This document shows, piece after piece, positions 1-64,000 of a stretch of 64,000 nt of DNA. The DNA comes from an uncultured bacterium (lineage in GTDB: Bacteria; JAGOEH01), in contig CAZWDO010000010.1 of NCBI GenBank assembly GCA_964632485.1, positions 62,001-126,000 on the forward strand, in the 5' to 3' direction. The notes beneath the pieces were generated by a model that searched no databases, had not been told where the DNA came from, and saw only the letters and a program-made list of their open reading frames with translations. The translations under genes were made by a program, and so were the position numbers. How positions within the stretch are numbered: the first letter of the stretch is position 1; each line of letters opens with the position of its first letter.

Positions 1-1
1 G

Positions 2-889
2 ATGATCGGAAAGTTCGGTTTCATGTTTGATATACGCATTTAAAAAATAGATATTCCATAGAGTTCCATGATCCTGGTAGGGTGTTCCCACTGAAGGGTA
101 TTGGGTGGAAACAGAAGATTGTTTGTTTTGGAAGTTAAGGCCCGCAAGAATTGAGTGGGCGCGTATTTTAAAATCCAGGGCATAGTCATCTTCAAATAGC
201 TCCATGTCGTCGGTCCAGTTGGAGTCGCAGGCATTGCCTCGCAGTTCCGCTTTATGACTGGTTTTAAACATCGTTGAAATCCGCAATAAAAGATTGTTAT
301 CGATCGAAGTGTAGGCATAATTTGCATTCGCATAGTAGGTGTTAAAACTTCCGGCAAGAATTTCGGCGCTCCTCTCAGGATTGGTTTTGGTGATGATGTT
401 GATCACTCCCGAGATTGCGTTCGTCCCGTAAATTACGGATAGCGGGCCATAGACGACTTCAATGCGCTCGACATTGGCCAGATTAAATTGTCCGCCGGCA
501 TAAAAACCGCCAGAATTTAGCTCATTGATCTGAATTCCATCAACTAATAGAAGTGTTAGATTATTTTGATTTGGAATGCCGCGCTGAAAAACATAACTGT
601 TATACCCTTGGGGATTACGAAATGAAAACCCGGGCAAATCGGCAAGCGCTTCTTCCAGGGTAAAATAACCGTTCGTTTTAATGTCGGCGGCCGTGATAAT
701 ATGAATTGTCGCCGGGGTCTCCTTGATAATCCGCGGAACTTTCTCGACGAGGCTAACTTCCACCCTGGAGAGTTCGAATAAATTATAGCTATAGGGATCA
801 TTTGGATCGCTATGAATTTGATGTGGTATAGCGGCCAGCATCAACCATAATCCACAATCTACGGCCAATCTTCTCGACACTTTTTTCAT
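2..889 (-). CDS. TonB-dependent receptor, N-terminal part (plug domain); runs off the left window edge
   Basis: Missing from the ORF track because it has no stop in the window. Manual translation from ATG 889: MKKVSRRLAVDCGLWLMLAAIPHQIHS...ETPATIHIITAADIKTNGYFTLEEALADLPGFSF...LLLVDGIQINE...NVERIEVVYGPLSVIYGTNAISGVINIITK, with a canonical plug motif; frame stays open to the edge. Confidence 0.9.
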   Translation of the reverse strand, partial: MKKVSRRLAVDCGLWLMLAAIPHQIHSDPNDPYSYNLFELSRVEVSLVEKVPRIIKETPATIHIITAADIKTNGYFTLEEALADLPGFSFRNPQGYNSYVFQRGIPNQNNLTLLLVDGIQINELNSGGFYAGGQFNLANVERIEVVYGPLSVIYGTNAISGVINIITKTNPERSAEILAGSFNTYYANANYAYTSIDNNLLLRISTMFKTSHKAELRGNACDSNWTDDMELFEDDYALDFKIRAHSILAGLNFQNKQSSVSTQYPSVGTPYQDHGTLWNIYFLNAYIKHETELSDH

Positions 890-1093
890 GGGATTAACTC
901 AATATTTTTAGATTGTGGGAAAAAGATGGTTTTAACGGGGGGCTGGGAGCCCTTGAACTTTACCGGTGTTTGTTGTTTCATGCCATGTTGTTGATGATAA
1001 GGTTAAATGAAAGATTTTGGCGCTCTCCTATTCATAATTAATTTAATTATGATTGATAACTAAGTCAAGTTAAAAAAAAATCAAAAAAAATAC

Positions 1094-1122
1094 TTGACAC
1101 ACCGGATTTTATTATTTATATT
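1094..1122 (+). promoter_or_regulatory. sigma70-type promoter of the TBDT operon
   Basis: TTGACA (1094-1099), 17 bp, TATATT (1117-1122), preceded by an A-tract. Confidence 0.75.
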
Positions 1123-1142
1123 GCTGTTAATGGAATATGCAA

Positions 1143-1198
1143 TGTTTGAATAAACTAAAATATGATATTTTTAAAGAGTTTTTTAGTTTATTCAAACA
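1143..1198. promoter_or_regulatory. perfect 18-bp inverted repeat, candidate ROK repressor operator
   Basis: TGTTTGAATAAACTAAAA (1143-1160) and its exact reverse complement TTTTAGTTTATTCAAACA (1181-1198), 20-bp spacer, between the promoter and the RBS AGGAGG. Confidence 0.65.
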
Positions 1199-1230
1199 AT
1201 GAAGAAACTTAACACTAACAAGGAGGCCGA

Positions 1231-4200
1231 ATGATTGCCTGGCGCCGTCTGTTTTTTTTAGGGTGGTTGACCTGGTTTTGCTGTTTCATTCCAGGAACCC
1301 TCTGGTCAGCGAATGGCAAACTCGTGGGACGGATCACAGACCGTGAATCGCGTGAAGCCCTCGTCGGGGCCAGCGTCATAATTGTCGAACAATGGCTCGG
1401 CGATAAATCTTTTCCGCTCCAAACCCTTCAGGGAGCCGCCAGTGACGGCGATGGATACTTCGTTCTGACGAATGTGCCCCCCGGTACCTATAATATCCGC
1501 GCCCAGATGATGGGATACCAAACCCTGGTAAAACAACAGGTGCGCGTAAATTTGGATCGCACCATCACGGTGGATTTTCCATTAGTCCTCAGCGCGATAG
1601 AAGTGGCTGAACAAGTTGTGGTCGCGGAAAAAGAGGTGATTAAAGCCGATATCTCAGGTACTCAGGAAATCATTGTGACTGATCGGATCGATCAAACTCC
1701 GACGACTCGCATGGATGAGTTTATCAATAAAGTAAAAGGTGTTGAATTGAAATCCACGACTGACGGAAATGGTTTAAGTATTCGGGGGGGGCAGATCCGC
1801 GAGACCGATATCCGTCTTGATGGCGTTTCGATGCGTGATCCGCGATCCGATAACTCCTACCTTTCGCTCAATTCCACAACGATTGAGGAAATCCAGGTAC
1901 TTACCGGCGGTTTTGAGGCTAAATATGGCGATATGCGTTCAGGTCTGGTCAATGTCGTTACCCGGGAGGGCTCACGGGAAAAACTGGATATCAATTTCAA
2001 AGTCGATATGACGCCCAGTGGGCAGCAAAAATATTTCGGTAGCGATCCCTGGGGGTCCGGTTCGCTGATTAACCGTGTGTTCGCCGATACCTCACGGGGC
2101 GACAGCTCCTGGTGCTGGCTGGGTACGGTAGGTGATACTTCTGTTCCTGCCGATCTGCGCTATTTCAAAGGCTGGAATAAATCCACCGAAGGCAAAAACG
2201 GTTATGATGCGATCGGCTTAAGCCGTACGACCAAGCTGACGCCGGATCAGAAACGAGATTTATGGTTATTCCAGCATCCTCAATATAATTATAACGACGA
2301 CCGCGATATTTTCTATGAAGGCTCGATTAGCGGTGGGTTGCCCGGCGGCTCGATTCCTTTACTGGGAGGGTTTCTTAAAAACACAACCTTTATTTTAGGC
2401 GCTAAATTTGAAAACACTCAATATGTCTTCCCGTTGGGACCTCGCGATTCTTATCAGGACTGGAATCTGTCTTTAAAGCTGACGACCCGTTTTGGCAATA
2501 AAAAAGTGTCTATTAACGGCATGAGCGCTAAAATCAGTTCCATTACCACCGGGCGGCCTTCCACCTTTGGCGGCGCTTTGCTTGATAATTCAGGCCGTTT
2601 CGGTTTTATGAACAATTCCGAAGCTTCCGTTATTACTCAAGCCGGTTTGCTGGGCGGGAACGATGGACTCAAACAGATGTTCAATAAAAGCCGTCTGCAA
2701 TTCTATGATCTTCGCTATCATATCGGCGGGATTAAATTTACCCATACTCTTTCCAATCGGACATTCTATACCGTTGAAGCGCAATTTAACTATACTGATC
2801 ACAACCTGTCCCCCTTTAGTCTCGACAGCACCCGCGAAGATGCCTGGGTGACGATCGAAACTCCTTCCGTAACGGCATCCGGGCAAGATACGGTACTGAG
2901 TATCCGTGTGTTGGATGTTCCCTCGGGAGGTTCTCCCAATGCTTCCACTAACTGGGTGACCGATATTACCGATTTTTTTTGGGTCTATGGCGGTTTGCAG
3001 TCCGAGGATTCTTCTTATTCCTGGGCGGCTCATGTCAAAGCCGATTATACTACTCAGTGGGGCAAACACCATCAAATCGAGAGCGGTCTCGCCCTGCGCT
3101 ACACTTATCTGAGTGTGAATGCCGGAACCTGGCTGCAATCCAAAAAAAGCTGGACGCCCGATACCTGGAATTATTACCAGGAGCATCCCATTGATATGGC
3201 GTATTATCTCCAGGATAAACTGGAGTTTGAAGGCATGGTTGCCAATATAGGATTGCGCGCCGATTACTTCAATCCCATGAAGAAAAGCTTCTCTGTGTCC
3301 CATCCCTTGGATTTAGATTACGCCGGATTCTATAATAATGTCTATACCTATTTGCCGGGTGATTTTGGTTCATGGGAACGGTGGGAAAAATTCCGCGAAT
3401 TGCTGGAAGAACCTACCGGATGGCCGACCCACGGTGATAATAGTCAACTGAAACTTTCCCCGCGTCTCGGAGTCTCTTTTCCGATCACTGTCGCCAGTAA
3501 ACTCTATTTTAACTATGGACATTTCTACCAGAAACCCAATGTCTCCTTCCTTTACAATCTTTCTATTTTCCCCGGCGGAGTGATCGCGCCGACGCCGGAA
3601 CTGCCCATGGCTCGGACCGTTGCCTATGAATTCGGCTATGAACAGCGATTGCTTTCTCAATTTTTAGTGAACCTGACCATGTATTATAAAGACATAAAGG
3701 ATGAACCGCTGGGACGGACTTTTGTCGATTACAATGAAGAAATTTATGTAACCAAATATTTCCCCGATGCCTATCGGGATATCCGTGGAATTGAGTGCCG
3801 ATTTGAAAAAAACCTGGGTACATATTTTACTTTCTGGAGCAGTTATGAATATATGCTGGTCAGTTATGGCGAAACGGGATTGAGCACTGTTTATGAAAAC
3901 CGTCTTAAAGCCGCGGAAGAAGCCCGTAGCGCCAACCTCTATACGTCTGACCTTCATCCTTCCGCCCAGGGCAATATCAATTTTCATGTTCCCGAACGTT
4001 GGGGGCCTGCCTTTGGGTCCTGGCATTTTTTGGGTGGCTGGAACTCAAATTTCTTCGTTGAATGGCGCGATGGCGGACATCAGATTATCAATCCCGATCA
4101 ACCCGTGGACCAGCAAAAGAAAATTGATGTTGTGGATTATTCCAATGTTGATTTCCGATTATCGAAACTATTTAAAACACCATGGGCCAGTGTTGAATTC

Positions 4201-4434
4201 GTTCTTACTATCAAGAATCTATTGAACCAAAAACGTCTGAGTTACTGGAATATGACGACTACTCAGTATGATCGTTACAAACAATCGCTTCATTTGCCTT
4301 ATGAAGAGGGTGAAGAACAAGGCAGTGATAAATTAGGCGAGTGGGATAAGGACCATATCGATACCGGCTGGTTCACCGCGCCTTTATTTCTTAACCCGCG
4401 GCAATTTTATTTCGGCCTGCGATTTTCATTATAA
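1231..4434 (+). CDS. TonB-dependent transporter with N-terminal carboxypeptidase-regulatory-like domain
   Basis: Signal peptide; GKLVGRITD...LVGASV...DGYFVLTNVPPGTY domain; plug IEEIQVLTGGFEAKYG..SGLVNVVTREG; barrel motifs LSPRLGVSFPI and YFNYGHFYQ; C-terminal PRQFYFGLRFSL. Confidence 0.93.
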   Translation: MIAWRRLFFLGWLTWFCCFIPGTLWSANGKLVGRITDRESREALVGASVIIVEQWLGDKSFPLQTLQGAASDGDGYFVLTNVPPGTYNIRAQMMGYQTLVKQQVRVNLDRTITVDFPLVLSAIEVAEQVVVAEKEVIKADISGTQEIIVTDRIDQTPTTRMDEFINKVKGVELKSTTDGNGLSIRGGQIRETDIRLDGVSMRDPRSDNSYLSLNSTTIEEIQVLTGGFEAKYGDMRSGLVNVVTREGSREKLDINFKVDMTPSGQQKYFGSDPWGSGSLINRVFADTSRGDSSWCWLGTVGDTSVPADLRYFKGWNKSTEGKNGYDAIGLSRTTKLTPDQKRDLWLFQHPQYNYNDDRDIFYEGSISGGLPGGSIPLLGGFLKNTTFILGAKFENTQYVFPLGPRDSYQDWNLSLKLTTRFGNKKVSINGMSAKISSITTGRPSTFGGALLDNSGRFGFMNNSEASVITQAGLLGGNDGLKQMFNKSRLQFYDLRYHIGGIKFTHTLSNRTFYTVEAQFNYTDHNLSPFSLDSTREDAWVTIETPSVTASGQDTVLSIRVLDVPSGGSPNASTNWVTDITDFFWVYGGLQSEDSSYSWAAHVKADYTTQWGKHHQIESGLALRYTYLSVNAGTWLQSKKSWTPDTWNYYQEHPIDMAYYLQDKLEFEGMVANIGLRADYFNPMKKSFSVSHPLDLDYAGFYNNVYTYLPGDFGSWERWEKFRELLEEPTGWPTHGDNSQLKLSPRLGVSFPITVASKLYFNYGHFYQKPNVSFLYNLSIFPGGVIAPTPELPMARTVAYEFGYEQRLLSQFLVNLTMYYKDIKDEPLGRTFVDYNEEIYVTKYFPDAYRDIRGIECRFEKNLGTYFTFWSSYEYMLVSYGETGLSTVYENRLKAAEEARSANLYTSDLHPSAQGNINFHVPERWGPAFGSWHFLGGWNSNFFVEWRDGGHQIINPDQPVDQQKKIDVVDYSNVDFRLSKLFKTPWASVEFVLTIKNLLNQKRLSYWNMTTTQYDRYKQSLHLPYEEGEEQGSDKLGEWDKDHIDTGWFTAPLFLNPRQFYFGLRFSL

Positions 4435-4450
4435 CCCGGAGGCAGCCTAC

Positions 4451-6568
4451 ATGAAAAATATTTTATACTTGCTGTTAATTATCGGCGCGCTTAATGGCGC
4501 GGTTCGCGCCCAGAAAGATTATAACGGGCCACCCATGTTTCTCAATGTGAATGCCATCGGCTGGGATTTGAAAAAACTGAACGGCGAGGGTCAGTTCACC
4601 AATCAATATAGCTGGATGCTTACCGGCAACGATAAAGAGAATACCGAAGTTTTTTATTGGCCGCGCGATCAGTGGCATTCGCAGATGCTATACCAGGTTT
4701 TTAATCCGATTTGTTTTGACGATAGCGGGTTCACCAATCAGAATGGCGAACATAAAGTGATTCCGTATAAATGCGTGAATGGGGGAGTGAATGATTTTTC
4801 CTGGGAAATCCGTCGCTATCGTCCACCTTATGTGACTGTGGATGATATTCCATTGTACCAGGAATACCGGTGGGAAACCGATCCGAATCTCTCCAGCGAC
4901 ATCGTCTGTATCTGGGAGGACGTACTGCCAAATTACGGTATGCGCGTCCAGGGGAAAATTTTTGCGTTTAGTAACCCCGATCATGGTGATTATGCGATCT
5001 ATCAATTGACTTACAAGTTTACCGGCGAAACGAAACGACCGTTGCAGGATCCCGCAGAGGATGATTACTTTCCTGATCAAACCGTGCGTTTATGGTCGCC
5101 TCTGTCGTTTAGTCTTGGACCGAGCAAAGGCGGTGAATATGGCGCTCATGGTTTTTTTGCCTATGAAGCGGAGGATGATCTGGACAGTTGGTTTGAAAAA
5201 TCGTCGCAATTGGTGACAAACCAGGCTAGGAGCGATTTAAAAGTGGCTTACTATTTCGATTACAAAATGGCCGGGATTGCGGCCTATCCCAATGGCAGCA
5301 ATGATGATCTCGGTGATCCTATACGGGACGTCAATACCGGCTATCTGCTTTCGACCCAAATTCCCGGATTTGCTTTGCTTTATTCACCGACGGGAACCAA
5401 CCAGCAACAGGACGATCCCAATCAGCCCTATTCCATACCTCATGCGGGGATTGTCAATGATCTCTGGGGCCGCGCCGATCAGGGGATACGCGACACTTAT
5501 ATCGGCCATGATGATCGCGGCAAGTTTCCTAAAGATTGGATCACCGAGGGACGCGCCACCAAGGCCGAAAAAGGGCCAATGCGATTTATTACGGTCGGAC
5601 CCTATACATTGACTAAAAATACCGGCGCGGCGCCCTTTGACCCCGCCCATCCCTATGATTCATTTACCGTGGTCTATGCCATCGGTTCCGGTTCCATTTC
5701 GCGCGATATGGCCCGGCAGACTGGGAATGCCTGGATCAATGGCCAACTCTCTGATGCCCAGAAGGATTCTATTGTACTGACCGGTACCGATTCACTTTTT
5801 AAAACCATAGATCGCGCCTACTGGGCCTGGAATCAGGGGCTTGATATCGATGATCCCCCGCCGCCGCCCGATTTGGAAGTGCGTAGCGATGCTGACCGCA
5901 ACATTGTTCGTTGGTCTTATCCCGATAATTCCTATTTTAACGATCCTGACACCCATATCGATGATTTTTACGCCTGGCGTATCTACCGCAAAAAAGGCGC
6001 TGCATACGTACTAGATATGTGGGCCAAAGACCTTGATGAAGAGTGGCAAATGATTTACGAAACGACGGATCGCAACCAACTGGAATACGTAGATGCCGAT
6101 GTCGTGCGCGGCCAAAGTTACTATTATGCAGTAACTGCGGTTGACGACGGCCAGCATAATAAAAGCGGTTTGTTCCCTGGCAAACGTCTGGAAAGCTCCC
6201 GATATGCCAATATGAGTGGTATGCCGGTAATTCCATTTCAAGCTGGCCTGGATGTGTCCGATCAAATGCTGGTCGTTCCCAATCCGAAAACGATTCGCTC
6301 CCGGGGAGAATTCGCTTTCACCGGCGACCCTAACCGGATTTTGTTCGTGAAATTACCCTATCAATGCGAACTGCGGGTATTTACCGAGACCGGGGATTTA
6401 ATTACTACGATCCATCATCAGGGCACTGATCAGGAAGTTTGGGACTTAAAAACCAACAACAACCAGTATATCATGAGTGGATGCTATATTTTAGCGGCCA
6501 CTGAATGCCGGACCGTTGAAAGTCGATCCTTGCCAGATCAATTTGTCAAGTTCGTCGTGGTTCGTTAA
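4451..6568 (+). CDS. secreted protein with FN3-like domain and C-terminal T9SS/FlgD-Ig-like sorting domain
   Basis: Signal peptide (AVRA/Q); PPPPPDL...YVDADV..GQSYYYAVTAVD FN3-like segment; C-terminus VVPNP...LRVFTETGDLI...WDLKTNNNQYIMSGCYI...KFVVVR. Confidence 0.75.
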   Translation: MKNILYLLLIIGALNGAVRAQKDYNGPPMFLNVNAIGWDLKKLNGEGQFTNQYSWMLTGNDKENTEVFYWPRDQWHSQMLYQVFNPICFDDSGFTNQNGEHKVIPYKCVNGGVNDFSWEIRRYRPPYVTVDDIPLYQEYRWETDPNLSSDIVCIWEDVLPNYGMRVQGKIFAFSNPDHGDYAIYQLTYKFTGETKRPLQDPAEDDYFPDQTVRLWSPLSFSLGPSKGGEYGAHGFFAYEAEDDLDSWFEKSSQLVTNQARSDLKVAYYFDYKMAGIAAYPNGSNDDLGDPIRDVNTGYLLSTQIPGFALLYSPTGTNQQQDDPNQPYSIPHAGIVNDLWGRADQGIRDTYIGHDDRGKFPKDWITEGRATKAEKGPMRFITVGPYTLTKNTGAAPFDPAHPYDSFTVVYAIGSGSISRDMARQTGNAWINGQLSDAQKDSIVLTGTDSLFKTIDRAYWAWNQGLDIDDPPPPPDLEVRSDADRNIVRWSYPDNSYFNDPDTHIDDFYAWRIYRKKGAAYVLDMWAKDLDEEWQMIYETTDRNQLEYVDADVVRGQSYYYAVTAVDDGQHNKSGLFPGKRLESSRYANMSGMPVIPFQAGLDVSDQMLVVPNPKTIRSRGEFAFTGDPNRILFVKLPYQCELRVFTETGDLITTIHHQGTDQEVWDLKTNNNQYIMSGCYILAATECRTVESRSLPDQFVKFVVVR

Positions 6569-6587
6569 CCCGGGAAGGAGTCTCCCT

Positions 6588-7577
6588 ATGAAAAAATTTA
6601 TCCTCTTGATTATATTTATTGGTTTTATCAATCCGGCCCGGGCGGATATCATTAAAAAAGGGCAGACCGGATTCCGTTTTCTGGAACATCCGGTGGGCGC
6701 CGACGTCATGGGACGCGGAACTGTGGGTTTAGCCCTGACGCGCAATGCCAATGCGGCTTTCATCAATCCGGCGGGCCTGGCTTGGATGACCCAGAGAAAC
6801 GATTTCGCCTTTAATTATACAAAAGGCATTGCCGAGATCAATCATAGTTCTGCGGCACTGGCTTTTAATCTGCAATCGTTTGGAGTGTTTGCGCTGGATG
6901 CGTTGTTTATGGATTATGGGGACTTAGTGGAAACGCGGGTCGCTGCCAATGAAAACGGCTATGAAACCCTGGGAACCTTTTCACCCCAAAATTATGCTTG
7001 GGGGCTTTCCTATGCCAAACAGGTCAGCGACCGCTTCTCTTTTGGGGTCAGGGTCAAATTGGCTCACGAAAATGTCGTTGATTCGAATGGTGTTGCCATC
7101 GACGGTGAATATGTCGCAAAAGAGTATAATCTCACTGAAGCGGCGGTCGATGTCGGTGTCGTGTATGATTTTCTCTATCGGTCTATCCGTTTTGCCGCAG
7201 TTATGCAGAATTTTTCACGTGAAACCCGCTATCAGGACCATAAATTCCCTCTGCCTTTCGCCGTGAGTTTCTCACTGACGATTGATCCTCTTTCGTTTTT
7301 CAAAACCGACTGGAATGGTCATGATCTGATTATGGCTTTTGAAACACGGCATCCGCGTGATTTTAAGGAACGTTATAAAATCGGCCTGGAATACACCTAT
7401 CATCGTCTACTGGTTTTGCGCAGCGGTTATATGGGGAATTATGACGAGCGTGGCATGACCATGGGCGCCGGACTGTTTTACCAGTTGCGCAATATTCGGT
7501 TCCGCTTTGATTACGGCTGGCAGTATCATGGTCTTTTCGATAATGTGCATGTAGTTTCCTTCGGCATTGGGTATTGA
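6588..7577 (+). CDS. PorV/PorQ-family (UPF0164-like) outer-membrane beta-barrel
   Basis: Start moved to ATG 6588 (RBS GGAAGGAG); signal peptide; FLEHPVGADVMGRG...AAFINPAGLA family signature; terminal aromatic residue (SFGIGY). Confidence 0.8.
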   Translation: MKKFILLIIFIGFINPARADIIKKGQTGFRFLEHPVGADVMGRGTVGLALTRNANAAFINPAGLAWMTQRNDFAFNYTKGIAEINHSSAALAFNLQSFGVFALDALFMDYGDLVETRVAANENGYETLGTFSPQNYAWGLSYAKQVSDRFSFGVRVKLAHENVVDSNGVAIDGEYVAKEYNLTEAAVDVGVVYDFLYRSIRFAAVMQNFSRETRYQDHKFPLPFAVSFSLTIDPLSFFKTDWNGHDLIMAFETRHPRDFKERYKIGLEYTYHRLLVLRSGYMGNYDERGMTMGAGLFYQLRNIRFRFDYGWQYHGLFDNVHVVSFGIGY

Positions 7578-7584
7578 GGACACT

Positions 7585-8544
7585 ATGATGCACGGCGGAG
7601 ATGCCCGATATTTGAAAAAAATCAACACGAATCGGTTATTGAACCAGATTCGGTTGCTGGATCCGGCGGATGCTCCTGCGTTGAGTGAGCTGACCGGATT
7701 TCAGCCATCAACGATTACGAATCTGCTACGTGAATTGAAACAGTGGAATTTGATCCGATTGCAGGGACGGGGTGCCTCCACACGGCTGGGGGGAAAACCT
7801 CCCCAGTTGTGGGAATTGAATCCCAATTATGGTTTCTTCCTGGGTTTATGGATTCTGCCCGGAACTCTCTGTCGTCTTGTTTTAACCAATTTTAAACGCG
7901 AAATCCTTTTTCAAGAAGAATATGTGTTGAAATCAACGGAACTGCCGGATAACGTTCAGGTGCGGGAATGGATCGAAGCTGTTTTAAATCGGCATAGTGT
8001 TGACGCTGAATCTCTTTTGGGATTGGGTATCGCTTTACCAACAGATATTTATCAAAAAAAAGCATATCTGTATGTCAAGGAATTAAATAATGGGTTTAGT
8101 TGTCCAATCCAGCTTACAACCCCCTCACGCGCCGGCGCCATGGCTTTGAAATGGTTTTACCGACCTGCTATGGATTGCGCAAATATTGCGTATTTTACAA
8201 TTGAGCCCGGGGGTACGGGAATCTGCCTGATGGGTTCCCAGATTATCAATCATCACCTTGTGGAAGGAGCGAGCGGTCTGGCTGGAATGCATGAAATTCC
8301 CCTGCTACGTCCAGGTACTGAACTGTTGAGTTTCGAGAAGGCTGTTTCGTCCTTGGCATGTTGGTTGGACCCCGGCTTTGTTGGCTGGTCCGATTTGACG
8401 GCTGAAAATCTTGAAGAGCAGCGCGCGGTGGAGATTGAAGTCAACCCGGCACGAACGATGATGGTGAAAATGAACCCGCTTAAGCAAAACACTATGCCAC
8501 TGGGCGCCATTGCTATGCATTACTGTAGATTTTTTATGGCGTGA
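7585..8544 (+). CDS. ROK-family transcriptional regulator (NagC/XylR-like)
   Basis: YLKKINTNRLLNQIR...LSELTGFQPSTITNLLREL HTH; GGKPPQLWELNP linker; divergent ROK domain (GLAGMHEI); RBS GAGGA. Confidence 0.85.
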   Translation: MMHGGDARYLKKINTNRLLNQIRLLDPADAPALSELTGFQPSTITNLLRELKQWNLIRLQGRGASTRLGGKPPQLWELNPNYGFFLGLWILPGTLCRLVLTNFKREILFQEEYVLKSTELPDNVQVREWIEAVLNRHSVDAESLLGLGIALPTDIYQKKAYLYVKELNNGFSCPIQLTTPSRAGAMALKWFYRPAMDCANIAYFTIEPGGTGICLMGSQIINHHLVEGASGLAGMHEIPLLRPGTELLSFEKAVSSLACWLDPGFVGWSDLTAENLEEQRAVEIEVNPARTMMVKMNPLKQNTMPLGAIAMHYCRFFMA

Positions 8545-8574
8545 GCGGGGCGTTTTTCAGCATCGTCAGTATAT

Positions 8575-8677
8575 AGATTGTTAACTGCCGTCTCGTTGAA
8601 ACTTTACGAGGGCACGGCGCACTCTGTCCGATCTTTTGGCTATGGGCGAAGATTGTTACCTGCCGGCCCGCTGAAAC
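8575..8677 (+). repeat. 28-bp imperfect direct repeat pair
   Basis: AGATTGTTAACTGCCGTCTCGTTGAAAC (8575-8602) vs AGATTGTTACCTGCCGGCCCGCTGAAAC (8650-8677), 24/28 identical. Confidence 0.6.
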
Positions 8678-8700
8678 CGGCTTATTGAAAGGAGAATAGA

Positions 8701-9648
8701 ATGGCTGTGATTGCGATGGATTTAGGCGCCACGAAATTGGCGATCGCGATTTTTGGTGAAAACGGTTCTATCGAGCATAAAGAAATTTTTCTGCTTTTTC
8801 GCCGTCAGGGCAAGGAAGTGGGAGAACTGGTCGGCCAATCTTTGAATAAATTATTGGAAGTGGCCGATGAGCGGGAACTCAATATCGAGGGTATCGGTGT
8901 ATGTGTTCCCGGAATCTGGTATCGTAAAAAAGGTGTGGTTTGGGCGCCCAATATTCCGGGATGGGAAAACTATCCGCTTTTGGAAGAGATGCAGTTGGCG
9001 CTGGGTAAACGGTCGATACCGATTCAAATCGATAGCGATCGGTCGTGCTACATTTTGGGAGAAACGTGGCTGGGTGCTGCCAAAGGTTCAGAAAATGCCA
9101 TCTTTCTGGCGGTCGGCACGGGGATCGGCGCTGGCATTATGGTCGATGGCCATATCGTTCGCGGCTCATCGGATATCGGCGGAGCTATCGGTTGGCTTGC
9201 CCTGGAGCGTCCCTTTAAAGATATCTGGAAATCGTGCGGCTGTTTTGAATATCAGGCATCCGGTGAAGGAATCGCCCGCATGGCCCGCTATTATGTGTCG
9301 GAAACTCTCGACTACCAAGGGGAGTTAAGTACTAAATCGTTGGATCAGATTCATACACGCGATGTTTTCGAAGCCTGGAAAAATAGTGATTTGATCGCTG
9401 AACGGGTAATTCGCAATTGTATTGAACTTTGGGGCATGACTGTGGCAAACCTGGTGAGCTTATTCAACCCCGAAAAAATCATTTTTGGAGGAGGGGTTTT
9501 TGGCCCCGCTGCCCAATTCCTGCCCGATATCTATGAATATGCGGCTCTTTGGGCCCAACCGATAAGTATTCGCGAAGTTAAGCTGGAAGTTTCTCTACTG
9601 GGTGGCGATGCCGGTTTGATTGGCGCCGGTCGGTTAGCCAGAAACTAA
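8701..9648 (+). CDS. ROK-family sugar kinase
   Basis: DLGATK ATP motif, VGTGIGAGI, SCGCFEYQASG, GGGV, GLIGA; no HTH. Confidence 0.92.
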   Translation: MAVIAMDLGATKLAIAIFGENGSIEHKEIFLLFRRQGKEVGELVGQSLNKLLEVADERELNIEGIGVCVPGIWYRKKGVVWAPNIPGWENYPLLEEMQLALGKRSIPIQIDSDRSCYILGETWLGAAKGSENAIFLAVGTGIGAGIMVDGHIVRGSSDIGGAIGWLALERPFKDIWKSCGCFEYQASGEGIARMARYYVSETLDYQGELSTKSLDQIHTRDVFEAWKNSDLIAERVIRNCIELWGMTVANLVSLFNPEKIIFGGGVFGPAAQFLPDIYEYAALWAQPISIREVKLEVSLLGGDAGLIGAGRLARN

Positions 9649-9673
9649 TTTTTATCGATTGATTGGAGCTATA

Positions 9674-10858
9674 ATGATGAATTCTTCACCGTCAAATCGT
9701 TTCCGCGGTTTGTTTGTGGCTGCCTGTCTGGCCATGCTGAGCTTTGGAATTGTCATGACTACGCTGGGTTCTATTCTGCCATCCCTATTTGCAAAAATAC
9801 CCGAAATTTCGAAAGCGGATGCGGGATCCCTCATTTTATTAATGTCCCTTGGGATTTTGATTGGTTCTCTTTTATTCGGACCGATTGTCGATCGGTTTGG
9901 TTATAAAATGATTTTAGTTGTTGGCGTGTTTCTAATCAGTCTATGCCTGGTGGTGATCGCTTGGAGCGAACAGTTGTTGATATTGCGAATCACGTTGTTT
10001 GTGAATGGATTGGGTGGTGGGATCATTAATGGGAGCGCTAATGCCCTGGTGGTGGATATTGCCGAAGGCAAAAATAAAGGAGCGCGTTTGAGCCTGTTGG
10101 GTATATTTTTTGGACTGGGAGCCGCCGGCATTCCTTTTCTGTTAGGCTCGCTGGAACCCTACCAGATCGCCTATGAGGTGATTTTGACTGCGACCTCCGC
10201 TTTGATGGTTCCCCTACTTATCTATATCCTGATTTTGTCTTTTCCTGCCGCTAAAATGAAACAGGGTTTTCCTTTGCGGGATGGGATTCAATTACTCAAG
10301 CATCCGACCATGTGGATTTTGGGCGCCATTCTTTTTCTGGAGAGCGGACTTGAAATCACTTCCGGTAGTTGGGCCACCACGTTTCTTAAAGAGAATCTGG
10401 CCGTCGCGCACGGTTTGAGCCTCTATCTGCTTTCATTCTACTGGCTGGGCATGATGCTGAGCCGGTTGGCATTAAACTCGATTTTATCGCGATATTCCAA
10501 CCAGCGGGCGCTTTATGGTAGTTTTGCATTGGGTATCGTTGGCGCTTTATGCTTGATCGCGACGACCCATGTTTTTATTGCCGGCATCGGGATTTTCTTA
10601 TTAGGCGCGGGATTCGCCGGAGCATTTCCGATTGTGCTGGGTTTTATCGGCGCAAAATATGCAACGTTATCGGGCACTGCTTTCAGTCTGGCTTTTGTGA
10701 TGGCGCTTTGCGGAGGGATGCTGCTTCCCTGGCTGACGGGTATTATGGGAGGAATTTTTAGCCTGCGGGCTATGTTATCCCTGATTCCGGCGTTGATACT
10801 GATCCAGGCCGGGTTGCTCGCGTTGTTCTCCCGGCTTTCCACTTCCCCCACCGATTGA
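9674..10858 (+). CDS. MFS sugar transporter (GlcP/FucP-like)
   Basis: About 12 hydrophobic segments, motif A GPIVDRFGYK; RBS GGAG before ATG 9674. Confidence 0.88.
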   Translation: MMNSSPSNRFRGLFVAACLAMLSFGIVMTTLGSILPSLFAKIPEISKADAGSLILLMSLGILIGSLLFGPIVDRFGYKMILVVGVFLISLCLVVIAWSEQLLILRITLFVNGLGGGIINGSANALVVDIAEGKNKGARLSLLGIFFGLGAAGIPFLLGSLEPYQIAYEVILTATSALMVPLLIYILILSFPAAKMKQGFPLRDGIQLLKHPTMWILGAILFLESGLEITSGSWATTFLKENLAVAHGLSLYLLSFYWLGMMLSRLALNSILSRYSNQRALYGSFALGIVGALCLIATTHVFIAGIGIFLLGAGFAGAFPIVLGFIGAKYATLSGTAFSLAFVMALCGGMLLPWLTGIMGGIFSLRAMLSLIPALILIQAGLLALFSRLSTSPTD

Positions 10859-10869
10859 GGGGGCTTTTT

Positions 10870-10910
10870 CCCTCCCCCCCCGGTTAGGGGGAGAGGGCAG
10901 TGTGAGGGGG
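10870..10910 (-). repeat. REP-like palindromic element, copy 1
   Basis: Minus strand CCCCCTCACACTGCCCTCTCCCCCTAACCGGGGGGGGAGGG; 10870-10897 matches 11782-11809 in inverted orientation at 27/28. Confidence 0.7.
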
Positions 10911-10967
10911 TTCTTGACAGGGCTTTCCTGTATAAACCTATTGAAATAATAAAGAAAGGATATAATA

Positions 10968-11732
10968 ATGAAACTGGCCAAAGAATGGTTGAAACATGTC
11001 TATGCAACAATGGAAAAAATTGAAGGTACACAGGAATTGGCGATCCGTCAAGCCGCTGAATTAATGGCGGCAACGATTGAGGCTGGGCGGTGGGTACACA
11101 CTTTTGGCTGCGGTCATGCTACATTGCCGATAGAAGAAATGTATCCCCGAATTGGCGGATTCGTGGGATTTCATCCCATGATTGAGTTGCCGCTTTCATT
11201 TTTTACCCATATTGTGGGTGAAATGGGCGTCCACCAGTTTGTGTTCCTTGAACGTGTGGAAGGTTATGGACAACAGATCATGAAAAGCTATAATTTTGAT
11301 CCACGTGATACAATGTGGATTTTTTCTCATTCCGGAATCAATAACGTTAATATTGATATCGCGTTGGAAGCCAAAGCCCGTGGCATGAAGATCATTGTAA
11401 CCGGTTCCGCAGCGGAATTTGCCGGCAAACCCACTCGCCATTCGTCGGGCAAACAGATTTTCGAACTGGCGGATGTGGTGATTGATTCCTGTGTTCCGGC
11501 CCAGGATGCTTCCGTGGATCTGATTCATCATCAGGACAAGATCGGGCCAATTTCCACCATGGCCTCGGTTACTGTTGTCTGGATGACGATTACAACCGTA
11601 GCTGAGATTCTGGCCGAAAAGGGCGTGAAGCTTTTTATTCATCCATCGCATAACGTCCCGGGAGACACTACAGCCCATGACCGTTTGAGCGCCGCTCTTG
11701 CTGAATATAAACGCCGTATTGCCGGAGTGTAA
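10968..11732 (+). CDS. SIS-domain sugar-phosphate isomerase-like protein (UPF0309 type)
   Basis: VHTFGCGHA, EEMYPRIGG, ERVEGYG, IFSHSGIN, ADVVID. Confidence 0.88.
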   Translation: MKLAKEWLKHVYATMEKIEGTQELAIRQAAELMAATIEAGRWVHTFGCGHATLPIEEMYPRIGGFVGFHPMIELPLSFFTHIVGEMGVHQFVFLERVEGYGQQIMKSYNFDPRDTMWIFSHSGINNVNIDIALEAKARGMKIIVTGSAAEFAGKPTRHSSGKQIFELADVVIDSCVPAQDASVDLIHHQDKIGPISTMASVTVVWMTITTVAEILAEKGVKLFIHPSHNVPGDTTAHDRLSAALAEYKRRIAGV

Positions 11733-11781
11733 CGCTATTTAGTGTTGCTTAGGCTGAAGGCGCAAGGATCATCTTTTAATC

Positions 11782-11809
11782 CCCTCTCCCCCTAACCGGG
11801 GGGCGAGGG
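11782..11809 (+). repeat. REP-like palindromic element, copy 2
   Basis: CCCTCTCCCCCTAACCGGGGGGCGAGGG. Confidence 0.7.
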
Positions 11810-11834
11810 TAGAAAAAAATAAGGATAAAAATAA

Positions 11835-11863
11835 TTGACTTTTAATTGAATTTGATGTATAAT
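11835..11863 (+). promoter_or_regulatory. sigma70-type promoter
   Basis: TTGACT, 17 bp, TATAAT. Confidence 0.75.
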
Positions 11864-11993
11864 GATATTGGAACATTCTTAGCGATTGATCGGCTAGTTT
11901 TTTCGATTTATTCGATTTGAACGGGCTATTTTAATAATGGATACGGAATTGGCGGAATCATTAACGCCTAAAGATATAAGAGAGGAAAAAAAG

Positions 11994-13664
11994 ATGCCGA
12001 AACCTTACACGCGCCGTGATTTTATCAAGATTGCCGGATTGAGCGGGATCGCTCTGTCTGTCGGTTGCCGGGTCACTCAACCTTTAAGCTGCATCATCCG
12101 CCAGGGATTGATTTTTGACGGTACTGGCAAGGATGGAGTGGTCGCGGATATTGGAATTCGCGGCGATCAGATCGTAGCGATCGGGAATTTGGCCCAAGCG
12201 AAAGCGGATAAGGTAATCGAAGCCCAGGGGAAAGTCGTTGCCCCGGGATTTATTGATATTCATTCCCATACGGATATAGAACTGCTGGTCAATCCATTAG
12301 CTGAAAGTAAAATCCAACAGGGCATCACGACGGAACTTTGCGGAAATTGCGGTTCCTCTTATTTCCCCATGAATGAGGAAGACAGGGTTAGCGCCTCTGC
12401 CAGCCTTACTGAACAATATGGAATTGCCGTGGATTGGACGACCCTGGCCGGTTTTTTTGAACGGTTGGAGAAGCAAGGCATTGGCATCAACTATGCGACT
12501 CTGACCGGGCATGGCGATCTGCGCGCCAGGGTTGTAGGTAAAATGGATGTTCAGCCCTCTCCTGAACAGTTGTCAGAAATGAAACGGGTCTTGATTGAAA
12601 CGCTGGAACAGGGCAGTTTTGGTCTCTCGACCGGGTTGGAATATGCGCCGGGCAGTTACGCCAAAACCGAGGAACTTGTGGAGCTATGTCGTGAAGTCCA
12701 AAAACGTGGGGGGCTTTATGCTACTCATACGCGCAATGAAGACGCAGAAATCATATCAGCGATTGAGGAAGCCTTGCAAATTGCTCGTGATGCGCAAGTG
12801 CGCACCGAAATATCGCATTTGAAAGCATGCTATGAACCCAGTTGGGGATTGCTGGAACCGGCTCTTGAGTTAATCAATCGCGCGCGTGATAATGGTTTGT
12901 CGGTACAGGCAGATCGGTACCCTTATACGGCGTTCAGCACTGGATTGAGCGCTTATTTGCCATTGTGGGCTCGTCAGGGTTCCACAACAGAGATTTTACA
13001 ACGATTGCAGGACAAATTGGAGCGCGCGAAAATCCAGGAACACGCCGAATCGCGGGGGAAACTGATCGGTGGGTGGAAAAATGTCGTTATTTCATCAATC
13101 GTTTCGGAAAAAAATCGGTATTGGATGGGACGTTCCATTGAGGAAGCCGCGCTGGAAGCCGGAAAGGATCCTTTTGATTTTATCGCCTGGCTGCTCACAG
13201 AGGAAGAGTGTCGCGTGGGTATTGTCGGCTTTGCCATGACGGAAGAGAACCTGGCCAAGGTTTTGACTCAACCATGGGTCTCTATTGGTTCCGATGGTTC
13301 GGCAGTCGCTCCGTCCGGCCCGTTGAGTAAAAACAAGCCGCATCCACGCGCTTACGGAACTTTTCCCCGGGTATTAGGACTTTATTGCCGCGAAAAGAGG
13401 TTGTTCCCTTTAGCCGAGGTGATTCACAAAATGACATGGCTTCCGGCTGAATTTATCGGGCTGAAACAACGGGGGAAAATCGCCGAGGGTTTTTTCGCTG
13501 ATTTGGTCATTTTTTCGTCCGAAACTATTATCGATCAAGCGACCTATGTGGACCCCCATCAATTTCCAGTAGGGATTGACCAGGTCTTCGTCAATGGTCA
13601 GATAGTCGTTCAGCAGCAGGAACATACACGGGCAACACCCGGCAAAGTACTGCGTTCCGTCTAA
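11994..13664 (+). CDS. N-acyl-D-amino-acid deacylase family amidohydrolase with Tat (probably lipoprotein) signal
   Basis: Start moved to ATG 11994 (RBS GAGGA); TRRDFIK Tat motif then SVGC; PGFIDIHSHTD, GNCG, STGLEYAPG, DRYPY, GSDG, PHPRAYGTFPRVLG. Confidence 0.9.
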   Translation: MPKPYTRRDFIKIAGLSGIALSVGCRVTQPLSCIIRQGLIFDGTGKDGVVADIGIRGDQIVAIGNLAQAKADKVIEAQGKVVAPGFIDIHSHTDIELLVNPLAESKIQQGITTELCGNCGSSYFPMNEEDRVSASASLTEQYGIAVDWTTLAGFFERLEKQGIGINYATLTGHGDLRARVVGKMDVQPSPEQLSEMKRVLIETLEQGSFGLSTGLEYAPGSYAKTEELVELCREVQKRGGLYATHTRNEDAEIISAIEEALQIARDAQVRTEISHLKACYEPSWGLLEPALELINRARDNGLSVQADRYPYTAFSTGLSAYLPLWARQGSTTEILQRLQDKLERAKIQEHAESRGKLIGGWKNVVISSIVSEKNRYWMGRSIEEAALEAGKDPFDFIAWLLTEEECRVGIVGFAMTEENLAKVLTQPWVSIGSDGSAVAPSGPLSKNKPHPRAYGTFPRVLGLYCREKRLFPLAEVIHKMTWLPAEFIGLKQRGKIAEGFFADLVIFSSETIIDQATYVDPHQFPVGIDQVFVNGQIVVQQQEHTRATPGKVLRSV

Positions 13665-13868
13665 AATGTTTGGATTGTGAATAGCAGGCCACATTTACCG
13701 GCGACTCCGAGAATCAATAAATTCCACGCCGAACTTGATTTAGCCAGAGACAGTTTATCCTTGAATCGGGCATGGAACCCGTCCGGTGGATCGGGTCCGT
13801 TATAACGGAGATGGAATCATTATGTTAGGTTTTTGCTATAATATATAATAATATTAAAATGGAGTTTC

Positions 13869-15551
13869 ATGTTGGAACTGGATTTGAATACCAACACAGC
13901 ATCTACTATTCTGATTATTGATGACTCAATTCTCAATATCCAGGTAGCGGCTGGATTTCTTGAAGCTGAGAATTATCGAATACTCTCCGCTTTGAATGGC
14001 GCTCAGGGAGTGGCGATCGCTCTGGCTAAACTACCTTCGTTAATTTTATTGGATGTGATGATGCCGGCTATGGATGGATTTATGGTTTGTGAAAAACTAA
14101 AAGAGAATCCTCTGACATGCGATATTCCGGTAATTTTTCTTTCCGCTGCCCATGAAACGGATTTCATTACGCGGGGATTCCGTTGTGGCGCTGTCGATTA
14201 TATTACAAAGCCCTTTAAAAAAGAAGAGCTGATCATGCGCGTGCGGACCCATTTGGATTTATACCTAAGCCGGGCGCAGATCAGCGCGCAGAAGAAAATT
14301 TTGAATCTGGCCATCGATGCCGGCAAGATCGGTATCTGGCGGTGGGTTCTGGCTGATGAAGAACTAATCTTGCCACAAGAAATGGCTGAAAATTTAGGGT
14401 TAGTCTTTAATCCCGATAGTCAACAACTTTTTCAAAATATCCACGCGATTGATGATAAGGAAAATCAGGCTATCAAGAAAGCCTATCAAAAAATGATGGA
14501 TTCTAATGAGAGCTTCTTCCAATTTGAGTTTCAGCAATCTCAGTCTGATCCGATGAAGAAGATTTGGTTTCTGGTTCGGGGGGAAATTAGCAAATTTGAC
14601 GATAAGGGAAAACCTCTCGAAATTTTAGGGACTTTGATTGATATCAGTATATTCAAAGAACAGGAAGAAAAACTGCGACTCCTTTCCCACGCTATTCAAG
14701 AATCGGCTAATAGTGTGATCATTACTGATCCTGATGGGCAAATCGTCTTTATAAATCACCATTTTTTACTTCGCTCGGGCTACTCCTTGTTGGAAACTCT
14801 CGGCCAAACCCCCCGGCTTGTTAAATCAGGCCAGCATTCGGCTGAATTCTATCATGACTTGTGGGATACAATTTTAGCCGGCAATGTGTGGCGGGGTGAA
14901 TTTATGAATAAAGCAAAAAATGGTGAAATTTATTGGGAATCCTCTACAATCACTCCATTGAGGGATGAAACAGGTAAAATCCAATATTTCATTGCAATCC
15001 AAGAAGACATTACCGAAAAAGTCAAATTGCGCGACCAACTGGTTTATCATTCCACCATCGATGAATTCTCCGGCGCCTACAATCGGCGAACGGGATTGGA
15101 AATGCTTAAGCAGCAATTAAGTTTGGCTAAACGAAAACAATATGATCTGCATATTGTCTTCATCGATTTGAATGATCTGAAATATGTCAATGACACCTTT
15201 GGTCATGCAATGGGAGATCAGTATATCAAAGCGGTCACCGATATAATTCATCAAAATCTCCGTCAGAGCGATCTTTTTATCCGCCTGGGAGGCGATGAGT
15301 TTCTGCTGGTTTTGCCGGAATGCGATCATTCTCACGCTCTCGGTGTGATGGAACGGATTCAGCAGCGACTCACTCAACAGACCGAAACGAGTGAATTGCC
15401 TTTTCCGGTCAGTTTTAGTTATGGGCTGGTGAAATATGATTATGCCATTGATGAATCACTTGCCGGTTTTATCGCGCGGGCAGATAAGATGATGTATGTG
15501 CAAAAACAGGAATACAAGAAACAGAAGCGGTTATTGCGTTCAGACGGGTAG
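13869..15551 (+). CDS. response-regulator diguanylate cyclase (REC-PAS-PAS-GGDEF)
   Basis: ILIIDD...LLDVMMP...KPF receiver; PAS with SGQH...WRGEFMN; RQSD I-site and RLGGDEF. Confidence 0.93.
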   Translation: MLELDLNTNTASTILIIDDSILNIQVAAGFLEAENYRILSALNGAQGVAIALAKLPSLILLDVMMPAMDGFMVCEKLKENPLTCDIPVIFLSAAHETDFITRGFRCGAVDYITKPFKKEELIMRVRTHLDLYLSRAQISAQKKILNLAIDAGKIGIWRWVLADEELILPQEMAENLGLVFNPDSQQLFQNIHAIDDKENQAIKKAYQKMMDSNESFFQFEFQQSQSDPMKKIWFLVRGEISKFDDKGKPLEILGTLIDISIFKEQEEKLRLLSHAIQESANSVIITDPDGQIVFINHHFLLRSGYSLLETLGQTPRLVKSGQHSAEFYHDLWDTILAGNVWRGEFMNKAKNGEIYWESSTITPLRDETGKIQYFIAIQEDITEKVKLRDQLVYHSTIDEFSGAYNRRTGLEMLKQQLSLAKRKQYDLHIVFIDLNDLKYVNDTFGHAMGDQYIKAVTDIIHQNLRQSDLFIRLGGDEFLLVLPECDHSHALGVMERIQQRLTQQTETSELPFPVSFSYGLVKYDYAIDESLAGFIARADKMMYVQKQEYKKQKRLLRSDG

Positions 15552-15618
15552 CCTCTGAATCAGCCGACGGAACTGGCTGGCGTGGGGGAGGCGTGTCTCC
15601 GACTGAAGGAATCCGCGC

Positions 15619-16560
15619 TTACCCGCTTAACGAGCAACCATAGAACAGATTATCCTTGAATGGCCGGATAGATTGGCTATGGATCATGGTCAATGTATAT
15701 TGTATCAGCCGATACGATTTATCCGGCAGCATTTTCAATAATGGCGAGAATTTGGCGGGAATGGCCAGGGTCATTAACTGATTTCCGTCTTCTCGCGCGA
15801 TTTCCGCGCATTGGCATATTAATTCGCGGATTACAAACAGATTGTCAGTATCCGCCAGAAATGCTTTCCCATTGAGTGTCAGCTTATCCTCGTTATATGG
15901 GGAGCGTGTTTGCCAAAGGATCATTGCCCGGAGTTTGTTTTGAGGATGGCGCAGATACCAGATTTCACCCGCTTTAAATTCATTGAAATACTCATTGTCA
16001 TGATATAAATCGATTCCGAAACATTTTTTAATCTGCTCCGGTGCAATATCCGGTTGATTGACGGGAGGTTGTCCCAAAATACGTGTCAGACTCCATTTTT
16101 TTTGGGTAGGCGATCCCAAATAGCGAAGGTTAATCACGATTTTAAGCGCCATATCGTGAAAAAGGAAGTTGTTTTTTAAGTAAAATGACACGTTTTCTTT
16201 CTCAGGACGCGATTCAAGCAATATCGCTGATCGGGGGAGATATCGTCCTATCTGTTCGATTTGCTGCTGTAGCAGAAAACTTCCCATCCCGGTTCCCCGA
16301 TATTGAGGTAGAACGCCGATGGGACCTAACCAGATCATGCTATCCCAGAGATGGGCAATCGAAAATGCAGCCAGTAATCCCTTATGGTTGATCCCCAATG
16401 AAAATGGGTAGCTTTTTTTTAAGTACAGTTTCCATATAAACGGGTCCCGGCTGGGCGGTTGGCTTTTACTGTAATAAATCGAAAATGCTTTTTCAAAAAC
16501 TGAGTTGAGTTCATGAGAATGAGTTTGATAGTCCAATTGGATAGTTTTATGGGGCATCAA
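15619..16560 (-). CDS. GNAT-family acetyltransferase
   Basis: LGPIGVLPQYRGTGMGSFLL acetyl-CoA motif, FYLKNNF. Confidence 0.75.
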   Translation of the reverse strand: MMPHKTIQLDYQTHSHELNSVFEKAFSIYYSKSQPPSRDPFIWKLYLKKSYPFSLGINHKGLLAAFSIAHLWDSMIWLGPIGVLPQYRGTGMGSFLLQQQIEQIGRYLPRSAILLESRPEKENVSFYLKNNFLFHDMALKIVINLRYLGSPTQKKWSLTRILGQPPVNQPDIAPEQIKKCFGIDLYHDNEYFNEFKAGEIWYLRHPQNKLRAMILWQTRSPYNEDKLTLNGKAFLADTDNLFVIRELICQCAEIAREDGNQLMTLAIPAKFSPLLKMLPDKSYRLIQYTLTMIHSQSIRPFKDNLFYGCSLSG

Positions 16561-17680
16561 TCCGCCAGGACATGGAGCTGAGTTTATAGGTCAAGCCCGG
16601 CATCTGGCGAATAACACCCTTCAATTCCAGGCTTAACAACAATTCATATAATTGGCCCAAATCAATGTCGGGAAGTATTTGATTCAACTGATGGATTGAG
16701 AGATCCTCTTTTTCAAGGAGTTCGACCAGTTGCGCTTCTTCCGCCGTAATTGTCATCAATTCGAGGGTTTGTTCGATGGTAGCGCTGGAAAAATAATCGG
16801 GAAATGCGTTGAAAATATCTTCAATGGAGGTTAATGGTGAGGCGCCCTCTTTGATAAGCTGGTTGGTTCCCTCATTTTTAGTTTGAAAAATCGGGCCGGG
16901 AACAGCGAATACTTCCCGGTTTTGGTTCAACGCGCAGTTTCCGGTGATCATGGCGCCGCTTTTCAGCCCGGCCTGAATGACGATGGTAGCGATGGATAAT
17001 CCGCTGATAATGCGGTTTCGGCGGGGGAAATTAGTGGGATTTATTTTTGATCCCGGCAAAAATTCGGAAAGTACCAATCCGTTTTTGATAATTTGTTCCA
17101 TTAGTTTTTTATGTTCAGCGGGATAAACTACATCCACCCCTGTTCCTGTTACCGCAATCGTTTTGCCCTGATGGGCCAGGGTTACCTGATGGGCGATCGC
17201 ATCGATCCCGTCAGCCAGTCCACTCACAACAACCGCCGCTGAATGTTCAATCAATTCCCGGGCCAGACGTTGGGTAACATCCCGGCCATAGGTATCGGGA
17301 TTACGCGTCCCCACAATGGCGATAAGCGGGGGCTGACTCGCCAGGTTGATATTTCCGCGATAAAATAAAAGAGGTGGTGGGTCATATATCCGCCTCAATA
17401 ACTCCGGATACTGATCATCAAGCAGTGAAACCAATCGTATCTGGTATTTCTCAATGAGTTTAAGTTGGTTTTCGAAATCATGGAGAAATGGTTGTGTTTT
17501 AATTTGATGGATAATCTTTTCGGGAAGCTTGATCGGTTTTGGAATTAGAGTGGCGGGCCGCTCGAAAAGCTCAAGCCAGGCATCGCTGCTTTCCATGATT
17601 TGGCGGATACGGATCGGGCCTAACCCTTGAATGTTTAATAGTTTTAACAATACGAGCTGCTGCTGAGAGATCGTCATCAA
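16547..17680 (-). CDS. dprA: DNA-protecting protein DprA
   Basis: YPELLRRIYDPPPLLFYRG, AIVGTR, VSGLADGIDAIAH, NFPRRNRIISGLS, REVFAVPG. Confidence 0.96.
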   Translation of the reverse strand: MMTISQQQLVLLKLLNIQGLGPIRIRQIMESSDAWLELFERPATLIPKPIKLPEKIIHQIKTQPFLHDFENQLKLIEKYQIRLVSLLDDQYPELLRRIYDPPPLLFYRGNINLASQPPLIAIVGTRNPDTYGRDVTQRLARELIEHSAAVVVSGLADGIDAIAHQVTLAHQGKTIAVTGTGVDVVYPAEHKKLMEQIIKNGLVLSEFLPGSKINPTNFPRRNRIISGLSIATIVIQAGLKSGAMITGNCALNQNREVFAVPGPIFQTKNEGTNQLIKEGASPLTSIEDIFNAFPDYFSSATIEQTLELMTITAEEAQLVELLEKEDLSIHQLNQILPDIDLGQLYELLLSLELKGVIRQMPGLTYKLSSMSWRIDAP

Positions 17681-19227
17681 TCGTATTCCTCGATATTATA
17701 TTGTTCCAGTTTGCGATAGAGGGTTCGCAACCCAATTTTAAGGGACTGGGCGGTTTTTCTTTTATTCCCTCGATAATAGGCCAGTGTTTTAAGGATAATT
17801 TCCCGTTCGATTTCTTCCAATGGAGTTCCGATTGGAAGCGAAAGCTGGTTTATAACAAGACTGGAGGGCGAGTTTACGCTGGAAGGTCGCTCTGAGGTAT
17901 ATTGAGAGGTTTCTGTTCTCTCGATGATGAGTTGTTTTAAATCCTGAATTTCAAGATGCAGGGCTTTAATTGCCTGAAAAATCATCTCGCGTTCAACCTG
18001 GTCGTTGGGCTTATGAATAAAAACGGGCAGGTTGGGGGATGCGGCCTGAGATGGAAACGGATTGCCTAAAAGGGCCAGAGGAGCGCTTTTCTGATGAAGG
18101 TAACTTTCGATATCGCGTTCATTAATCTGTTTTTTCGGTTGCATGATTACAATACTTTCCACGATGTTTCTCAATTCGCGGATATTTCCCGGCCAATGGT
18201 ACTCTGTCATGCTGGCGTAGGCTTCATTCGTGAATCCGACAAAATCCAGATGGTTATCGCCGCAGAATTTTTTTGCGAACATATTGATTAATAACGGAAT
18301 ATCTTTTTTTCGTTCCCGCAGGGCCGGCATTTGGATGGAAAACACTTTTAATCGATAATAAAGGTCTCGGCGGAATGTTCCGTTCATGAGCGATTCTTCC
18401 AGATTGGCATTGGTGGCAGTTATGATCCGGACATCGACTTTGATGGTTTCGCCGCCGCCGACGCGCATGAACTCACGTTCTTCCAGTACGCGTAGAAATT
18501 TGATTTGAGTATTGATGGACATTTCTCCGACTTCGTCCAGAAACAATGAACCCTTGTCTGCCAGTTCAAATTTCCCTTTAGTGCGCCCGACGGCGCCCGT
18601 GAAAGCCCCTTTCTCATAACCGAAAAGTTCGCTTTCAAGCAGGGTTTCGGTAAGCGCGCCGCAATTGATCGCAATGAACGGTTTGAATCGGCGTGGACTA
18701 TGCAGATGAATGGCGCGGGCCAGGACTTCTTTGCCGGTACCGCTTTCTCCGTTGATGAATACCGTTGCCTGGGTTGGGGCTACCTGCATGACTGTATCGA
18801 TGACATTGCGCATAATCTCCGATCGGCCGATCATGCCGGCGGTTTCCGTCAATTCAATCCGGGTCTGGACCTCTTTCAGTCGGTAGAAGAAATCGTCGTC
18901 CTGTATGGGAGCCGTAACGATTTCATCAATGTAAAATGAGGTCAATGGCATGACGGAGCTAAGCTGCTCTTTTTCTATTACCGCGATGATACCGATCGTC
19001 GGATTGTCCCGGACCATCAGTTTCACCGCTTGCATACAGGTTTCCGGTTGATGGCGCCAATCGATAATAAAAACCCCGTATTCCTGGGTGCGTATATATC
19101 CCAAGGCCTCTTCGTAGGTCGCTACCGGTTGATAGTTGAAGGGATGCTGTGTCTTGATCCGGGTGATGGCATAGCGTAAGGATGCATCGCGGGTCAAGAT
19201 CAGAATACGGTTGAATTTGTCTTTCAT
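17677..19227 (-). CDS. sigma54-dependent enhancer-binding protein (atypical REC, AAA+, Fis HTH)
   Basis: GESGTGKE, ESELFG, GAFTGA, LFLDEVGE, WPGNIREL, GNKRKTAQSLKIGLRTLYRKL. Confidence 0.94.
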   Translation of the reverse strand: MKDKFNRILILTRDASLRYAITRIKTQHPFNYQPVATYEEALGYIRTQEYGVFIIDWRHQPETCMQAVKLMVRDNPTIGIIAVIEKEQLSSVMPLTSFYIDEIVTAPIQDDDFFYRLKEVQTRIELTETAGMIGRSEIMRNVIDTVMQVAPTQATVFINGESGTGKEVLARAIHLHSPRRFKPFIAINCGALTETLLESELFGYEKGAFTGAVGRTKGKFELADKGSLFLDEVGEMSINTQIKFLRVLEEREFMRVGGGETIKVDVRIITATNANLEESLMNGTFRRDLYYRLKVFSIQMPALRERKKDIPLLINMFAKKFCGDNHLDFVGFTNEAYASMTEYHWPGNIRELRNIVESIVIMQPKKQINERDIESYLHQKSAPLALLGNPFPSQAASPNLPVFIHKPNDQVEREMIFQAIKALHLEIQDLKQLIIERTETSQYTSERPSSVNSPSSLVINQLSLPIGTPLEEIEREIILKTLAYYRGNKRKTAQSLKIGLRTLYRKLEQYNIEEYD

Positions 19228-20214
19228 TTATTTTTCGGGAATCTGCTCAATTAGTTTTTGGATGAGTTGATCCGGAGAGATTCCTTCCGCCTCGGCGGTA
19301 AAATTGGGGATCAGTCGATGGCGCAAGACCACCGGAGCAACTTGCTGGATATCCTTAATGCCTGGAACCAGGTTCCCTTCCAGCATGGCTTTAGTTTTAG
19401 CCGCTAAGATTAGAAATTGAGATGCGCGCGGACCGGCGCCCCAGGAAAGGTATTTGGCGATATAATCGGGAATCTCTTTTTGTCCGGGACGGGTCGCTCT
19501 GACTAAGCGTACGGCATAGTCAATTACAAATTCCGCTACCGGGATTTCCCGTACCAGATGTTGATATTCCTTAATTTCTTTGGCGTGAAGCAGCGGTTTC
19601 AGCTCTCCGGTCTGTACTCCGGTCGTGCGTTTGACTATTTCAATTTCCTGTGAAAAATCAGGATAATCGACTTTAATGTTAAACATGAAACGGTCAAGCT
19701 GCGCTTCAGGAAGGGGATAGGTCCCTTCCTGCTCAATGGGATTCTGGGTGGCCAGTACAAAAAAAGGATCTGGTAGAGAATAGGTTTTCCCGGAAGCCGT
19801 CACTTCACGTTCCTGCATGGCCTGCAGGAGCGCTGATTGGGTTTTCGGCGGGGTTCGGTTGATTTCGTCCGCTAATATAATATTTGCAAAAACTGGGCCT
19901 TTCACAAACTGAAAGGTTTTTTTGCCGCTTGATAAGTCGTCCTCAATGACTTCTGAACCGGTAATGTCTGTTGGCATCAAATCCGGAGTGAACTGGATGC
20001 GTTTGAAGGTCAGATCAAAAACCCGGGCTAAGGTGCTGATCATGAGCGTTTTCGCTAATCCCGGCACGCCGACCAATAAACAATGGCCGCCGCTAAATAG
20101 TGAAATAAGCAGTTCATCGATTACCGTTTCCTGGCCCACAATGATTTTGGATAATTCCTGTTTAATTTGTCGGGCTGACTGATTAATTTTCGTGTACTTT
20201 TCTTCCTGGCTCAT
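19228..20214 (-). CDS. MoxR-family AAA+ ATPase
   Basis: GVPGLAKT, RIQFTPDLMPTDITG, LADEINRTPPKTQSALL, ATQNPIEQEGTYPLPEAQLDRF. Confidence 0.95.
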   Translation of the reverse strand: MSQEEKYTKINQSARQIKQELSKIIVGQETVIDELLISLFSGGHCLLVGVPGLAKTLMISTLARVFDLTFKRIQFTPDLMPTDITGSEVIEDDLSSGKKTFQFVKGPVFANIILADEINRTPPKTQSALLQAMQEREVTASGKTYSLPDPFFVLATQNPIEQEGTYPLPEAQLDRFMFNIKVDYPDFSQEIEIVKRTTGVQTGELKPLLHAKEIKEYQHLVREIPVAEFVIDYAVRLVRATRPGQKEIPDYIAKYLSWGAGPRASQFLILAAKTKAMLEGNLVPGIKDIQQVAPVVLRHRLIPNFTAEAEGISPDQLIQKLIEQIPEK

Positions 20215-20286
20215 TAACTTCTCCTTAATCTGATATGCGAGTCATTTTTTATCATGGTCTTAACTGTTTGTCTATTCGGTTATAGC

Positions 20287-20323
20287 ATGGCCGGCTGATG
20301 GGGTTCCCCATTTCAGCCGCCAT
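20287..20323. terminator. strong intergenic stem-loop
   Basis: ATGGCCGGCTGATGGGGTTCCCCATTTCAGCCGCCAT; no U-tract on the coding (-) strand, so the function is uncertain. Confidence 0.45.
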
Positions 20324-20324
20324 T

Positions 20325-21056
20325 TTATTTCTCAATTCGGCAACCTTGCGCGGGCAGGAAAACGACCCGGGTTCCTTTTCTGGAATTTTTCCGCGCAGTC
20401 AACACGCATAACGAGTGTGTTCGATTGTCGTTTTCAGAAAAAAAACGGATTTCTTCCACGTGAAGGCGGAGTTGCTGCATAATATACAAAATTTTTGTCA
20501 AAAAGGCAACAGGATAAATGCAAAAAAAAAGGCCTTTGGGTACTAAAAGTTTACTGATTGCCTGGAATGTGGCTTTTAGGGTATTATCGCTGATCGAATG
20601 CGCCTTCGCCTTGAGTGGATGGTTGGGAGAACGGCTGGATGCGGGCGAATAGAAGGGTGGGTTTAGGGCGATGGTATTAAAAAAGTGGGCGGGGTACAAC
20701 TGGCTCAGGCTGCTAAAATCGGCGCATATTGTTACGGCCATGGATGTTAGTCCGTTGTGTCGGAGATTGTGATTGACGACTTTCAGCAGGGGAAACTGGT
20801 TATCTAAAAAATGAACACGCTGCGCATGATGATAAAAGAGCCAATGCAAACCGACGCCTCCTTGACCGCACCCTAAATCGAGCGCGTGTCCGAGATATGA
20901 AGACTGGAGCGTTGTATGCAACAAGAGCCAGGTCGCATGATTAAAAGCGGGATAGGAGCGTTTTTGGTAGAACCGGTAGCGCTGGTCAATGCCGGCGGGT
21001 TCGGTCCACCAGTCATTCCCATTCGATAGTGGCGGGGGGTTTGCTGCTGATGTCAT
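20325..21056 (-). CDS. class I SAM-dependent amino-methyltransferase, tRNA1(Val) m6A37 (YfiC/TrmN6)-like
   Basis: LDLGCGQG motif I, NPPFY motif IV; start uncertain (overlaps the guaA end). Confidence 0.7.
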   Translation of the reverse strand: MTSAANPPPLSNGNDWWTEPAGIDQRYRFYQKRSYPAFNHATWLLLHTTLQSSYLGHALDLGCGQGGVGLHWLFYHHAQRVHFLDNQFPLLKVVNHNLRHNGLTSMAVTICADFSSLSQLYPAHFFNTIALNPPFYSPASSRSPNHPLKAKAHSISDNTLKATFQAISKLLVPKGLFFCIYPVAFLTKILYIMQQLRLHVEEIRFFSENDNRTHSLCVLTARKNSRKGTRVVFLPAQGCRIEK

Positions 21057-22548
21057 ATACGACCCGATTGACGCCGCTGACCTTGTTAATGATACGGTTA
21101 GCCAGTTTAGTTAAAAAAGCCGCTGGGAAGGGGAATACTTCGGCGGTCATAAAATCGGTGGTCACCACCGCCCGTAATGCCGCGACATACTGATAGGTCC
21201 GTTCATCTCCCATCACACCGACAGTTTTTACCGGCAAGAGCACGGCCAGCGCCTGGGATATTTGTCGGTAGTAATCTTCCTCGATCAGGGCATCTATAAA
21301 GATTTCATCGACATCGCGTAGGATTTCGAGCTTTTCAGATGTTATTTCGCCCGGAATACGTACGGCTAAACCCGGGCCGGGGAATGGATGCCGGTGTAAA
21401 ATCCGCTCAGGTACCGCCAGTTGCGCTCCCAGACGGCGGACTTCATCTTTAAAAAGCTCTCGTAAGGGTTCGATTAGCTCTAATTTCATCGAATCCGGCA
21501 GACCTCCGACATTATGATGAGTCTTAATAGTAGCTGATGGCCCTTTGTAGGAAAGGCTCTCGATAACGTCAGGATAAAGAGTGCCCTGAGCAAGAAAGGC
21601 GGCATTGGGGTAATGGTTGAGCTGGTTTTCGAAAACTTCGATAAAGGAGTGGCCGATGATTTTGCGTTTTTTCTCCGGATCGGTAATGCCGGCCAATCGT
21701 TCTAAAAATAAGAGACCGGCATCTATATATTCAATCTGTAAATGGCCCATCAATGCGTAGGCCTCAGCAACTTTTTGTTGTTCGTTTTTTCGGATTAACC
21801 CATTATCAATAAAAAAACAGCGTAACTGATCACCCAGCGCCCGGTGCAGCAATGCTGCGGTAACGGAAGAATCCACTCCTCCGCTGAGGGCCAGTATTAC
21901 CTGCCGGTTTCCGACTTTGCAACGGATTGATTCAATTTGTTCGGTTATGAAATCGCTCATTTTCCAATCGCCCCGACATTGGCAAATCCGGTAGATAAAA
22001 TTATGTAACATTTCTTGTCCATGGGGGGTGTGAATGACTTCAGGGTGAAATTGGACTCCCCACCGTTTTTGCAGCGGGCTTTCGAACGCAGCGATGATGC
22101 CGTTATCAGAATGGGCGGTTATGGCAAACCCTTGCGGGGCTTTTCGGATCTGATCGGAATGGCTCATCCAAACCTGTTGAGTAGAATCCATTCCCTGGAA
22201 AAAAAGTGAGGATTGAGTGTTCAGCGCTATATGGGCCGAGCCGTATTCACGGACTTCACCCCGTAATATTTCCCCGCCGAATTGAAGCGCCATGGCCTGC
22301 ATGCCATAACAAATTCCCAGTATCGGAACTTCGGCGGACCACACTGACGATTTGGGTAATGGAGCATCCGCGGCATAGACCGAAGAGGGACCCCCGGAAA
22401 GAATGATGCCTTTCAAACGCGCATCAGAACCAGGTTCCCAATCATAATTTTGTATTTCGCAATACACTTCCATCTCGCGAATCTTCCGGGCGATCAATTG
22501 CGTGTATTGCGACCCAAAATCCAGGATGATGATTTTCTCGTGATTCAT
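21013..22548 (-). CDS. guaA: GMP synthase (glutamine-hydrolysing)
   Basis: Start MNHEKIIILDFGSQYTQLI; LGICYGMQ, QFHPEV, SGGVDS, IKTHHNVGGLP, KPPATIEWE. Confidence 0.98.
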   Translation of the reverse strand: MNHEKIIILDFGSQYTQLIARKIREMEVYCEIQNYDWEPGSDARLKGIILSGGPSSVYAADAPLPKSSVWSAEVPILGICYGMQAMALQFGGEILRGEVREYGSAHIALNTQSSLFFQGMDSTQQVWMSHSDQIRKAPQGFAITAHSDNGIIAAFESPLQKRWGVQFHPEVIHTPHGQEMLHNFIYRICQCRGDWKMSDFITEQIESIRCKVGNRQVILALSGGVDSSVTAALLHRALGDQLRCFFIDNGLIRKNEQQKVAEAYALMGHLQIEYIDAGLLFLERLAGITDPEKKRKIIGHSFIEVFENQLNHYPNAAFLAQGTLYPDVIESLSYKGPSATIKTHHNVGGLPDSMKLELIEPLRELFKDEVRRLGAQLAVPERILHRHPFPGPGLAVRIPGEITSEKLEILRDVDEIFIDALIEEDYYRQISQALAVLLPVKTVGVMGDERTYQYVAALRAVVTTDFMTAEVFPFPAAFLTKLANRIINKVSGVNRVVYDISSKPPATIEWE

Positions 22549-22550
22549 GT

Positions 22551-23033
22551 TCAATTTCCCTCTAAACATATTTTTCGGTACATCGTTTCGGTAAACGATC
22601 CTGAATCGATCGCCATCCATTGCGCATTCTCGAATATTTTTTGTAAGGGTCGGTTTTTTCCTTTAAATTCTTTCTGATAAAAGACTTCGTACGCAGTCAT
22701 ACGAAATTCCTTTTGGCCGCACTTAAACTCGATATACTCAACGAGCGAATCTACATCCTTATATTTTTTTCCATTAATTAAAATAATATGGTTATAGATC
22801 GGCGTCAAGATCATTTTCGATACTAAGCAATTCGTGTCTGTAACCTGTTTCATAGTTGTATCGAGCCAGGCGATATAGCTGAACTGATCGTCCTGGTGGA
22901 CAGAATCGATGCGGATAAATTTCGACTTTACAGTTGCATTGGTCGGGGATGGTGTGTTTTCCGCCGCGCTGTTACAGTAGTAATTCATCAATGCTATAAC
23001 CATCAATAAAAATGTTACATATCGAAATCGCAT
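22551..23033 (-). CDS. hypothetical exported/lipoprotein-like protein
   Basis: ATG 23033 with RBS AAGGAGG; MRFRYVTFLLMVIALMNYYC signal; ends 2 bp before the guaA start. Confidence 0.65.
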   Translation of the reverse strand: MRFRYVTFLLMVIALMNYYCNSAAENTPSPTNATVKSKFIRIDSVHQDDQFSYIAWLDTTMKQVTDTNCLVSKMILTPIYNHIILINGKKYKDVDSLVEYIEFKCGQKEFRMTAYEVFYQKEFKGKNRPLQKIFENAQWMAIDSGSFTETMYRKICLEGN

Positions 23034-23061
23034 ATCTTCCTCCTTGGGGTTTTGTGGAATT

Positions 23062-23132
23062 AAAAAGTTCCGGATAGGGATGTAATCCGGGACGTGTTTG
23101 TTTCGTCTCACGGCGCTTTATCTGCCCCGGAT
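23062..23132 (-). promoter_or_regulatory. candidate attenuator/riboswitch leader (terminator plus competing antiterminator)
   Basis: Minus strand ATCCGGG...GTCCCGGAT-TACATCCCT-ATCCGGAAC-TTTTT; CCGGAT can pair with either the upstream or the downstream ATCCGG. Confidence 0.5.
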
Positions 23133-23181
23133 GCTGAGTGACCAAGAAAATTTGAGGTCAGAACTTACAGAACTATCTGAA

Positions 23182-23210
23182 ATATTAAAAAAATTAGCGC
23201 AGTTTGTCAA
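23182..23210 (-). promoter_or_regulatory. sigma70-type promoter for the hypothetical-guaA operon
   Basis: TTGACA, 17 bp, TAATAT on the minus strand. Confidence 0.7.
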
Positions 23211-23370
23211 GTCTTAATTTTATCTTTAGCCGATGTTTTTAACCCAACTTGCGGGATACAATAAATTGGCAAAAAATTCTCATGTTGTCAGTCAATAATT
23301 TGTGTTTTTTGTCAAGTTTTACATACCCATGGATTAAATCTGTAGCGTATTCGATTCCATCGAATATTCA

Positions 23371-23890
23371 ACCCTCATTATGGATCGGGGAGTGTTCAGC
23401 CGGGAAAATATTGAGTTGCTCAACGCCCGAGGGTTAAAGTACATGATCGCTGTCTCAGCGGAAAAATTTCTTTCCGTCAGCCGGGCGAACCCGAAACATT
23501 ACGTAAGGATATCTGCCAAGAACTGAATGTCGGCTATATCAATTTACCGCTAGATGAACAAAAAATCTCTCACCGAGGGGATATCCGCACCAAGTTCATT
23601 ACCAATGTACGCTATATTTATCGTCGCAATTCAGCATGAGCCTATAAAATGAAAAGGAACCGGCAAGAGAAGCTGGGCGCTAAAGGGCATGAAGTGGACG
23701 CCGCCAATCAATATTTACGGGCTCTTCCGCGCGCAAAGACAGATGTTCAACATTGAAAACCGGAAACTCAATTGGGGAACTGGAAGATGAATAACTTTGC
23801 CAAACTGACTGCAGACGCTGACCCGCGTCGGAAGAAATCCAACGAAGAAAATAAAATCGAGGACTTGATTGATCGTTACAGATGGATGCC
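23371..23890 (+). pseudogene. degraded IS1634-like (IS4-group DDE) transposase remnant
   Basis: Manual translation: TLIMDRGVFSRENIELLNARGLKYMIAV...*; then NVRYIYRRNSA*AYKMKRNRQEKL...ANQYLRALPRAKTDVQH*; the DRG motif and RY.RRN...NQYL...PRAK recall IS1634 transposases; internal stops. Confidence 0.65.
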
Positions 23891-23936
23891 GGTTCGGTGT
23901 CCGGTATGACGCACTGTTAAAGTGAATGTATAATGT

Positions 23937-24659
23937 TCAGTGTACAATGACCACCCGAGGATCGGCCAGTATATAGCGGATATGTTCAAGCGATTCTCTG
24001 GTCGGTATCTGTACCCAGCCTTCGCTGGCAGATCGATCTAAGTGATTCAGATGCAGGATATCAAAACGAATTGTTGGTAAGATTTCTTTGAATTTTAAGA
24101 TTTCTTCATCCTGATCGTTAATCCCCGGAACAATGAAGATTTCGAGCGCGATTTTGCCATGAAATCTATGGCTGAATTGCTGGAGCGATTGGATGATTTG
24201 ATTCGCCGTCACTCCGGTAATCGGTCGATTGATTGCTTGATGGGCTTTTTCCGACACGGCATTAAGAGTGGGTACCAGAAGATCAATGGTTTGGATTTCA
24301 TCCCAAATGGCGGGCAGGCGTAACAGACTGCTGTTGGTCAGCAATGCTGCGCGATAGGATGGGTAGTGTGTGTGAAGGAACTGGATGATTTCGCCCAGAC
24401 CTAAGTAAAGTGTCGGTTCGCCACAGCCGGAGAAAGTGATATGATCAAGGTGGGGCTGTCCCGCAAGGAAATGATCAAGTTCTTCAATTAGTTTTTTCGG
24501 CTGGACGAACATAGAACGTTGAATTGTCAGTTTGTCAGTGGGGCCGCATTCACAATATACGCAATTAAACGAACAGGTTTTGCAGGGTAGTACGTTAATC
24601 CCCAATGAGCGGCCTAATCTTCGGGATTGAAGGGGGCCCCGTAAATATTGGTAATTCAT
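23937..24659 (-). CDS. radical SAM protein (COG0731-like)
   Basis: Start moved to ATG 24659 (RBS AAGGAG); GPLQSRRLGRSLGIN, CSFNCVYC, TFSGCGEPTL. Confidence 0.9.
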   Translation of the reverse strand: MNYQYLRGPLQSRRLGRSLGINVLPCKTCSFNCVYCECGPTDKLTIQRSMFVQPKKLIEELDHFLAGQPHLDHITFSGCGEPTLYLGLGEIIQFLHTHYPSYRAALLTNSSLLRLPAIWDEIQTIDLLVPTLNAVSEKAHQAINRPITGVTANQIIQSLQQFSHRFHGKIALEIFIVPGINDQDEEILKFKEILPTIRFDILHLNHLDRSASEGWVQIPTRESLEHIRYILADPRVVIVH

Positions 24660-24960
24660 TTTAGCTCCTTGAGTCTGAGTTGATACAAGGGCGCGCCTCC
24701 GGGTTTTCTTATGCGCGGTTGGAATATTTGGTATATCCATATCATGTTGAAAAAGCCGAACCAGCGGGAAATTTCCGACTTTTACTTGAAATCTCTCCCG
24801 TTAGTCGGCTATGCCAATCATCAATATACGTTAATTGCGCTAAAAAAACAACTATCAAAAAAATAAGCCGCCCGGTTCGTTTTTTTTTCTTGCTTTTTTG
24901 TAGGATGGGATATATAATTAAAGCGCGTCATTGAACTTTGAAAATTGAAAGGAGCCGGGC

Positions 24961-26103
24961 ATGTCCATGAGTAGGAAAGAATTTTTAAAAAGTATCGGTA
25001 TAATGGGAGCTGGAGTGTTTTTAGCCCAAAATCATACATTGGCTAATCAGGGCGGCGGTGAAGACACCCCCTCAACGACTAAGCCGCGTATCGAATATGA
25101 AAAAAAACGTTTGGAACTGTTTCATACCTGGACGATAACCCGCGGGAGCGCTGATTATAAAGAAAATGTTTTAGTATATTACCATAAAGACGGAGTTACC
25201 GGTATCGGCGAGGCATCGCACATGACCGCTGCCGGTCAGAATGCCGATCGCTCGATTGAAGAGTTGAAAAAAATTATTCCCCTTTATGAGGAAAGCGATC
25301 CCTGGCAGTTTTTTTATCTGCCGGAAAAAGCGCAGGCGATTATTCCCGAAATCTCACCGGCCAAAGCGGCGCTGGATATCGCTCTGATGGATTGGATCGG
25401 TAAAAAACTTAATACTCCCCTTTATCGCATGTTCGGTTTGGATTCTTCCTATATTGTAAATACCTCTTTTTCAATTGGAATCGATAAACCGGACGTGATG
25501 CAGCAAAAAGTGAAAGAGGCGGAAGTCTATAAAATTCTTAAAGTGAAATTGCTCGGCAAAAACGATGAAGAGGTCATTTCAACGTTACGTAAAGTAACAG
25601 ATAAGCCGATCCGGGTTGATATTAACCAGGGCTGGACTGATAAAGAGGCCGCGGTTCGCAAAATTGAATGGATGGCTAAACAGAATATTGAGATGATCGA
25701 ACAACCGATGCCGGTGGATATGATCGAGGAAACCCGCTGGATCAAGGAACGCTCCCCCTTGCCGATTGTTGCCGATGAAGCGGTCGAAACAACCCATGAC
25801 ATCCCTAAGTTGGCCGAAGCATATCATGGGATTAATATTAAACTGATGAAATCGGGCGGCATTCAGGAGGCTTATCGCATGGCGCTGCTGGGCCGCGCTT
25901 ATGGTTTGGATATCATGTTTGGCTGTATGATCGAAACCTCTGCCGCTATTAGCGCCGCCGCTCAATTGCAGCCTTTTGCCAAATGGGTTGATCTGGATGG
26001 GAATCTGTTAATTAAAAACGATCCTTTTGAAGGGGTTAAATTTGTCGATGGCCATTGGGTTTTAAACGATTTGCCAGGAATCGGTATCCAGGAAAAATCC
26101 TGA
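24961..26103 (+). CDS. dipeptide epimerase (L-Ala-D/L-Glu epimerase-like, enolase superfamily) with Tat-like signal
   Basis: SRKEFLK N-terminus; KVK, VDINQG, EQP, ADE, NIKLMKSGG, GCM, DLDG. Confidence 0.9.
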   Translation: MSMSRKEFLKSIGIMGAGVFLAQNHTLANQGGGEDTPSTTKPRIEYEKKRLELFHTWTITRGSADYKENVLVYYHKDGVTGIGEASHMTAAGQNADRSIEELKKIIPLYEESDPWQFFYLPEKAQAIIPEISPAKAALDIALMDWIGKKLNTPLYRMFGLDSSYIVNTSFSIGIDKPDVMQQKVKEAEVYKILKVKLLGKNDEEVISTLRKVTDKPIRVDINQGWTDKEAAVRKIEWMAKQNIEMIEQPMPVDMIEETRWIKERSPLPIVADEAVETTHDIPKLAEAYHGINIKLMKSGGIQEAYRMALLGRAYGLDIMFGCMIETSAAISAAAQLQPFAKWVDLDGNLLIKNDPFEGVKFVDGHWVLNDLPGIGIQEKS

Positions 26104-26236
26104 CGATATCCACTCCCTTGAATCTGAAATTCTAAATTGATTGTGTATATATGGACAGGCTGCCCGCTGAGTCTGTCCATAATATAGAAGCATGGAATCC
26201 GCATCCAATTTACTTTTTTTTCTAAATAATATTTAC

Positions 26237-26264
26237 TTGACATGGAAATAAAATAGCTTATACT
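26237..26264 (+). promoter_or_regulatory. sigma70-type promoter of the DUF4280 gene
   Basis: TTGACA, 16 bp, TATACT. Confidence 0.6.
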
Positions 26265-26299
26265 AAAACTATAATCATTAGCATATAGAAAGGATACCC

Positions 26300-26689
26300 A
26301 TGGGATTCTGGATACATCTGGGCAGTATGTGTCAATGTTCATTCGGAGCGGCTCCTTGTTCTTTATTAGTACTTCCGACCAATTGCTCCATCGTGGTGTA
26401 TACACCCGGGGCCAATATCATGGACTACGCGCCGATTGTGAATCTGCCGACTTTTGGAGTATGTACTTCTCTTGCCAATCCGACAGTGGCGGCGGCAACG
26501 GCTGCAGCGCTGGGCGTACTGACGCCAATGCCCTGTATCCCGGCAACGGTCGCTCCCTGGATTGTCGGCGCGGTTACTGTATTGGTCGGAAATATGCCGG
26601 CGCTAAACGACAGCTCAAAATTGATGTGTATGTGGGGGGGAGTGATTCAAATTACCGTTGCCGGCCAGGCAACGGTTCAAGTTCCCTGA
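26300..26689 (+). CDS. DUF4280 (PAAR-like spike-tip) protein
   Basis: GSMCQCSFG, NLPTFGVCTSLANPTVAAATAAALGVLTPMPCIP, SKLMCMWGGVIQI; RBS AAGGA. Confidence 0.9.
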   Translation: MGFWIHLGSMCQCSFGAAPCSLLVLPTNCSIVVYTPGANIMDYAPIVNLPTFGVCTSLANPTVAAATAAALGVLTPMPCIPATVAPWIVGAVTVLVGNMPALNDSSKLMCMWGGVIQITVAGQATVQVP

Positions 26690-26952
26690 GAGCTGAGCGC
26701 GACGGTTTACTGCTACTGGCTTAAGTTTTGCATTCTCAGTATTGGATAGCGGCGCCGGGATTTAAATATTTTTAATGAACGGCAGTTCAAATATATCGTG
26801 TTAGTTAATCAAACAGCTCACTTAATATCTAATTTCATCATAATATTAATTTCGTTCCAACTTCATATTTTTTCAGTCTTTTAGATAGTGAAGGCATAAA
26901 TAAAAAAAAATACTTGACTTTAAATTTTTTTTTATTTATATAGTTAATAATC

Positions 26953-27113
26953 CCATCGGATTCCCGGGTTTGCCCTATCAAGCCGGAATCTGAAGACTTG
27001 CCATTCAGCCATCTATATTGAATGGATTTTATCAAATTGTTCGGTTGTAGCGCTCTTTTTTTGTGGGTATGCTGCGATTGGATGACCTTTTTGGGTTTAA
27101 AGCCCAATGATGG
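26953..27113 (+). ncRNA. candidate structured leader RNA upstream of dacB
   Basis: Four consecutive hairpins (26958-26991, 27001-27025, 27037-27085, 27091-27107), potentially closed by CCATC/GATGG, starting just after the promoter TTGACT(26914)-17-TATATA. Confidence 0.4.
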
Positions 27114-27157
27114 TATACAAACAGTTTATTAACAGGATTGATTTTTAAAAGAGAGGA

Positions 27158-28531
27158 ATGGCTACGATGATGATTCGAATTTTTTTATTTCTAATACTTA
27201 CCAGTATATTTTCTTTTAACATAGATTTTGCGAATTATGAGCGTCTGGTATTAAAGCCGGTTGATCTTGACCTTCAGGCAAGCCCAGTGGATTGTAAACT
27301 GAATGGCCAGGAAGTTCAAAATTTTGAATTATCTATTAATAAAATGATTAATCAGCGAAAATATCGGCATACTTCACTGAGCATTGCAGTTCAGCGATTG
27401 GATGGTACCCCTGTTTATTCGTATGGGGCCGGTCAAAAAATGATTCCGGCTTCCACTATTAAATTGATAACAACGGCAGTCGCTTTGGAAATTTTAGGTC
27501 CCGGCTACACTTTCAAGACTACTTTGGCCACGGATGGTATCATCAAAGACGGGATGCTCCTTGGAAATCTTATTCTACAGGGCGGCGCTGATCCGAAACT
27601 TTCCGGGTTTTTTGATGCGTCAATTGCCGATGTTGTCAAAGAATGGGTCGATAGCCTGCAGATTTTTGGAATCGAGAAGATTACCGGTGGAATTTATCTG
27701 GATAACAGTTTCTATATGGATGCTCATGGAGAAATTCAACGTCGCTATCTGACAACTGCCTGTTTTGACCAGGCGACTCGCCAACAACTCACTCAATGGG
27801 TCCCCCTGGATAATGGGAATTTTATCAAAAAACGGATTCGTTTACCCCGTCGCTCGACACGTAAAATGGTGGATGTTCATCTAAATAATTACCTCGGTAA
27901 TCTGCTGGTCAATGAATTGACTTCACGAAAAATGACCAATCAAAAATTTATCCAGAGTGAACTGGATAGTCTGGTCGCTTCGGAGCTTCAGGAAATTCTG
28001 GTTCATGAATCAGAACTCTTATATAAGGTATTGGAGCGGACTAATAAAAAAAGTGATAATTTTTATGCCTCGCAAATTTTGCGCACTCTTGGATGGGAAT
28101 GCTGTGGCGGAGCTACGCAGGAAAATGGCCGGATTGTTATTAAACGTTATTTGCAGGAAAAAATGGCGATCGATTCTACAGTGTACCAGATCGCCGACGG
28201 TTCGGGACTCAGCTATGAAAATAGTATCTCTGCCAATGTATTAAACCAGGTTCTGACGTTTATGCAGAATAATAGCCCTTATTGGATTTATTATTATGAA
28301 TCTCTTTCGATACCGAAAGTGGATGGAACGCTTATCAGCCGGATCAATCATCCCTTAGCGACCAATGTGCATGCCAAAACCGGCACGCTTTCCTCTGTTA
28401 TTTCCTTGTCAGGATATCTGACCACTTCTTCCGGGGAACCGTTAGTTTTTTCCATGATAGCGAATGGCGGATCAAAAAAATTAAATCGAATTCTGCTGGA
28501 TCACATCTGCGTGAAGCTTCTTGAACTTTAG
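27158..28531 (+). CDS. dacB: D-alanyl-D-alanine carboxypeptidase/endopeptidase (PBP4, peptidase S13)
   Basis: PASTIKL (SxxK), GGADP, SDN, DGSGLS, AKTGTL. Confidence 0.92.
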   Translation: MATMMIRIFLFLILTSIFSFNIDFANYERLVLKPVDLDLQASPVDCKLNGQEVQNFELSINKMINQRKYRHTSLSIAVQRLDGTPVYSYGAGQKMIPASTIKLITTAVALEILGPGYTFKTTLATDGIIKDGMLLGNLILQGGADPKLSGFFDASIADVVKEWVDSLQIFGIEKITGGIYLDNSFYMDAHGEIQRRYLTTACFDQATRQQLTQWVPLDNGNFIKKRIRLPRRSTRKMVDVHLNNYLGNLLVNELTSRKMTNQKFIQSELDSLVASELQEILVHESELLYKVLERTNKKSDNFYASQILRTLGWECCGGATQENGRIVIKRYLQEKMAIDSTVYQIADGSGLSYENSISANVLNQVLTFMQNNSPYWIYYYESLSIPKVDGTLISRINHPLATNVHAKTGTLSSVISLSGYLTTSSGEPLVFSMIANGGSKKLNRILLDHICVKLLEL

Positions 28532-30889
28532 GGGCAGAGCCAGAAAAATTCCACCCAAAGCCGCCGTCCAGTTTAATCCGATATCGCTCCAGTCGAAATA
28601 ACGCACAGGTAAATAGAATTGCACAAACTCGTCCATCGCTCCCAACGCTAACATAATCAGCATAATACCGATTATTTGATATAAGAATCGCCCCGGTTTA
28701 CTCGTTTGGCTTCTCACTAATAGCCATGCCAGCAAACTATAAATAACTATATGCATCCGTGTAGCGATGATCGGTATCTGAGTAAATTTCCAATAAAGAA
28801 ACACTAGGATTATTAAGTCCAAAATTATTTTATAATGGAATATTTTTTGATTTTTATCGCGAATTCTGTAAATCAACCAAGAGAAGCCAAGGATAGCCAA
28901 TAACGAGTAAAGACCGGTTTTCAGAGTTTGCAGTCCGAACTGGTTATAAAGTTTTTCCCACATCAGAGGGATCACGCCCAATGAGAAGAAATGGCATTCG
29001 GCCAGAAGAGTGAATAATGTCAGCGATGTTATGCGGCGTCGGGTTTCTGAAGATCGGGAACGGAACAATCGATAACTAAAAAAAACGAGTGTGAGGAAAA
29101 CATAAGAGCAGATCGCCGGAGCGGAAAACAGCCAATGTCGTTCAATTAAGGCAGTGATTGCGGGACGCGACTGGAGCGCGATCAAACCGGCGTTATCCAG
29201 CCATGAGGTCCGGGCTGAATCAACTTTGGCAATAGTAAAATCGAGAGGACGGCTAATTAACTCCGGATGCCCCTGGGGATAAACTTGAATCCGCCATGGG
29301 TTGTATAATGCCAGGGTGTTCCACATGGCTGGTGTAAATGGTCCGAATGTATGCTTTCGTCCCCAAATTCTAAATTCGCCCTTCAAATTGAAACGTCCCT
29401 GGCCGATATTGTATTGAATGATATACCATAAGGAATCGGCTCCGCTCCATTCGCCTTTGATGGCGCCTTTAAATAGCGCATGTTTGATTTTTTCCAGGTT
29501 GCGTGGGGCTAATATTAATGGGGCCATAAGGTTGTCAGAATTCGTCCCCAGAGTTTCATCATTTTTAATCATTTTACTCAGTGAATCATGGGCCAGACTG
29601 ATACTATCCAGGAGAGAGCTGAATCTTCGGCAAATCGGATCAGAGGCGGCATAATGGTTGAAACGTTCCGCCGGGTCTTCGCTAAGGCGGTACCATTCAT
29701 AAGTAGTATCGGTCGGAGAAATAACTCGGATCATTTTGTTGGTGTCGTTAAACACACTCTGAAGTAGGGTAGAGAGCATTTCCTGCGGAGCCTGGAACCC
29801 GCCCGGATTCGATTCGGCATAGCGCAACCGCTGTGTATCCTCTGTTTCCCGGGAGGGAGTTGCCTGATTTTCAATCAGTGGCATCAGATTGATTCCCTGC
29901 AGGATGGAGGGAATGGGTAGTCCCAGATATGCCAGAATAGTGGGTACTATATCGACTTGTTGCGCGGGAAGATTGATTCTCTGACCGGCGAACTGGTGCC
30001 CTGGAAAGTGAATGATCAGGGGGATATGCAGAATTTCTCGATGGAGCTGGCTGCGAAGCGATGTTGAACCATGGCCGACAAATCCGTGTTCCAGAAGTTC
30101 TTCGCCGTGATCGGCGGTAATGACCAACAGCAAGCTGTCCCAAAGTTTGTTTTCCTTTAAATCAGAAAAGAGAGGGGCAAAAAAATCCCGATCCATTTTG
30201 CGGATTTGGCCCTCGTACAATCCGCGTACCCAACTATTATCCCCAACCTCAAATCCTATCGTTCCATAATGGAGTACCGGCATGGTCGTTAACAGATTAT
30301 AACGCCTGGCAAATAGGGTATCGCTAAAATCCAGCGCGCTCAAATCAAAGGGTGTTATGCCCTTTTCATATTGATATGGCATGTGCAAATCGCGATGGTG
30401 ATACCAGGCGCAAAACGGCTGCGACAAATTTTTCGATTTCTTAATAAAATGGAATAAAATATCATTGCCCTGATCCAGCCAGGTCTCGCGGTCCGGATAC
30501 GACATGAGTCCCAGATTGAAAAAATTGGATATGGCGCTCAGATAAGAGAGGTCGGGACAATAGTAACCCGACGGAGTCAGCATTTTAAAGATTGTCGGGA
30601 GTTGGGGAGGTATGGCGGCATCTCTGGAAATGACTTCGTGTACGGACGGATAAAATCCGGTTAAGACGGAGATGAGACCGGGTGAAGTCCAGGCGGACGT
30701 CGCATAGCATTTTTCAAATAGAACGCTTTGCTGAATTATCGAGTCTAATGCCGGAGTTCCGCTGCCGCCGTTATAGGCGCCGATAAAATCGGGCCGGAAT
30801 GTATCGACGGTGAGTATGAGAATATGCGGTCGGGCTAAATTCGCGGATATCCAACACACCCATGCGAGAAGGCTAATGAGTTTTTTCAT
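28481..30889 (-). CDS. sulfatase/alkaline-phosphatase-superfamily protein fused to a membrane VanZ-like domain
   Basis: LTVDTFRPD, SAWTSPG (no CxPxR), ADHGE..GHG, QVDIVPT; C-terminal TM helices with H..IYSLL...DEFVQFYLPVRYFDWSDIGLN; overlaps dacB convergently by 51 bp. Confidence 0.8.
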   Translation of the reverse strand: MKKLISLLAWVCWISANLARPHILILTVDTFRPDFIGAYNGGSGTPALDSIIQQSVLFEKCYATSAWTSPGLISVLTGFYPSVHEVISRDAAIPPQLPTIFKMLTPSGYYCPDLSYLSAISNFFNLGLMSYPDRETWLDQGNDILFHFIKKSKNLSQPFCAWYHHRDLHMPYQYEKGITPFDLSALDFSDTLFARRYNLLTTMPVLHYGTIGFEVGDNSWVRGLYEGQIRKMDRDFFAPLFSDLKENKLWDSLLLVITADHGEELLEHGFVGHGSTSLRSQLHREILHIPLIIHFPGHQFAGQRINLPAQQVDIVPTILAYLGLPIPSILQGINLMPLIENQATPSRETEDTQRLRYAESNPGGFQAPQEMLSTLLQSVFNDTNKMIRVISPTDTTYEWYRLSEDPAERFNHYAASDPICRRFSSLLDSISLAHDSLSKMIKNDETLGTNSDNLMAPLILAPRNLEKIKHALFKGAIKGEWSGADSLWYIIQYNIGQGRFNLKGEFRIWGRKHTFGPFTPAMWNTLALYNPWRIQVYPQGHPELISRPLDFTIAKVDSARTSWLDNAGLIALQSRPAITALIERHWLFSAPAICSYVFLTLVFFSYRLFRSRSSETRRRITSLTLFTLLAECHFFSLGVIPLMWEKLYNQFGLQTLKTGLYSLLAILGFSWLIYRIRDKNQKIFHYKIILDLIILVFLYWKFTQIPIIATRMHIVIYSLLAWLLVRSQTSKPGRFLYQIIGIMLIMLALGAMDEFVQFYLPVRYFDWSDIGLNWTAALGGIFLALPLKFKKLHADVIQQNSI

Positions 30890-32372
30890 ACGTCGATTTA
30901 ATAAGCCGGGTCAGATATTCCCGCGGGTCTTCCAGCAATTCGCGGGTAATGATCAAGTGATTCATTTTGGCCAGTGTCAATCCATACTCGTAATCCTTCA
31001 GCATTTTATCGATTTCGAGGATAAATTGTTGGGGGTTCTTGCTGTACTGTTCGAAAATATAGGTTTGGGCGTCTTGCTGAAACTCAAGTTCTATATTGAA
31101 ATTATGTTTGTATTTATAAATAAGTTCGCGGATGATAACGAGTAATAGCATGTGGGACTGGGGGAATGCATGTGTGGCTAAAGCCTGGTCGATGGTAATA
31201 TGGCTCATCTGCAACGAGGGTAAATGGGTCTCAAAAGGGATGAGTGAACGTTCGATCACCCTGACCAGCGCCCGGGCGCCGGTTTTTTCTCTTACCGCTT
31301 CCTGGGCGTAATAGCGCAGCGCGTTTTCCTCAAAGTCCAAATGAATATGATAGGAGGCAAAATCGATTATTTTAGAATTGATGATCGCGCTGTTTTTATT
31401 GGTTAAAATTTCAAACAGATTGTCTTCAGTCAGATCGTTCAAAATTGTGATGACTGGCAACCGGCCAATAAATTCAGACTCAAATCCGTATTCGATCAGG
31501 TCTTCGGTAGAGGTCATTTTCAAGTACTCGACATCTTCCGTGCGTGTGGTATATTGGCTTTTGAAGCCGATACCCTGTTTATTGACCCGGCGTTTGATAA
31601 TATCGCTTAATCCGTCGAAAGCGCCCGAAACAATAAAAAGGATGTTCCGAGTGCTGATCATTTGCCGCTGAATACGACCGTTCCGCTGCAATTCCATTAA
31701 CGCTTCCATCTGAGATGTAATATCGTGCGGCACTTTGAGATTCACTTCGGTATCTTCCATTAGTTTCAGCAGATTCCGCTGGACGCCGGTACGGGACACA
31801 TCCGGACCAATCAGGTTTTTTGAGGCAGCGATTTTATCGATTTCATCGATATAAACAATACCAAATTCGGCCAGACGAACATTGTCCCGGGCTTCTTTAA
31901 CCAGGTCACGGATTATATCTTCGACATCCCGGCCGACATATCCAGTTTCGCTGAATTTAGTTGCATCTGCTTTGACAAAGGGGACCCCGATTTTATCAGC
32001 AATCAATTTAATAATAAAGGTTTTACCGACACCCGTGGAACCGATCATGAGAACATTATTTTTGACATTTCCCAGCAGTTGCAATGGTTGTCTCTGATCC
32101 TGTTTCAAAAGATGGATACGATGAAAATGCGTACATACTTTAGTCGATAGTACCTTGATAGCCTCCTCTTGATTGATTACATATTGCTCGAGATAGGTTG
32201 CCAGTTCCAGCGGTTTGATATCAAAATCGATTTCAGGATAGGCATCATCTTCTATATGAGGGGGAGGGGTTTCGGTAACACTGACTTCGGGTACAATGAA
32301 CCGATCGCCATATTTTTGCTTCAGGTAGTCGGTTAAATCCTTTTGAATCTGATAGGGATCAATTTTTGCCAT
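30873..32372 (-). CDS. ClpX-like AAA+ unfoldase lacking the N-terminal Zn finger
   Basis: GSTGVGKT, DATKFSETGYVG, YIDEIDKI, GIGF loop, EFIGRLP, TGARAL; no C4 finger; C-terminal extension. Confidence 0.85.
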   Translation of the reverse strand: MAKIDPYQIQKDLTDYLKQKYGDRFIVPEVSVTETPPPHIEDDAYPEIDFDIKPLELATYLEQYVINQEEAIKVLSTKVCTHFHRIHLLKQDQRQPLQLLGNVKNNVLMIGSTGVGKTFIIKLIADKIGVPFVKADATKFSETGYVGRDVEDIIRDLVKEARDNVRLAEFGIVYIDEIDKIAASKNLIGPDVSRTGVQRNLLKLMEDTEVNLKVPHDITSQMEALMELQRNGRIQRQMISTRNILFIVSGAFDGLSDIIKRRVNKQGIGFKSQYTTRTEDVEYLKMTSTEDLIEYGFESEFIGRLPVITILNDLTEDNLFEILTNKNSAIINSKIIDFASYHIHLDFEENALRYYAQEAVREKTGARALVRVIERSLIPFETHLPSLQMSHITIDQALATHAFPQSHMLLLVIIRELIYKYKHNFNIELEFQQDAQTYIFEQYSKNPQQFILEIDKMLKDYEYGLTLAKMNHLIITRELLEDPREYLTRLIKSTYEKTH

Positions 32373-32375
32373 CTA

Positions 32376-33146
32376 TTATGCCCTTTTCTCAGGTTTAGTC
32401 CAACAGTGCAATATGTTTCCACTTATCTGCTGCATAATTGCGGCAGTTGCAACGGCAGCGGTTTCCGAACGAAGAATGGAAGGACCCAGGGAAATATTAA
32501 ACGCGTGACGGTTTTTAAGCGCTGCCAGTTCTGCGCAGGAAAATCCTCCCGGGGGACCGATAATAGCGCACCATTCACGAGCGGGAGGTGGCCATTGGTT
32601 TTGCTGCCGTCCAGCTTGAATTTCATTGGGAAGTACCAGGGGGATGCCGGGTGGAAGTTCATCTAAAAGACTTGTTATAGTTTTAAAAAAACGAATATCA
32701 GGTAAAAATGGATGATGCGCTTGTTTCATGGCTTCAATCATAATTTTCAGTATCCGATTATGTTTTCGATTGAGTTCGCCATCGTGTTGGAACCCGGTGA
32801 ATTCTCCCTGGTAAATCCAAATAGACCCGATGGCCATCTCGGTTAGCTTTTCTATGGCATCTTCCATGCGCGGCCATTTACCGAGTCCCAAACCCATGAT
32901 CATGCGGGTCGGACAGGGGGGGATTTCCCGGACGTTCTTGATATCAATTATGGCGGCGTTTCGCTTCAGGGCGCTGATGCAACCTTCAGCAATAAATCCC
33001 TTGCCATTGGTGACTTCGATAGTGTCTCCTGTATGCGCTCTTAAGCTTTTTTGCAAGTGATGAGCATCATTTTGTTCCAGGATCAATTGTTGTCCCGGCA
33101 CAAAATGCGCATCAGCATAGAAAAGAGGGTAAGCATGAGTTTTCAT
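32376..33146 (-). CDS. rsmE: 16S rRNA m3U1498 methyltransferase
   Basis: [44 protein letters not shown]. Confidence 0.9.
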
Positions 33147-34306
33147 GAACTAAAAAAGGTTTTATCCTTTAAACGGGAAAAGGCGCTTTCCCCCTGAAAA
33201 TTTTCAAATTCGGGGAACTCTTTCAGTTGTTCGATTAGTTGTTTGGCTTTACCTGAGATTTTTTCCGGAATGAAAATATCGATTAAAATTAATTGGTCCC
33301 CGGCGTTTGAGCTATGTAGGTGAGGAATTCCTTTGCCGCGTAAGCGGAGGATTTTACCCGCCGGCGTTCCCGGGGGAATCGGTACCATAACGGGACCCTG
33401 CAGAGTATTGACTTTAATTTTATCGCCCAACAGAGCCTGCCAGACGGTGAGTCTGACTTCCACCATGACATCATCTCCCTGTCTTCGGAAAACAGGATCT
33501 TTTTTTTCTTTGATGAATACATAGACGTCTCCTGCGGGACCTCCCTGAATGCCGCTATTCCCCTGGCTTTTGATGGGGATATAGTTTCCTTCGCTGACCC
33601 CGGTCGGAATCGAGACGGAGATAGTCTGATAAGTTTCAATCCGCCCGGTGCTGTGGCATTTAGAACAGGGGCTTGCGGGGATTTTTCCGCGGCCCTGGCA
33701 GGTCGGACAGGTGGTGATATTGACAAATTGTCCAAACAGGGATCTCGAAACATTTTTGACCTGACCGGCTCCATTGCATGTGGCGCAAGTGTTGAACTGG
33801 TTGTTAGCGGATCCGCTGCCGTTGCATGTATCGCAACTGGCATATTTTTTAATTTTAATTTTTTTCTCACACCCCGTAGCGATTTCCTGCAAAGTGAGTT
33901 CTACAGCCACTTTTAGATCCTCGCCTTTTCTGGCTTGTGTTTGCTCGCGCGCTCGGCTCGATCCTCCGAAAAGATCCTCAAATCCGCCAAATCCAAAATC
34001 GAATCCGCCAAAATCCCGCATGAAATTCCTTAGAGCATCATTCACATCGAAACCGTTCATCCCGTCAAATCCGCCTCCTGAGATACCCGCATGTCCAAAT
34101 CGATCATATTTCGAGCGTTTTTCAGGATCTTTAAGCACTTCATAGGCTTCCGAGATTTCTTTGAACATCTGCTCAGCGTTTTTATCGTTTGGATTTTTGT
34201 CGGGGTGGTATTTCATTGCCAAACGGCGATACGCTTTTTTCAGCTCTTCTTCGGTAGCGTTACGTTCAATGCCTAATATTTCATAATAATCTTTTTTGTT
34301 TGCCAT
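33143..34306 (-). CDS. dnaJ: molecular chaperone DnaJ
   Basis: DYYEILG, HPD, G/F-rich region, four CxxCxxxG repeats. Confidence 0.97.
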
Positions 34307-34331
34307 ACTCTTCCCTTTTTGTTTTTCGTCT

Positions 34332-34360
34332 ATAATACATCATTTTTGCCGCCTTGTCAA
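34332..34360 (-). promoter_or_regulatory. sigma70-type promoter of dnaJ
   Basis: TTGACA, 17 bp, TATTAT on the minus strand. Confidence 0.7.
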
Positions 34361-34366
34361 GAGGAA

Positions 34367-35569
34367 TCAGGGGATAATTTGTAAATAAGGATCATCATTT
34401 GGACGAGGAAAATCGGCATAAAGTTGTTTTTGTGAATATAAAAAAAATATTGGCTGTTGGTGGCCAATCACTTCCCATTCTCCATTTTCCCCCAGCCATG
34501 GAACGGTGTTCCCTTGCCGGTCGATATACGTGATTTCGTAGTGATGGGGGCCGGGTGGCAAATTTAGTGTGACGGCATGAAGCCGGTCAGAAAGATTGAA
34601 CCAGAAACGAAAATCGGCTTCGGCTTTCACTGCATTTGAAATCAATGCCAGTGCAGCGCTGGAAGCGGTTAGTGTTTGACTGGTTCGGTCGGATTCGGTA
34701 GGATTGGCAATAACAGACCCACTCCCAATGATTTCCGATGTAATAGCCAATCCTTTTTTCCATTGCACTTGATCCGCAAGAATCGCGTCGAATTGGCGTC
34801 CACCCCGGGTGGTTGCCTGCCAATAAAGGTCATCGAGTTCAAATGCCGTCTGCTCAATACCGTCCACTATTAATCGGGGAGCGATTTCCCGGATAAATTT
34901 ACCGCGTTTATAGCGTAAAATATTATGTCCAATTCCGTCCACTACCTTACGAGGGGCAGTTCCCGTTTCGATCAGAACCAAGACGTTATGATGGGGTGGC
35001 GGAGTTTTGATGGTCGGGTTCAATTCCGCCAGTTCCTGAAAAGCGTCGCGCGCGCCCCGTTCATCGTCTATAACGCGGCAAGTCCACCCTAATAAAAACA
35101 ACACACTACAAAAATCACAATTATATTTGAATTCGGCTGCATAGGAATCTTCCAGAATAGCAGCTCGAAAACAGGCGCGGGCATTTTGATAATCGCCCGA
35201 CTGATAGAATGTCAGGCCGCGGTAAAAATAGGCCATCACCCGTTCATAGGGTTCTCCCTTAAAATATTTATCCTTCTCCCAACCCCAAAGGCTGCGGGCC
35301 GTTTTGGCCTGTTCGCTGTGCGCAAAAACTGTTTCAATGCCGAGCAAGGCATTTTCAAAACAGTATGCCGCCAGGTCCCATTGTTTCAAATAGAATGCAT
35401 CTTTGCCGAATTGCATGCAATTCAACACCTCATTCCGCTTCCCCTCACGCATTAATATCGTGTAGTCAAGACGGATTTCCTCTGGAATGTATAATCGGTT
35501 TGTTTCTTGTGTCCAACTGGCTCCACTACCGATAAATAACATCATCGCCAGCAGCTTTTTGAAATTCAT
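34367..35569 (-). CDS. exported TPR protein, COG3014-like
   Basis: Signal peptide; FKGEPYERVMAYFYRG, YQNARACFR, ETGTAPRK, ADFRFW.NL motifs; next to an LpoB-like gene. Confidence 0.65.
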   Translation of the reverse strand: MNFKKLLAMMLFIGSGASWTQETNRLYIPEEIRLDYTILMREGKRNEVLNCMQFGKDAFYLKQWDLAAYCFENALLGIETVFAHSEQAKTARSLWGWEKDKYFKGEPYERVMAYFYRGLTFYQSGDYQNARACFRAAILEDSYAAEFKYNCDFCSVLFLLGWTCRVIDDERGARDAFQELAELNPTIKTPPPHHNVLVLIETGTAPRKVVDGIGHNILRYKRGKFIREIAPRLIVDGIEQTAFELDDLYWQATTRGGRQFDAILADQVQWKKGLAITSEIIGSGSVIANPTESDRTSQTLTASSAALALISNAVKAEADFRFWFNLSDRLHAVTLNLPPGPHHYEITYIDRQGNTVPWLGENGEWEVIGHQQPIFFLYSQKQLYADFPRPNDDPYLQIIP

Positions 35570-36140
35570 AGGTATTGCTCCACACAATCTCTGAGTTGGT
35601 TAAATCAATGAGTTCAAATAATATCTGGTTATATTTTTTGACTTGTCCTTTACTGTCTTTCGTGGTAATATCGCTGATCCTGCCGGTTATCCGGTAATCC
35701 GCTCCCAGAAGCTGTTGGTCAGGTTTCACTCCGGTATCAGTTGTTTCCGCACTTTTAGTTTGTTTTTCCTCTTCAACTGCCGTTACATTTTCTCGGGAAA
35801 CAAACCGTATTTTCCCTTTAGCATTGCGAATCAGGTTCGATCGGATACGATCTGTCAGCACATTGATATTAATTCGCTGCGTACCTTCATTGGAAAAAAA
35901 ACGGCTATCGACGATGATGCGGGGGGGATCGTTCACATTTGAGATTTGAGGCAACGCCAAAATATCCCTGGCCATGAGATCGGTCATGGCGACCACATCC
36001 TGGCCCTCGATACCTGCGCCGCTGACCGGGCCTTGTTTGTCCACATCAATGTATTGTGGCGCCAGACCTTCATTTTCGGGGGGTGGAGCGCAGGCCGATA
36101 CGACCATTATCATTGCGGCAATGGTTAACCAGATACGCAT
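35526..36140 (-). CDS. LpoB/CsgG-like lipoprotein (penicillin-binding protein activator family)
   Basis: Lipobox VSAC; RFVSR, LGADYRITGRISDI, ELIDLTNSEIVWS. Confidence 0.75.
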   Translation of the reverse strand: MRIWLTIAAMIMVVSACAPPPENEGLAPQYIDVDKQGPVSGAGIEGQDVVAMTDLMARDILALPQISNVNDPPRIIVDSRFFSNEGTQRININVLTDRIRSNLIRNAKGKIRFVSRENVTAVEEEKQTKSAETTDTGVKPDQQLLGADYRITGRISDITTKDSKGQVKKYNQILFELIDLTNSEIVWSNTYEFQKAAGDDVIYR

Positions 36141-36207
36141 AAAGTTCTCCTTGCTGATAGGGTTAATTGGACTATTTAACTATAATAATTGTCCTATGGT
36201 TCCAGAA

Positions 36208-38217
36208 TTATTTCTGATAGATCACTTCTGCCCGGCGATTCAGGATACGTCCCCAGGGCAAGCGTTCATCCACAATGGGTTGGTGGGGACCTACAGCTTT
36301 GATGGTGATCCGTTTGGCCGGCCAGCCCCGTTGGATTAATTCATCCCGGATAAATGCGGCTCGTTTAAGGGCCAGTCGCTGATTATAACCGGCATCGCCA
36401 ATCTCGTCGGTAAACCCATTGATCGTAATTGCCGGAGGATTGTCCTTGAGAAGAATTTTATAAATAGTATCGATTTTTTGTTTGTAAAGAGCGCTTTGAT
36501 TTTTGTATTCATCAAAATCAAATAAAAATACGCGAATCCGTTTTTCTTCCTCAATTTTTGCCTGATGACGCCGTATTGGGATGGAAGCTTTGATTTCTCC
36601 TTCTTTGCGCTTGGATGAATAAATCTGTCCATGAACGTATAGCGTATCGGTCAGCGCTGGCAGGTTATCCCCGGAGTTTCCCGGAAGAAAATCTTCCGTT
36701 TGGTTTGAGCGATTGAGTGTTGTTTCCCACAGTGGGGCGCGATTTTGGTCGGTTATTGAGATTTGAGCGCTGAGTTCTTCTTCATCCGTATGGAGCGCTA
36801 AATTCAAGGGCGTTTTAAATGATTGCAACAATTCGTAATCCAGATAGACCGGCGCCAGTTCCGTAGTTTGAAAAGCCAGTTTGACGGACGCGTTTTCCTG
36901 GGTAAGCAGGGGATTGTTTGTCGGGTTGATAGGTTCCCCCGGGGTTTGAGTGAGCCGTATTTGCTGATAGGGGATTGCCCATTTTTCGGTGAGGATATTA
37001 CGAACCCTGATAATGCGTCGCTGCCAGAGCAATGGGTCTGCTTCGCTGGAATCCTGAATCCCTTCCAAAATCAGTCGCTCGTTGGGATTATTAAGGAGAT
37101 GTTCGGCCACGGCTTTCAGGATAAATTGATTATAGGTATAAAAATAGGGATGACGAACGTAATAGGGGATTGTGTCAGGGGAGAACAAGGAATCGCTATT
37201 GAATTTGAAAAACATGATCGGGATGATGGGATTAATTTCGTTGACTTTGAGAATTTCTTCGACAACCAGGGAATCATGGGGAGTGAATGCTAATTCGTAG
37301 CGAGGTGGGGAAAAGGGAGGCAAAATTTTTGCGGGTTCCGGAGCAGAGGTAGGTGGCGGCCGAGTTCCAAAGGTATAACTAAGGAAGAATCCATGGTGCG
37401 AGATTCCCGGATTTGCTAATTCATTGCGGGGAAAATTGCCGTAATAATGGAGACTGATCGGAATTGCAACGCTGAGACGGAAGAGGCTCATTTGCCATTG
37501 CCAGTAAGTTCGGCTGATAAGTATCTCAATACCGGCCGAAATGGGTGTGAATTCGCTTCCCAGGGCGAAATACCATTCCGATTGGGTTTGCCAACCGATT
37601 GCAGGAATGAGTTGCCAGTTAGAAAGATTCTGGCGATACCGAATTTCACCTGATGTTTCCAAGGGCAAGGTATAGCTTTTATCAAACGAATAATCAGGCC
37701 GGTTGAATTGGTCGAAACTTAACCCTGCTTGGAACTGATGCCAGTTAAATGCTGTCGATCCACCGAGGATCAATGCGTGTAATGAGTTTTTTTCCAGTAC
37801 CGGGTCCCCGGCTTCATACTGATCCGGGGGGTATTTATAAGCGCTGTAACGGTAACCAATGTTGAGGGAATTGACCCAGCCGCGCCAATGATAGCCGCCA
37901 CTAACCCTGATCGTTCCCTCATTTTGAAATTTATGCTGCCATTGATAGTAATCCAGGCAAAATAAAATATTTTGCCTGGAATAGACCATGCCGATAATTT
38001 GCTGGTTAATGGATGATTCATACCCGGTGTAGAGCTGCTGAACTCCAATAAAAACGAGGGGGTGTTGGGTAAATCCCGCCGAAGGGTTGCGAATGCTTGC
38101 CAGGGGATGCAAGGGAACGGATTGGATAATTGGAATTTCCAATTGCGCCTGGCAAGGATCGGCTTCCCGGAGGACCAAAAAAAATAGAATGGCCCGGAGA
38201 TACAGCAATTTTTTCAT
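36208..38217 (-). CDS. PorP/SprF-like beta-barrel fused to tandem OmpA-like peptidoglycan-binding domains
   Basis: N-terminal NPSAG, DPVL, AGLSFDQFNRP.YSF; Pro-rich linker; degenerate OmpA-like domain (FFKFNSDSL...LEGIQD); canonical OmpA domain GFTDEIGDAGYNQRLALKRA...NRRAEV. Confidence 0.7.
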   Translation of the reverse strand: MKKLLYLRAILFFLVLREADPCQAQLEIPIIQSVPLHPLASIRNPSAGFTQHPLVFIGVQQLYTGYESSINQQIIGMVYSRQNILFCLDYYQWQHKFQNEGTIRVSGGYHWRGWVNSLNIGYRYSAYKYPPDQYEAGDPVLEKNSLHALILGGSTAFNWHQFQAGLSFDQFNRPDYSFDKSYTLPLETSGEIRYRQNLSNWQLIPAIGWQTQSEWYFALGSEFTPISAGIEILISRTYWQWQMSLFRLSVAIPISLHYYGNFPRNELANPGISHHGFFLSYTFGTRPPPTSAPEPAKILPPFSPPRYELAFTPHDSLVVEEILKVNEINPIIPIMFFKFNSDSLFSPDTIPYYVRHPYFYTYNQFILKAVAEHLLNNPNERLILEGIQDSSEADPLLWQRRIIRVRNILTEKWAIPYQQIRLTQTPGEPINPTNNPLLTQENASVKLAFQTTELAPVYLDYELLQSFKTPLNLALHTDEEELSAQISITDQNRAPLWETTLNRSNQTEDFLPGNSGDNLPALTDTLYVHGQIYSSKRKEGEIKASIPIRRHQAKIEEEKRIRVFLFDFDEYKNQSALYKQKIDTIYKILLKDNPPAITINGFTDEIGDAGYNQRLALKRAAFIRDELIQRGWPAKRITIKAVGPHQPIVDERLPWGRILNRRAEVIYQK

Positions 38218-39167
38218 TATTGTCCGGATTGTTTTTCAAAGTATCGGTACAATTCGCTTTTAGTTGATAGAATAAGCCAGTCACTGCCAGAAAAGGTACT
38301 CCTATAGGTTTCCAATGTTTTTATAAACCGATAGAAATCCCGCGATTCGGGACTTTGATTATAGATCCGCGCATAGATAGCCGTTGCTTTACCATCGGCT
38401 TCGCCAACAATTTCCTGTGCTGTACGGTAGGCTTCCGATTCGATGCGCTTCAGTTCACGCTCCTTGTCGCCCAAAATTTTAGCGGCTTGACCTTGTCCCT
38501 CGGAACGAAATTTGTCGGCAATCCGCTTACGTTCTGCGATCATGCGTTCATACACCTTTTGCCGGACCTCATCAACATAATCCAGCCGCTTGAAGCGTAA
38601 ATCCAGCAGTTCAATGCCAAGCTCCAGGGTGCGAGCTGCTGCGGCAGTCATAATTTCATTGCATATTACCTGCCGTCCGATGGAGATGGTCGGGAAAATA
38701 TCGCTTTCTTCTCCTGCTACGGTATCGGCATCAATTGCCGGTTTGCGGTTAGTGGAACGAATCAGCTCGACCAATTCGTGATTAGCGACCGCGTTACGGG
38801 TTTCTCCGTCGAGGATATCGTCCAGACGAGCATAAGCGCCGCGTTCATCCCGGACCCGTTGGAAAAAAAGCAGGGGATCGGCGATCCGCCATCGCGCATA
38901 CGAATCGACCCAGATGAAGCGTTTGTCCTTGGTCGGAAGCTGGTTAGCATCGCCATCCCATTCCAGGAACCGTTTGTCGAAAGTATGTAGGTCTTGAATG
39001 AAGGGCGCTTTTACATGGATTCCGGGATCGCCGATCGGATCACCGATCGGTTTGCCGAATTGAGTGATAATCACCTGTTCCATTTCATTTAAAATATAAA
39101 AGGAGGAATTCATTACAATCAGCCCCAAAAAAATTCCGATCCCAATGAGTATGTAAGATGTTTTCAT
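38217..39167 (-). CDS. hflC: FtsH protease modulator HflC
   Basis: VIITQFGKP, RWRIADPLLF, RMIAER...FRSEG, FYRFIKTLETY. Confidence 0.95.
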   Translation of the reverse strand: MKTSYILIGIGIFLGLIVMNSSFYILNEMEQVIITQFGKPIGDPIGDPGIHVKAPFIQDLHTFDKRFLEWDGDANQLPTKDKRFIWVDSYARWRIADPLLFFQRVRDERGAYARLDDILDGETRNAVANHELVELIRSTNRKPAIDADTVAGEESDIFPTISIGRQVICNEIMTAAAARTLELGIELLDLRFKRLDYVDEVRQKVYERMIAERKRIADKFRSEGQGQAAKILGDKERELKRIESEAYRTAQEIVGEADGKATAIYARIYNQSPESRDFYRFIKTLETYRSTFSGSDWLILSTKSELYRYFEKQSGQ

Positions 39168-40129
39168 GGTTGGCCTCCGGTTTTCTGGGCGTCCAGTGAA
39201 ATGAGCGGTAGAATTTGACTGCCCTTTTCATCAATAATCAATTTTCTGCCTATTTTGGAAAGAACCTCGCTCATGGTTTCCAGATAGAGGCGTTGCCGTG
39301 TCACTTCACGCGCTTTGATATATTCCTGGAACTGTGACTGGAAACGAGCGGCGTTCCCTTCAGCTTCATTGACCCGAGCCTGGGCATAGCCTTTGGCTTC
39401 TTCAATTATCCGCTGCGCATCGCCGACCGCTTTTGGAATCACTTTATTGTACTCCGACCGCGCCTGGTTGATCAGTTTCTCTTTTTCTTGTTGCGCTTCA
39501 TTCACTTCGTTAAATGAGGGCTTGACCTCATCGGGGGGATTGACATCCTGCAACACAACTTGTTCAACCTTGATGCCCGTTTCATACTGGTCGCATAGTT
39601 TCTGCAGATGTTCCTGCACAGTCGCGGAAATCTCCTGGCGTCCAATCGTTAATAATTCATTAACGGTTCGATCGCCGACTACCTGGCGCATCGAGGCTTC
39701 CGTAATATCGCGAAATGTTTCGATCGTATTCCGAACTTTAAACAGATATTTATAAGGATCATTGATGCGAAACTGCACAATCCACTCCACTTGAGCGGCA
39801 TTCAGGTCCCCGGTCAGCATCAGTGATTCGTCCCTATAATCATTCTGCGAATAGACCGAATTGATTCCCGCTTCAGTGGTACGGAATCCAAATTCCTCCT
39901 TCAATTGCCGTTCTACCGGCACCTTATAAACCGTTTCCACCCCCAGCGGAATTTTGAAGTTTAAACCCGGTTCGGCCAAACGAGTGTACTTGCCGAATCG
40001 TAACACGACACCGATCTCTTCCGGGCTTACTGTAAACCAGAAAGAGAATAAAAAAATAAAAATGATGATTGCCAGAATAACCATCACAATCAGTCGTCCG
40101 GCTTGTTGCACCGGAATAATGTTAGACAT
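39164..40129 (-). CDS. hflK: FtsH protease modulator HflK
   Basis: Start moved to ATG 40129 (RBS AAGGAGG); GVVLRFGK, MLTGDLN, QDVNPPDEV, VTRQRLYLETM. Confidence 0.95.
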   Translation of the reverse strand: MSNIIPVQQAGRLIVMVILAIIIFIFLFSFWFTVSPEEIGVVLRFGKYTRLAEPGLNFKIPLGVETVYKVPVERQLKEEFGFRTTEAGINSVYSQNDYRDESLMLTGDLNAAQVEWIVQFRINDPYKYLFKVRNTIETFRDITEASMRQVVGDRTVNELLTIGRQEISATVQEHLQKLCDQYETGIKVEQVVLQDVNPPDEVKPSFNEVNEAQQEKEKLINQARSEYNKVIPKAVGDAQRIIEEAKGYAQARVNEAEGNAARFQSQFQEYIKAREVTRQRLYLETMSEVLSKIGRKLIIDEKGSQILPLISLDAQKTGGQP

Positions 40130-40287
40130 AGGGCCTCCTTCAGCTTGAACAATTACTAGTAAGATATGAAAAAGATAAGGGAAAGTCAAGAAATTTAAAA
40201 AAAAAGCAAAAAGATATAAGGATGAAGTTGGCAGGTCCATTTTTTTTTTAAAATGGTTGGAATGATTCAATAAGGGGGGGATAACAA

Positions 40288-41709
40288 CTATTTTTTGCGA
40301 AGGAGTCCGCGGATTTCTTTAATTATCTCTTCAATTTGACCGAATTCCTTACGTCTCTCCCGAATTTTTAAAAGATAGGTCAGCGCGCGATTCGGTTTCT
40401 GTATAGCGAGGTATAATAAGCCCAATTCATAATAGGCATCCCATAAATCGGGCTTGAATTGGAGCGCCAACTCCATGAATTGAATCGCTTCCGGGTATTT
40501 CATAAAGGAAGCGTATGCTTTTCCGAGACTGAATAGTATTTCCGGATCTTCCGGATAAATAGTGACCAATTTTTCCCAGGTCTCTAAAATACGATTTAAA
40601 AAGGAACGGTCTTCTTGTGATAATTCTTCCAATACGTGAATATAATCTTTATAGATTTTTACCTGGGTGAGATGTTTCTCAAGAAGTATCTCATATTCTT
40701 GAGCGACTCGTTTTAGATTGGACTGGCCCCGGAAATAATCAATGAAATCAAAATGGGGTTGCAAAAAATCGGGTTGCCAGCGCCATATTTGCTGAGTGGC
40801 TTTTTCCATTTCATTGATGCGATCTGATTTCATTAACTCCTGAAAAAGCTGATATAGAGTTTGAATGGCTTCGCTTTTACGATTTAAGCGTATAAATAGT
40901 TCCGCTACGTTGAAGCCCATTTCGCAATGATCCGGTTTCAACTTGATAAAACGTTGTCCAATTGTCAATGCCGGCAATAGTTTATTTTGACTGAGCAATT
41001 GCTGATAAAGTTGAATCAGTTGTTCCGGTTGATCAATTTTAATTGATAATAAGCGGGTGACCTGTTCGATTCCGTCCAGATCATCCAATTGCACGAAGGC
41101 TTCCATTAATAGTAATAATGCGTTGAGTGATGTCCCTTCAGAAATAGGATGCCCGGGATGGACAAAAAGGCGAATAATTTTCGAGTATTGTTTTGTCTGG
41201 TTGTATAGGTCGGCCAATTTAAGCTGAAGCGATAGGCTATATTCAGACTCGAGGTATTCTTCCAGTATTTCTATCGCTTCGTCAATGCGGCCCAGTTTGA
41301 GTAAAATATTTTCCTTTACCAGCAATGTTCGTTCATAACTGGTTTTATCATTGATCTGGTTTACTAGTTGGTAGGCAAAGTTCACTGAAATCAGGGCGCT
41401 CTCGTATCGCTCCAGGTTGTAGAGCGCAATAGCCATGTTGTAGTAAGCGATGAGATACTCCTGGTCCTGTTCCAGCGCTTTTTCATAATAAGATACGGCG
41501 CGTTCATAGTCATTAAGCTGAGAGAGGGTCACGCCAATATTATTGAGGATTTTAGGCTGGTTTGGAATCTCTTTTGAGGCATTGATGAACGATTCCAAAG
41601 CCTTCTTAAAGGCCTTGTTGCGTAAGAATTCCTGACCTTCCTTAAAGTAGTGGCTGGTTTTAAGTAAGTGTTGCTCGGATAATATTTTATTTCTATTGAA
41701 TAAACTCAT
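40288..41709 (-). CDS. cytoplasmic TPR protein
   Basis: Several TPRs (ILNNIGVTL, AYYNMAIAL, AYYELGLLY); no signal peptide. Confidence 0.8.
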   Translation of the reverse strand: MSLFNRNKILSEQHLLKTSHYFKEGQEFLRNKAFKKALESFINASKEIPNQPKILNNIGVTLSQLNDYERAVSYYEKALEQDQEYLIAYYNMAIALYNLERYESALISVNFAYQLVNQINDKTSYERTLLVKENILLKLGRIDEAIEILEEYLESEYSLSLQLKLADLYNQTKQYSKIIRLFVHPGHPISEGTSLNALLLLMEAFVQLDDLDGIEQVTRLLSIKIDQPEQLIQLYQQLLSQNKLLPALTIGQRFIKLKPDHCEMGFNVAELFIRLNRKSEAIQTLYQLFQELMKSDRINEMEKATQQIWRWQPDFLQPHFDFIDYFRGQSNLKRVAQEYEILLEKHLTQVKIYKDYIHVLEELSQEDRSFLNRILETWEKLVTIYPEDPEILFSLGKAYASFMKYPEAIQFMELALQFKPDLWDAYYELGLLYLAIQKPNRALTYLLKIRERRKEFGQIEEIIKEIRGLLRKK

Positions 41710-42077
41710 TTTTTTTGAGCCTGAAAGATTTGATTGATTTTTGTCATCAGATGGTCAGAAGTGAAGGGTTTAACCAGGAATCCATTCGCTTTAAGCTGCG
41801 CCATGGTTAGAATATTTTCACGGGTTCCATAAGCGGAAATAATCAGTACTTTTTGATGTTCCCGTAATTGTCGGATTTCACGTAATGCATCGATTCCCGA
41901 TATTTCCGGCAGATTGATATCGAGTACTACCAGATCGAACACCTGGAGTAAAAAAAGAACGCGCCCTTCTTTCCAGTCATTGCATGTTTTCACTTCAAAA
42001 TCTGTATTTTCCATGATAATTTTTTTATAAATAAAGCGGATATAAAAATCGTCATCAACGAATAAAATTTGGCGCAT
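41706..42077 (-). CDS. single-domain response regulator (CheY-like)
   Basis: FVDDD, VLDINLPEISG, ISAY, VKPF. Confidence 0.92.
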   Translation of the reverse strand: MRQILFVDDDFYIRFIYKKIIMENTDFEVKTCNDWKEGRVLFLLQVFDLVVLDINLPEISGIDALREIRQLREHQKVLIISAYGTRENILTMAQLKANGFLVKPFTSDHLMTKINQIFQAQKK

Positions 42078-42078
42078 A

Positions 42079-43230
42079 TCAGAACGATTTCGCTTTCAGG
42101 TAGAATGTTATTGAAGTTCCCTTGTCCAGAGTGGATTCGATGCTGATGCTTCCGTTGTGTTTTTCAATGATGTTTTTAGCCAGAGTGAGATTTAAACCAT
42201 TCGCTTCTGAGGAGAAAATGGCGTTACGTCCACGGAAGAATGGGGTGAACACATTTGGCAGATCATCGGGATGAATGCCGATACCAGTATCCTCAATAGT
42301 GATGAAATAATAATTTTCCCATATCCGGTCGTTGATGCTAATTTTGCCGCCCTGGGGCGTATAGGTGATGGCATTGTCCAACAGATACTCAAAGGCGGTA
42401 GCAATTTCTTCGGGAATGCATTCGCAATGGACGTTTGGGAATTCAAAAATAATATCTATTTCCAGTTTTTTTTCAATGATAAAGCCGCTTTTATTTTCAA
42501 TGACTGGCTTGATTAACGCGGCAAGCGAAACAGTTTTAATCTTGCCGGGATCAATCGTATTTTGATTCAGTCTGCTAGTTTGATCCCGAATTTTTGTTAA
42601 TTCTTCTACCTGTTTGGAAATAAGTTCATAGTATTCATTAAGTTCTTGGAATTGGGGAGATTTCTGAACAATCTCCAGAGTATTTAAAATGACAGTCAGC
42701 GGAGTGGCGGAGTTTTGCGTGATAGTATTGAGAATCGTTTCGTTGCGCACATTGGCCAGTTGAAGCTGTCGATTCTGTTTTTTAAATTGGTCTAATAGAA
42801 AATTCAGCCGGTCGTTGAGTTCTTTAAGCTCTTTTCTCTCTTTGCTCTCCAAAACAAATCGCGTGATATTTGTGCCATTCATACTAATGCCAATTACTTC
42901 CCCTGATTCGTTTGTCAAAGGATTTAGAGTCGCGCCAAAATAGGCAATATCTCTATTGGGAGTGTGAACTTGTATCTCATCAATCCGCTTGGTTATTCCT
43001 TCCAGGACAGTCGGGAAAATAGTTTGGATCGCTTTGTTGAGTTGAGCGGGAAAAACTTCGCAAAAATGACGGTTCTCGAAATTTTGGGGATCGCGGAACA
43101 TATAGAGTTGCGGCGCTCGTTGGTTAGCCAGTATAATATTTCCTTCTATATCGAACAGCACTAATCCCGAATTGAGGCTGTCGAGAATGAATTTTCCGAT
43201 TGGAGAAAGAATCAAGGCTTTTGACTTCAT
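42079..43230 (-). CDS. PAS-containing histidine-kinase-like protein with degenerate H-box
   Basis: PAS; ITQNSATPL in place of SHELRTPL; LLDNAITY, EDTGIGI, FTPFFR, degenerate G2 box ANGLNL. Confidence 0.8.
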   Translation of the reverse strand: MKSKALILSPIGKFILDSLNSGLVLFDIEGNIILANQRAPQLYMFRDPQNFENRHFCEVFPAQLNKAIQTIFPTVLEGITKRIDEIQVHTPNRDIAYFGATLNPLTNESGEVIGISMNGTNITRFVLESKERKELKELNDRLNFLLDQFKKQNRQLQLANVRNETILNTITQNSATPLTVILNTLEIVQKSPQFQELNEYYELISKQVEELTKIRDQTSRLNQNTIDPGKIKTVSLAALIKPVIENKSGFIIEKKLEIDIIFEFPNVHCECIPEEIATAFEYLLDNAITYTPQGGKISINDRIWENYYFITIEDTGIGIHPDDLPNVFTPFFRGRNAIFSSEANGLNLTLAKNIIEKHNGSISIESTLDKGTSITFYLKAKSF

Positions 43231-43241
43231 GTTGGCTCCCT

Positions 43242-44387
43242 TTATTTTTTAGTGGGTTCAGCGCCCAGAATACGTTTGATATGTCGTAAGTGGGAATGTC
43301 TGTATTCATTATAATCCACGCTATCGGGATGAAGGGAATTGATATGGACGGAGGTGGCTTCATGGATATAACGGTAATCGCCGAGATAAAGTCCCACATG
43401 AGTGATCCGTTCGCGTTGGCGCTGTTTGTCGTAATGTCCGAAAAAGAGCAGATCGCCGGGCCGCGCATTGCGAAAATCGTCGGTAATTTCAATTTCTTCG
43501 CCCAGAAAAACCTGTTGGCTGGCATCCCGCGGCAAAAGGTAATTGTTGATTTTGAAGGCAAGCTGAACAAATCCGCTGCAATCCAGCATTTTTGACGAGG
43601 CTCCTCCCCATAGATAGGGAACGCCCATGAACTGCCGGGCGGTTTGGATTATATTATCAACCGCCGCAACGGTTTGGGTTTTCCATTGCTGGTAATCTTT
43701 TAACGATTTCGCGATCACATAGCCTTCCTGCCCGTCCGGTAGTTGGATGCGGACCCATTCGCCTTTCTCTTCCAGTGGTTTAACCAGCGCCGTCATCACT
43801 ATATCGCAGCAAGGCTGACTGCCCGCATCTGGTTTTTCGTAAATCAGTCCCCAGCGGTCCATATAAATGGCCAATCCTGATTGATCATAGTGATTATATT
43901 GGTTTTTGGTAATCCGTACTAGAGTGCCTTTTTCCACCCAACCCAGATATTGATCAGGAGTCTGTATGCGAAAATATCCGGCGGAATCCTTTAAAATCTT
44001 AACGGCAGTACCCATAATTGTTTGGTTTACCAGTTCGGTAGTAATGTCAGGTACTCCATGTATTGTAACAGTGGAGAGCTTTATAATACCATAGCAGGAA
44101 TCTCCCAGTGAAGGATGGGGCAGAAGCGCAGCATCGATTCGCCAGGGTTTCTTCTGCTTTTTTAATTGGGATTTCAGGTCTTCCAAAACCTCAGATTTGT
44201 CTGTTTCCCCTGTGATAACCAGCGTATCGCCGCGTTGAACATACTCCAGCGCATAGACCGAGGTCCGTTTGTCCGGCGCATGGCGGTATTTGAGATTATC
44301 GAGAAGAGTTTGGGTTGATGAATCTTCGGCGGCCCATATTCCCATAGCCAATACGGATATGAGGATTAGTGATTGTAATTTATGCAT
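43242..44387 (-). CDS. SH3b-NlpC/P60 peptidase (YkfC-like gamma-D-glutamyl peptidase)
   Basis: Signal peptide; two SH3-like repeats; PYLWGG...DCSGF, ITHVGLY..YIH. Confidence 0.88.
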   Translation of the reverse strand: MHKLQSLILISVLAMGIWAAEDSSTQTLLDNLKYRHAPDKRTSVYALEYVQRGDTLVITGETDKSEVLEDLKSQLKKQKKPWRIDAALLPHPSLGDSCYGIIKLSTVTIHGVPDITTELVNQTIMGTAVKILKDSAGYFRIQTPDQYLGWVEKGTLVRITKNQYNHYDQSGLAIYMDRWGLIYEKPDAGSQPCCDIVMTALVKPLEEKGEWVRIQLPDGQEGYVIAKSLKDYQQWKTQTVAAVDNIIQTARQFMGVPYLWGGASSKMLDCSGFVQLAFKINNYLLPRDASQQVFLGEEIEITDDFRNARPGDLLFFGHYDKQRQRERITHVGLYLGDYRYIHEATSVHINSLHPDSVDYNEYRHSHLRHIKRILGAEPTKK

Positions 44388-44402
44388 ATTTCCTCCTTAG
44401 TG

Positions 44403-45077
44403 TTATGATTTGATGATGGATTGCAAGGTACTAAAATTATGGATGGCGTACAAGGGTTGATAATTCATTAAATGTTCCTGCGCTGTATAGCCATATAGAC
44501 AGGCGATTTTATCGATGTTTAATCGTTGGGCCAGCTCCATGTCGGCGGTTCCGTCGCCCACAAATAAGGTTTCATCCCAACTGAGGCCAAACTGTGATTG
44601 CAGATGGAGCATCACTCCAGGTTCCGGTTTTAAAGAGAATTCTCCGGCGCCGATCGATTTTTTGGACCATTGGTCAAAATGATAATAGTGGCAAAGATAT
44701 TCGGTCATGTCGTGGGGTTTATTAGAGATAATAAAAATTTGCCAGCCGTTTTTTGACCAATCGGCAAGCAGTTCATTAACGCCCGGATATGGGCGGGTTT
44801 TTTGCGTCATGTTTTGACGGTAGGTCTCGAGAAATTCACGGTGGATTGGCTGTAGATTTTCGTTTTCCCAAGCAGTTTCATGGTTGAATTTTCTGAGACT
44901 TAGAGCGCGCTGGACAAGATTTATCGAACCTTCACCGATCAATTCTTTTACTTCTGTTTCGCTGAGTTCCTGGCAATGATATTTTTTGAGCACTGTGTTC
45001 AGACTGCCGGTCAGGTCCGGCAGGGTGTGGAGGAGAGTGCCGTCCAGATCAAATACTAAGTGACGCCATCGCGACAT
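44403..45077 (-). CDS. HAD hydrolase, phosphoglycolate phosphatase-like
   Basis: FDLDGTL, SNK, KPEP, VGDGTAD. Confidence 0.88.
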   Translation of the reverse strand: MSRWRHLVFDLDGTLLHTLPDLTGSLNTVLKKYHCQELSETEVKELIGEGSINLVQRALSLRKFNHETAWENENLQPIHREFLETYRQNMTQKTRPYPGVNELLADWSKNGWQIFIISNKPHDMTEYLCHYYHFDQWSKKSIGAGEFSLKPEPGVMLHLQSQFGLSWDETLFVGDGTADMELAQRLNIDKIACLYGYTAQEHLMNYQPLYAIHNFSTLQSIIKS

Positions 45078-45849
45078 GAGAACTCTCCTTTGGAATTGAA
45101 AATGCCGGGGATACCCGGTAATCAGAGATTCGATAATTAAAATGAACCTGATATGCGAGATTGAAAAACGCCAGTAACCGCGGAAAAGCCTTTTCCGATA
45201 TTTTACATTGGATGCTAGCGTCCGGAGTCATTTTTTCCAGACGTTGGAAAAATATCAGTTCATTATTCGTTAGTGAATAATCATAGGATTGAAAAAAAGA
45301 ACAGCGGTCGCATAAAATGGAAAAATCAGCGAAACATATTCGGGCGACCGAATTCAACGGGTGATGGCAGGAGGAACATAACTCATAATCGGCTCCCAAG
45401 CCGTTCAATCGTAAAAAATGGTAGAGGAAATAGAGATACACCCGATTGAGGTGGGAGGGAGTTCTGCCTTTGGCGATATTTTCAAATGTACCCTGGATCA
45501 AGTGAAAGAGTCGGGGTACCGCTTTGTTGTCGAATAATGTATGCATTAATAGGTGTCCGATGCGGCCCATCAGGGACATTTGCTCCAGTTCAACCAATTC
45601 TCCTCCGTAGGAAGAGTGTGTTTCGAATTCAGTCAAGGTTTGAACTTCACGCGTCTCTTTATAGGTTAGCGTCATTATTCCGGCATTAAAGGGTTCCAAT
45701 CTGCAGAAAAATTTATTTTTAGGACGTTTAGCGCCTTTAGCCAATAATGAGATTCGTCCCCACTCCCGGGTATAAGCTGAGATGATTTTACTGGTTTCCT
45801 GAAAATCAATGACGCGTAGCACAAGGGCTTCGGATTGTCGATATTCCAC
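45049..45849 (-). CDS. recO: DNA repair protein RecO
   Basis: GTG start 45849; ALVLRVIDFQETSKII..YTREWGRI..LAKGAKRPK, CSSC/CDRC Zn motif. Confidence 0.9.
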   Translation of the reverse strand: MEYRQSEALVLRVIDFQETSKIISAYTREWGRISLLAKGAKRPKNKFFCRLEPFNAGIMTLTYKETREVQTLTEFETHSSYGGELVELEQMSLMGRIGHLLMHTLFDNKAVPRLFHLIQGTFENIAKGRTPSHLNRVYLYFLYHFLRLNGLGADYELCSSCHHPLNSVARICFADFSILCDRCSFFQSYDYSLTNNELIFFQRLEKMTPDASIQCKISEKAFPRLLAFFNLAYQVHFNYRISDYRVSPAFSIPKESSHVAMASLSI

Positions 45850-46051
45850 TGTTGGTTTCCTGTAAATGCGGGTGATTCGAAGAGTACGGAATCTTCCATC
45901 CAATTGTGGTCAACCGTTATTAAACGATATTTTAACGGTTTTCTGTGAGGACCCTATATCGGGTGAATCAGGTGTAAATAAACAAATTTTAGGGTAAATG
46001 TCAATGCTTTTTTTAAAGGAATGGAATTTTTTCTGACTGGAGCGCCAGGGA

Positions 46052-46747
46052 TCATTCAATATGATGGTTTTTTTTAAAACTGTAATAAGCATGGGGATCG
46101 TTGCCGATGATAATATGGTCCAGGATTTGTAGATTCAACAGTTTTCCTGCCTCGATGATTTGTTGAGTCAGCCGGATATCCTCTTTAGAAGGATTTGTAT
46201 CGCCGGATGGATGATTATGGACGAGGATCATGGCAGCGGATTTTGACTGGAGGGCTTCGCGCATAATTTGCTGGATATCGACGATACTGGAAGTCAGGGT
46301 TCCTTTGTTGATTTCGATATCTTTTATGATGCGGTTGCGAATATTAAGGAGAATAATATAGAAATATTCCTGGGGCGCGTCGCGCAGGTAGGTCCCAATT
46401 TTTTTTTGCACATACTGGATCGCGTCTTCGGGGAAGTTGATGGCGGGAGTCATTTTAGTCTCCTCCCGGTAAAGCCGCCGGCCTAATTCGAAGGCGCTTT
46501 TGAGCTGAGCGATTTTAGCCGGCCCGATTCCCGGAATTTCCAGTAATTCTTCTATCGGCGCCTGTTCGAGAGCCCGCAATGAATGATATTTATTGAGGAT
46601 AGATCGCGCCAGTTCCTCAGCGCTCACCCCTCTTTCCCCGGTTCGGAGAATGATGGCGATTAGTTTAGCCAGCGCCAAGTTTTCAGCGCCGTTTGCCAAG
46701 AGCAGTTCACGCGGCCGCTCTTCTTCGACCCATTCTTTGATTCCCAT
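46052..46747 (-). CDS. radC: RadC (JAB domain) protein
   Basis: ERPRE, HhH GIGPAK, HNHPSGD.PS.ED, LDHIIIG. Confidence 0.95.
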   Translation of the reverse strand: MGIKEWVEEERPRELLLANGAENLALAKLIAIILRTGERGVSAEELARSILNKYHSLRALEQAPIEELLEIPGIGPAKIAQLKSAFELGRRLYREETKMTPAINFPEDAIQYVQKKIGTYLRDAPQEYFYIILLNIRNRIIKDIEINKGTLTSSIVDIQQIMREALQSKSAAMILVHNHPSGDTNPSKEDIRLTQQIIEAGKLLNLQILDHIIIGNDPHAYYSFKKNHHIE

Positions 46748-46769
46748 ATCTTCTCCTTTAAAAAAAGGC

Positions 46770-46798
46770 TTGACATTTCGGTTTTTTTTGTTTATAAT
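46770..46798 (+). promoter_or_regulatory. perfect-consensus sigma70 promoter of tRNA-His
   Basis: TTGACA, 17 bp, TATAAT. Confidence 0.85.
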
Positions 46799-46809
46799 TA
46801 GAAAACCAT

Positions 46810-46885
46810 GGTGGGTGTAGCTCAGTTTGGTTAGAGCATCAGATTGTGGCTCTGGGGGCCGTGGGTTCGAGTCCCATCACCCACC
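46810..46885 (+). tRNA. tRNA-His (GTG)
   Basis: G-1 plus acceptor stem GTGGGTG/CACCCAC, D-arm GCTC..GAGC, anticodon loop TTGTGGC, T-loop GTTCGAGTC, C73; CCA not encoded. Confidence 0.96.
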
Positions 46886-46887
46886 CT

Positions 46888-46917
46888 AAGCGTCGGTTTT
46901 TTGACCGGCGCTTTTTT
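46888..46917 (+). terminator. intrinsic terminator after tRNA-His, possibly shared with convergent argH
   Basis: AAGCGTCGGT-loop-ACCGGCGCTT followed by a T-run. Confidence 0.75.
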
Positions 46918-48106
46918 ATTTCCCCTCTCTTTCCTGCCAGTTTTTCTTGATTTGCCGATAGGCATCGCGAAACGGCATTCCTTGCATGACCAATTGATAC
47001 ACTTTTTCTGTCAGGTAAAGCTCGGGTGAACAGGCTTTCCGGCAGGCCTCCTCGTTGAATCTGACACCTTCGCATAACCGGATAAGCACTTTCAGGCATT
47101 GAACGGTCAATTCAAATGAGCGAATCAATGGCTCTTTAATAAGCTGGAGGTCGCGTTGATAGCCGGAATAGAGGTCTTTGGTAATTAAATCGACTTGCAG
47201 GGCCCAGCCAGCGACTAATTTCGATTTGCCTCGCAGCAGTTCAAGTACATCGGGGTTTCTTTTTTGAGGCATAATGGAACTGCCGGTAGTAAATTCGGGA
47301 GCAAGGGTTATAAAACCGAATTCAACCGTAGAATAAAGCAACCAATCACACGCAATTTTATTGATACTGTTGTGAAGGTTGTTCAGGGCAGAAAGGATGA
47401 TCGTTTCGAATTTGCCGCGACTGTTTTGGGCGTATGTCGTATATTGTGTTTTTTCAAAGCGCAGCAGCCGGGTGGTCATTTCCCGGTCCAGGGGTAGCGG
47501 GACTCCATATCCCGCCGCGCTGCCGAGAGGGTTTTGGTTTATAAGGCCGGCGACCTGTTTGAGCAGCAGTTTATCGTCTTCTAGGCTGAAAAGATAGGCG
47601 CGCAGGGCTTGTTCAACCGTTGATGGCATGGCGCGTTGCAAATGTGTATATCCTGGAATCGGAATCGCTCCATCACGTGTGATTAAATCTTCCAGCCGGC
47701 ATTGGAGATCATGGATTAAAAACCGTAATCGGCGCAGATTCACTTTCTCATATAACCGGAGCGCTGTTAATACCTGATCGTTGCGTGAACGTCCCGTATG
47801 GATTTTTTTCCCGGGTTCTCCCAGTTTATCGGTCAAATAGGCTTCGATAGCAGTATGGCAGTCTTCTTGCTCAATTGTAATAGGAAAGGAGCGCCGTTGT
47901 CTTAAAATTTCGCGGAGTCCTTCTATAAGCTGAACTCGTTCTCCCGCTTCGATAATACCGATTTTCTCTAATTGGCGCGCATGGGCTATGCTGGCCTGAC
48001 AATCAAATTTCAAGAGGTATCGATCGAATTCATAATCTTTATCGACCGTGAATTGTTCGATTAATTGATGGGGACTGGCAGTTGTATCGGTTTGCCATAT
48101 CTTCAT
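46916..48106 (-). CDS. argH: argininosuccinate lyase
   Basis: EDCHTAIE, HTGRSRNDQV, PGYTHLQRA, GSSIMPQKRNPD, GMPFRDAY. Confidence 0.94.
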   Translation of the reverse strand: MKIWQTDTTASPHQLIEQFTVDKDYEFDRYLLKFDCQASIAHARQLEKIGIIEAGERVQLIEGLREILRQRRSFPITIEQEDCHTAIEAYLTDKLGEPGKKIHTGRSRNDQVLTALRLYEKVNLRRLRFLIHDLQCRLEDLITRDGAIPIPGYTHLQRAMPSTVEQALRAYLFSLEDDKLLLKQVAGLINQNPLGSAAGYGVPLPLDREMTTRLLRFEKTQYTTYAQNSRGKFETIILSALNNLHNSINKIACDWLLYSTVEFGFITLAPEFTTGSSIMPQKRNPDVLELLRGKSKLVAGWALQVDLITKDLYSGYQRDLQLIKEPLIRSFELTVQCLKVLIRLCEGVRFNEEACRKACSPELYLTEKVYQLVMQGMPFRDAYRQIKKNWQEREGK

Positions 48107-48160
48107 GGAAACTCCTTTTCGGTATTATATCTTAAATCAAATTTTCAATAGCGGAATAAT

Positions 48161-50149
48161 TCAGGGTGAAGCGGAGATTGATGATTGGGATTGCATCTCG
48201 GGAGATTCTGCGGACGAATGGCTGGGTTTTTCATAAACAGCGATTCGATTGCGGCCGGCTTTTTTGGCCTGATACAGAGCATAGTCGGCGTGGGTTATCA
48301 ATTCATCCGCGGTGATTGTCGTTCCGGGGGTGTAAACCGCGATTCCTCCACTAAATGTAATATGCAGAATGCATTCTTTCCAGAGAAATTCTTTCTGCGC
48401 GACAATCTCGCGAAGTTTATCTGCCACTTTGTAAAGCTGGTTGCGATTCATTCCGGGTAATAGCAAAATGAATTCCTCGCCGCCATAGCGGCCTAAAACG
48501 TCTTCTTTGCGAATCGTGTTACCAATCAGTGACGTGGTTTGTTGAAGGATGATGTCTCCGGCCTGATGACCATGAGTATCATTGACCGATTTAAAAAAAT
48601 CCAGATCGATCAGTACGATTCCAAAGGGAATGTGGTGGCGGATGCTGCGCGCTAATTCCTTTTCCAACATATCGATCACATAGAGTCGATTATAAATCGA
48701 TGTCAGATGATCGGTAATAGAAATTCGATAGAGTTCACGATTTTTATCTTCCAGGGTGAGGTTGAGCTCCTGCAGTTTTTTATTGGCTTCATCCAGTTGC
48801 AGGGTATGATAGCTAAGAGCTGCATGTTGATTTTTAATTTGATCGGCTTGATGTTTGAGAGTGGAATTGAGGGCAATTTTGCGTTTGAGTATAAAAATCA
48901 GGTAACTGAGGGTCGATATAATAACGATAAGGGAGAGGAAAAGAATGTTGCGCTGCCGTGTGCGTTGTTTCATCAGTTCGTCTTTAAAGCGGATTTCATT
49001 TTCCCTGAGGTTTAGCATTTGTTGCTGTTGATTTATTTTATAGTGGGATTGCAGTTCTTCCATTTTTTCTGCCTGGGCAAGCGTGAAGATTGAGTCTTTC
49101 ATGGTTTGATATTCTTTTTGATAAAGATATGCCTGGAAGTAATTTCCTTGTTGCACATGAATATCGATAGCCGTTTGCAGGCATTCGATTATTTGCGATC
49201 CCAATTCGATTTCATGGGACAAGGTTATAGCTTTATGCAGATAAGCTATGGATTTGGAATAATCTCCCAGTTTATTATAGATTTTAGCCATACCGATCAT
49301 ATTGTGGATAGTATTATTTTTTTCACCGATACCCAGGCTGATTTTTAAGGCTTGCATCCGTTTTTCAAGGGCTTTTTCCAGATCATTCAAGTCATAATAT
49401 GCCTGGGCTAAGCCGGCTAAAGAAGCGGCAATTTGATACGGGCTGCTTTTAATCTGGTATATCGAATCCGCTTTGAGATAATATTCCAGTGATTGATGAG
49501 GATTTTTTAATTCGCTTTGAACTTCGGCAATTTGAAAGTAAACCAGGGCCAGTCCCTCACTGTCATTATTTTGCAGGCGGATTTCTTCTGCCTGATGCAA
49601 AAACCGCAATGCTTCATCATATTTTTGATTATAGCGATAGAGGATGGCTAAATTTATCGCGCAATAAGCAATCCCCGGATCATCATTTAGTTTTTCAAAT
49701 AAATTCATGGCGGTAAAAATATTTTCCATGGCTTGAGGGTAATCCCCAACAATACGATATATTCCGGCTATATTGTTGCAGGAATAGGCAATTTGGATGG
49801 TATCGCTTTGTTTCCACGCTATTTTCAGCGCCTGTTGAAAATAAACCAGCGCGCTGTCATACTGGTTGATACTTCTTAAGCCCAGTCCTTTATAATTAAA
49901 GCTTTGCGCCAGAAGATAATTTGTTTTTTCGGATTGCGCCATCCCAATTGCGGTATCCGCATACGCCATCGCTTTTTGGGGACTATCATAACGATTTTCC
50001 CAGGCAAGCTTGTTTAAAAGCTCTATTTTTTTACGGGGATCGCTGATTTGCTTAAGCTTATGTTCTATACTATCAGATTCGATGGACCCTGGAGTAGATC
50101 GTATCAGCATCATAAGAAATAAAAACCATTGTAATTTATGCGTATTCAT
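48161..50149 (-). CDS. membrane-anchored TPR-sensor diguanylate cyclase
   Basis: Signal peptide, multiple TPRs, one TM helix (ILFLSLIVIISTLSYLIFIL), coiled coil, RKED I-site, RYGGEEF. Confidence 0.92.
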   Translation of the reverse strand: MNTHKLQWFLFLMMLIRSTPGSIESDSIEHKLKQISDPRKKIELLNKLAWENRYDSPQKAMAYADTAIGMAQSEKTNYLLAQSFNYKGLGLRSINQYDSALVYFQQALKIAWKQSDTIQIAYSCNNIAGIYRIVGDYPQAMENIFTAMNLFEKLNDDPGIAYCAINLAILYRYNQKYDEALRFLHQAEEIRLQNNDSEGLALVYFQIAEVQSELKNPHQSLEYYLKADSIYQIKSSPYQIAASLAGLAQAYYDLNDLEKALEKRMQALKISLGIGEKNNTIHNMIGMAKIYNKLGDYSKSIAYLHKAITLSHEIELGSQIIECLQTAIDIHVQQGNYFQAYLYQKEYQTMKDSIFTLAQAEKMEELQSHYKINQQQQMLNLRENEIRFKDELMKQRTRQRNILFLSLIVIISTLSYLIFILKRKIALNSTLKHQADQIKNQHAALSYHTLQLDEANKKLQELNLTLEDKNRELYRISITDHLTSIYNRLYVIDMLEKELARSIRHHIPFGIVLIDLDFFKSVNDTHGHQAGDIILQQTTSLIGNTIRKEDVLGRYGGEEFILLLPGMNRNQLYKVADKLREIVAQKEFLWKECILHITFSGGIAVYTPGTTITADELITHADYALYQAKKAGRNRIAVYEKPSHSSAESPEMQSQSSISASP

Positions 50150-50356
50150 AGTCTTACATTATAGATTATTTTAGTGGAAAAGTCAAATATTTTTTTTGGA
50201 ATTTAATCTCCATTTTTCGATTATTCTGGAATTCAATGTGTGAAAAGTCAAAAAAAAATAGTTGACAGAATTAATTTTTTAATTTATTTATTACTATTAA
50301 GACAGCATTGTTGGCTGTGTTCGTTTTACTCAAAACCTTATTGAAAGGAGTTGCTG

Positions 50357-52390
50357 ATGTTGCGACACATTTTGATCGGGATGGTTTTACTGGGGATGAT
50401 GGGTGTAGGAGTAAGCTGGGGACAGGATGCCATTGAAGACTTGATGAGCATGGATTTAGAGGAATTACTGAATCTGGAGATTACCGTGGCCACGGGAGCT
50501 AAATCCCTGACTCCACGAGAATCTCCCGGGATTGTCAGCGTGATTACTGAGGAAGAAATCCGTAGCAGCGGCGCTCGGGATTTGATTGACATTCTCTATC
50601 GAGTGCCTGGTTTTGCATTCGGCACTGATGTGGAAGGGGTGGAAAATGTGGGTTTCAGGGGAAACTGGGCCCATGAAGGAAAAATGCTGTTACTGTTGGA
50701 CGGATTGGAGAATAATGAGCTGTCATACAATACGTTGATTCTCGGTAACCATTATCCGGTCGATCACATCAAGCGTATTGAAATTATTCGGGGTCCCGGA
50801 TCTTCCATTTATGGCGGCAATGCCGAATTAGGCGTAATCAATATCATCACAAAAAGCGCGGAGGATTTAAACGGAGTGGCAGTGAGCGCTATTTACGGTC
50901 AATTGGAAGATACCTTCCGACGGCGCAATATTAGTTTGTCTGCCGGGAAAAAGATGGGTGAACTTGGCTTGACACTCCATACTTTTTTTGGGCAGGGTAA
51001 TAAAAGTGACCGAGACTATACTGACGGCGCCGGGAATTCATACAATATGAAGGAGAATGCTGACCAGAATCCATTGATGGTGAATCTGGGGCTGAATTAT
51101 CGGGGGTTATCTGTCCGCGGGATGATGGATCGCCAATCAACGACTCAACGTAATATTTTTGGCGCTAATATTCCCCCTGCGGCTGATCCTTTACCCACTC
51201 ATTTTCACTCGTATCACGGCGCGATTAAATATGCCTGGCAATTGAATGAAAAACTGACAATCACGCCGGCATTGAGATTCCGCAGACATTACGCGTATCA
51301 TGCATTAGACGAGGACGTGGCGAAAATAATGGCATTGGATGCCGAAAATGCCGCCCTTTTTATCTATGAACGCTATACCCAGCGAATTACAGAAGAGGTG
51401 ACAGCATCCTATGATTTCAATTCAAATTTGAATGTTCTGGGCGGCGTACAGTCTTATCAGGAATCTGCTCATGCCGGAGAGGATGATCGCAGTAATTTTG
51501 CCGGTCCTGATTTTGATTATTCTAAAAAAGAGATTAGTTTTTCGGATGTGTCCGCTTTCGCCCAGATGTTGATGAAAACATCGCTGGTCAATATTACCGC
51601 TGGTGGACGCTATGATTCCCATAGTGAAGGCAGCAGCGCTTTTGTTCCCCGTCTGGGATTGACGCGCGTCTTCTCCGATCTGTATCATGTGAAACTTCTT
51701 GCATCTCAGGCATTTCGTACGCCATCCCTTATTAATGTAGATTTGAACGCGGATATTAAATCGGAAAAAACAACGGTTTTTGAGTTGGAAAGTGGTATCA
51801 AAATTAATGCCAATATGTTCCTTACTGCGAATCTGTTCGACATTACTCTTAAAGATGCTATTATTTATGGTGTCGATGATAATGGCGAATTTTATGCCAA
51901 TCGGGAAAAAACCGGCAGCCGGGGAGTGGAATTTGAATTCCGCTTCCAAACCGGGATGAATAGCCAGGTTTTCAGTTACTCTTATTATTCCTCGGAAAAT
52001 AAAAATAAAATCGAAGACTATATGGTTCCCCGTCTTGAGGGTGAAGAAGGCTTTATGGATGACCTGGTACTGGCTTTTCCCAAACATAAGTTTACACTGA
52101 GTTCCACCTATCAGTTGTCTTCGCAATTTACCTTTAACACGAATCTTATCTATCAATCTAAAACCTATGGCTATGCCAGCGGAACTGTTCAGGAATTTAA
52201 TTTTACATTGCTGGATGCGTATCTGCGCTGGCATCATTTCGGTGTGAAGGGTTTGGAATTGGGAGTCGGATGCTATAACATTTTTAATGTCGATTACTTT
52301 TTTATTCAACCCTATAATGGGGGGCATAATCCGATTCCGGGGATGGGCCGCGAATGGCTTGTTCGCTTAAGTTGGTCCCCGACAAAATAA
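50357..52390 (+). CDS. TonB-dependent receptor (short, COG4771-type)
   Basis: Signal peptide; LMSMDLEELLNLEITVAT; IKRIEIIRGPGSSIYGGNAELGVINIITK; C-terminal GREWLVRLSW. Confidence 0.92.
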   Translation: MLRHILIGMVLLGMMGVGVSWGQDAIEDLMSMDLEELLNLEITVATGAKSLTPRESPGIVSVITEEEIRSSGARDLIDILYRVPGFAFGTDVEGVENVGFRGNWAHEGKMLLLLDGLENNELSYNTLILGNHYPVDHIKRIEIIRGPGSSIYGGNAELGVINIITKSAEDLNGVAVSAIYGQLEDTFRRRNISLSAGKKMGELGLTLHTFFGQGNKSDRDYTDGAGNSYNMKENADQNPLMVNLGLNYRGLSVRGMMDRQSTTQRNIFGANIPPAADPLPTHFHSYHGAIKYAWQLNEKLTITPALRFRRHYAYHALDEDVAKIMALDAENAALFIYERYTQRITEEVTASYDFNSNLNVLGGVQSYQESAHAGEDDRSNFAGPDFDYSKKEISFSDVSAFAQMLMKTSLVNITAGGRYDSHSEGSSAFVPRLGLTRVFSDLYHVKLLASQAFRTPSLINVDLNADIKSEKTTVFELESGIKINANMFLTANLFDITLKDAIIYGVDDNGEFYANREKTGSRGVEFEFRFQTGMNSQVFSYSYYSSENKNKIEDYMVPRLEGEEGFMDDLVLAFPKHKFTLSSTYQLSSQFTFNTNLIYQSKTYGYASGTVQEFNFTLLDAYLRWHHFGVKGLELGVGCYNIFNVDYFFIQPYNGGHNPIPGMGREWLVRLSWSPTK

Positions 52391-52400
52391 GAGCATCCCA

Positions 52401-52444
52401 CCGGGTCTTAATTTCTTTGATAAAAATTAAGACCCGGCCTTTTT
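52401..52444 (+). terminator. intrinsic terminator
   Basis: CCGGGTCTTAATTT-loop-AAATTAAGACCCGG then CCTTTTT. Confidence 0.75.
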
Positions 52445-52566
52445 GTTGATTATTTTTATTATTTGACAAAACTGCTTCATTGAATTATATTATAGTTAGT
52501 CACGAGGATAATAATACGCGTCATTCCTTGATGACTGGTTTCTTTAACTTAAGCAAGGGGAATTTT

Positions 52567-53895
52567 ATGAACCCTGTAAAAAGGTTTATCAGTTTTTTTC
52601 TTTTGGGTGTTACGTTGCTTTTGATTGCATGTTCGGTCTGCAGTAAAGACGATGATGACAAAAGCGAATCGAAAGTAACGGTAATCACGTCCTCGGAAAG
52701 CGGATCCGTTGAAGTTTCAAGCGGGTTTGCGATGGAAATAACGCCGGGTTCCGTACCTCCCAACCAGAATGGCCAATCGGGTACCATTTCTTTCTCGATA
52801 GAAACGGGAGTGGAAGCGCCTCAGGCATTACCTGCCGGAGTGACTAAAATCAGCGACTACGTCTTTTTGGGTCCCGACGGATTCCAGTTCAGTTGGCCGG
52901 TTCGGGTTGTGTTCCCGGCCAATAACGCGGCCAGCGCACAGGACCTCTATATCTATCAATACGATCCCGCAAATGAAGATTGGCTGGTCGTGCCACCTTC
53001 ATACATCGATTCGGTGGATAAAAAAGTGGGGGCCGATCTGCTCAGCCTGGGTTATTGCGTATTGGGAAAACATTCGGCCACTTTGGCTAAAAATGCCGAT
53101 GCCACCAGCGATGGCGGAATTCAATATACCGGGACCAGCGGCTACTATTATACCCTGACCGTCGCCTCTTCCACTTATAAGTACGCGGCAACAACCGCAT
53201 GGCTCGGCAGCTCCGTGGGCAATACCTTCTCATCCGGACAGCTTTCCGCTGCCGGCGGTCCGAATCCAAGGGTCCGCGGTTTTCTGCCTCAGGGAACCTA
53301 TACCTTTTGGGTTTCTCGGACCCAGCCCGGTACTCTTAGCCAACTTCCCAAAGTTTATACCTACAGCGTGGTCGCCTCAGCGACGATCGATGGCCCCTTG
53401 ACCTATTGGGGCTGGGGTAATATCGACGAAAGCTCCTGGACCAATCTGCAGTTGCCCGGCGGCGGCGAATGGCGCGAAGGCTCCCCCGGCGAATGGGGAA
53501 CTCCGACCTCCACCTACGGTACCGGCGATTTCCAGGCGACTCTGACCTGGGTCAATACCGCTGAATCAAGTACCGATTTGGATTTGCATCTATACCGCAC
53601 GGTTAGCGGCGCCCAGGATATGCATGTCTATTATTCAAGTAAAACAGCGGCTGATGGTAGTTTCCAATTAGACCGCGACTGGTTGACTGAAACAGGCAAT
53701 GCAATCGAAAATATCTACAGTTTGACAACGCCCCTGCCCAAAGGACAATACACGCTCAAGGTCCATCATTATAGCGGTTCATATCCTAAACCCTGGAATG
53801 TGCGTGTCATTCGCAACTATTCCGTCCGAAACTATGGCAACACCATGACTCAGGATGACCAGGAAGTTACCATCACTCAGTTTACGATCAATTAA
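52567..53895 (+). CDS. Ser/Thr/Gly-rich lipoprotein with ZU5-like N-terminal and YfaP/DUF2135-like C-terminal domains
   Basis: Start moved to ATG 52567; LIAC lipobox, DDDDK; LGPDGFQFSWPVRV; ATLTW...TDLDLH...LDRD...IENIY...YTLKVHHYSG. Confidence 0.7.
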   Translation: MNPVKRFISFFLLGVTLLLIACSVCSKDDDDKSESKVTVITSSESGSVEVSSGFAMEITPGSVPPNQNGQSGTISFSIETGVEAPQALPAGVTKISDYVFLGPDGFQFSWPVRVVFPANNAASAQDLYIYQYDPANEDWLVVPPSYIDSVDKKVGADLLSLGYCVLGKHSATLAKNADATSDGGIQYTGTSGYYYTLTVASSTYKYAATTAWLGSSVGNTFSSGQLSAAGGPNPRVRGFLPQGTYTFWVSRTQPGTLSQLPKVYTYSVVASATIDGPLTYWGWGNIDESSWTNLQLPGGGEWREGSPGEWGTPTSTYGTGDFQATLTWVNTAESSTDLDLHLYRTVSGAQDMHVYYSSKTAADGSFQLDRDWLTETGNAIENIYSLTTPLPKGQYTLKVHHYSGSYPKPWNVRVIRNYSVRNYGNTMTQDDQEVTITQFTIN

Positions 53896-53938
53896 CACTT
53901 TCCGGCCAATCCGGATACTTTTATTTATTAACTTCCCC

Positions 53939-53974
53939 CTCTCCCGTCTGTTCATGCGGACGGGAGAGCTTTTT
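53939..53974 (+). terminator. intrinsic terminator
   Basis: CTCTCCCGTCTG-TTCATG-CGGACGGGAGAG then CTTTTT. Confidence 0.75.
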
Positions 53975-54113
53975 ATTTAGTATGGAATATCGTTAGTATT
54001 ATACTTGAAAAAAAATGCTAAAAAATTAATGGCATAGTTTGATTTTAATAACTGTATGATCCGTGTATAGCCAAAGTTAGCTGAAGTTATAAATTGAGTG
54101 GCGCTTACCTATT

Positions 54114-54692
54114 TCAGAATTCTCTTAATCGGGGGATTTCCTCTGTCATCTGAATATGCCGTTCCTTTAACTGTTCGACCATTTCTTCAAGATGATCGGC
54201 TTGCTCTCCAAGGTATTCCCCGTGATTCTCAATTTTTTCTGATTCCCATTCCATTTTTTTTTCGAATTTCCGTTGAGCCTGGTCATCGAAACCCTCTGCG
54301 GCAAGCTTTATCACTTCCACAACCGAAACGACTCCTAACTGAAGCCCTTCCAAGCCAATTTTTACTCCTTCCCGTCCAATATCCCGGGTGAGTTTGGCAA
54401 TTTCCATTGACGTTTCATAATACACTTCAACTAAGCGCTGTTGTTCGCTATCCAAAGGAACGAAATCGTCATTGTAATATAATTCTTTTTTGTCGTCAAT
54501 GCGGGCGGTGTTCCGGGTTTCCATGTTCTCTATGATGATTTGATCCTTGTTAAATCGAATCTTGACATGGCCCAACTCTTTTATTGTAAACGAATTAAAC
54601 CCCAGAATTCCCAATTCGGAAATTTCAGAATGTGAAAAAACTGGCAACTGAAACGATAACAACAAAATTGCAAACAATAGTATCTGTTTCAT
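54114..54692 (-). CDS. DUF2884/YggN-like exported helical protein
   Basis: Signal peptide; LDSEQQRLVEVYY, IG.EG..IG.EG, terminal IPRLREF pattern. Confidence 0.65.
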   Translation of the reverse strand: MKQILLFAILLLSFQLPVFSHSEISELGILGFNSFTIKELGHVKIRFNKDQIIIENMETRNTARIDDKKELYYNDDFVPLDSEQQRLVEVYYETSMEIAKLTRDIGREGVKIGLEGLQLGVVSVVEVIKLAAEGFDDQAQRKFEKKMEWESEKIENHGEYLGEQADHLEEMVEQLKERHIQMTEEIPRLREF

Positions 54693-54712
54693 AAGAACTC
54701 CTTTTTATAGGG

Positions 54713-54740
54713 TATACGAAATAAATAGAAAAAAGTTTCC
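54713..54740 (-). promoter_or_regulatory. ECF-sigma-type promoter
   Basis: GGAAAC, 16 bp, CGTATA on the minus strand, 20 bp before the ATG. Confidence 0.65.
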
Positions 54741-55046
54741 CTCTTTACCATTTTGTACCCCTGAAATGGCAATATACTAGCGCATATCAACGGGGTTTGA
54801 CAATGAAAGTATCACAAACCCCTTTTTTAGCATATTCAACTCGGCTGACAGTCGCTATTTATAGCAGGAAAACACAGATATGCTGTTTTTTTAATATGTA
54901 ATTGTTGAAAAAGTAGCAATCCCTGTTGATAAATCAGCATTAATTGGGGGGTAGATTAGGTTTAATAAGCGGATGGATTGGGTTAATCGGCTCGATCTTC
55001 TTTTTATTTAATAAGTTCCCACTGATTAAGCATTAAATAAAGATAA

Positions 55047-55062
55047 TGGCACGAAAAGTGCA
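55047..55062 (+). promoter_or_regulatory. sigma54 (-24/-12) promoter
   Basis: TGGCACGAAAAGTGCA: GG-N10-GC with a full TGGCACG box. Confidence 0.7.
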
Positions 55063-55291
55063 TTTAGCACATTGGATGTTTCGGGCCAGTTTTTTAGAAG
55101 ACTTTAGCTTTAAAAAAAGAGAATTTAAAATGAAGCGCAAAGAACTCATCAATTTTTAACTTGACAAAGAGAAGGATAAATATTATTTTTGCAATATTGT
55201 TCTAAATTAGGAATAACGTCAGGAGTGAACGATAAAACGTCTGATAACTATTCTCTCTATAATTAAAATTTTTATTAATTCAGGAGGAATC

Positions 55292-56320
55292 ATGAGTATG
55301 AGAAAACTATCCTTTTTTTTGGGGATTTTAGCGCTTTTGGGCCTAGGGTGTGGTACAGAAAAAGAAGAGACGAAGAATATGGAGCAGATTTATCAGGAAG
55401 AGGGAGTTCCGGTACGCGTCTCTAAAGTTGAGCCAGTGGAATTTGAAACCTATGTGTTATACCATGCGACGGTAAAAGGGTGGCGGGAATCCTCCTGTTT
55501 TGCCGGGTTATCGGATCCCGTTGAAAAGATATATGTGAAGGTGGGGGATCAGGTTCGGGAGGATCAGCGTTTGATGAGTTTTCCGCAGGATAATCCCCAG
55601 GCCAGTTATTATCAGGCAAAAGCTGCGTATGATAATGCGGAGGCGACATTTCGGCGAATGGAAAAATTGGTGGCTGAAGGCGGTATTTCCAGTCAGGAAT
55701 TTGATAATGTCCGCATGGGATATAACGTGGCATTGTCCAATTGGAATGCGGTCCAGCAAAATGTGCATGTATTATCCCCATTAAACGGCGTAGTTACCAA
55801 GCTGGCAGTACAGGAATATAATAATGTCGAGCCGGGGGACCCGTTATGCACAATTTCACAAATGGAAAAAATTCGCGCTCAAATCTGGATGTCGGAAGAA
55901 GAAGTCTGCCAAACACAAACAGGTGGTGAGGCCTGGGTGAATTGGCAGGGGGGGCGAGTGAATGGGAAAATTGTTTCATTAGACCAGGCAATGGACATGG
56001 ATCGTAAAGCCTTTGGCGCAATCGTGGAATTTCCCAATCCCGGAAGCCGTATTCGTTGCGGTATTACGGTGGAAATCGGAGTGCGGACCTATTCCAGTCC
56101 GAATTCAATCGTTGTCGCTCGCCAAGCTATTAATAGCGATGGGGAGAATTTTTTTGTCTATATAGCCGAGGGGAATATCGCCCGGAAACGCGAAGTTGCG
56201 CTCGGCCGGAGTAACGGTCTTAACGTTGAGCTGGAAAAAGGACTCAATGACGGTGAGTTACTGGTTGTGGAGGGTCAATTGTTGTTGTCCGACGGCGCTA
56301 AACTGAAGATTGTGAATTGA
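55292..56320 (+). CDS. RND efflux periplasmic adaptor (lipoprotein)
   Basis: GLGC lipobox, VKVGDQV, SPLNGVV, GLNDGELLVVEGQ. Confidence 0.93.
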   Translation: MSMRKLSFFLGILALLGLGCGTEKEETKNMEQIYQEEGVPVRVSKVEPVEFETYVLYHATVKGWRESSCFAGLSDPVEKIYVKVGDQVREDQRLMSFPQDNPQASYYQAKAAYDNAEATFRRMEKLVAEGGISSQEFDNVRMGYNVALSNWNAVQQNVHVLSPLNGVVTKLAVQEYNNVEPGDPLCTISQMEKIRAQIWMSEEEVCQTQTGGEAWVNWQGGRVNGKIVSLDQAMDMDRKAFGAIVEFPNPGSRIRCGITVEIGVRTYSSPNSIVVARQAINSDGENFFVYIAEGNIARKREVALGRSNGLNVELEKGLNDGELLVVEGQLLLSDGAKLKIVN

Positions 56321-56329
56321 GGACGCTCT

Positions 56330-59300
56330 ATGTTTATTTCAAAACTTTCTATCGATCGTCCGATTATGATAAGTATGGGGCTGGTGGTTTTTTTACTTTT
56401 CGGCTTTTTGGCATATTTTACTCTACCCCTTAATACTATGCCTGATGTTGAATTAGGATATGTTAGCATACAAACTGTCTATCCCGGCGCCGGACCCCGG
56501 GAAATCGAAACCCAGATCACTAAAAAAATTGAGGATGCTGTAGGCACAATTAGTAAGATTGATTGGATCAAATCCTATTCCATGGAAGGCGCTTCGATTA
56601 TTATTATTAAATTTTTACTCGGGAAAGACCCAAATATCGCCAACCAGGAAATAAAGGACAAGGTCAATGCCATTCTCAGTCAATTACCCCGTGATGCGGA
56701 ATTGCCGGTAATTGAAAAATTTGATTTCAGCGCGATCCCGATCATGGATATCATTTTGACCGGTACTGTAGGAACTCGTGAACTCTATGAGGTGGCTGAC
56801 AAACGTCTCAAGGATCGGTTATCTCAAGTTGATGGCGTGGCTAAAGTCGATATCACCGGCGGCCAGGAACGTGAAATCCGGGTGGAATTGGATAACCGGA
56901 TTGTGGTGGAGAACTCACTTTCTTTGATTCAGCTTTCGCAAATTCTGGCTGCGCATAATCTGGATTTGCCGGGTGGGCATTTTATCGAGGGTTCACAGGA
57001 ATACACTGTTCGTATGAAAGGTGAATATAACCGGGTGGAGGAAATTGAAAATCTGGATGTTCCCACACCGTTCGGCATTAAAAAAATGGGTCGTTTGGCG
57101 AGCGTCAAAGATAGCGCCTCCGAAGCGCGTGAACGGACAATTTACTATGATAAAGCGACTCAAATCAGGGAAGACAATGCTATTCTGCTGAGTATTGTTA
57201 AAAGCTCCGACGGGAATGCTGTGCAGATGTCCGCCCAAATCCGTCGCTTATTGCCCTCGTTGAAGGAGAATTTGCCGCCAGGCTGCGCTTTAAATGTTGT
57301 CCGCGACGACTCGGAGTTTACGAAAAGTAGTGTGGATGACACGATCAGCAATATCATCATGGGTATTTTTCTCACCGGATTAGTTCTACTTTTCTTCCTT
57401 CATGATTTACGCTCAACTATCATCGTAGCATTGGCAATGCCTATGTCAATCCTTTCCACGTTCATGCTGATGCAAGTATCAGGGTTTTCCCTGAATATTA
57501 TGACCTTAATGGGATTGTCAACATCCGTCGGTATTCTCGTCACCAATTCGGTGGTTGTTTTAGAGAATATTTTCAGGCATAAAGAGATGGGACATCGGCG
57601 ACGGATTGCCGCGGATCGTGGAACAGCGGAGATTGCTGTGGCGGTCTTAGCCTCCACGCTGACGAATATCGTTGTGTTTTTGCCCATTGCTTCTATGACC
57701 AGTCTGGTAGGGCAGTTTTTTAAGGAATTTGCCTTGACGGTAACCTACGCCACTATTTTTTCTCTGTTGATTTCATTTACATTGACTCCGATGCTGGCAT
57801 CGCTGATTCTGCCTGATGTCGATAAAAAGAAACATCCATTGGGAAAAAGGCTGGAAGGTATTTTCCATCAGTGGGAGAGTGTCTATAAGAAAGCGCTTGG
57901 CGCGATTGTCCGCAAAAAGCGCTATGCTTTTTTAGTAGTGGCCGCCGCTGTTATCGCCTTTATTTTAAGTTTGTTTGTTGCCGGCAAAGTTGGCTTTGAG
58001 TTCATGCCCACCCTGGATGAAGGCAATCTGACTATTGAAGTCGAGCTTCCGCAAGGATATCAAATCGATGTAACGGCAAAATTGTTGCAGGAAATGGAAA
58101 CACGGGTCAGCAACTATCCGGAAGTGAAACACATTATTACGACCCTGGGATCGATTAGTGATCTGGATGTGGGGACCAATATGGCCAGGATGCAGGTGAA
58201 ACTGGTAGAAGCGCAAAAACGTGAGCGTTCCAGCGAGAGCATGGCCAACTTGCTGATCCAAAAATTTTCCGATATCCCCAATGCTAAAATCCGGGTATCC
58301 GCTTTAGCTCAGGGAGGCAGCGGTGAAGCTCCGTTACAATTTAGCTTGATGGGACAAGATTTGGATCGGTTGGAGCTTTATAAAGCGGATGTGGTTGAAA
58401 GAATTAAAGATATCCCTGGCCTGATTAATCTCAATACCAGTTCGCGCCCCGGGAAACCGGAATTGGTGCTGACGCCTGACCGGCGAAAATTAGCCGAGGT
58501 GGGGATTACGGTCTATGAAATTGCCATGACATTGCGCGCGGCGGTCGAGGGATTGATTGCGACTCGCTATCGCGAAAGCGGCAATGAATACGATATCCGC
58601 ATCCTCTACCAGGAAGAGTCGGTTTCAAGTCCCGAGCAAATTGCTGATTTGTCCGTGGCGACCCCACAAGGGATGATGCGGCTGAGCCAGTTGGCAACGA
58701 TCACATTTGCCAACGGTTTTAGTCAGATACTGCGTAAAGATAAGGCGAAAACAATCGATATCAGCGGATATACCGCTCCCGGGTATCCGTTGGGAGATGT
58801 CGTGAACGTGGTGAAGAATCGATTGTCTGATATTCAGTTTGAAGAAGGCTATAAAATCGATTGGGGCGGCGATGTACAGATGATGCAGGAAACGATCAGC
58901 GATATGTTGCGTACGTTTCTTATTGCTTTTATTCTGACTTACATGTTGTTGGCGGCAATCCTGGAGAGTCTGACCCAACCCTTTATGATAATGGGAACAG
59001 TGCCGCTGGCGCTAATCGGTGTGTTCCTGGCATTGTACGTGACCGGTAAGACGATGAATACCATCTCCATGATGGCGATTATCATGCTGATCGGAATTGT
59101 GGTCAACAATGCGATCCTCTTATTAGACTATACCAACCAACTGCGGCGTGATGGGAAAGATGTTGTTTCCGCGTTAGTTGAGGCCTGCCCGACAAAGCTT
59201 AAGGCGATCCTCATGTCCACTGTGGCGATTGTTTTGGGGATGTTGCCCATGGCCCTGGGCATGGGAGCCGCCGGTAAAGAGTTTCGACAACCCATGGGCA

Positions 59301-59416
59301 TCGTCAGTATCGGGGGATTGATTGTTTCAGCCTTTTTAACGCTGTTCGTGATTCCCGCCCTCTATCGCCTGACAACAAAACAGATCAAGGAGACAGTTCA
59401 TGAATCGGATCATTAA
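56330..59416 (+). CDS. RND efflux permease (AcrB/AcrD/AcrF family)
   Basis: SIDRP, YPGAGPREIE, GILVTNSVVVLENI, GIVVNNAILLLD, LTLFVIPALY. Confidence 0.96.
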   Translation: MFISKLSIDRPIMISMGLVVFLLFGFLAYFTLPLNTMPDVELGYVSIQTVYPGAGPREIETQITKKIEDAVGTISKIDWIKSYSMEGASIIIIKFLLGKDPNIANQEIKDKVNAILSQLPRDAELPVIEKFDFSAIPIMDIILTGTVGTRELYEVADKRLKDRLSQVDGVAKVDITGGQEREIRVELDNRIVVENSLSLIQLSQILAAHNLDLPGGHFIEGSQEYTVRMKGEYNRVEEIENLDVPTPFGIKKMGRLASVKDSASEARERTIYYDKATQIREDNAILLSIVKSSDGNAVQMSAQIRRLLPSLKENLPPGCALNVVRDDSEFTKSSVDDTISNIIMGIFLTGLVLLFFLHDLRSTIIVALAMPMSILSTFMLMQVSGFSLNIMTLMGLSTSVGILVTNSVVVLENIFRHKEMGHRRRIAADRGTAEIAVAVLASTLTNIVVFLPIASMTSLVGQFFKEFALTVTYATIFSLLISFTLTPMLASLILPDVDKKKHPLGKRLEGIFHQWESVYKKALGAIVRKKRYAFLVVAAAVIAFILSLFVAGKVGFEFMPTLDEGNLTIEVELPQGYQIDVTAKLLQEMETRVSNYPEVKHIITTLGSISDLDVGTNMARMQVKLVEAQKRERSSESMANLLIQKFSDIPNAKIRVSALAQGGSGEAPLQFSLMGQDLDRLELYKADVVERIKDIPGLINLNTSSRPGKPELVLTPDRRKLAEVGITVYEIAMTLRAAVEGLIATRYRESGNEYDIRILYQEESVSSPEQIADLSVATPQGMMRLSQLATITFANGFSQILRKDKAKTIDISGYTAPGYPLGDVVNVVKNRLSDIQFEEGYKIDWGGDVQMMQETISDMLRTFLIAFILTYMLLAAILESLTQPFMIMGTVPLALIGVFLALYVTGKTMNTISMMAIIMLIGIVVNNAILLLDYTNQLRRDGKDVVSALVEACPTKLKAILMSTVAIVLGMLPMALGMGAAGKEFRQPMGIVSIGGLIVSAFLTLFVIPALYRLTTKQIKETVHESDH

Positions 59417-60743
59417 TTCGGGACTTGTTCTATGGGTTTTGCTTCTGTGTTGGGGATCGAGTTTGAAAAGTTCAAGCATCCTTTATGCAAAAGCCATCAC
59501 TTTGGAACAGTTTATAACAGCAGTCAGGGAAAACAACCTGGACCTGGCGCTAGCGGAACAGGAATTGGCCATGGCCGGCGCTATCAAGAAAGAAGCCTGG
59601 TCCACGGCATTTCCTAAGTTTACTGCCGAGGGCAGCTATAATCGCAATCTATTGGATAATTATATGTTCGTTGAAATGCCCGATTTCGAAACGGGTGAAG
59701 TATCGGTGCAAAAATTCAAATTCAGCTTTAAGAATGAGTACGCTTTTAATGCCGTGATGAGTCAGACTCTTTTTAGTTTTCGTGTTAATAATGCGTTGAA
59801 AGCGGCGAGCGAATATGGTAAAATGACCGATTTTATTTATAATGCCACCCAACAGGGGGTGATTTCTACCTCTAAAAAACTTTTTTATCAGACATTGCTT
59901 TTAAAAGAAGTTTTACGTATCCAAAGCGAAGCGGAAACCAATGCCCGGGAAAACTATGAGCAACTTAAAAAGAAATATGATCAGGGAGTGGTTTCGGAAT
60001 TGCAGTTACTACAAGCCGAAGTCCGTTGGCGTAACCAGATTCCCGAGCAAACCGCTGCGCGCAGAAATTGTGAGCTTGCTCTCAATCAAATAAAATATCT
60101 GTCCGGAGTGTCGATCGATTCAAGTCTTGATATTACCGGTGATCTCGAGCAGTTCCCCATCCTTCCGCAACCAATCCAAATCGCCCAGGTCCTGCAACAA
60201 AGACCCGATTATAATGCGGTGTTGTGGGAAGAGAGATTGCGGCTGACAGGAGTGAAAGCCCAAAAAGCGGATTATTTTCCGTCTTTGAACGGAACCTTTG
60301 TCTATCTGTTCAATGCCGTCTCCGACCAGTTCCAATTGGATAATCGCAATGAGAATTATCGGGTGGGGCTGACCCTTTCGATACCGATCTGGTTGGGTGG
60401 TTATACCGGCGCCCAAGCGCAAAAGGCTCGCATTGATCTGGAAAAGAACCGGATTCGTAAAGAGCAGATGAGCGAGACAATCCAGGCTGATTTAAAGAAT
60501 ATTTATGTGCGTTTGCAAGAAGCCCATGAGCGGATCAATGCTGCACAGAATACTCAGAAGGCGGCGGAAAAAGGATTTCGAATCGCTCAAATCAGCGCGG
60601 ATAACGGTTTGATTACCCAGTTTGAACTTAATGAAACCCGTTTATATTTTGACCAGGCGCAATTGAATTATTATGCGGCGATTTATGACTATCTGGCTGC
60701 CTGGTTCGATTGGGAATACACGGTTGGACAGGTCAAAGAATAA
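59400..60743 (+). CDS. TolC-family outer-membrane efflux protein
   Basis: Signal peptide, two OEP repeats (QRPDY, ADYFPSL, LSIPIWLGG). Confidence 0.92.
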   Translation: MNRIINSGLVLWVLLLCWGSSLKSSSILYAKAITLEQFITAVRENNLDLALAEQELAMAGAIKKEAWSTAFPKFTAEGSYNRNLLDNYMFVEMPDFETGEVSVQKFKFSFKNEYAFNAVMSQTLFSFRVNNALKAASEYGKMTDFIYNATQQGVISTSKKLFYQTLLLKEVLRIQSEAETNARENYEQLKKKYDQGVVSELQLLQAEVRWRNQIPEQTAARRNCELALNQIKYLSGVSIDSSLDITGDLEQFPILPQPIQIAQVLQQRPDYNAVLWEERLRLTGVKAQKADYFPSLNGTFVYLFNAVSDQFQLDNRNENYRVGLTLSIPIWLGGYTGAQAQKARIDLEKNRIRKEQMSETIQADLKNIYVRLQEAHERINAAQNTQKAAEKGFRIAQISADNGLITQFELNETRLYFDQAQLNYYAAIYDYLAAWFDWEYTVGQVKE

Positions 60744-60824
60744 CTTTATAATCCCGGGGGAATCCCGGATTCAGGTTGATAGTCATGTGTTGTTTGGTAT
60801 CAATGCATAAGTGGAGGAAATGAG

Positions 60825-61181
60825 ATGAATCCATCCATAATTACTGTTCTAATGCTCGTTTGCAGTAACGTGTTCATGACGTTTGCCTGGTACGGCCATT
60901 TGCGGAACATGGCTCACAAGTCCTGGTTGATCGCCGCTTTGGTCAGTTGGAGCATTGCGCTTTTCGAGTATTTACTGCAAGTGCCGGCCAACCGTATTGG
61001 CCATCAGGTGATGTCGGTCGGCCAACTGAAGATCATCCAGGAAGTGATCACGCTAATTGTGTTTGTTCCGTTTTCTGTTATTTACCTGCGAGAACGGCTG
61101 ACCCTCGATTATTTGTGGGCGGGACTCTGCCTGCTGGGCGCGGTCTTTTTCCTGTTCCGCGCCAAGGGGATCGCTGCTTGA
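60825..61181 (+). CDS. DMT-family small membrane protein (DUF486)
   Basis: SNVFMTFAWYGHL, SWSIALFEYLLQVPANRIG, QLKIIQEVITL. Confidence 0.92.
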   Translation: MNPSIITVLMLVCSNVFMTFAWYGHLRNMAHKSWLIAALVSWSIALFEYLLQVPANRIGHQVMSVGQLKIIQEVITLIVFVPFSVIYLRERLTLDYLWAGLCLLGAVFFLFRAKGIAA

Positions 61182-61244
61182 CACCTAATCCCGCACCGTT
61201 TGTTTCAACTCTAAAAATAGTTCACTTTTACCTGGAGAAATTTT

Positions 61245-62207
61245 ATGCAGAATATTGTAGCCTTATTGTGGATTGCGCTGGGTATGTTCATGATCGTGCG
61301 TTCGGCTGATTATTTGGTAAAAGGCGCGGCATCTTTCGCCAAAAAACATCGAATATCTGAAATCGTCATTGGATTGACGATCGTTTCCTTCGGCACTTCC
61401 GCGCCGGAACTGATCGTCAGCACGCTATCCGCCTGGCAGGGACATAGTTCGATCGCCATCGGCAATGTATTGGGAAGCAATATCTTCAATATTTTGCTGA
61501 TTTTAGGAATTTCCGGATTAATATTTCCCCTTCAGGTGCAGCGCAATACAGTATGGAAAGAAATTCCGCTGGCGTTGGCGGCGGTGATTGTCATGCTGGT
61601 GATGGCCAACGATCAATGGCTGGACGCTCAGCCTTTCAGTCTGATTTCGCGCAGCGAAGGGATTGTTTTGCTGCTTTTCTTCGCTATCTTTCTCGTTTAT
61701 GTGTTTGTTATCGCCAAAGTGGAAGGCGATGAACAGACTGCGGTTGAAATTTACAGCTCTCAGTGGATGTTTTTCTATATTCTGGGCGGACTGGTGGGTT
61801 TATTCATCGGCGGCCGTCTGGTGGTCAATCATGGGGTCGAAATCGCTACAGCCTTCGGGATCAGCGAAAAGCTGATCGGCTTAACTCTGATCGCCATCGG
61901 CACCTCACTGCCCGAATTGGCAACTTCGGTAGTCGCCGCCTGGCGCAAAAATTCCGATATTGCCATTGGCAATATCATTGGTTCCAATATTTTCAATATT
62001 TTCTTCATCCTCGGAACAAGCGCCGTTATTGCGCCTTTGCCCTTCGAAATTCAATTGAATGCGGATATGCTGGTGCTGCTGCTGGCAACCATTTTCATCT
62101 TCATTTTTATGTTCACCGGCCAGAAACGGCGGCTGGATCGCTGGGAAGCCGCGCTTTTTCTGGCGATTTATATCGGGTACACGACGTTTATCATCCTGCG
62201 CAAATAA
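61245..62207 (+). CDS. calcium/sodium antiporter (YrbG-like)
   Basis: Two alpha repeats GTSAPEL and GTSLPEL, each followed by GN..GSNIFNI. Confidence 0.94.
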   Translation: MQNIVALLWIALGMFMIVRSADYLVKGAASFAKKHRISEIVIGLTIVSFGTSAPELIVSTLSAWQGHSSIAIGNVLGSNIFNILLILGISGLIFPLQVQRNTVWKEIPLALAAVIVMLVMANDQWLDAQPFSLISRSEGIVLLLFFAIFLVYVFVIAKVEGDEQTAVEIYSSQWMFFYILGGLVGLFIGGRLVVNHGVEIATAFGISEKLIGLTLIAIGTSLPELATSVVAAWRKNSDIAIGNIIGSNIFNIFFILGTSAVIAPLPFEIQLNADMLVLLLATIFIFIFMFTGQKRRLDRWEAALFLAIYIGYTTFIILRK

Positions 62208-62432
62208 TTCTCCAAACTTCTTGTTCGCGCGTATAGGCATGGTCGCGTAAAGGAAAAATCCAACCTGAAATAAAGCCTTGACAAAAGTTGGTTCAGATTT
62301 TATGTTACCTGAAATTGGATCAGGCGCAGTTAAAATGATTATTCTCAATTTAGAAAGTGATTCTTAGTAAATCTATCGCCGTGAATGGGATGTTTGTGAA
62401 TCAATCATCGGCGCTCAAGGAGAATTCATATA

Positions 62433-64000
62433 GTGGAAATCCGAATCCTGAAACCGAGGAAGGCGCTCAACAAAGCCTTTCTGAAAGTCAAACCCAACCG
62501 GACTGATATAGAGCGTTTCAAAACTAATTTATCACAGTTGCTGGACAGGGTCAATGACAGCGAATCGGAGGAGTTCCATAAAAACCTCGTTTCTGATTTT
62601 CTTAAAGATACATACTACAAGCAAAACCATTTTATTAATACAAAAGACAGAAGCGACCTTGTAATACATAGCGCAAACAGAGCTGCCAGTTCCGTGGCTG
62701 TTATTATTGAAGCGAAAAAACCGACAAACAGACCCGAAATGCTGAAAGCATTTTCACTGGTCGAAACGCCGCGACAAATGCTGTCCAAAATCAATGTCAA
62801 GGCATTTCAGGAATTGGTCTTGTATTATATGCGCGAGCGGATTTCTCAGAAAAATATTGAAATAAAGTACCTGATTGCAACCAATATCAATGAATGGTTT
62901 ATATTTGACGCAACGCTTTTTGAGAAGTTGTTCGCCCAGAATAAGAGCTTTGTACAGCGCTTCATTGATTTTGAAAGCAGGCGTTTGGCCGATACCCACA
63001 CAGATTTTTTCTACAAACAGATCGCCGAGCCGTTTATTGCTGATTTAAACCAGGATATTGAGTTTACGTATTTCGACATTCGGGATTATGAAAAAGTTCT
63101 GCGAAATGCAGATAAAAAGGACGATAAACAACTGATCGCTTTATTTAAGTTGTTTTCGCCCGAACATCTGTTAAAATTGCCGTTCGCCAACGACAGCAAC
63201 ACTCTTGACAGACGATTTTACAGTGAGTTGCTGCATATCATCGGTCTGAACGAAACCCGGACGGGAAATAGAAAACTGATCGAACGGAACCCGAAAGGGA
63301 AAAGAAACACGGGCTCGCTTCTTGAAAATGTAATTGTCCAGTTAGAGAGCCTTGACAAAATATCGCGATTGGATAACCCGGATCGCTTTGGAGCAAATTT
63401 GCAGGAAAGGCTTTTCAATGTCGGTCTTGAATTGTGCATTACGTGGATTAACCGGATTTTATTTCTGAAATTGCTGGAAGCTCAGTTGATTACCTATCAC
63501 AAAGGCGACAGATCGTATGAATTTTTGAAACTCGAAAAAATCAAAGACTACGATGAATTGAACAGTCTGTTTTTTCAGGTTCTTGCCCGTAAACAGAATG
63601 AACGCAACGACGATGTAAAAGCTAAATTCGCAAAAGTTCCCTATCTGAACAGTTCTCTTTTCGAACCCGCCGATATGGAACATTCAACCCTGTTTGTCAG
63701 CAACTTAAGTAATGATAAGTCCATCCCGATTTTTTCGTCAACGATTTTGAAGGACAGCTCCGGAAGAAAGCGGAGTGGCAATATCGATTCGCTTGCATAT
63801 TTATTCGAGTTTTTGAGCGCCTACGACTTTTCCAGTGAAGGAAGTGAAGATATACAGGAAGATAATAAAACCCTGATCAATGCGTCGGTTCTGGGTCTGA
63901 TTTTCGAGAAAATCAACGGCTACAAGGATGGGTCTTTCTTTACCCCGGGGTTTGTTACCATGTATATGTGCCGGGAAACCATCTGCCAGTCGGCGCTTCA
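62433..64000 (+). CDS. type IIG restriction-modification enzyme, N-terminal part; runs off the right edge
   Basis: Missing from the ORF track because it has no stop in the window. GTG start after AAGGAG: MEIRILKPRKALNKAFLKVKP...ESEEFHKN...DLVIH...IIEAKKP (PD-(D/E)xK)...PYLNSSLFE...INASVLGLIFEKINGYKDGSFFTPG (MTase motif X). Confidence 0.88.
   Translation, partial: MEIRILKPRKALNKAFLKVKPNRTDIERFKTNLSQLLDRVNDSESEEFHKNLVSDFLKDTYYKQNHFINTKDRSDLVIHSANRAASSVAVIIEAKKPTNRPEMLKAFSLVETPRQMLSKINVKAFQELVLYYMRERISQKNIEIKYLIATNINEWFIFDATLFEKLFAQNKSFVQRFIDFESRRLADTHTDFFYKQIAEPFIADLNQDIEFTYFDIRDYEKVLRNADKKDDKQLIALFKLFSPEHLLKLPFANDSNTLDRRFYSELLHIIGLNETRTGNRKLIERNPKGKRNTGSLLENVIVQLESLDKISRLDNPDRFGANLQERLFNVGLELCITWINRILFLKLLEAQLITYHKGDRSYEFLKLEKIKDYDELNSLFFQVLARKQNERNDDVKAKFAKVPYLNSSLFEPADMEHSTLFVSNLSNDKSIPIFSSTILKDSSGRKRSGNIDSLAYLFEFLSAYDFSSEGSEDIQEDNKTLINASVLGLIFEKINGYKDGSFFTPGFVTMYMCRETICQSAL

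Follow-up and report, generated by a model that had tools for sequence, protein, structure and literature searches.

Eight co-directional open reading frames lie on the forward strand near the start of the window (the whole 64,000-nucleotide stretch of DNA that was analyzed), as the original prediction had described. They encode a TonB-dependent receptor of 1,067 amino acids (positions 1231 to 4434); a secreted protein of 705 amino acids, here called the partner (4451 to 6568); a PorV/PorQ-family barrel (6588 to 7577); a short ROK-family repressor-like protein of 319 amino acids with a helix-turn-helix and a partial ROK domain (7585 to 8544); a ROK sugar kinase (8701 to 9648, profile matches); an MFS permease (9674 to 10858, MFS_1 match); a SIS-domain protein of the PRK02947/UPF0309 family, distantly related to Streptomyces NagS (10968 to 11732, SIS_2/PRK02947 match); and a Tat-signal amidohydrolase of the D-aminoacylase family with an RR motif (11994 to 13664). 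The intergenic gaps are, in order, 16, 19, 7, 156, 25, 109, and 261 bp, which places the first four genes less than 20 bp apart, as claimed. Family calls found neither a SusD nor a glycoside hydrolase in the locus, again in agreement with the prediction, and no chitinase is present in it.

A sigma70-type promoter-like site (TTGACA-17-TATATT, 11 of 12 matches) is located at 1094 to 1122 on the forward strand, and identical hexamers with identical spacing stand upstream of the receptor in locus L032. Because a second promoter-like site (TTGACT-17-TATAAT, forward strand, 11835 to 11863) precedes the amidohydrolase gene, a single transcript probably does not span all eight genes. Two operator-like palindromes, neither assigned to a strand, follow the first promoter: site 1 (12-N5-12, 1130 to 1158, counterpart at L032:2109) is right behind it, and site 2 (1183 to 1211, 2 mismatches, counterpart at L032:2234) is just 5' of the ribosome-binding site. 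Jointly they form a 21-bp inverted repeat (1140 to 1160 and 1181 to 1201). Searching the genome with up to 5 mismatches returned only these two local sites and thus no wider regulon. The regulator itself has weak HMM matches (ROK, E 0.0024; Mlc, E 0.0016) and also matches three other ROK proteins of the same genome, each of about 420 amino acids. Its orthologue is found in 2 of 80 related loci, and the operator is absent from 79 of the 80, which mostly use LacI or show no visible regulator. Site 2 is a probable ROK repressor site.

The trio of receptor, partner, and barrel is present 13 times in this genome, and we refer to each copy as a cassette. The 13 best receptor matches in the genome are exactly the cassette receptors, and 13 of the 14 best PorV-family matches are cassette barrels, the 14th adjoining PorU. 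Among orthologous loci, a receptor lies within 2.2 kb upstream of the partner in 72 of 75 cases and a barrel directly downstream in 73 of 74; for a distant paralogue, the corresponding counts are 40 of 44 and 70 of 75. The receptor, tail, and barrel trees of the paralogues are concordant (Mantel rho 0.69 to 0.73, p 0.0002). The triplet proposed earlier is thus repeated, conserved, and co-divergent. Co-divergence of neighboring genes is also expected from cassette duplication alone.

Profile matches divide the receptor into an N-terminal CarboxypepD_reg-like extension, a plug, and a TonB barrel whose loops reach 50 to 100 residues. It does not belong to the SusC family, scoring 41.4 bits against the SusC/RagA model TIGR04056 (cut-off, 368), and a fold search returned generic TonB receptors at 9 to 13% identity and no close structure. 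No gene in this 98% complete genome exceeds the TIGR04056 cut-off, which the Bacteroides thetaiotaomicron control does, and the SusD models PF07980 and PF12771 have no match in it, with a positive control. Since one of the three genomes of the phylum has a SusD-family match, the three-protein unit does not exclude SusCD.

The predicted structure of the partner (pLDDT 90.7) consists of a signal peptide, which was read from the sequence, a beta-supersandwich at about 21 to 415, a linker of three helices (418 to 461), a proline-rich hinge, an FN3 domain at about 474 to 597, and a T9SS tail (601 to 705). The signal region lacks cysteine, and a lipobox-like motif occurs in just 4 of 120 relatives. 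SusD is helical; the partner is mostly beta in the model and has no SusD profile match, and the claim that it is not SusD-like therefore holds. The supersandwich best matches the N-terminal sandwich domains of GH15, GH94, GH65, and GH116 enzymes (Z 15 to 18). These matches cover the sandwich, and the catalytic (alpha/alpha)6 barrel of GH15/GH94/GH65-type enzymes is missing from the model, which weakens the earlier suggestion that the partner may be an enzyme; as modeled, the supersandwich appears to be of a non-catalytic type. The fold does not by itself show sugar binding, because mutarotases, lyases, and the periplasmic domain of YidC share it. Other searches with the partner were less specific: sequence comparison with the PDB gave FN3 pieces and, weakly, PorZ; Foldseek gave FN3 arrays; and the ESM Atlas gave unnamed clusters. 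No Pfam family was matched at E ≤ 0.1 by the partner or at E ≤ 1e-4 by its 12 paralogues. A search for fused forms longer than the partner found none among 2,987 candidates, which is weak evidence.

The C-terminal end of the partner reads VVPNP...KFVVVR, as previously noted. The assignment of this region to a T9SS/FlgD-like sorting domain was borne out for the fold, which is Ig-like in the model, and not for the family model, since TIGR04183 is not matched. The tail superposes on that of PorZ (Z 11.2, rmsd 1.9, 84 residues), and the PorZ tail was the only hit, a weak one (E 0.075), in a profile search. It does not pass TIGR04183 or PF18962 and is absent from the 124 TIGR04183 matches of the genome; only 4 of the 13 cassette tails pass these models, marginally. 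When each cassette tail was left out in turn, the held-out tail scored above every non-cassette tail in all 13 trials. Across the related loci, 76 of 77 partner tails preferred the cassette tail model, compared to 0 of 21 GH18 tails. Judged by sequence, the cassette partner tails make up a T9SS tail class of their own.

The barrel matches NF033709, the PorV/PorQ family model, over its full length (155.7 bits; cut-off, 90), and falls below the equivalog cut-offs of PorV and PorQ proper (62.8 of 250 and 85.1 of 220 bits, respectively). Its sole solved relative is PorV, and its profile prefers the PorU-linked PorV (E 2e-15) to a FadL-like protein of the genome (E 5e-4), all of which upholds its description as PorV/PorQ-like rather than FadL-like. 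The cassette barrels form one clade, with support of 91/97 that is below the strict mark of the tool, and the gene beside porU is a different PorV-family gene outside this clade. The genomes seen here contain 15 to 16 PorV paralogues each. SprA, which the original prediction suggested looking for, is encoded elsewhere in the genome, as are PorU and PorV; GldM and GldN were not detected in a genome search run without a positive control.

Judging by the neighbor families and the operator pair, the locus groups its regulator and permease with degradative genes that all serve a single glycan. Genes of the GH18, GH9, NagA, NagX-like, and ChbG-like types occur in orthologous loci alongside the same ROK kinase, MFS permease, and SIS protein, and these gene families point to chitin or chitosan oligosaccharides as the substrate. 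GH9 by itself does not indicate chitin. Counting across related loci, which are kin and not independent samples, at least one of the GH18, NagA, NagX-like, YdjC, NamZ, PIG-L, or GH35-like genes is present in 30 of 37 long loci, the ROK kinase in 27, the MFS permease orthologue in 26, and the SIS orthologue (68 to 79% identity) in 26, and a GH18 gene immediately precedes the partner gene in 16 of 80. NamZ genes occur in 6 of the 37 long loci, making peptidoglycan fragments a possible substrate as well. The single GH18 of this genome is unlinked to the locus and reads DxxNxDxE. The amino-sugar substrate proposed earlier was thus correct and could be narrowed through the related loci, although the amidohydrolase offered as part of the argument provides no evidence for it.

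The amidohydrolase best matches D-aminoacylase (E 1e-87). We rejected it as a member of the system given its absence from all 80 related loci, its own promoter-like site, and its D-aminoacylase-type residues; it is probably an adjacent gene outside the system. An identity as OngB, a GlcNAc1A deacetylase, was also rejected: D-aminoacylase scores 297 bits and OngB 251, and the position corresponding to OngB 292, mapped via the D-aminoacylase alignment, which is Ser in OngB and Thr in D-aminoacylases, is Thr here, as in the Alcaligenes-type enzyme. For the SIS protein, all five residues listed for NagS (H53, R64, E94, D179, and N228; PMC12680351) align. GlcNAc-6P dehydratase activity is reported just for Streptomycetaceae orthologues, and homologues at 26 to 36% identity are inactive (PMC12680351). 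The SIS protein is similarly distant (E 1e-20), and therefore we do not claim that it belongs to NagS. It is unlikely to be required as a substitute for NagB, which is encoded elsewhere in the genome.

Overall, we lean toward reading this region as an uptake locus for chitin or chitosan oligosaccharides in which a three-protein outer membrane unit takes the place of SusC/SusD. The T9SS tail would take the partner across the outer membrane via SprA, and the co-encoded PorV-like barrel, not the housekeeping PorV, would receive the variant tail. The tail would then escape cleavage by PorU and remain bound, and the FN3 stalk and proline-rich hinge would set the supersandwich over the receptor, where it may act as a non-catalytic lid that binds oligosaccharides and passes them on. 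GH18, GH9, GH20, and deacetylases, which are linked in relatives and unlinked in this genome, would produce the oligomers and cut them down; GlcNAc and GlcN would enter metabolism through the MFS permease, ROK kinase, NagA, and NagB, the SIS protein would act on an amino-sugar phosphate, and the ROK repressor would bind both promoter palindromes. On balance, we also favor, with modest confidence, the idea at the core of this scheme, that the barrel retains an uncleaved partner at the cell surface in the way PorQ retains PorZ, and that the partner there captures sugar for the receptor. We infer the physical contacts, surface retention, sugar binding, and exact substrate, and the lid role and anchoring are argued from genomics and the PorZ-PorQ precedent. 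Complex prediction for the smallest paralogous cassette (contig C22; receptor barrel 240 to 859 with partner N-terminal domain 24 to 398), run without controls, returned no verdict (score 0.00, mark 0.32) and weighs neither for nor against this reading.

Several other explanations of the trio can be weighed. The barrel could be solely a private secretion shuttle, with the partner released as a soluble scavenger that re-docks on the receptor like the hemophore HasA on HasR. PorV is itself a shuttle (PMC10202324), PorU is encoded in the genome, and co-divergence of the three genes is equally compatible with this idea, but the released enzymes of the same loci bear a generic tail, as their 0 of 21 preference for the cassette model indicates, and one dedicated barrel per partner is the pattern of PorZ and the type B proteins, both of which are retained; we regard a pure shuttle as rather unlikely. 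It is unlikely that the partner is a surface enzyme (epimerase/mutarotase-like, a lyase, or a new hydrolase) trimming or converting the substrate where it enters the receptor. Aldose 1-epimerase-like proteins and a GH174 enzyme (Z about 12) are indeed among its fold neighbors, and 107 partner orthologues share many invariant acidic, Arg, Trp, and Tyr residues. However, the best fold matches are to sandwich domains of enzymes, and the helical catalytic barrel of those enzymes is absent from the partner model; moreover, one catalytic activity poorly explains why homologous partners in other cassettes adjoin amylase, peptidase, and GHL10 genes and, by annotation alone, lie in an alginate PUL.

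Partner and barrel might instead assemble or shield the long-loop receptor, with no role in substrate capture, like BamG-BamH beside BamA. In that system the FadL-family barrel BamG tethers a surface protein next to a second barrel (PMC12611786), and both the receptor loops and the YidC periplasmic domain, which has the same fold as the partner (Z 11), would suit such a module. One would expect the receptors to share an assembly factor, yet every receptor has retained a partner of its own that has diverged strongly (625 to 1,339 amino acids), and the N-terminal domain of the partner is conserved as much as its tail within the orthologous group, making this role quite improbable. It is very improbable that the barrel serves as a FadL-type channel through which a hydrophobic compound passes, with no relation to the partner tail. 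PorV and FadL have a common fold, and the FadL-like protein of the genome weakly matches the barrel profile, but the family score, the solved relative, the profile preference for PorV, and the concordance of barrel and tail trees all argue against it.

Surface retention of the partner by its barrel, the reading we prefer, has published precedents in PorZ-PorQ (PMC10202324) and in type B CTD proteins with PorP/SprF (PMC9143113). In the T9SS attachment complex, PorZ-PorQ and PorU-PorV place an uncleaved tail on a cognate PorV-like barrel (PMC10202324), as we propose here for a tail that superposes on that of PorZ. Those are single housekeeping, cargo-processing pairs with no link to a transporter, whereas the 13 paralogous pairs here each stand beside their own receptor. 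Type B CTD proteins likewise occur as many paralogous cargo-barrel gene pairs in which the barrel anchors the cargo at the surface, although with another tail class and barrel family, adhesin cargo, and a unit described without a receptor gene (PMC9143113). The SusC/SusD-type chitin utilization locus of Flavobacterium johnsoniae also encodes a large, N-terminally extended TonB-dependent receptor and its surface partner together with a regulator, a permease, and catabolic enzymes, and a further common feature is oligomer production by a T9SS-secreted GH18 (PMC5127042). Unlike SusC/SusD cores, the receptor here is outside the SusC family, the partner is all-beta, T9SS-tailed, and not a lipoprotein, and there is an extra, dedicated barrel. 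A further parallel, by annotation alone, is tonB-hypA-hypB, listed in a published figure of the alginate PUL of Rhodothermus marinus, with a receptor, a 726-amino-acid T9SS type A protein, and a PorV/PorQ family protein in the same order (PMC9530828); its substrate is alginate, and the relevant section of that paper treats the genes as hypothetical and proposes no function. A literature search that covered few subscription journals turned up neither a paper describing the trio as one system nor an experimental study of any of its members.

The trio is widespread among bacteria that have received little study, and it is invisible to PUL prediction, because such prediction rests on SusC/SusD pairs. 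It is plausible, if somewhat short of probable, that it represents a second and probably old machine for glycan and peptide capture in the FCB superphylum: a stable three-part complex in which a T9SS-delivered, non-lipidated lid is fixed beside its transporter by a private PorV-like barrel that reads a separate tail class. The copy here would be its chitin version, conserved across lineages from KSB1 and Marinimicrobia through to Ignavibacteria. R. marinus, a cultured carrier judging by annotation, makes this reading testable, and the cassettes offer a natural panel for the T9SS question of whether a cognate barrel shields a tail from PorU (PMC10202324). If true, it would give a purpose to the 15 to 16 PorV paralogues per genome, explain polymer import in KSB1, Marinimicrobia, Calditrichia, Ignavibacteria, Kryptonia, and Delongbacteria, and provide a marker for the utilization loci and new enzymes of those lineages.

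The eight co-directional genes of the locus lie where the original prediction placed them, with intergenic gaps of 16, 19, 7, 156, 25, 109, and 261 bp in order. Pfam and NCBIfam searches backed its assignments for the receptor (1231-4434; TonB-dependent, with a CarboxypepD_reg-like extension), the PorV/PorQ-family barrel (6588-7577), the ROK kinase (8701-9648), the MFS permease (9674-10858), the SIS protein (10968-11732; PRK02947 family), and the amidohydrolase (11994-13664). The barrel reaches 155.7 bits against a cutoff of 90 for NF033709 (PorV/PorQ family) and scores under the NCBIfam equivalog cutoffs of both PorV and PorQ. The 705-amino-acid (aa) partner between receptor and barrel (4451-6568) belongs to no Pfam family, its sole match being a faint one to the PorZ tail. 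A divergent 655-aa TonB receptor with Plug and barrel domains (window 1-889, minus strand; C10:60922-62889 of the source genome) precedes histidine kinase and receiver-like genes and shares an intergenic region with the locus, yet looks unrelated to it. The interval 50351-53895 encodes a plain 679-aa TonB receptor and, after it, a 471-aa protein that matches no Pfam family at an E value of ≤1e-6.

The absence of SusD, noted originally for the locus, held for the whole genome, in which neither PF07980 nor PF12771 matched, and no SusC scored above the cutoff; positive controls worked for both. SprA, proposed as a component to be sought elsewhere, is present, and the T9SS inventory comprises SprA, PorU, PorV, and 120 tails over the TIGR04183 cutoff. 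Profile searches of the genome for GldM and GldN gave no match, in a search for which no positive control registered, and the system is possibly divergent or motor-less.

The trio recurs as a unit across this genome (4.45 Mb, 98% complete). Among 28 PorV-family matches, 14 fall at an E value of <1e-44; 13 of these belong to cassettes that also encode a large receptor and a secreted protein of 625 to 1339 aa, and the remaining one adjoins a C25 peptidase, PorU. The 13 best genome matches of the window receptor are the 13 cassette receptors, the following eight lying outside any cassette, and all 13 partners are homologous, with similarity extending past the C-terminal T9SS tail (residues 601 to 705 in the partner of the locus). 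One cassette has the order barrel-receptor-partner. Three carry an extra lipoprotein-like gene of 213 to 246 aa, on C32 (L117), C2 (L121), and C6:40638 (L114); these also hold a protein of ~400 aa, with a TIG domain in that of C32, where the cassette comes after B12-binding and URO-D-like genes. Receptor-less PorV-like genes (C19:69007-70821, C19:2069-4756, C7:73514-75832, C10:15500-16504, and C41:5557-6696), some with long C-terminal extensions, stand behind large secreted proteins and are cargo-barrel pairs of a different kind. PorV-family genes number 16 and 15 in the two other genomes of the phylum, one of which also yields a SusD match.

Conservation of the triplet, anticipated in the original prediction, is seen both in these 13 cassettes and in most of 80 orthologous loci. 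A receptor lies ≤2.2 kb upstream of the partner in 72 of the 75 loci with room upstream (the misses being two with a larger gene inserted and one ending in a GH18 gene), and a barrel lies directly 3' in 73/74. The loci of a distant paralogue gave 40/44 and 70/75, respectively. Receptor and partner are separated in one locus by an S8 protease whose T9SS tail is of the generic type (L039:6198-9929) and in another by a 552-aa gene (L051:7787-9445). A partner search returned 264 matches; the 120 listed are 48 to 71% identical and include the labels Delongbacteria, KSB1, Marinimicrobia, Ignavibacteriales, and others. The partner profile matches 3343 clusters at 50% identity, 258 of them at an E value of ≤1e-30.

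For the 13 cassettes, the receptor, tail, and barrel trees are concordant (Mantel rho, 0.69 to 0.73; P = 0.0002), a sign of joint inheritance but not of contact. A branch supported at 91/97 separates the cassette barrels from the PorU-linked PorV and a protein that we take to be FadL-like from its N-terminal motif; branches among the outside sequences are long. In leave-one-out comparisons, each cassette tail scored 67 to 123 bits, versus ≤54 for other tails in the genome, and only 4/13 passed TIGR04183, marginally. In related loci, the cassette tail model is preferred by 76/77 partner tails and 0/21 GH18 tails. The cassette tails are a separate class, and a pair of tail classes within a single operon is the pattern expected from a dedicated barrel. 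Overall, the genomic evidence strongly suggests that the trio is a dedicated unit.

The partner model (pLDDT 90.7) comprises, in order, a beta-supersandwich, three helices, a DDPPPPPD hinge, an FN3 domain, and the tail, which superposes on the PorZ tail over 84 residues (Z 11.2, rmsd 1.9). The predicted supersandwich is closest to the N-terminal domain of GH15 glucoamylase (Z 18.1, rmsd 3.1, 237 aligned) and also near those of GH94, GH65, and GH116 enzymes, with weaker likeness to mutarotases, lyases, and YidC (Z 11 to 12). The catalytic helical barrel of the four enzyme families is absent from the model. Within the first 470 residues, 34 positions are aromatic in ≥95% of 107 orthologues, a pattern compatible with, though no proof of, a sugar site. 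The receptor model shows a barrel closed by a plug, its loops reaching ~100 residues at most, and a fold search found no close solved structure. We lean slightly toward the partner acting as a lid that captures substrate over the receptor.

The proposed amino-sugar substrate gained support from the 37 related loci with ≥8 kb on either side, 30 of which contain at least one amino-sugar marker (SIS and GH9 not counted). Of the 37, 27 encode a ROK kinase, 26 the MFS permease, and 26 the SIS orthologue, mostly divergent upstream (29 versus 2 downstream across all loci). The 37 also encode GH18 (14), GH9 (13), NagA (13), two NagX/HGSNAT-like types (10 and 6), PIG-L (7), NamZ (6), YdjC/ChbG-like (3), and GH35/42-like (3) proteins. 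A GH18 gene lies immediately 5' of the partner in 16/80 loci, and all 21 GH18 proteins of related loci keep the DxDxE motif. The source genome encodes, unlinked, GH20, NagA-like, NagX-like, NagB, and two NamZ proteins, its only GH18 (C1:398191-399642; T9SS-tailed, with DxxNxDxE in place of DxxDxDxE), and a GH9 joined to a polysaccharide deacetylase domain (C7:106454-108919) and orthologous (43%) to the GH9 of related loci. A chitin-type substrate is likely; oligomers of chitin or chitosan fit best, and peptidoglycan fragments are the lesser option. The SIS protein keeps all five NagS residues, yet NagS homologues as distant as this one were found to be inactive (PMC12680351). Many related loci (L047, L049, L050, L059, L095, and others) have, beside the receptor, another gene of ROK kinase size that lacks a helix-turn-helix, perhaps giving separate GlcNAc and GlcN kinases. 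Downstream in L082, L103, and L106 are genes for a glycyl-radical enzyme and its activase; the enzyme scores as trans-4-hydroxy-L-proline dehydratase. The amidohydrolase, originally included as a deacylase, is only a neighbor: it resembles D-aminoacylases, carries Thr at a position that is Ser in OngB (PMC12017989), and has an orthologue in 0/80 loci.

Promoter-like sites occur at 1094 and, preceding the amidohydrolase gene, at 11835; any lone site is weak evidence because the scan found 39 against 20 expected. The genome contains just one pair of 12-N5-12 palindromes, at 1130 and 1183. They presumably resemble XylR-type ROK operators; their inverted arrangement could also form an RNA hairpin. 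Among the 80 loci, the pair recurs solely in L032, which has promoter hexamers identical to those of the window and an orthologous ROK protein; in L039, the ROK match is at 31% identity and the site is absent. On either side of the SIS gene lies a copy of a REP-like, G+C-rich 28-bp palindrome, the two being inverted relative to each other (10870-10897 and 11782-11809; 27/28 identical).

Set against the SusC/SusD core (PMC5127042), the trio would work alike yet fails both family tests. Barrel anchoring has precedents in PorZ-PorQ (PMC10202324) and type B CTD-PorP/SprF (PMC9143113, PMC11285876), and the related barrel BamG keeps a surface protein next to a second barrel (PMC12611786). A figure legend on the Rhodothermus marinus alginate polysaccharide utilization locus names tonB, a T9SS protein, and a PorV/PorQ protein as hypothetical genes, in the order of the window trio (PMC9530828). 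Our literature search found no paper treating the trio as a system, the available portions of PMC5317091 and PMC8857248 do not mention it, and it is apparently unstudied so far. The trio is a real, widespread variant of the receptor-plus-surface-partner theme that would draw on a known T9SS anchoring trick.
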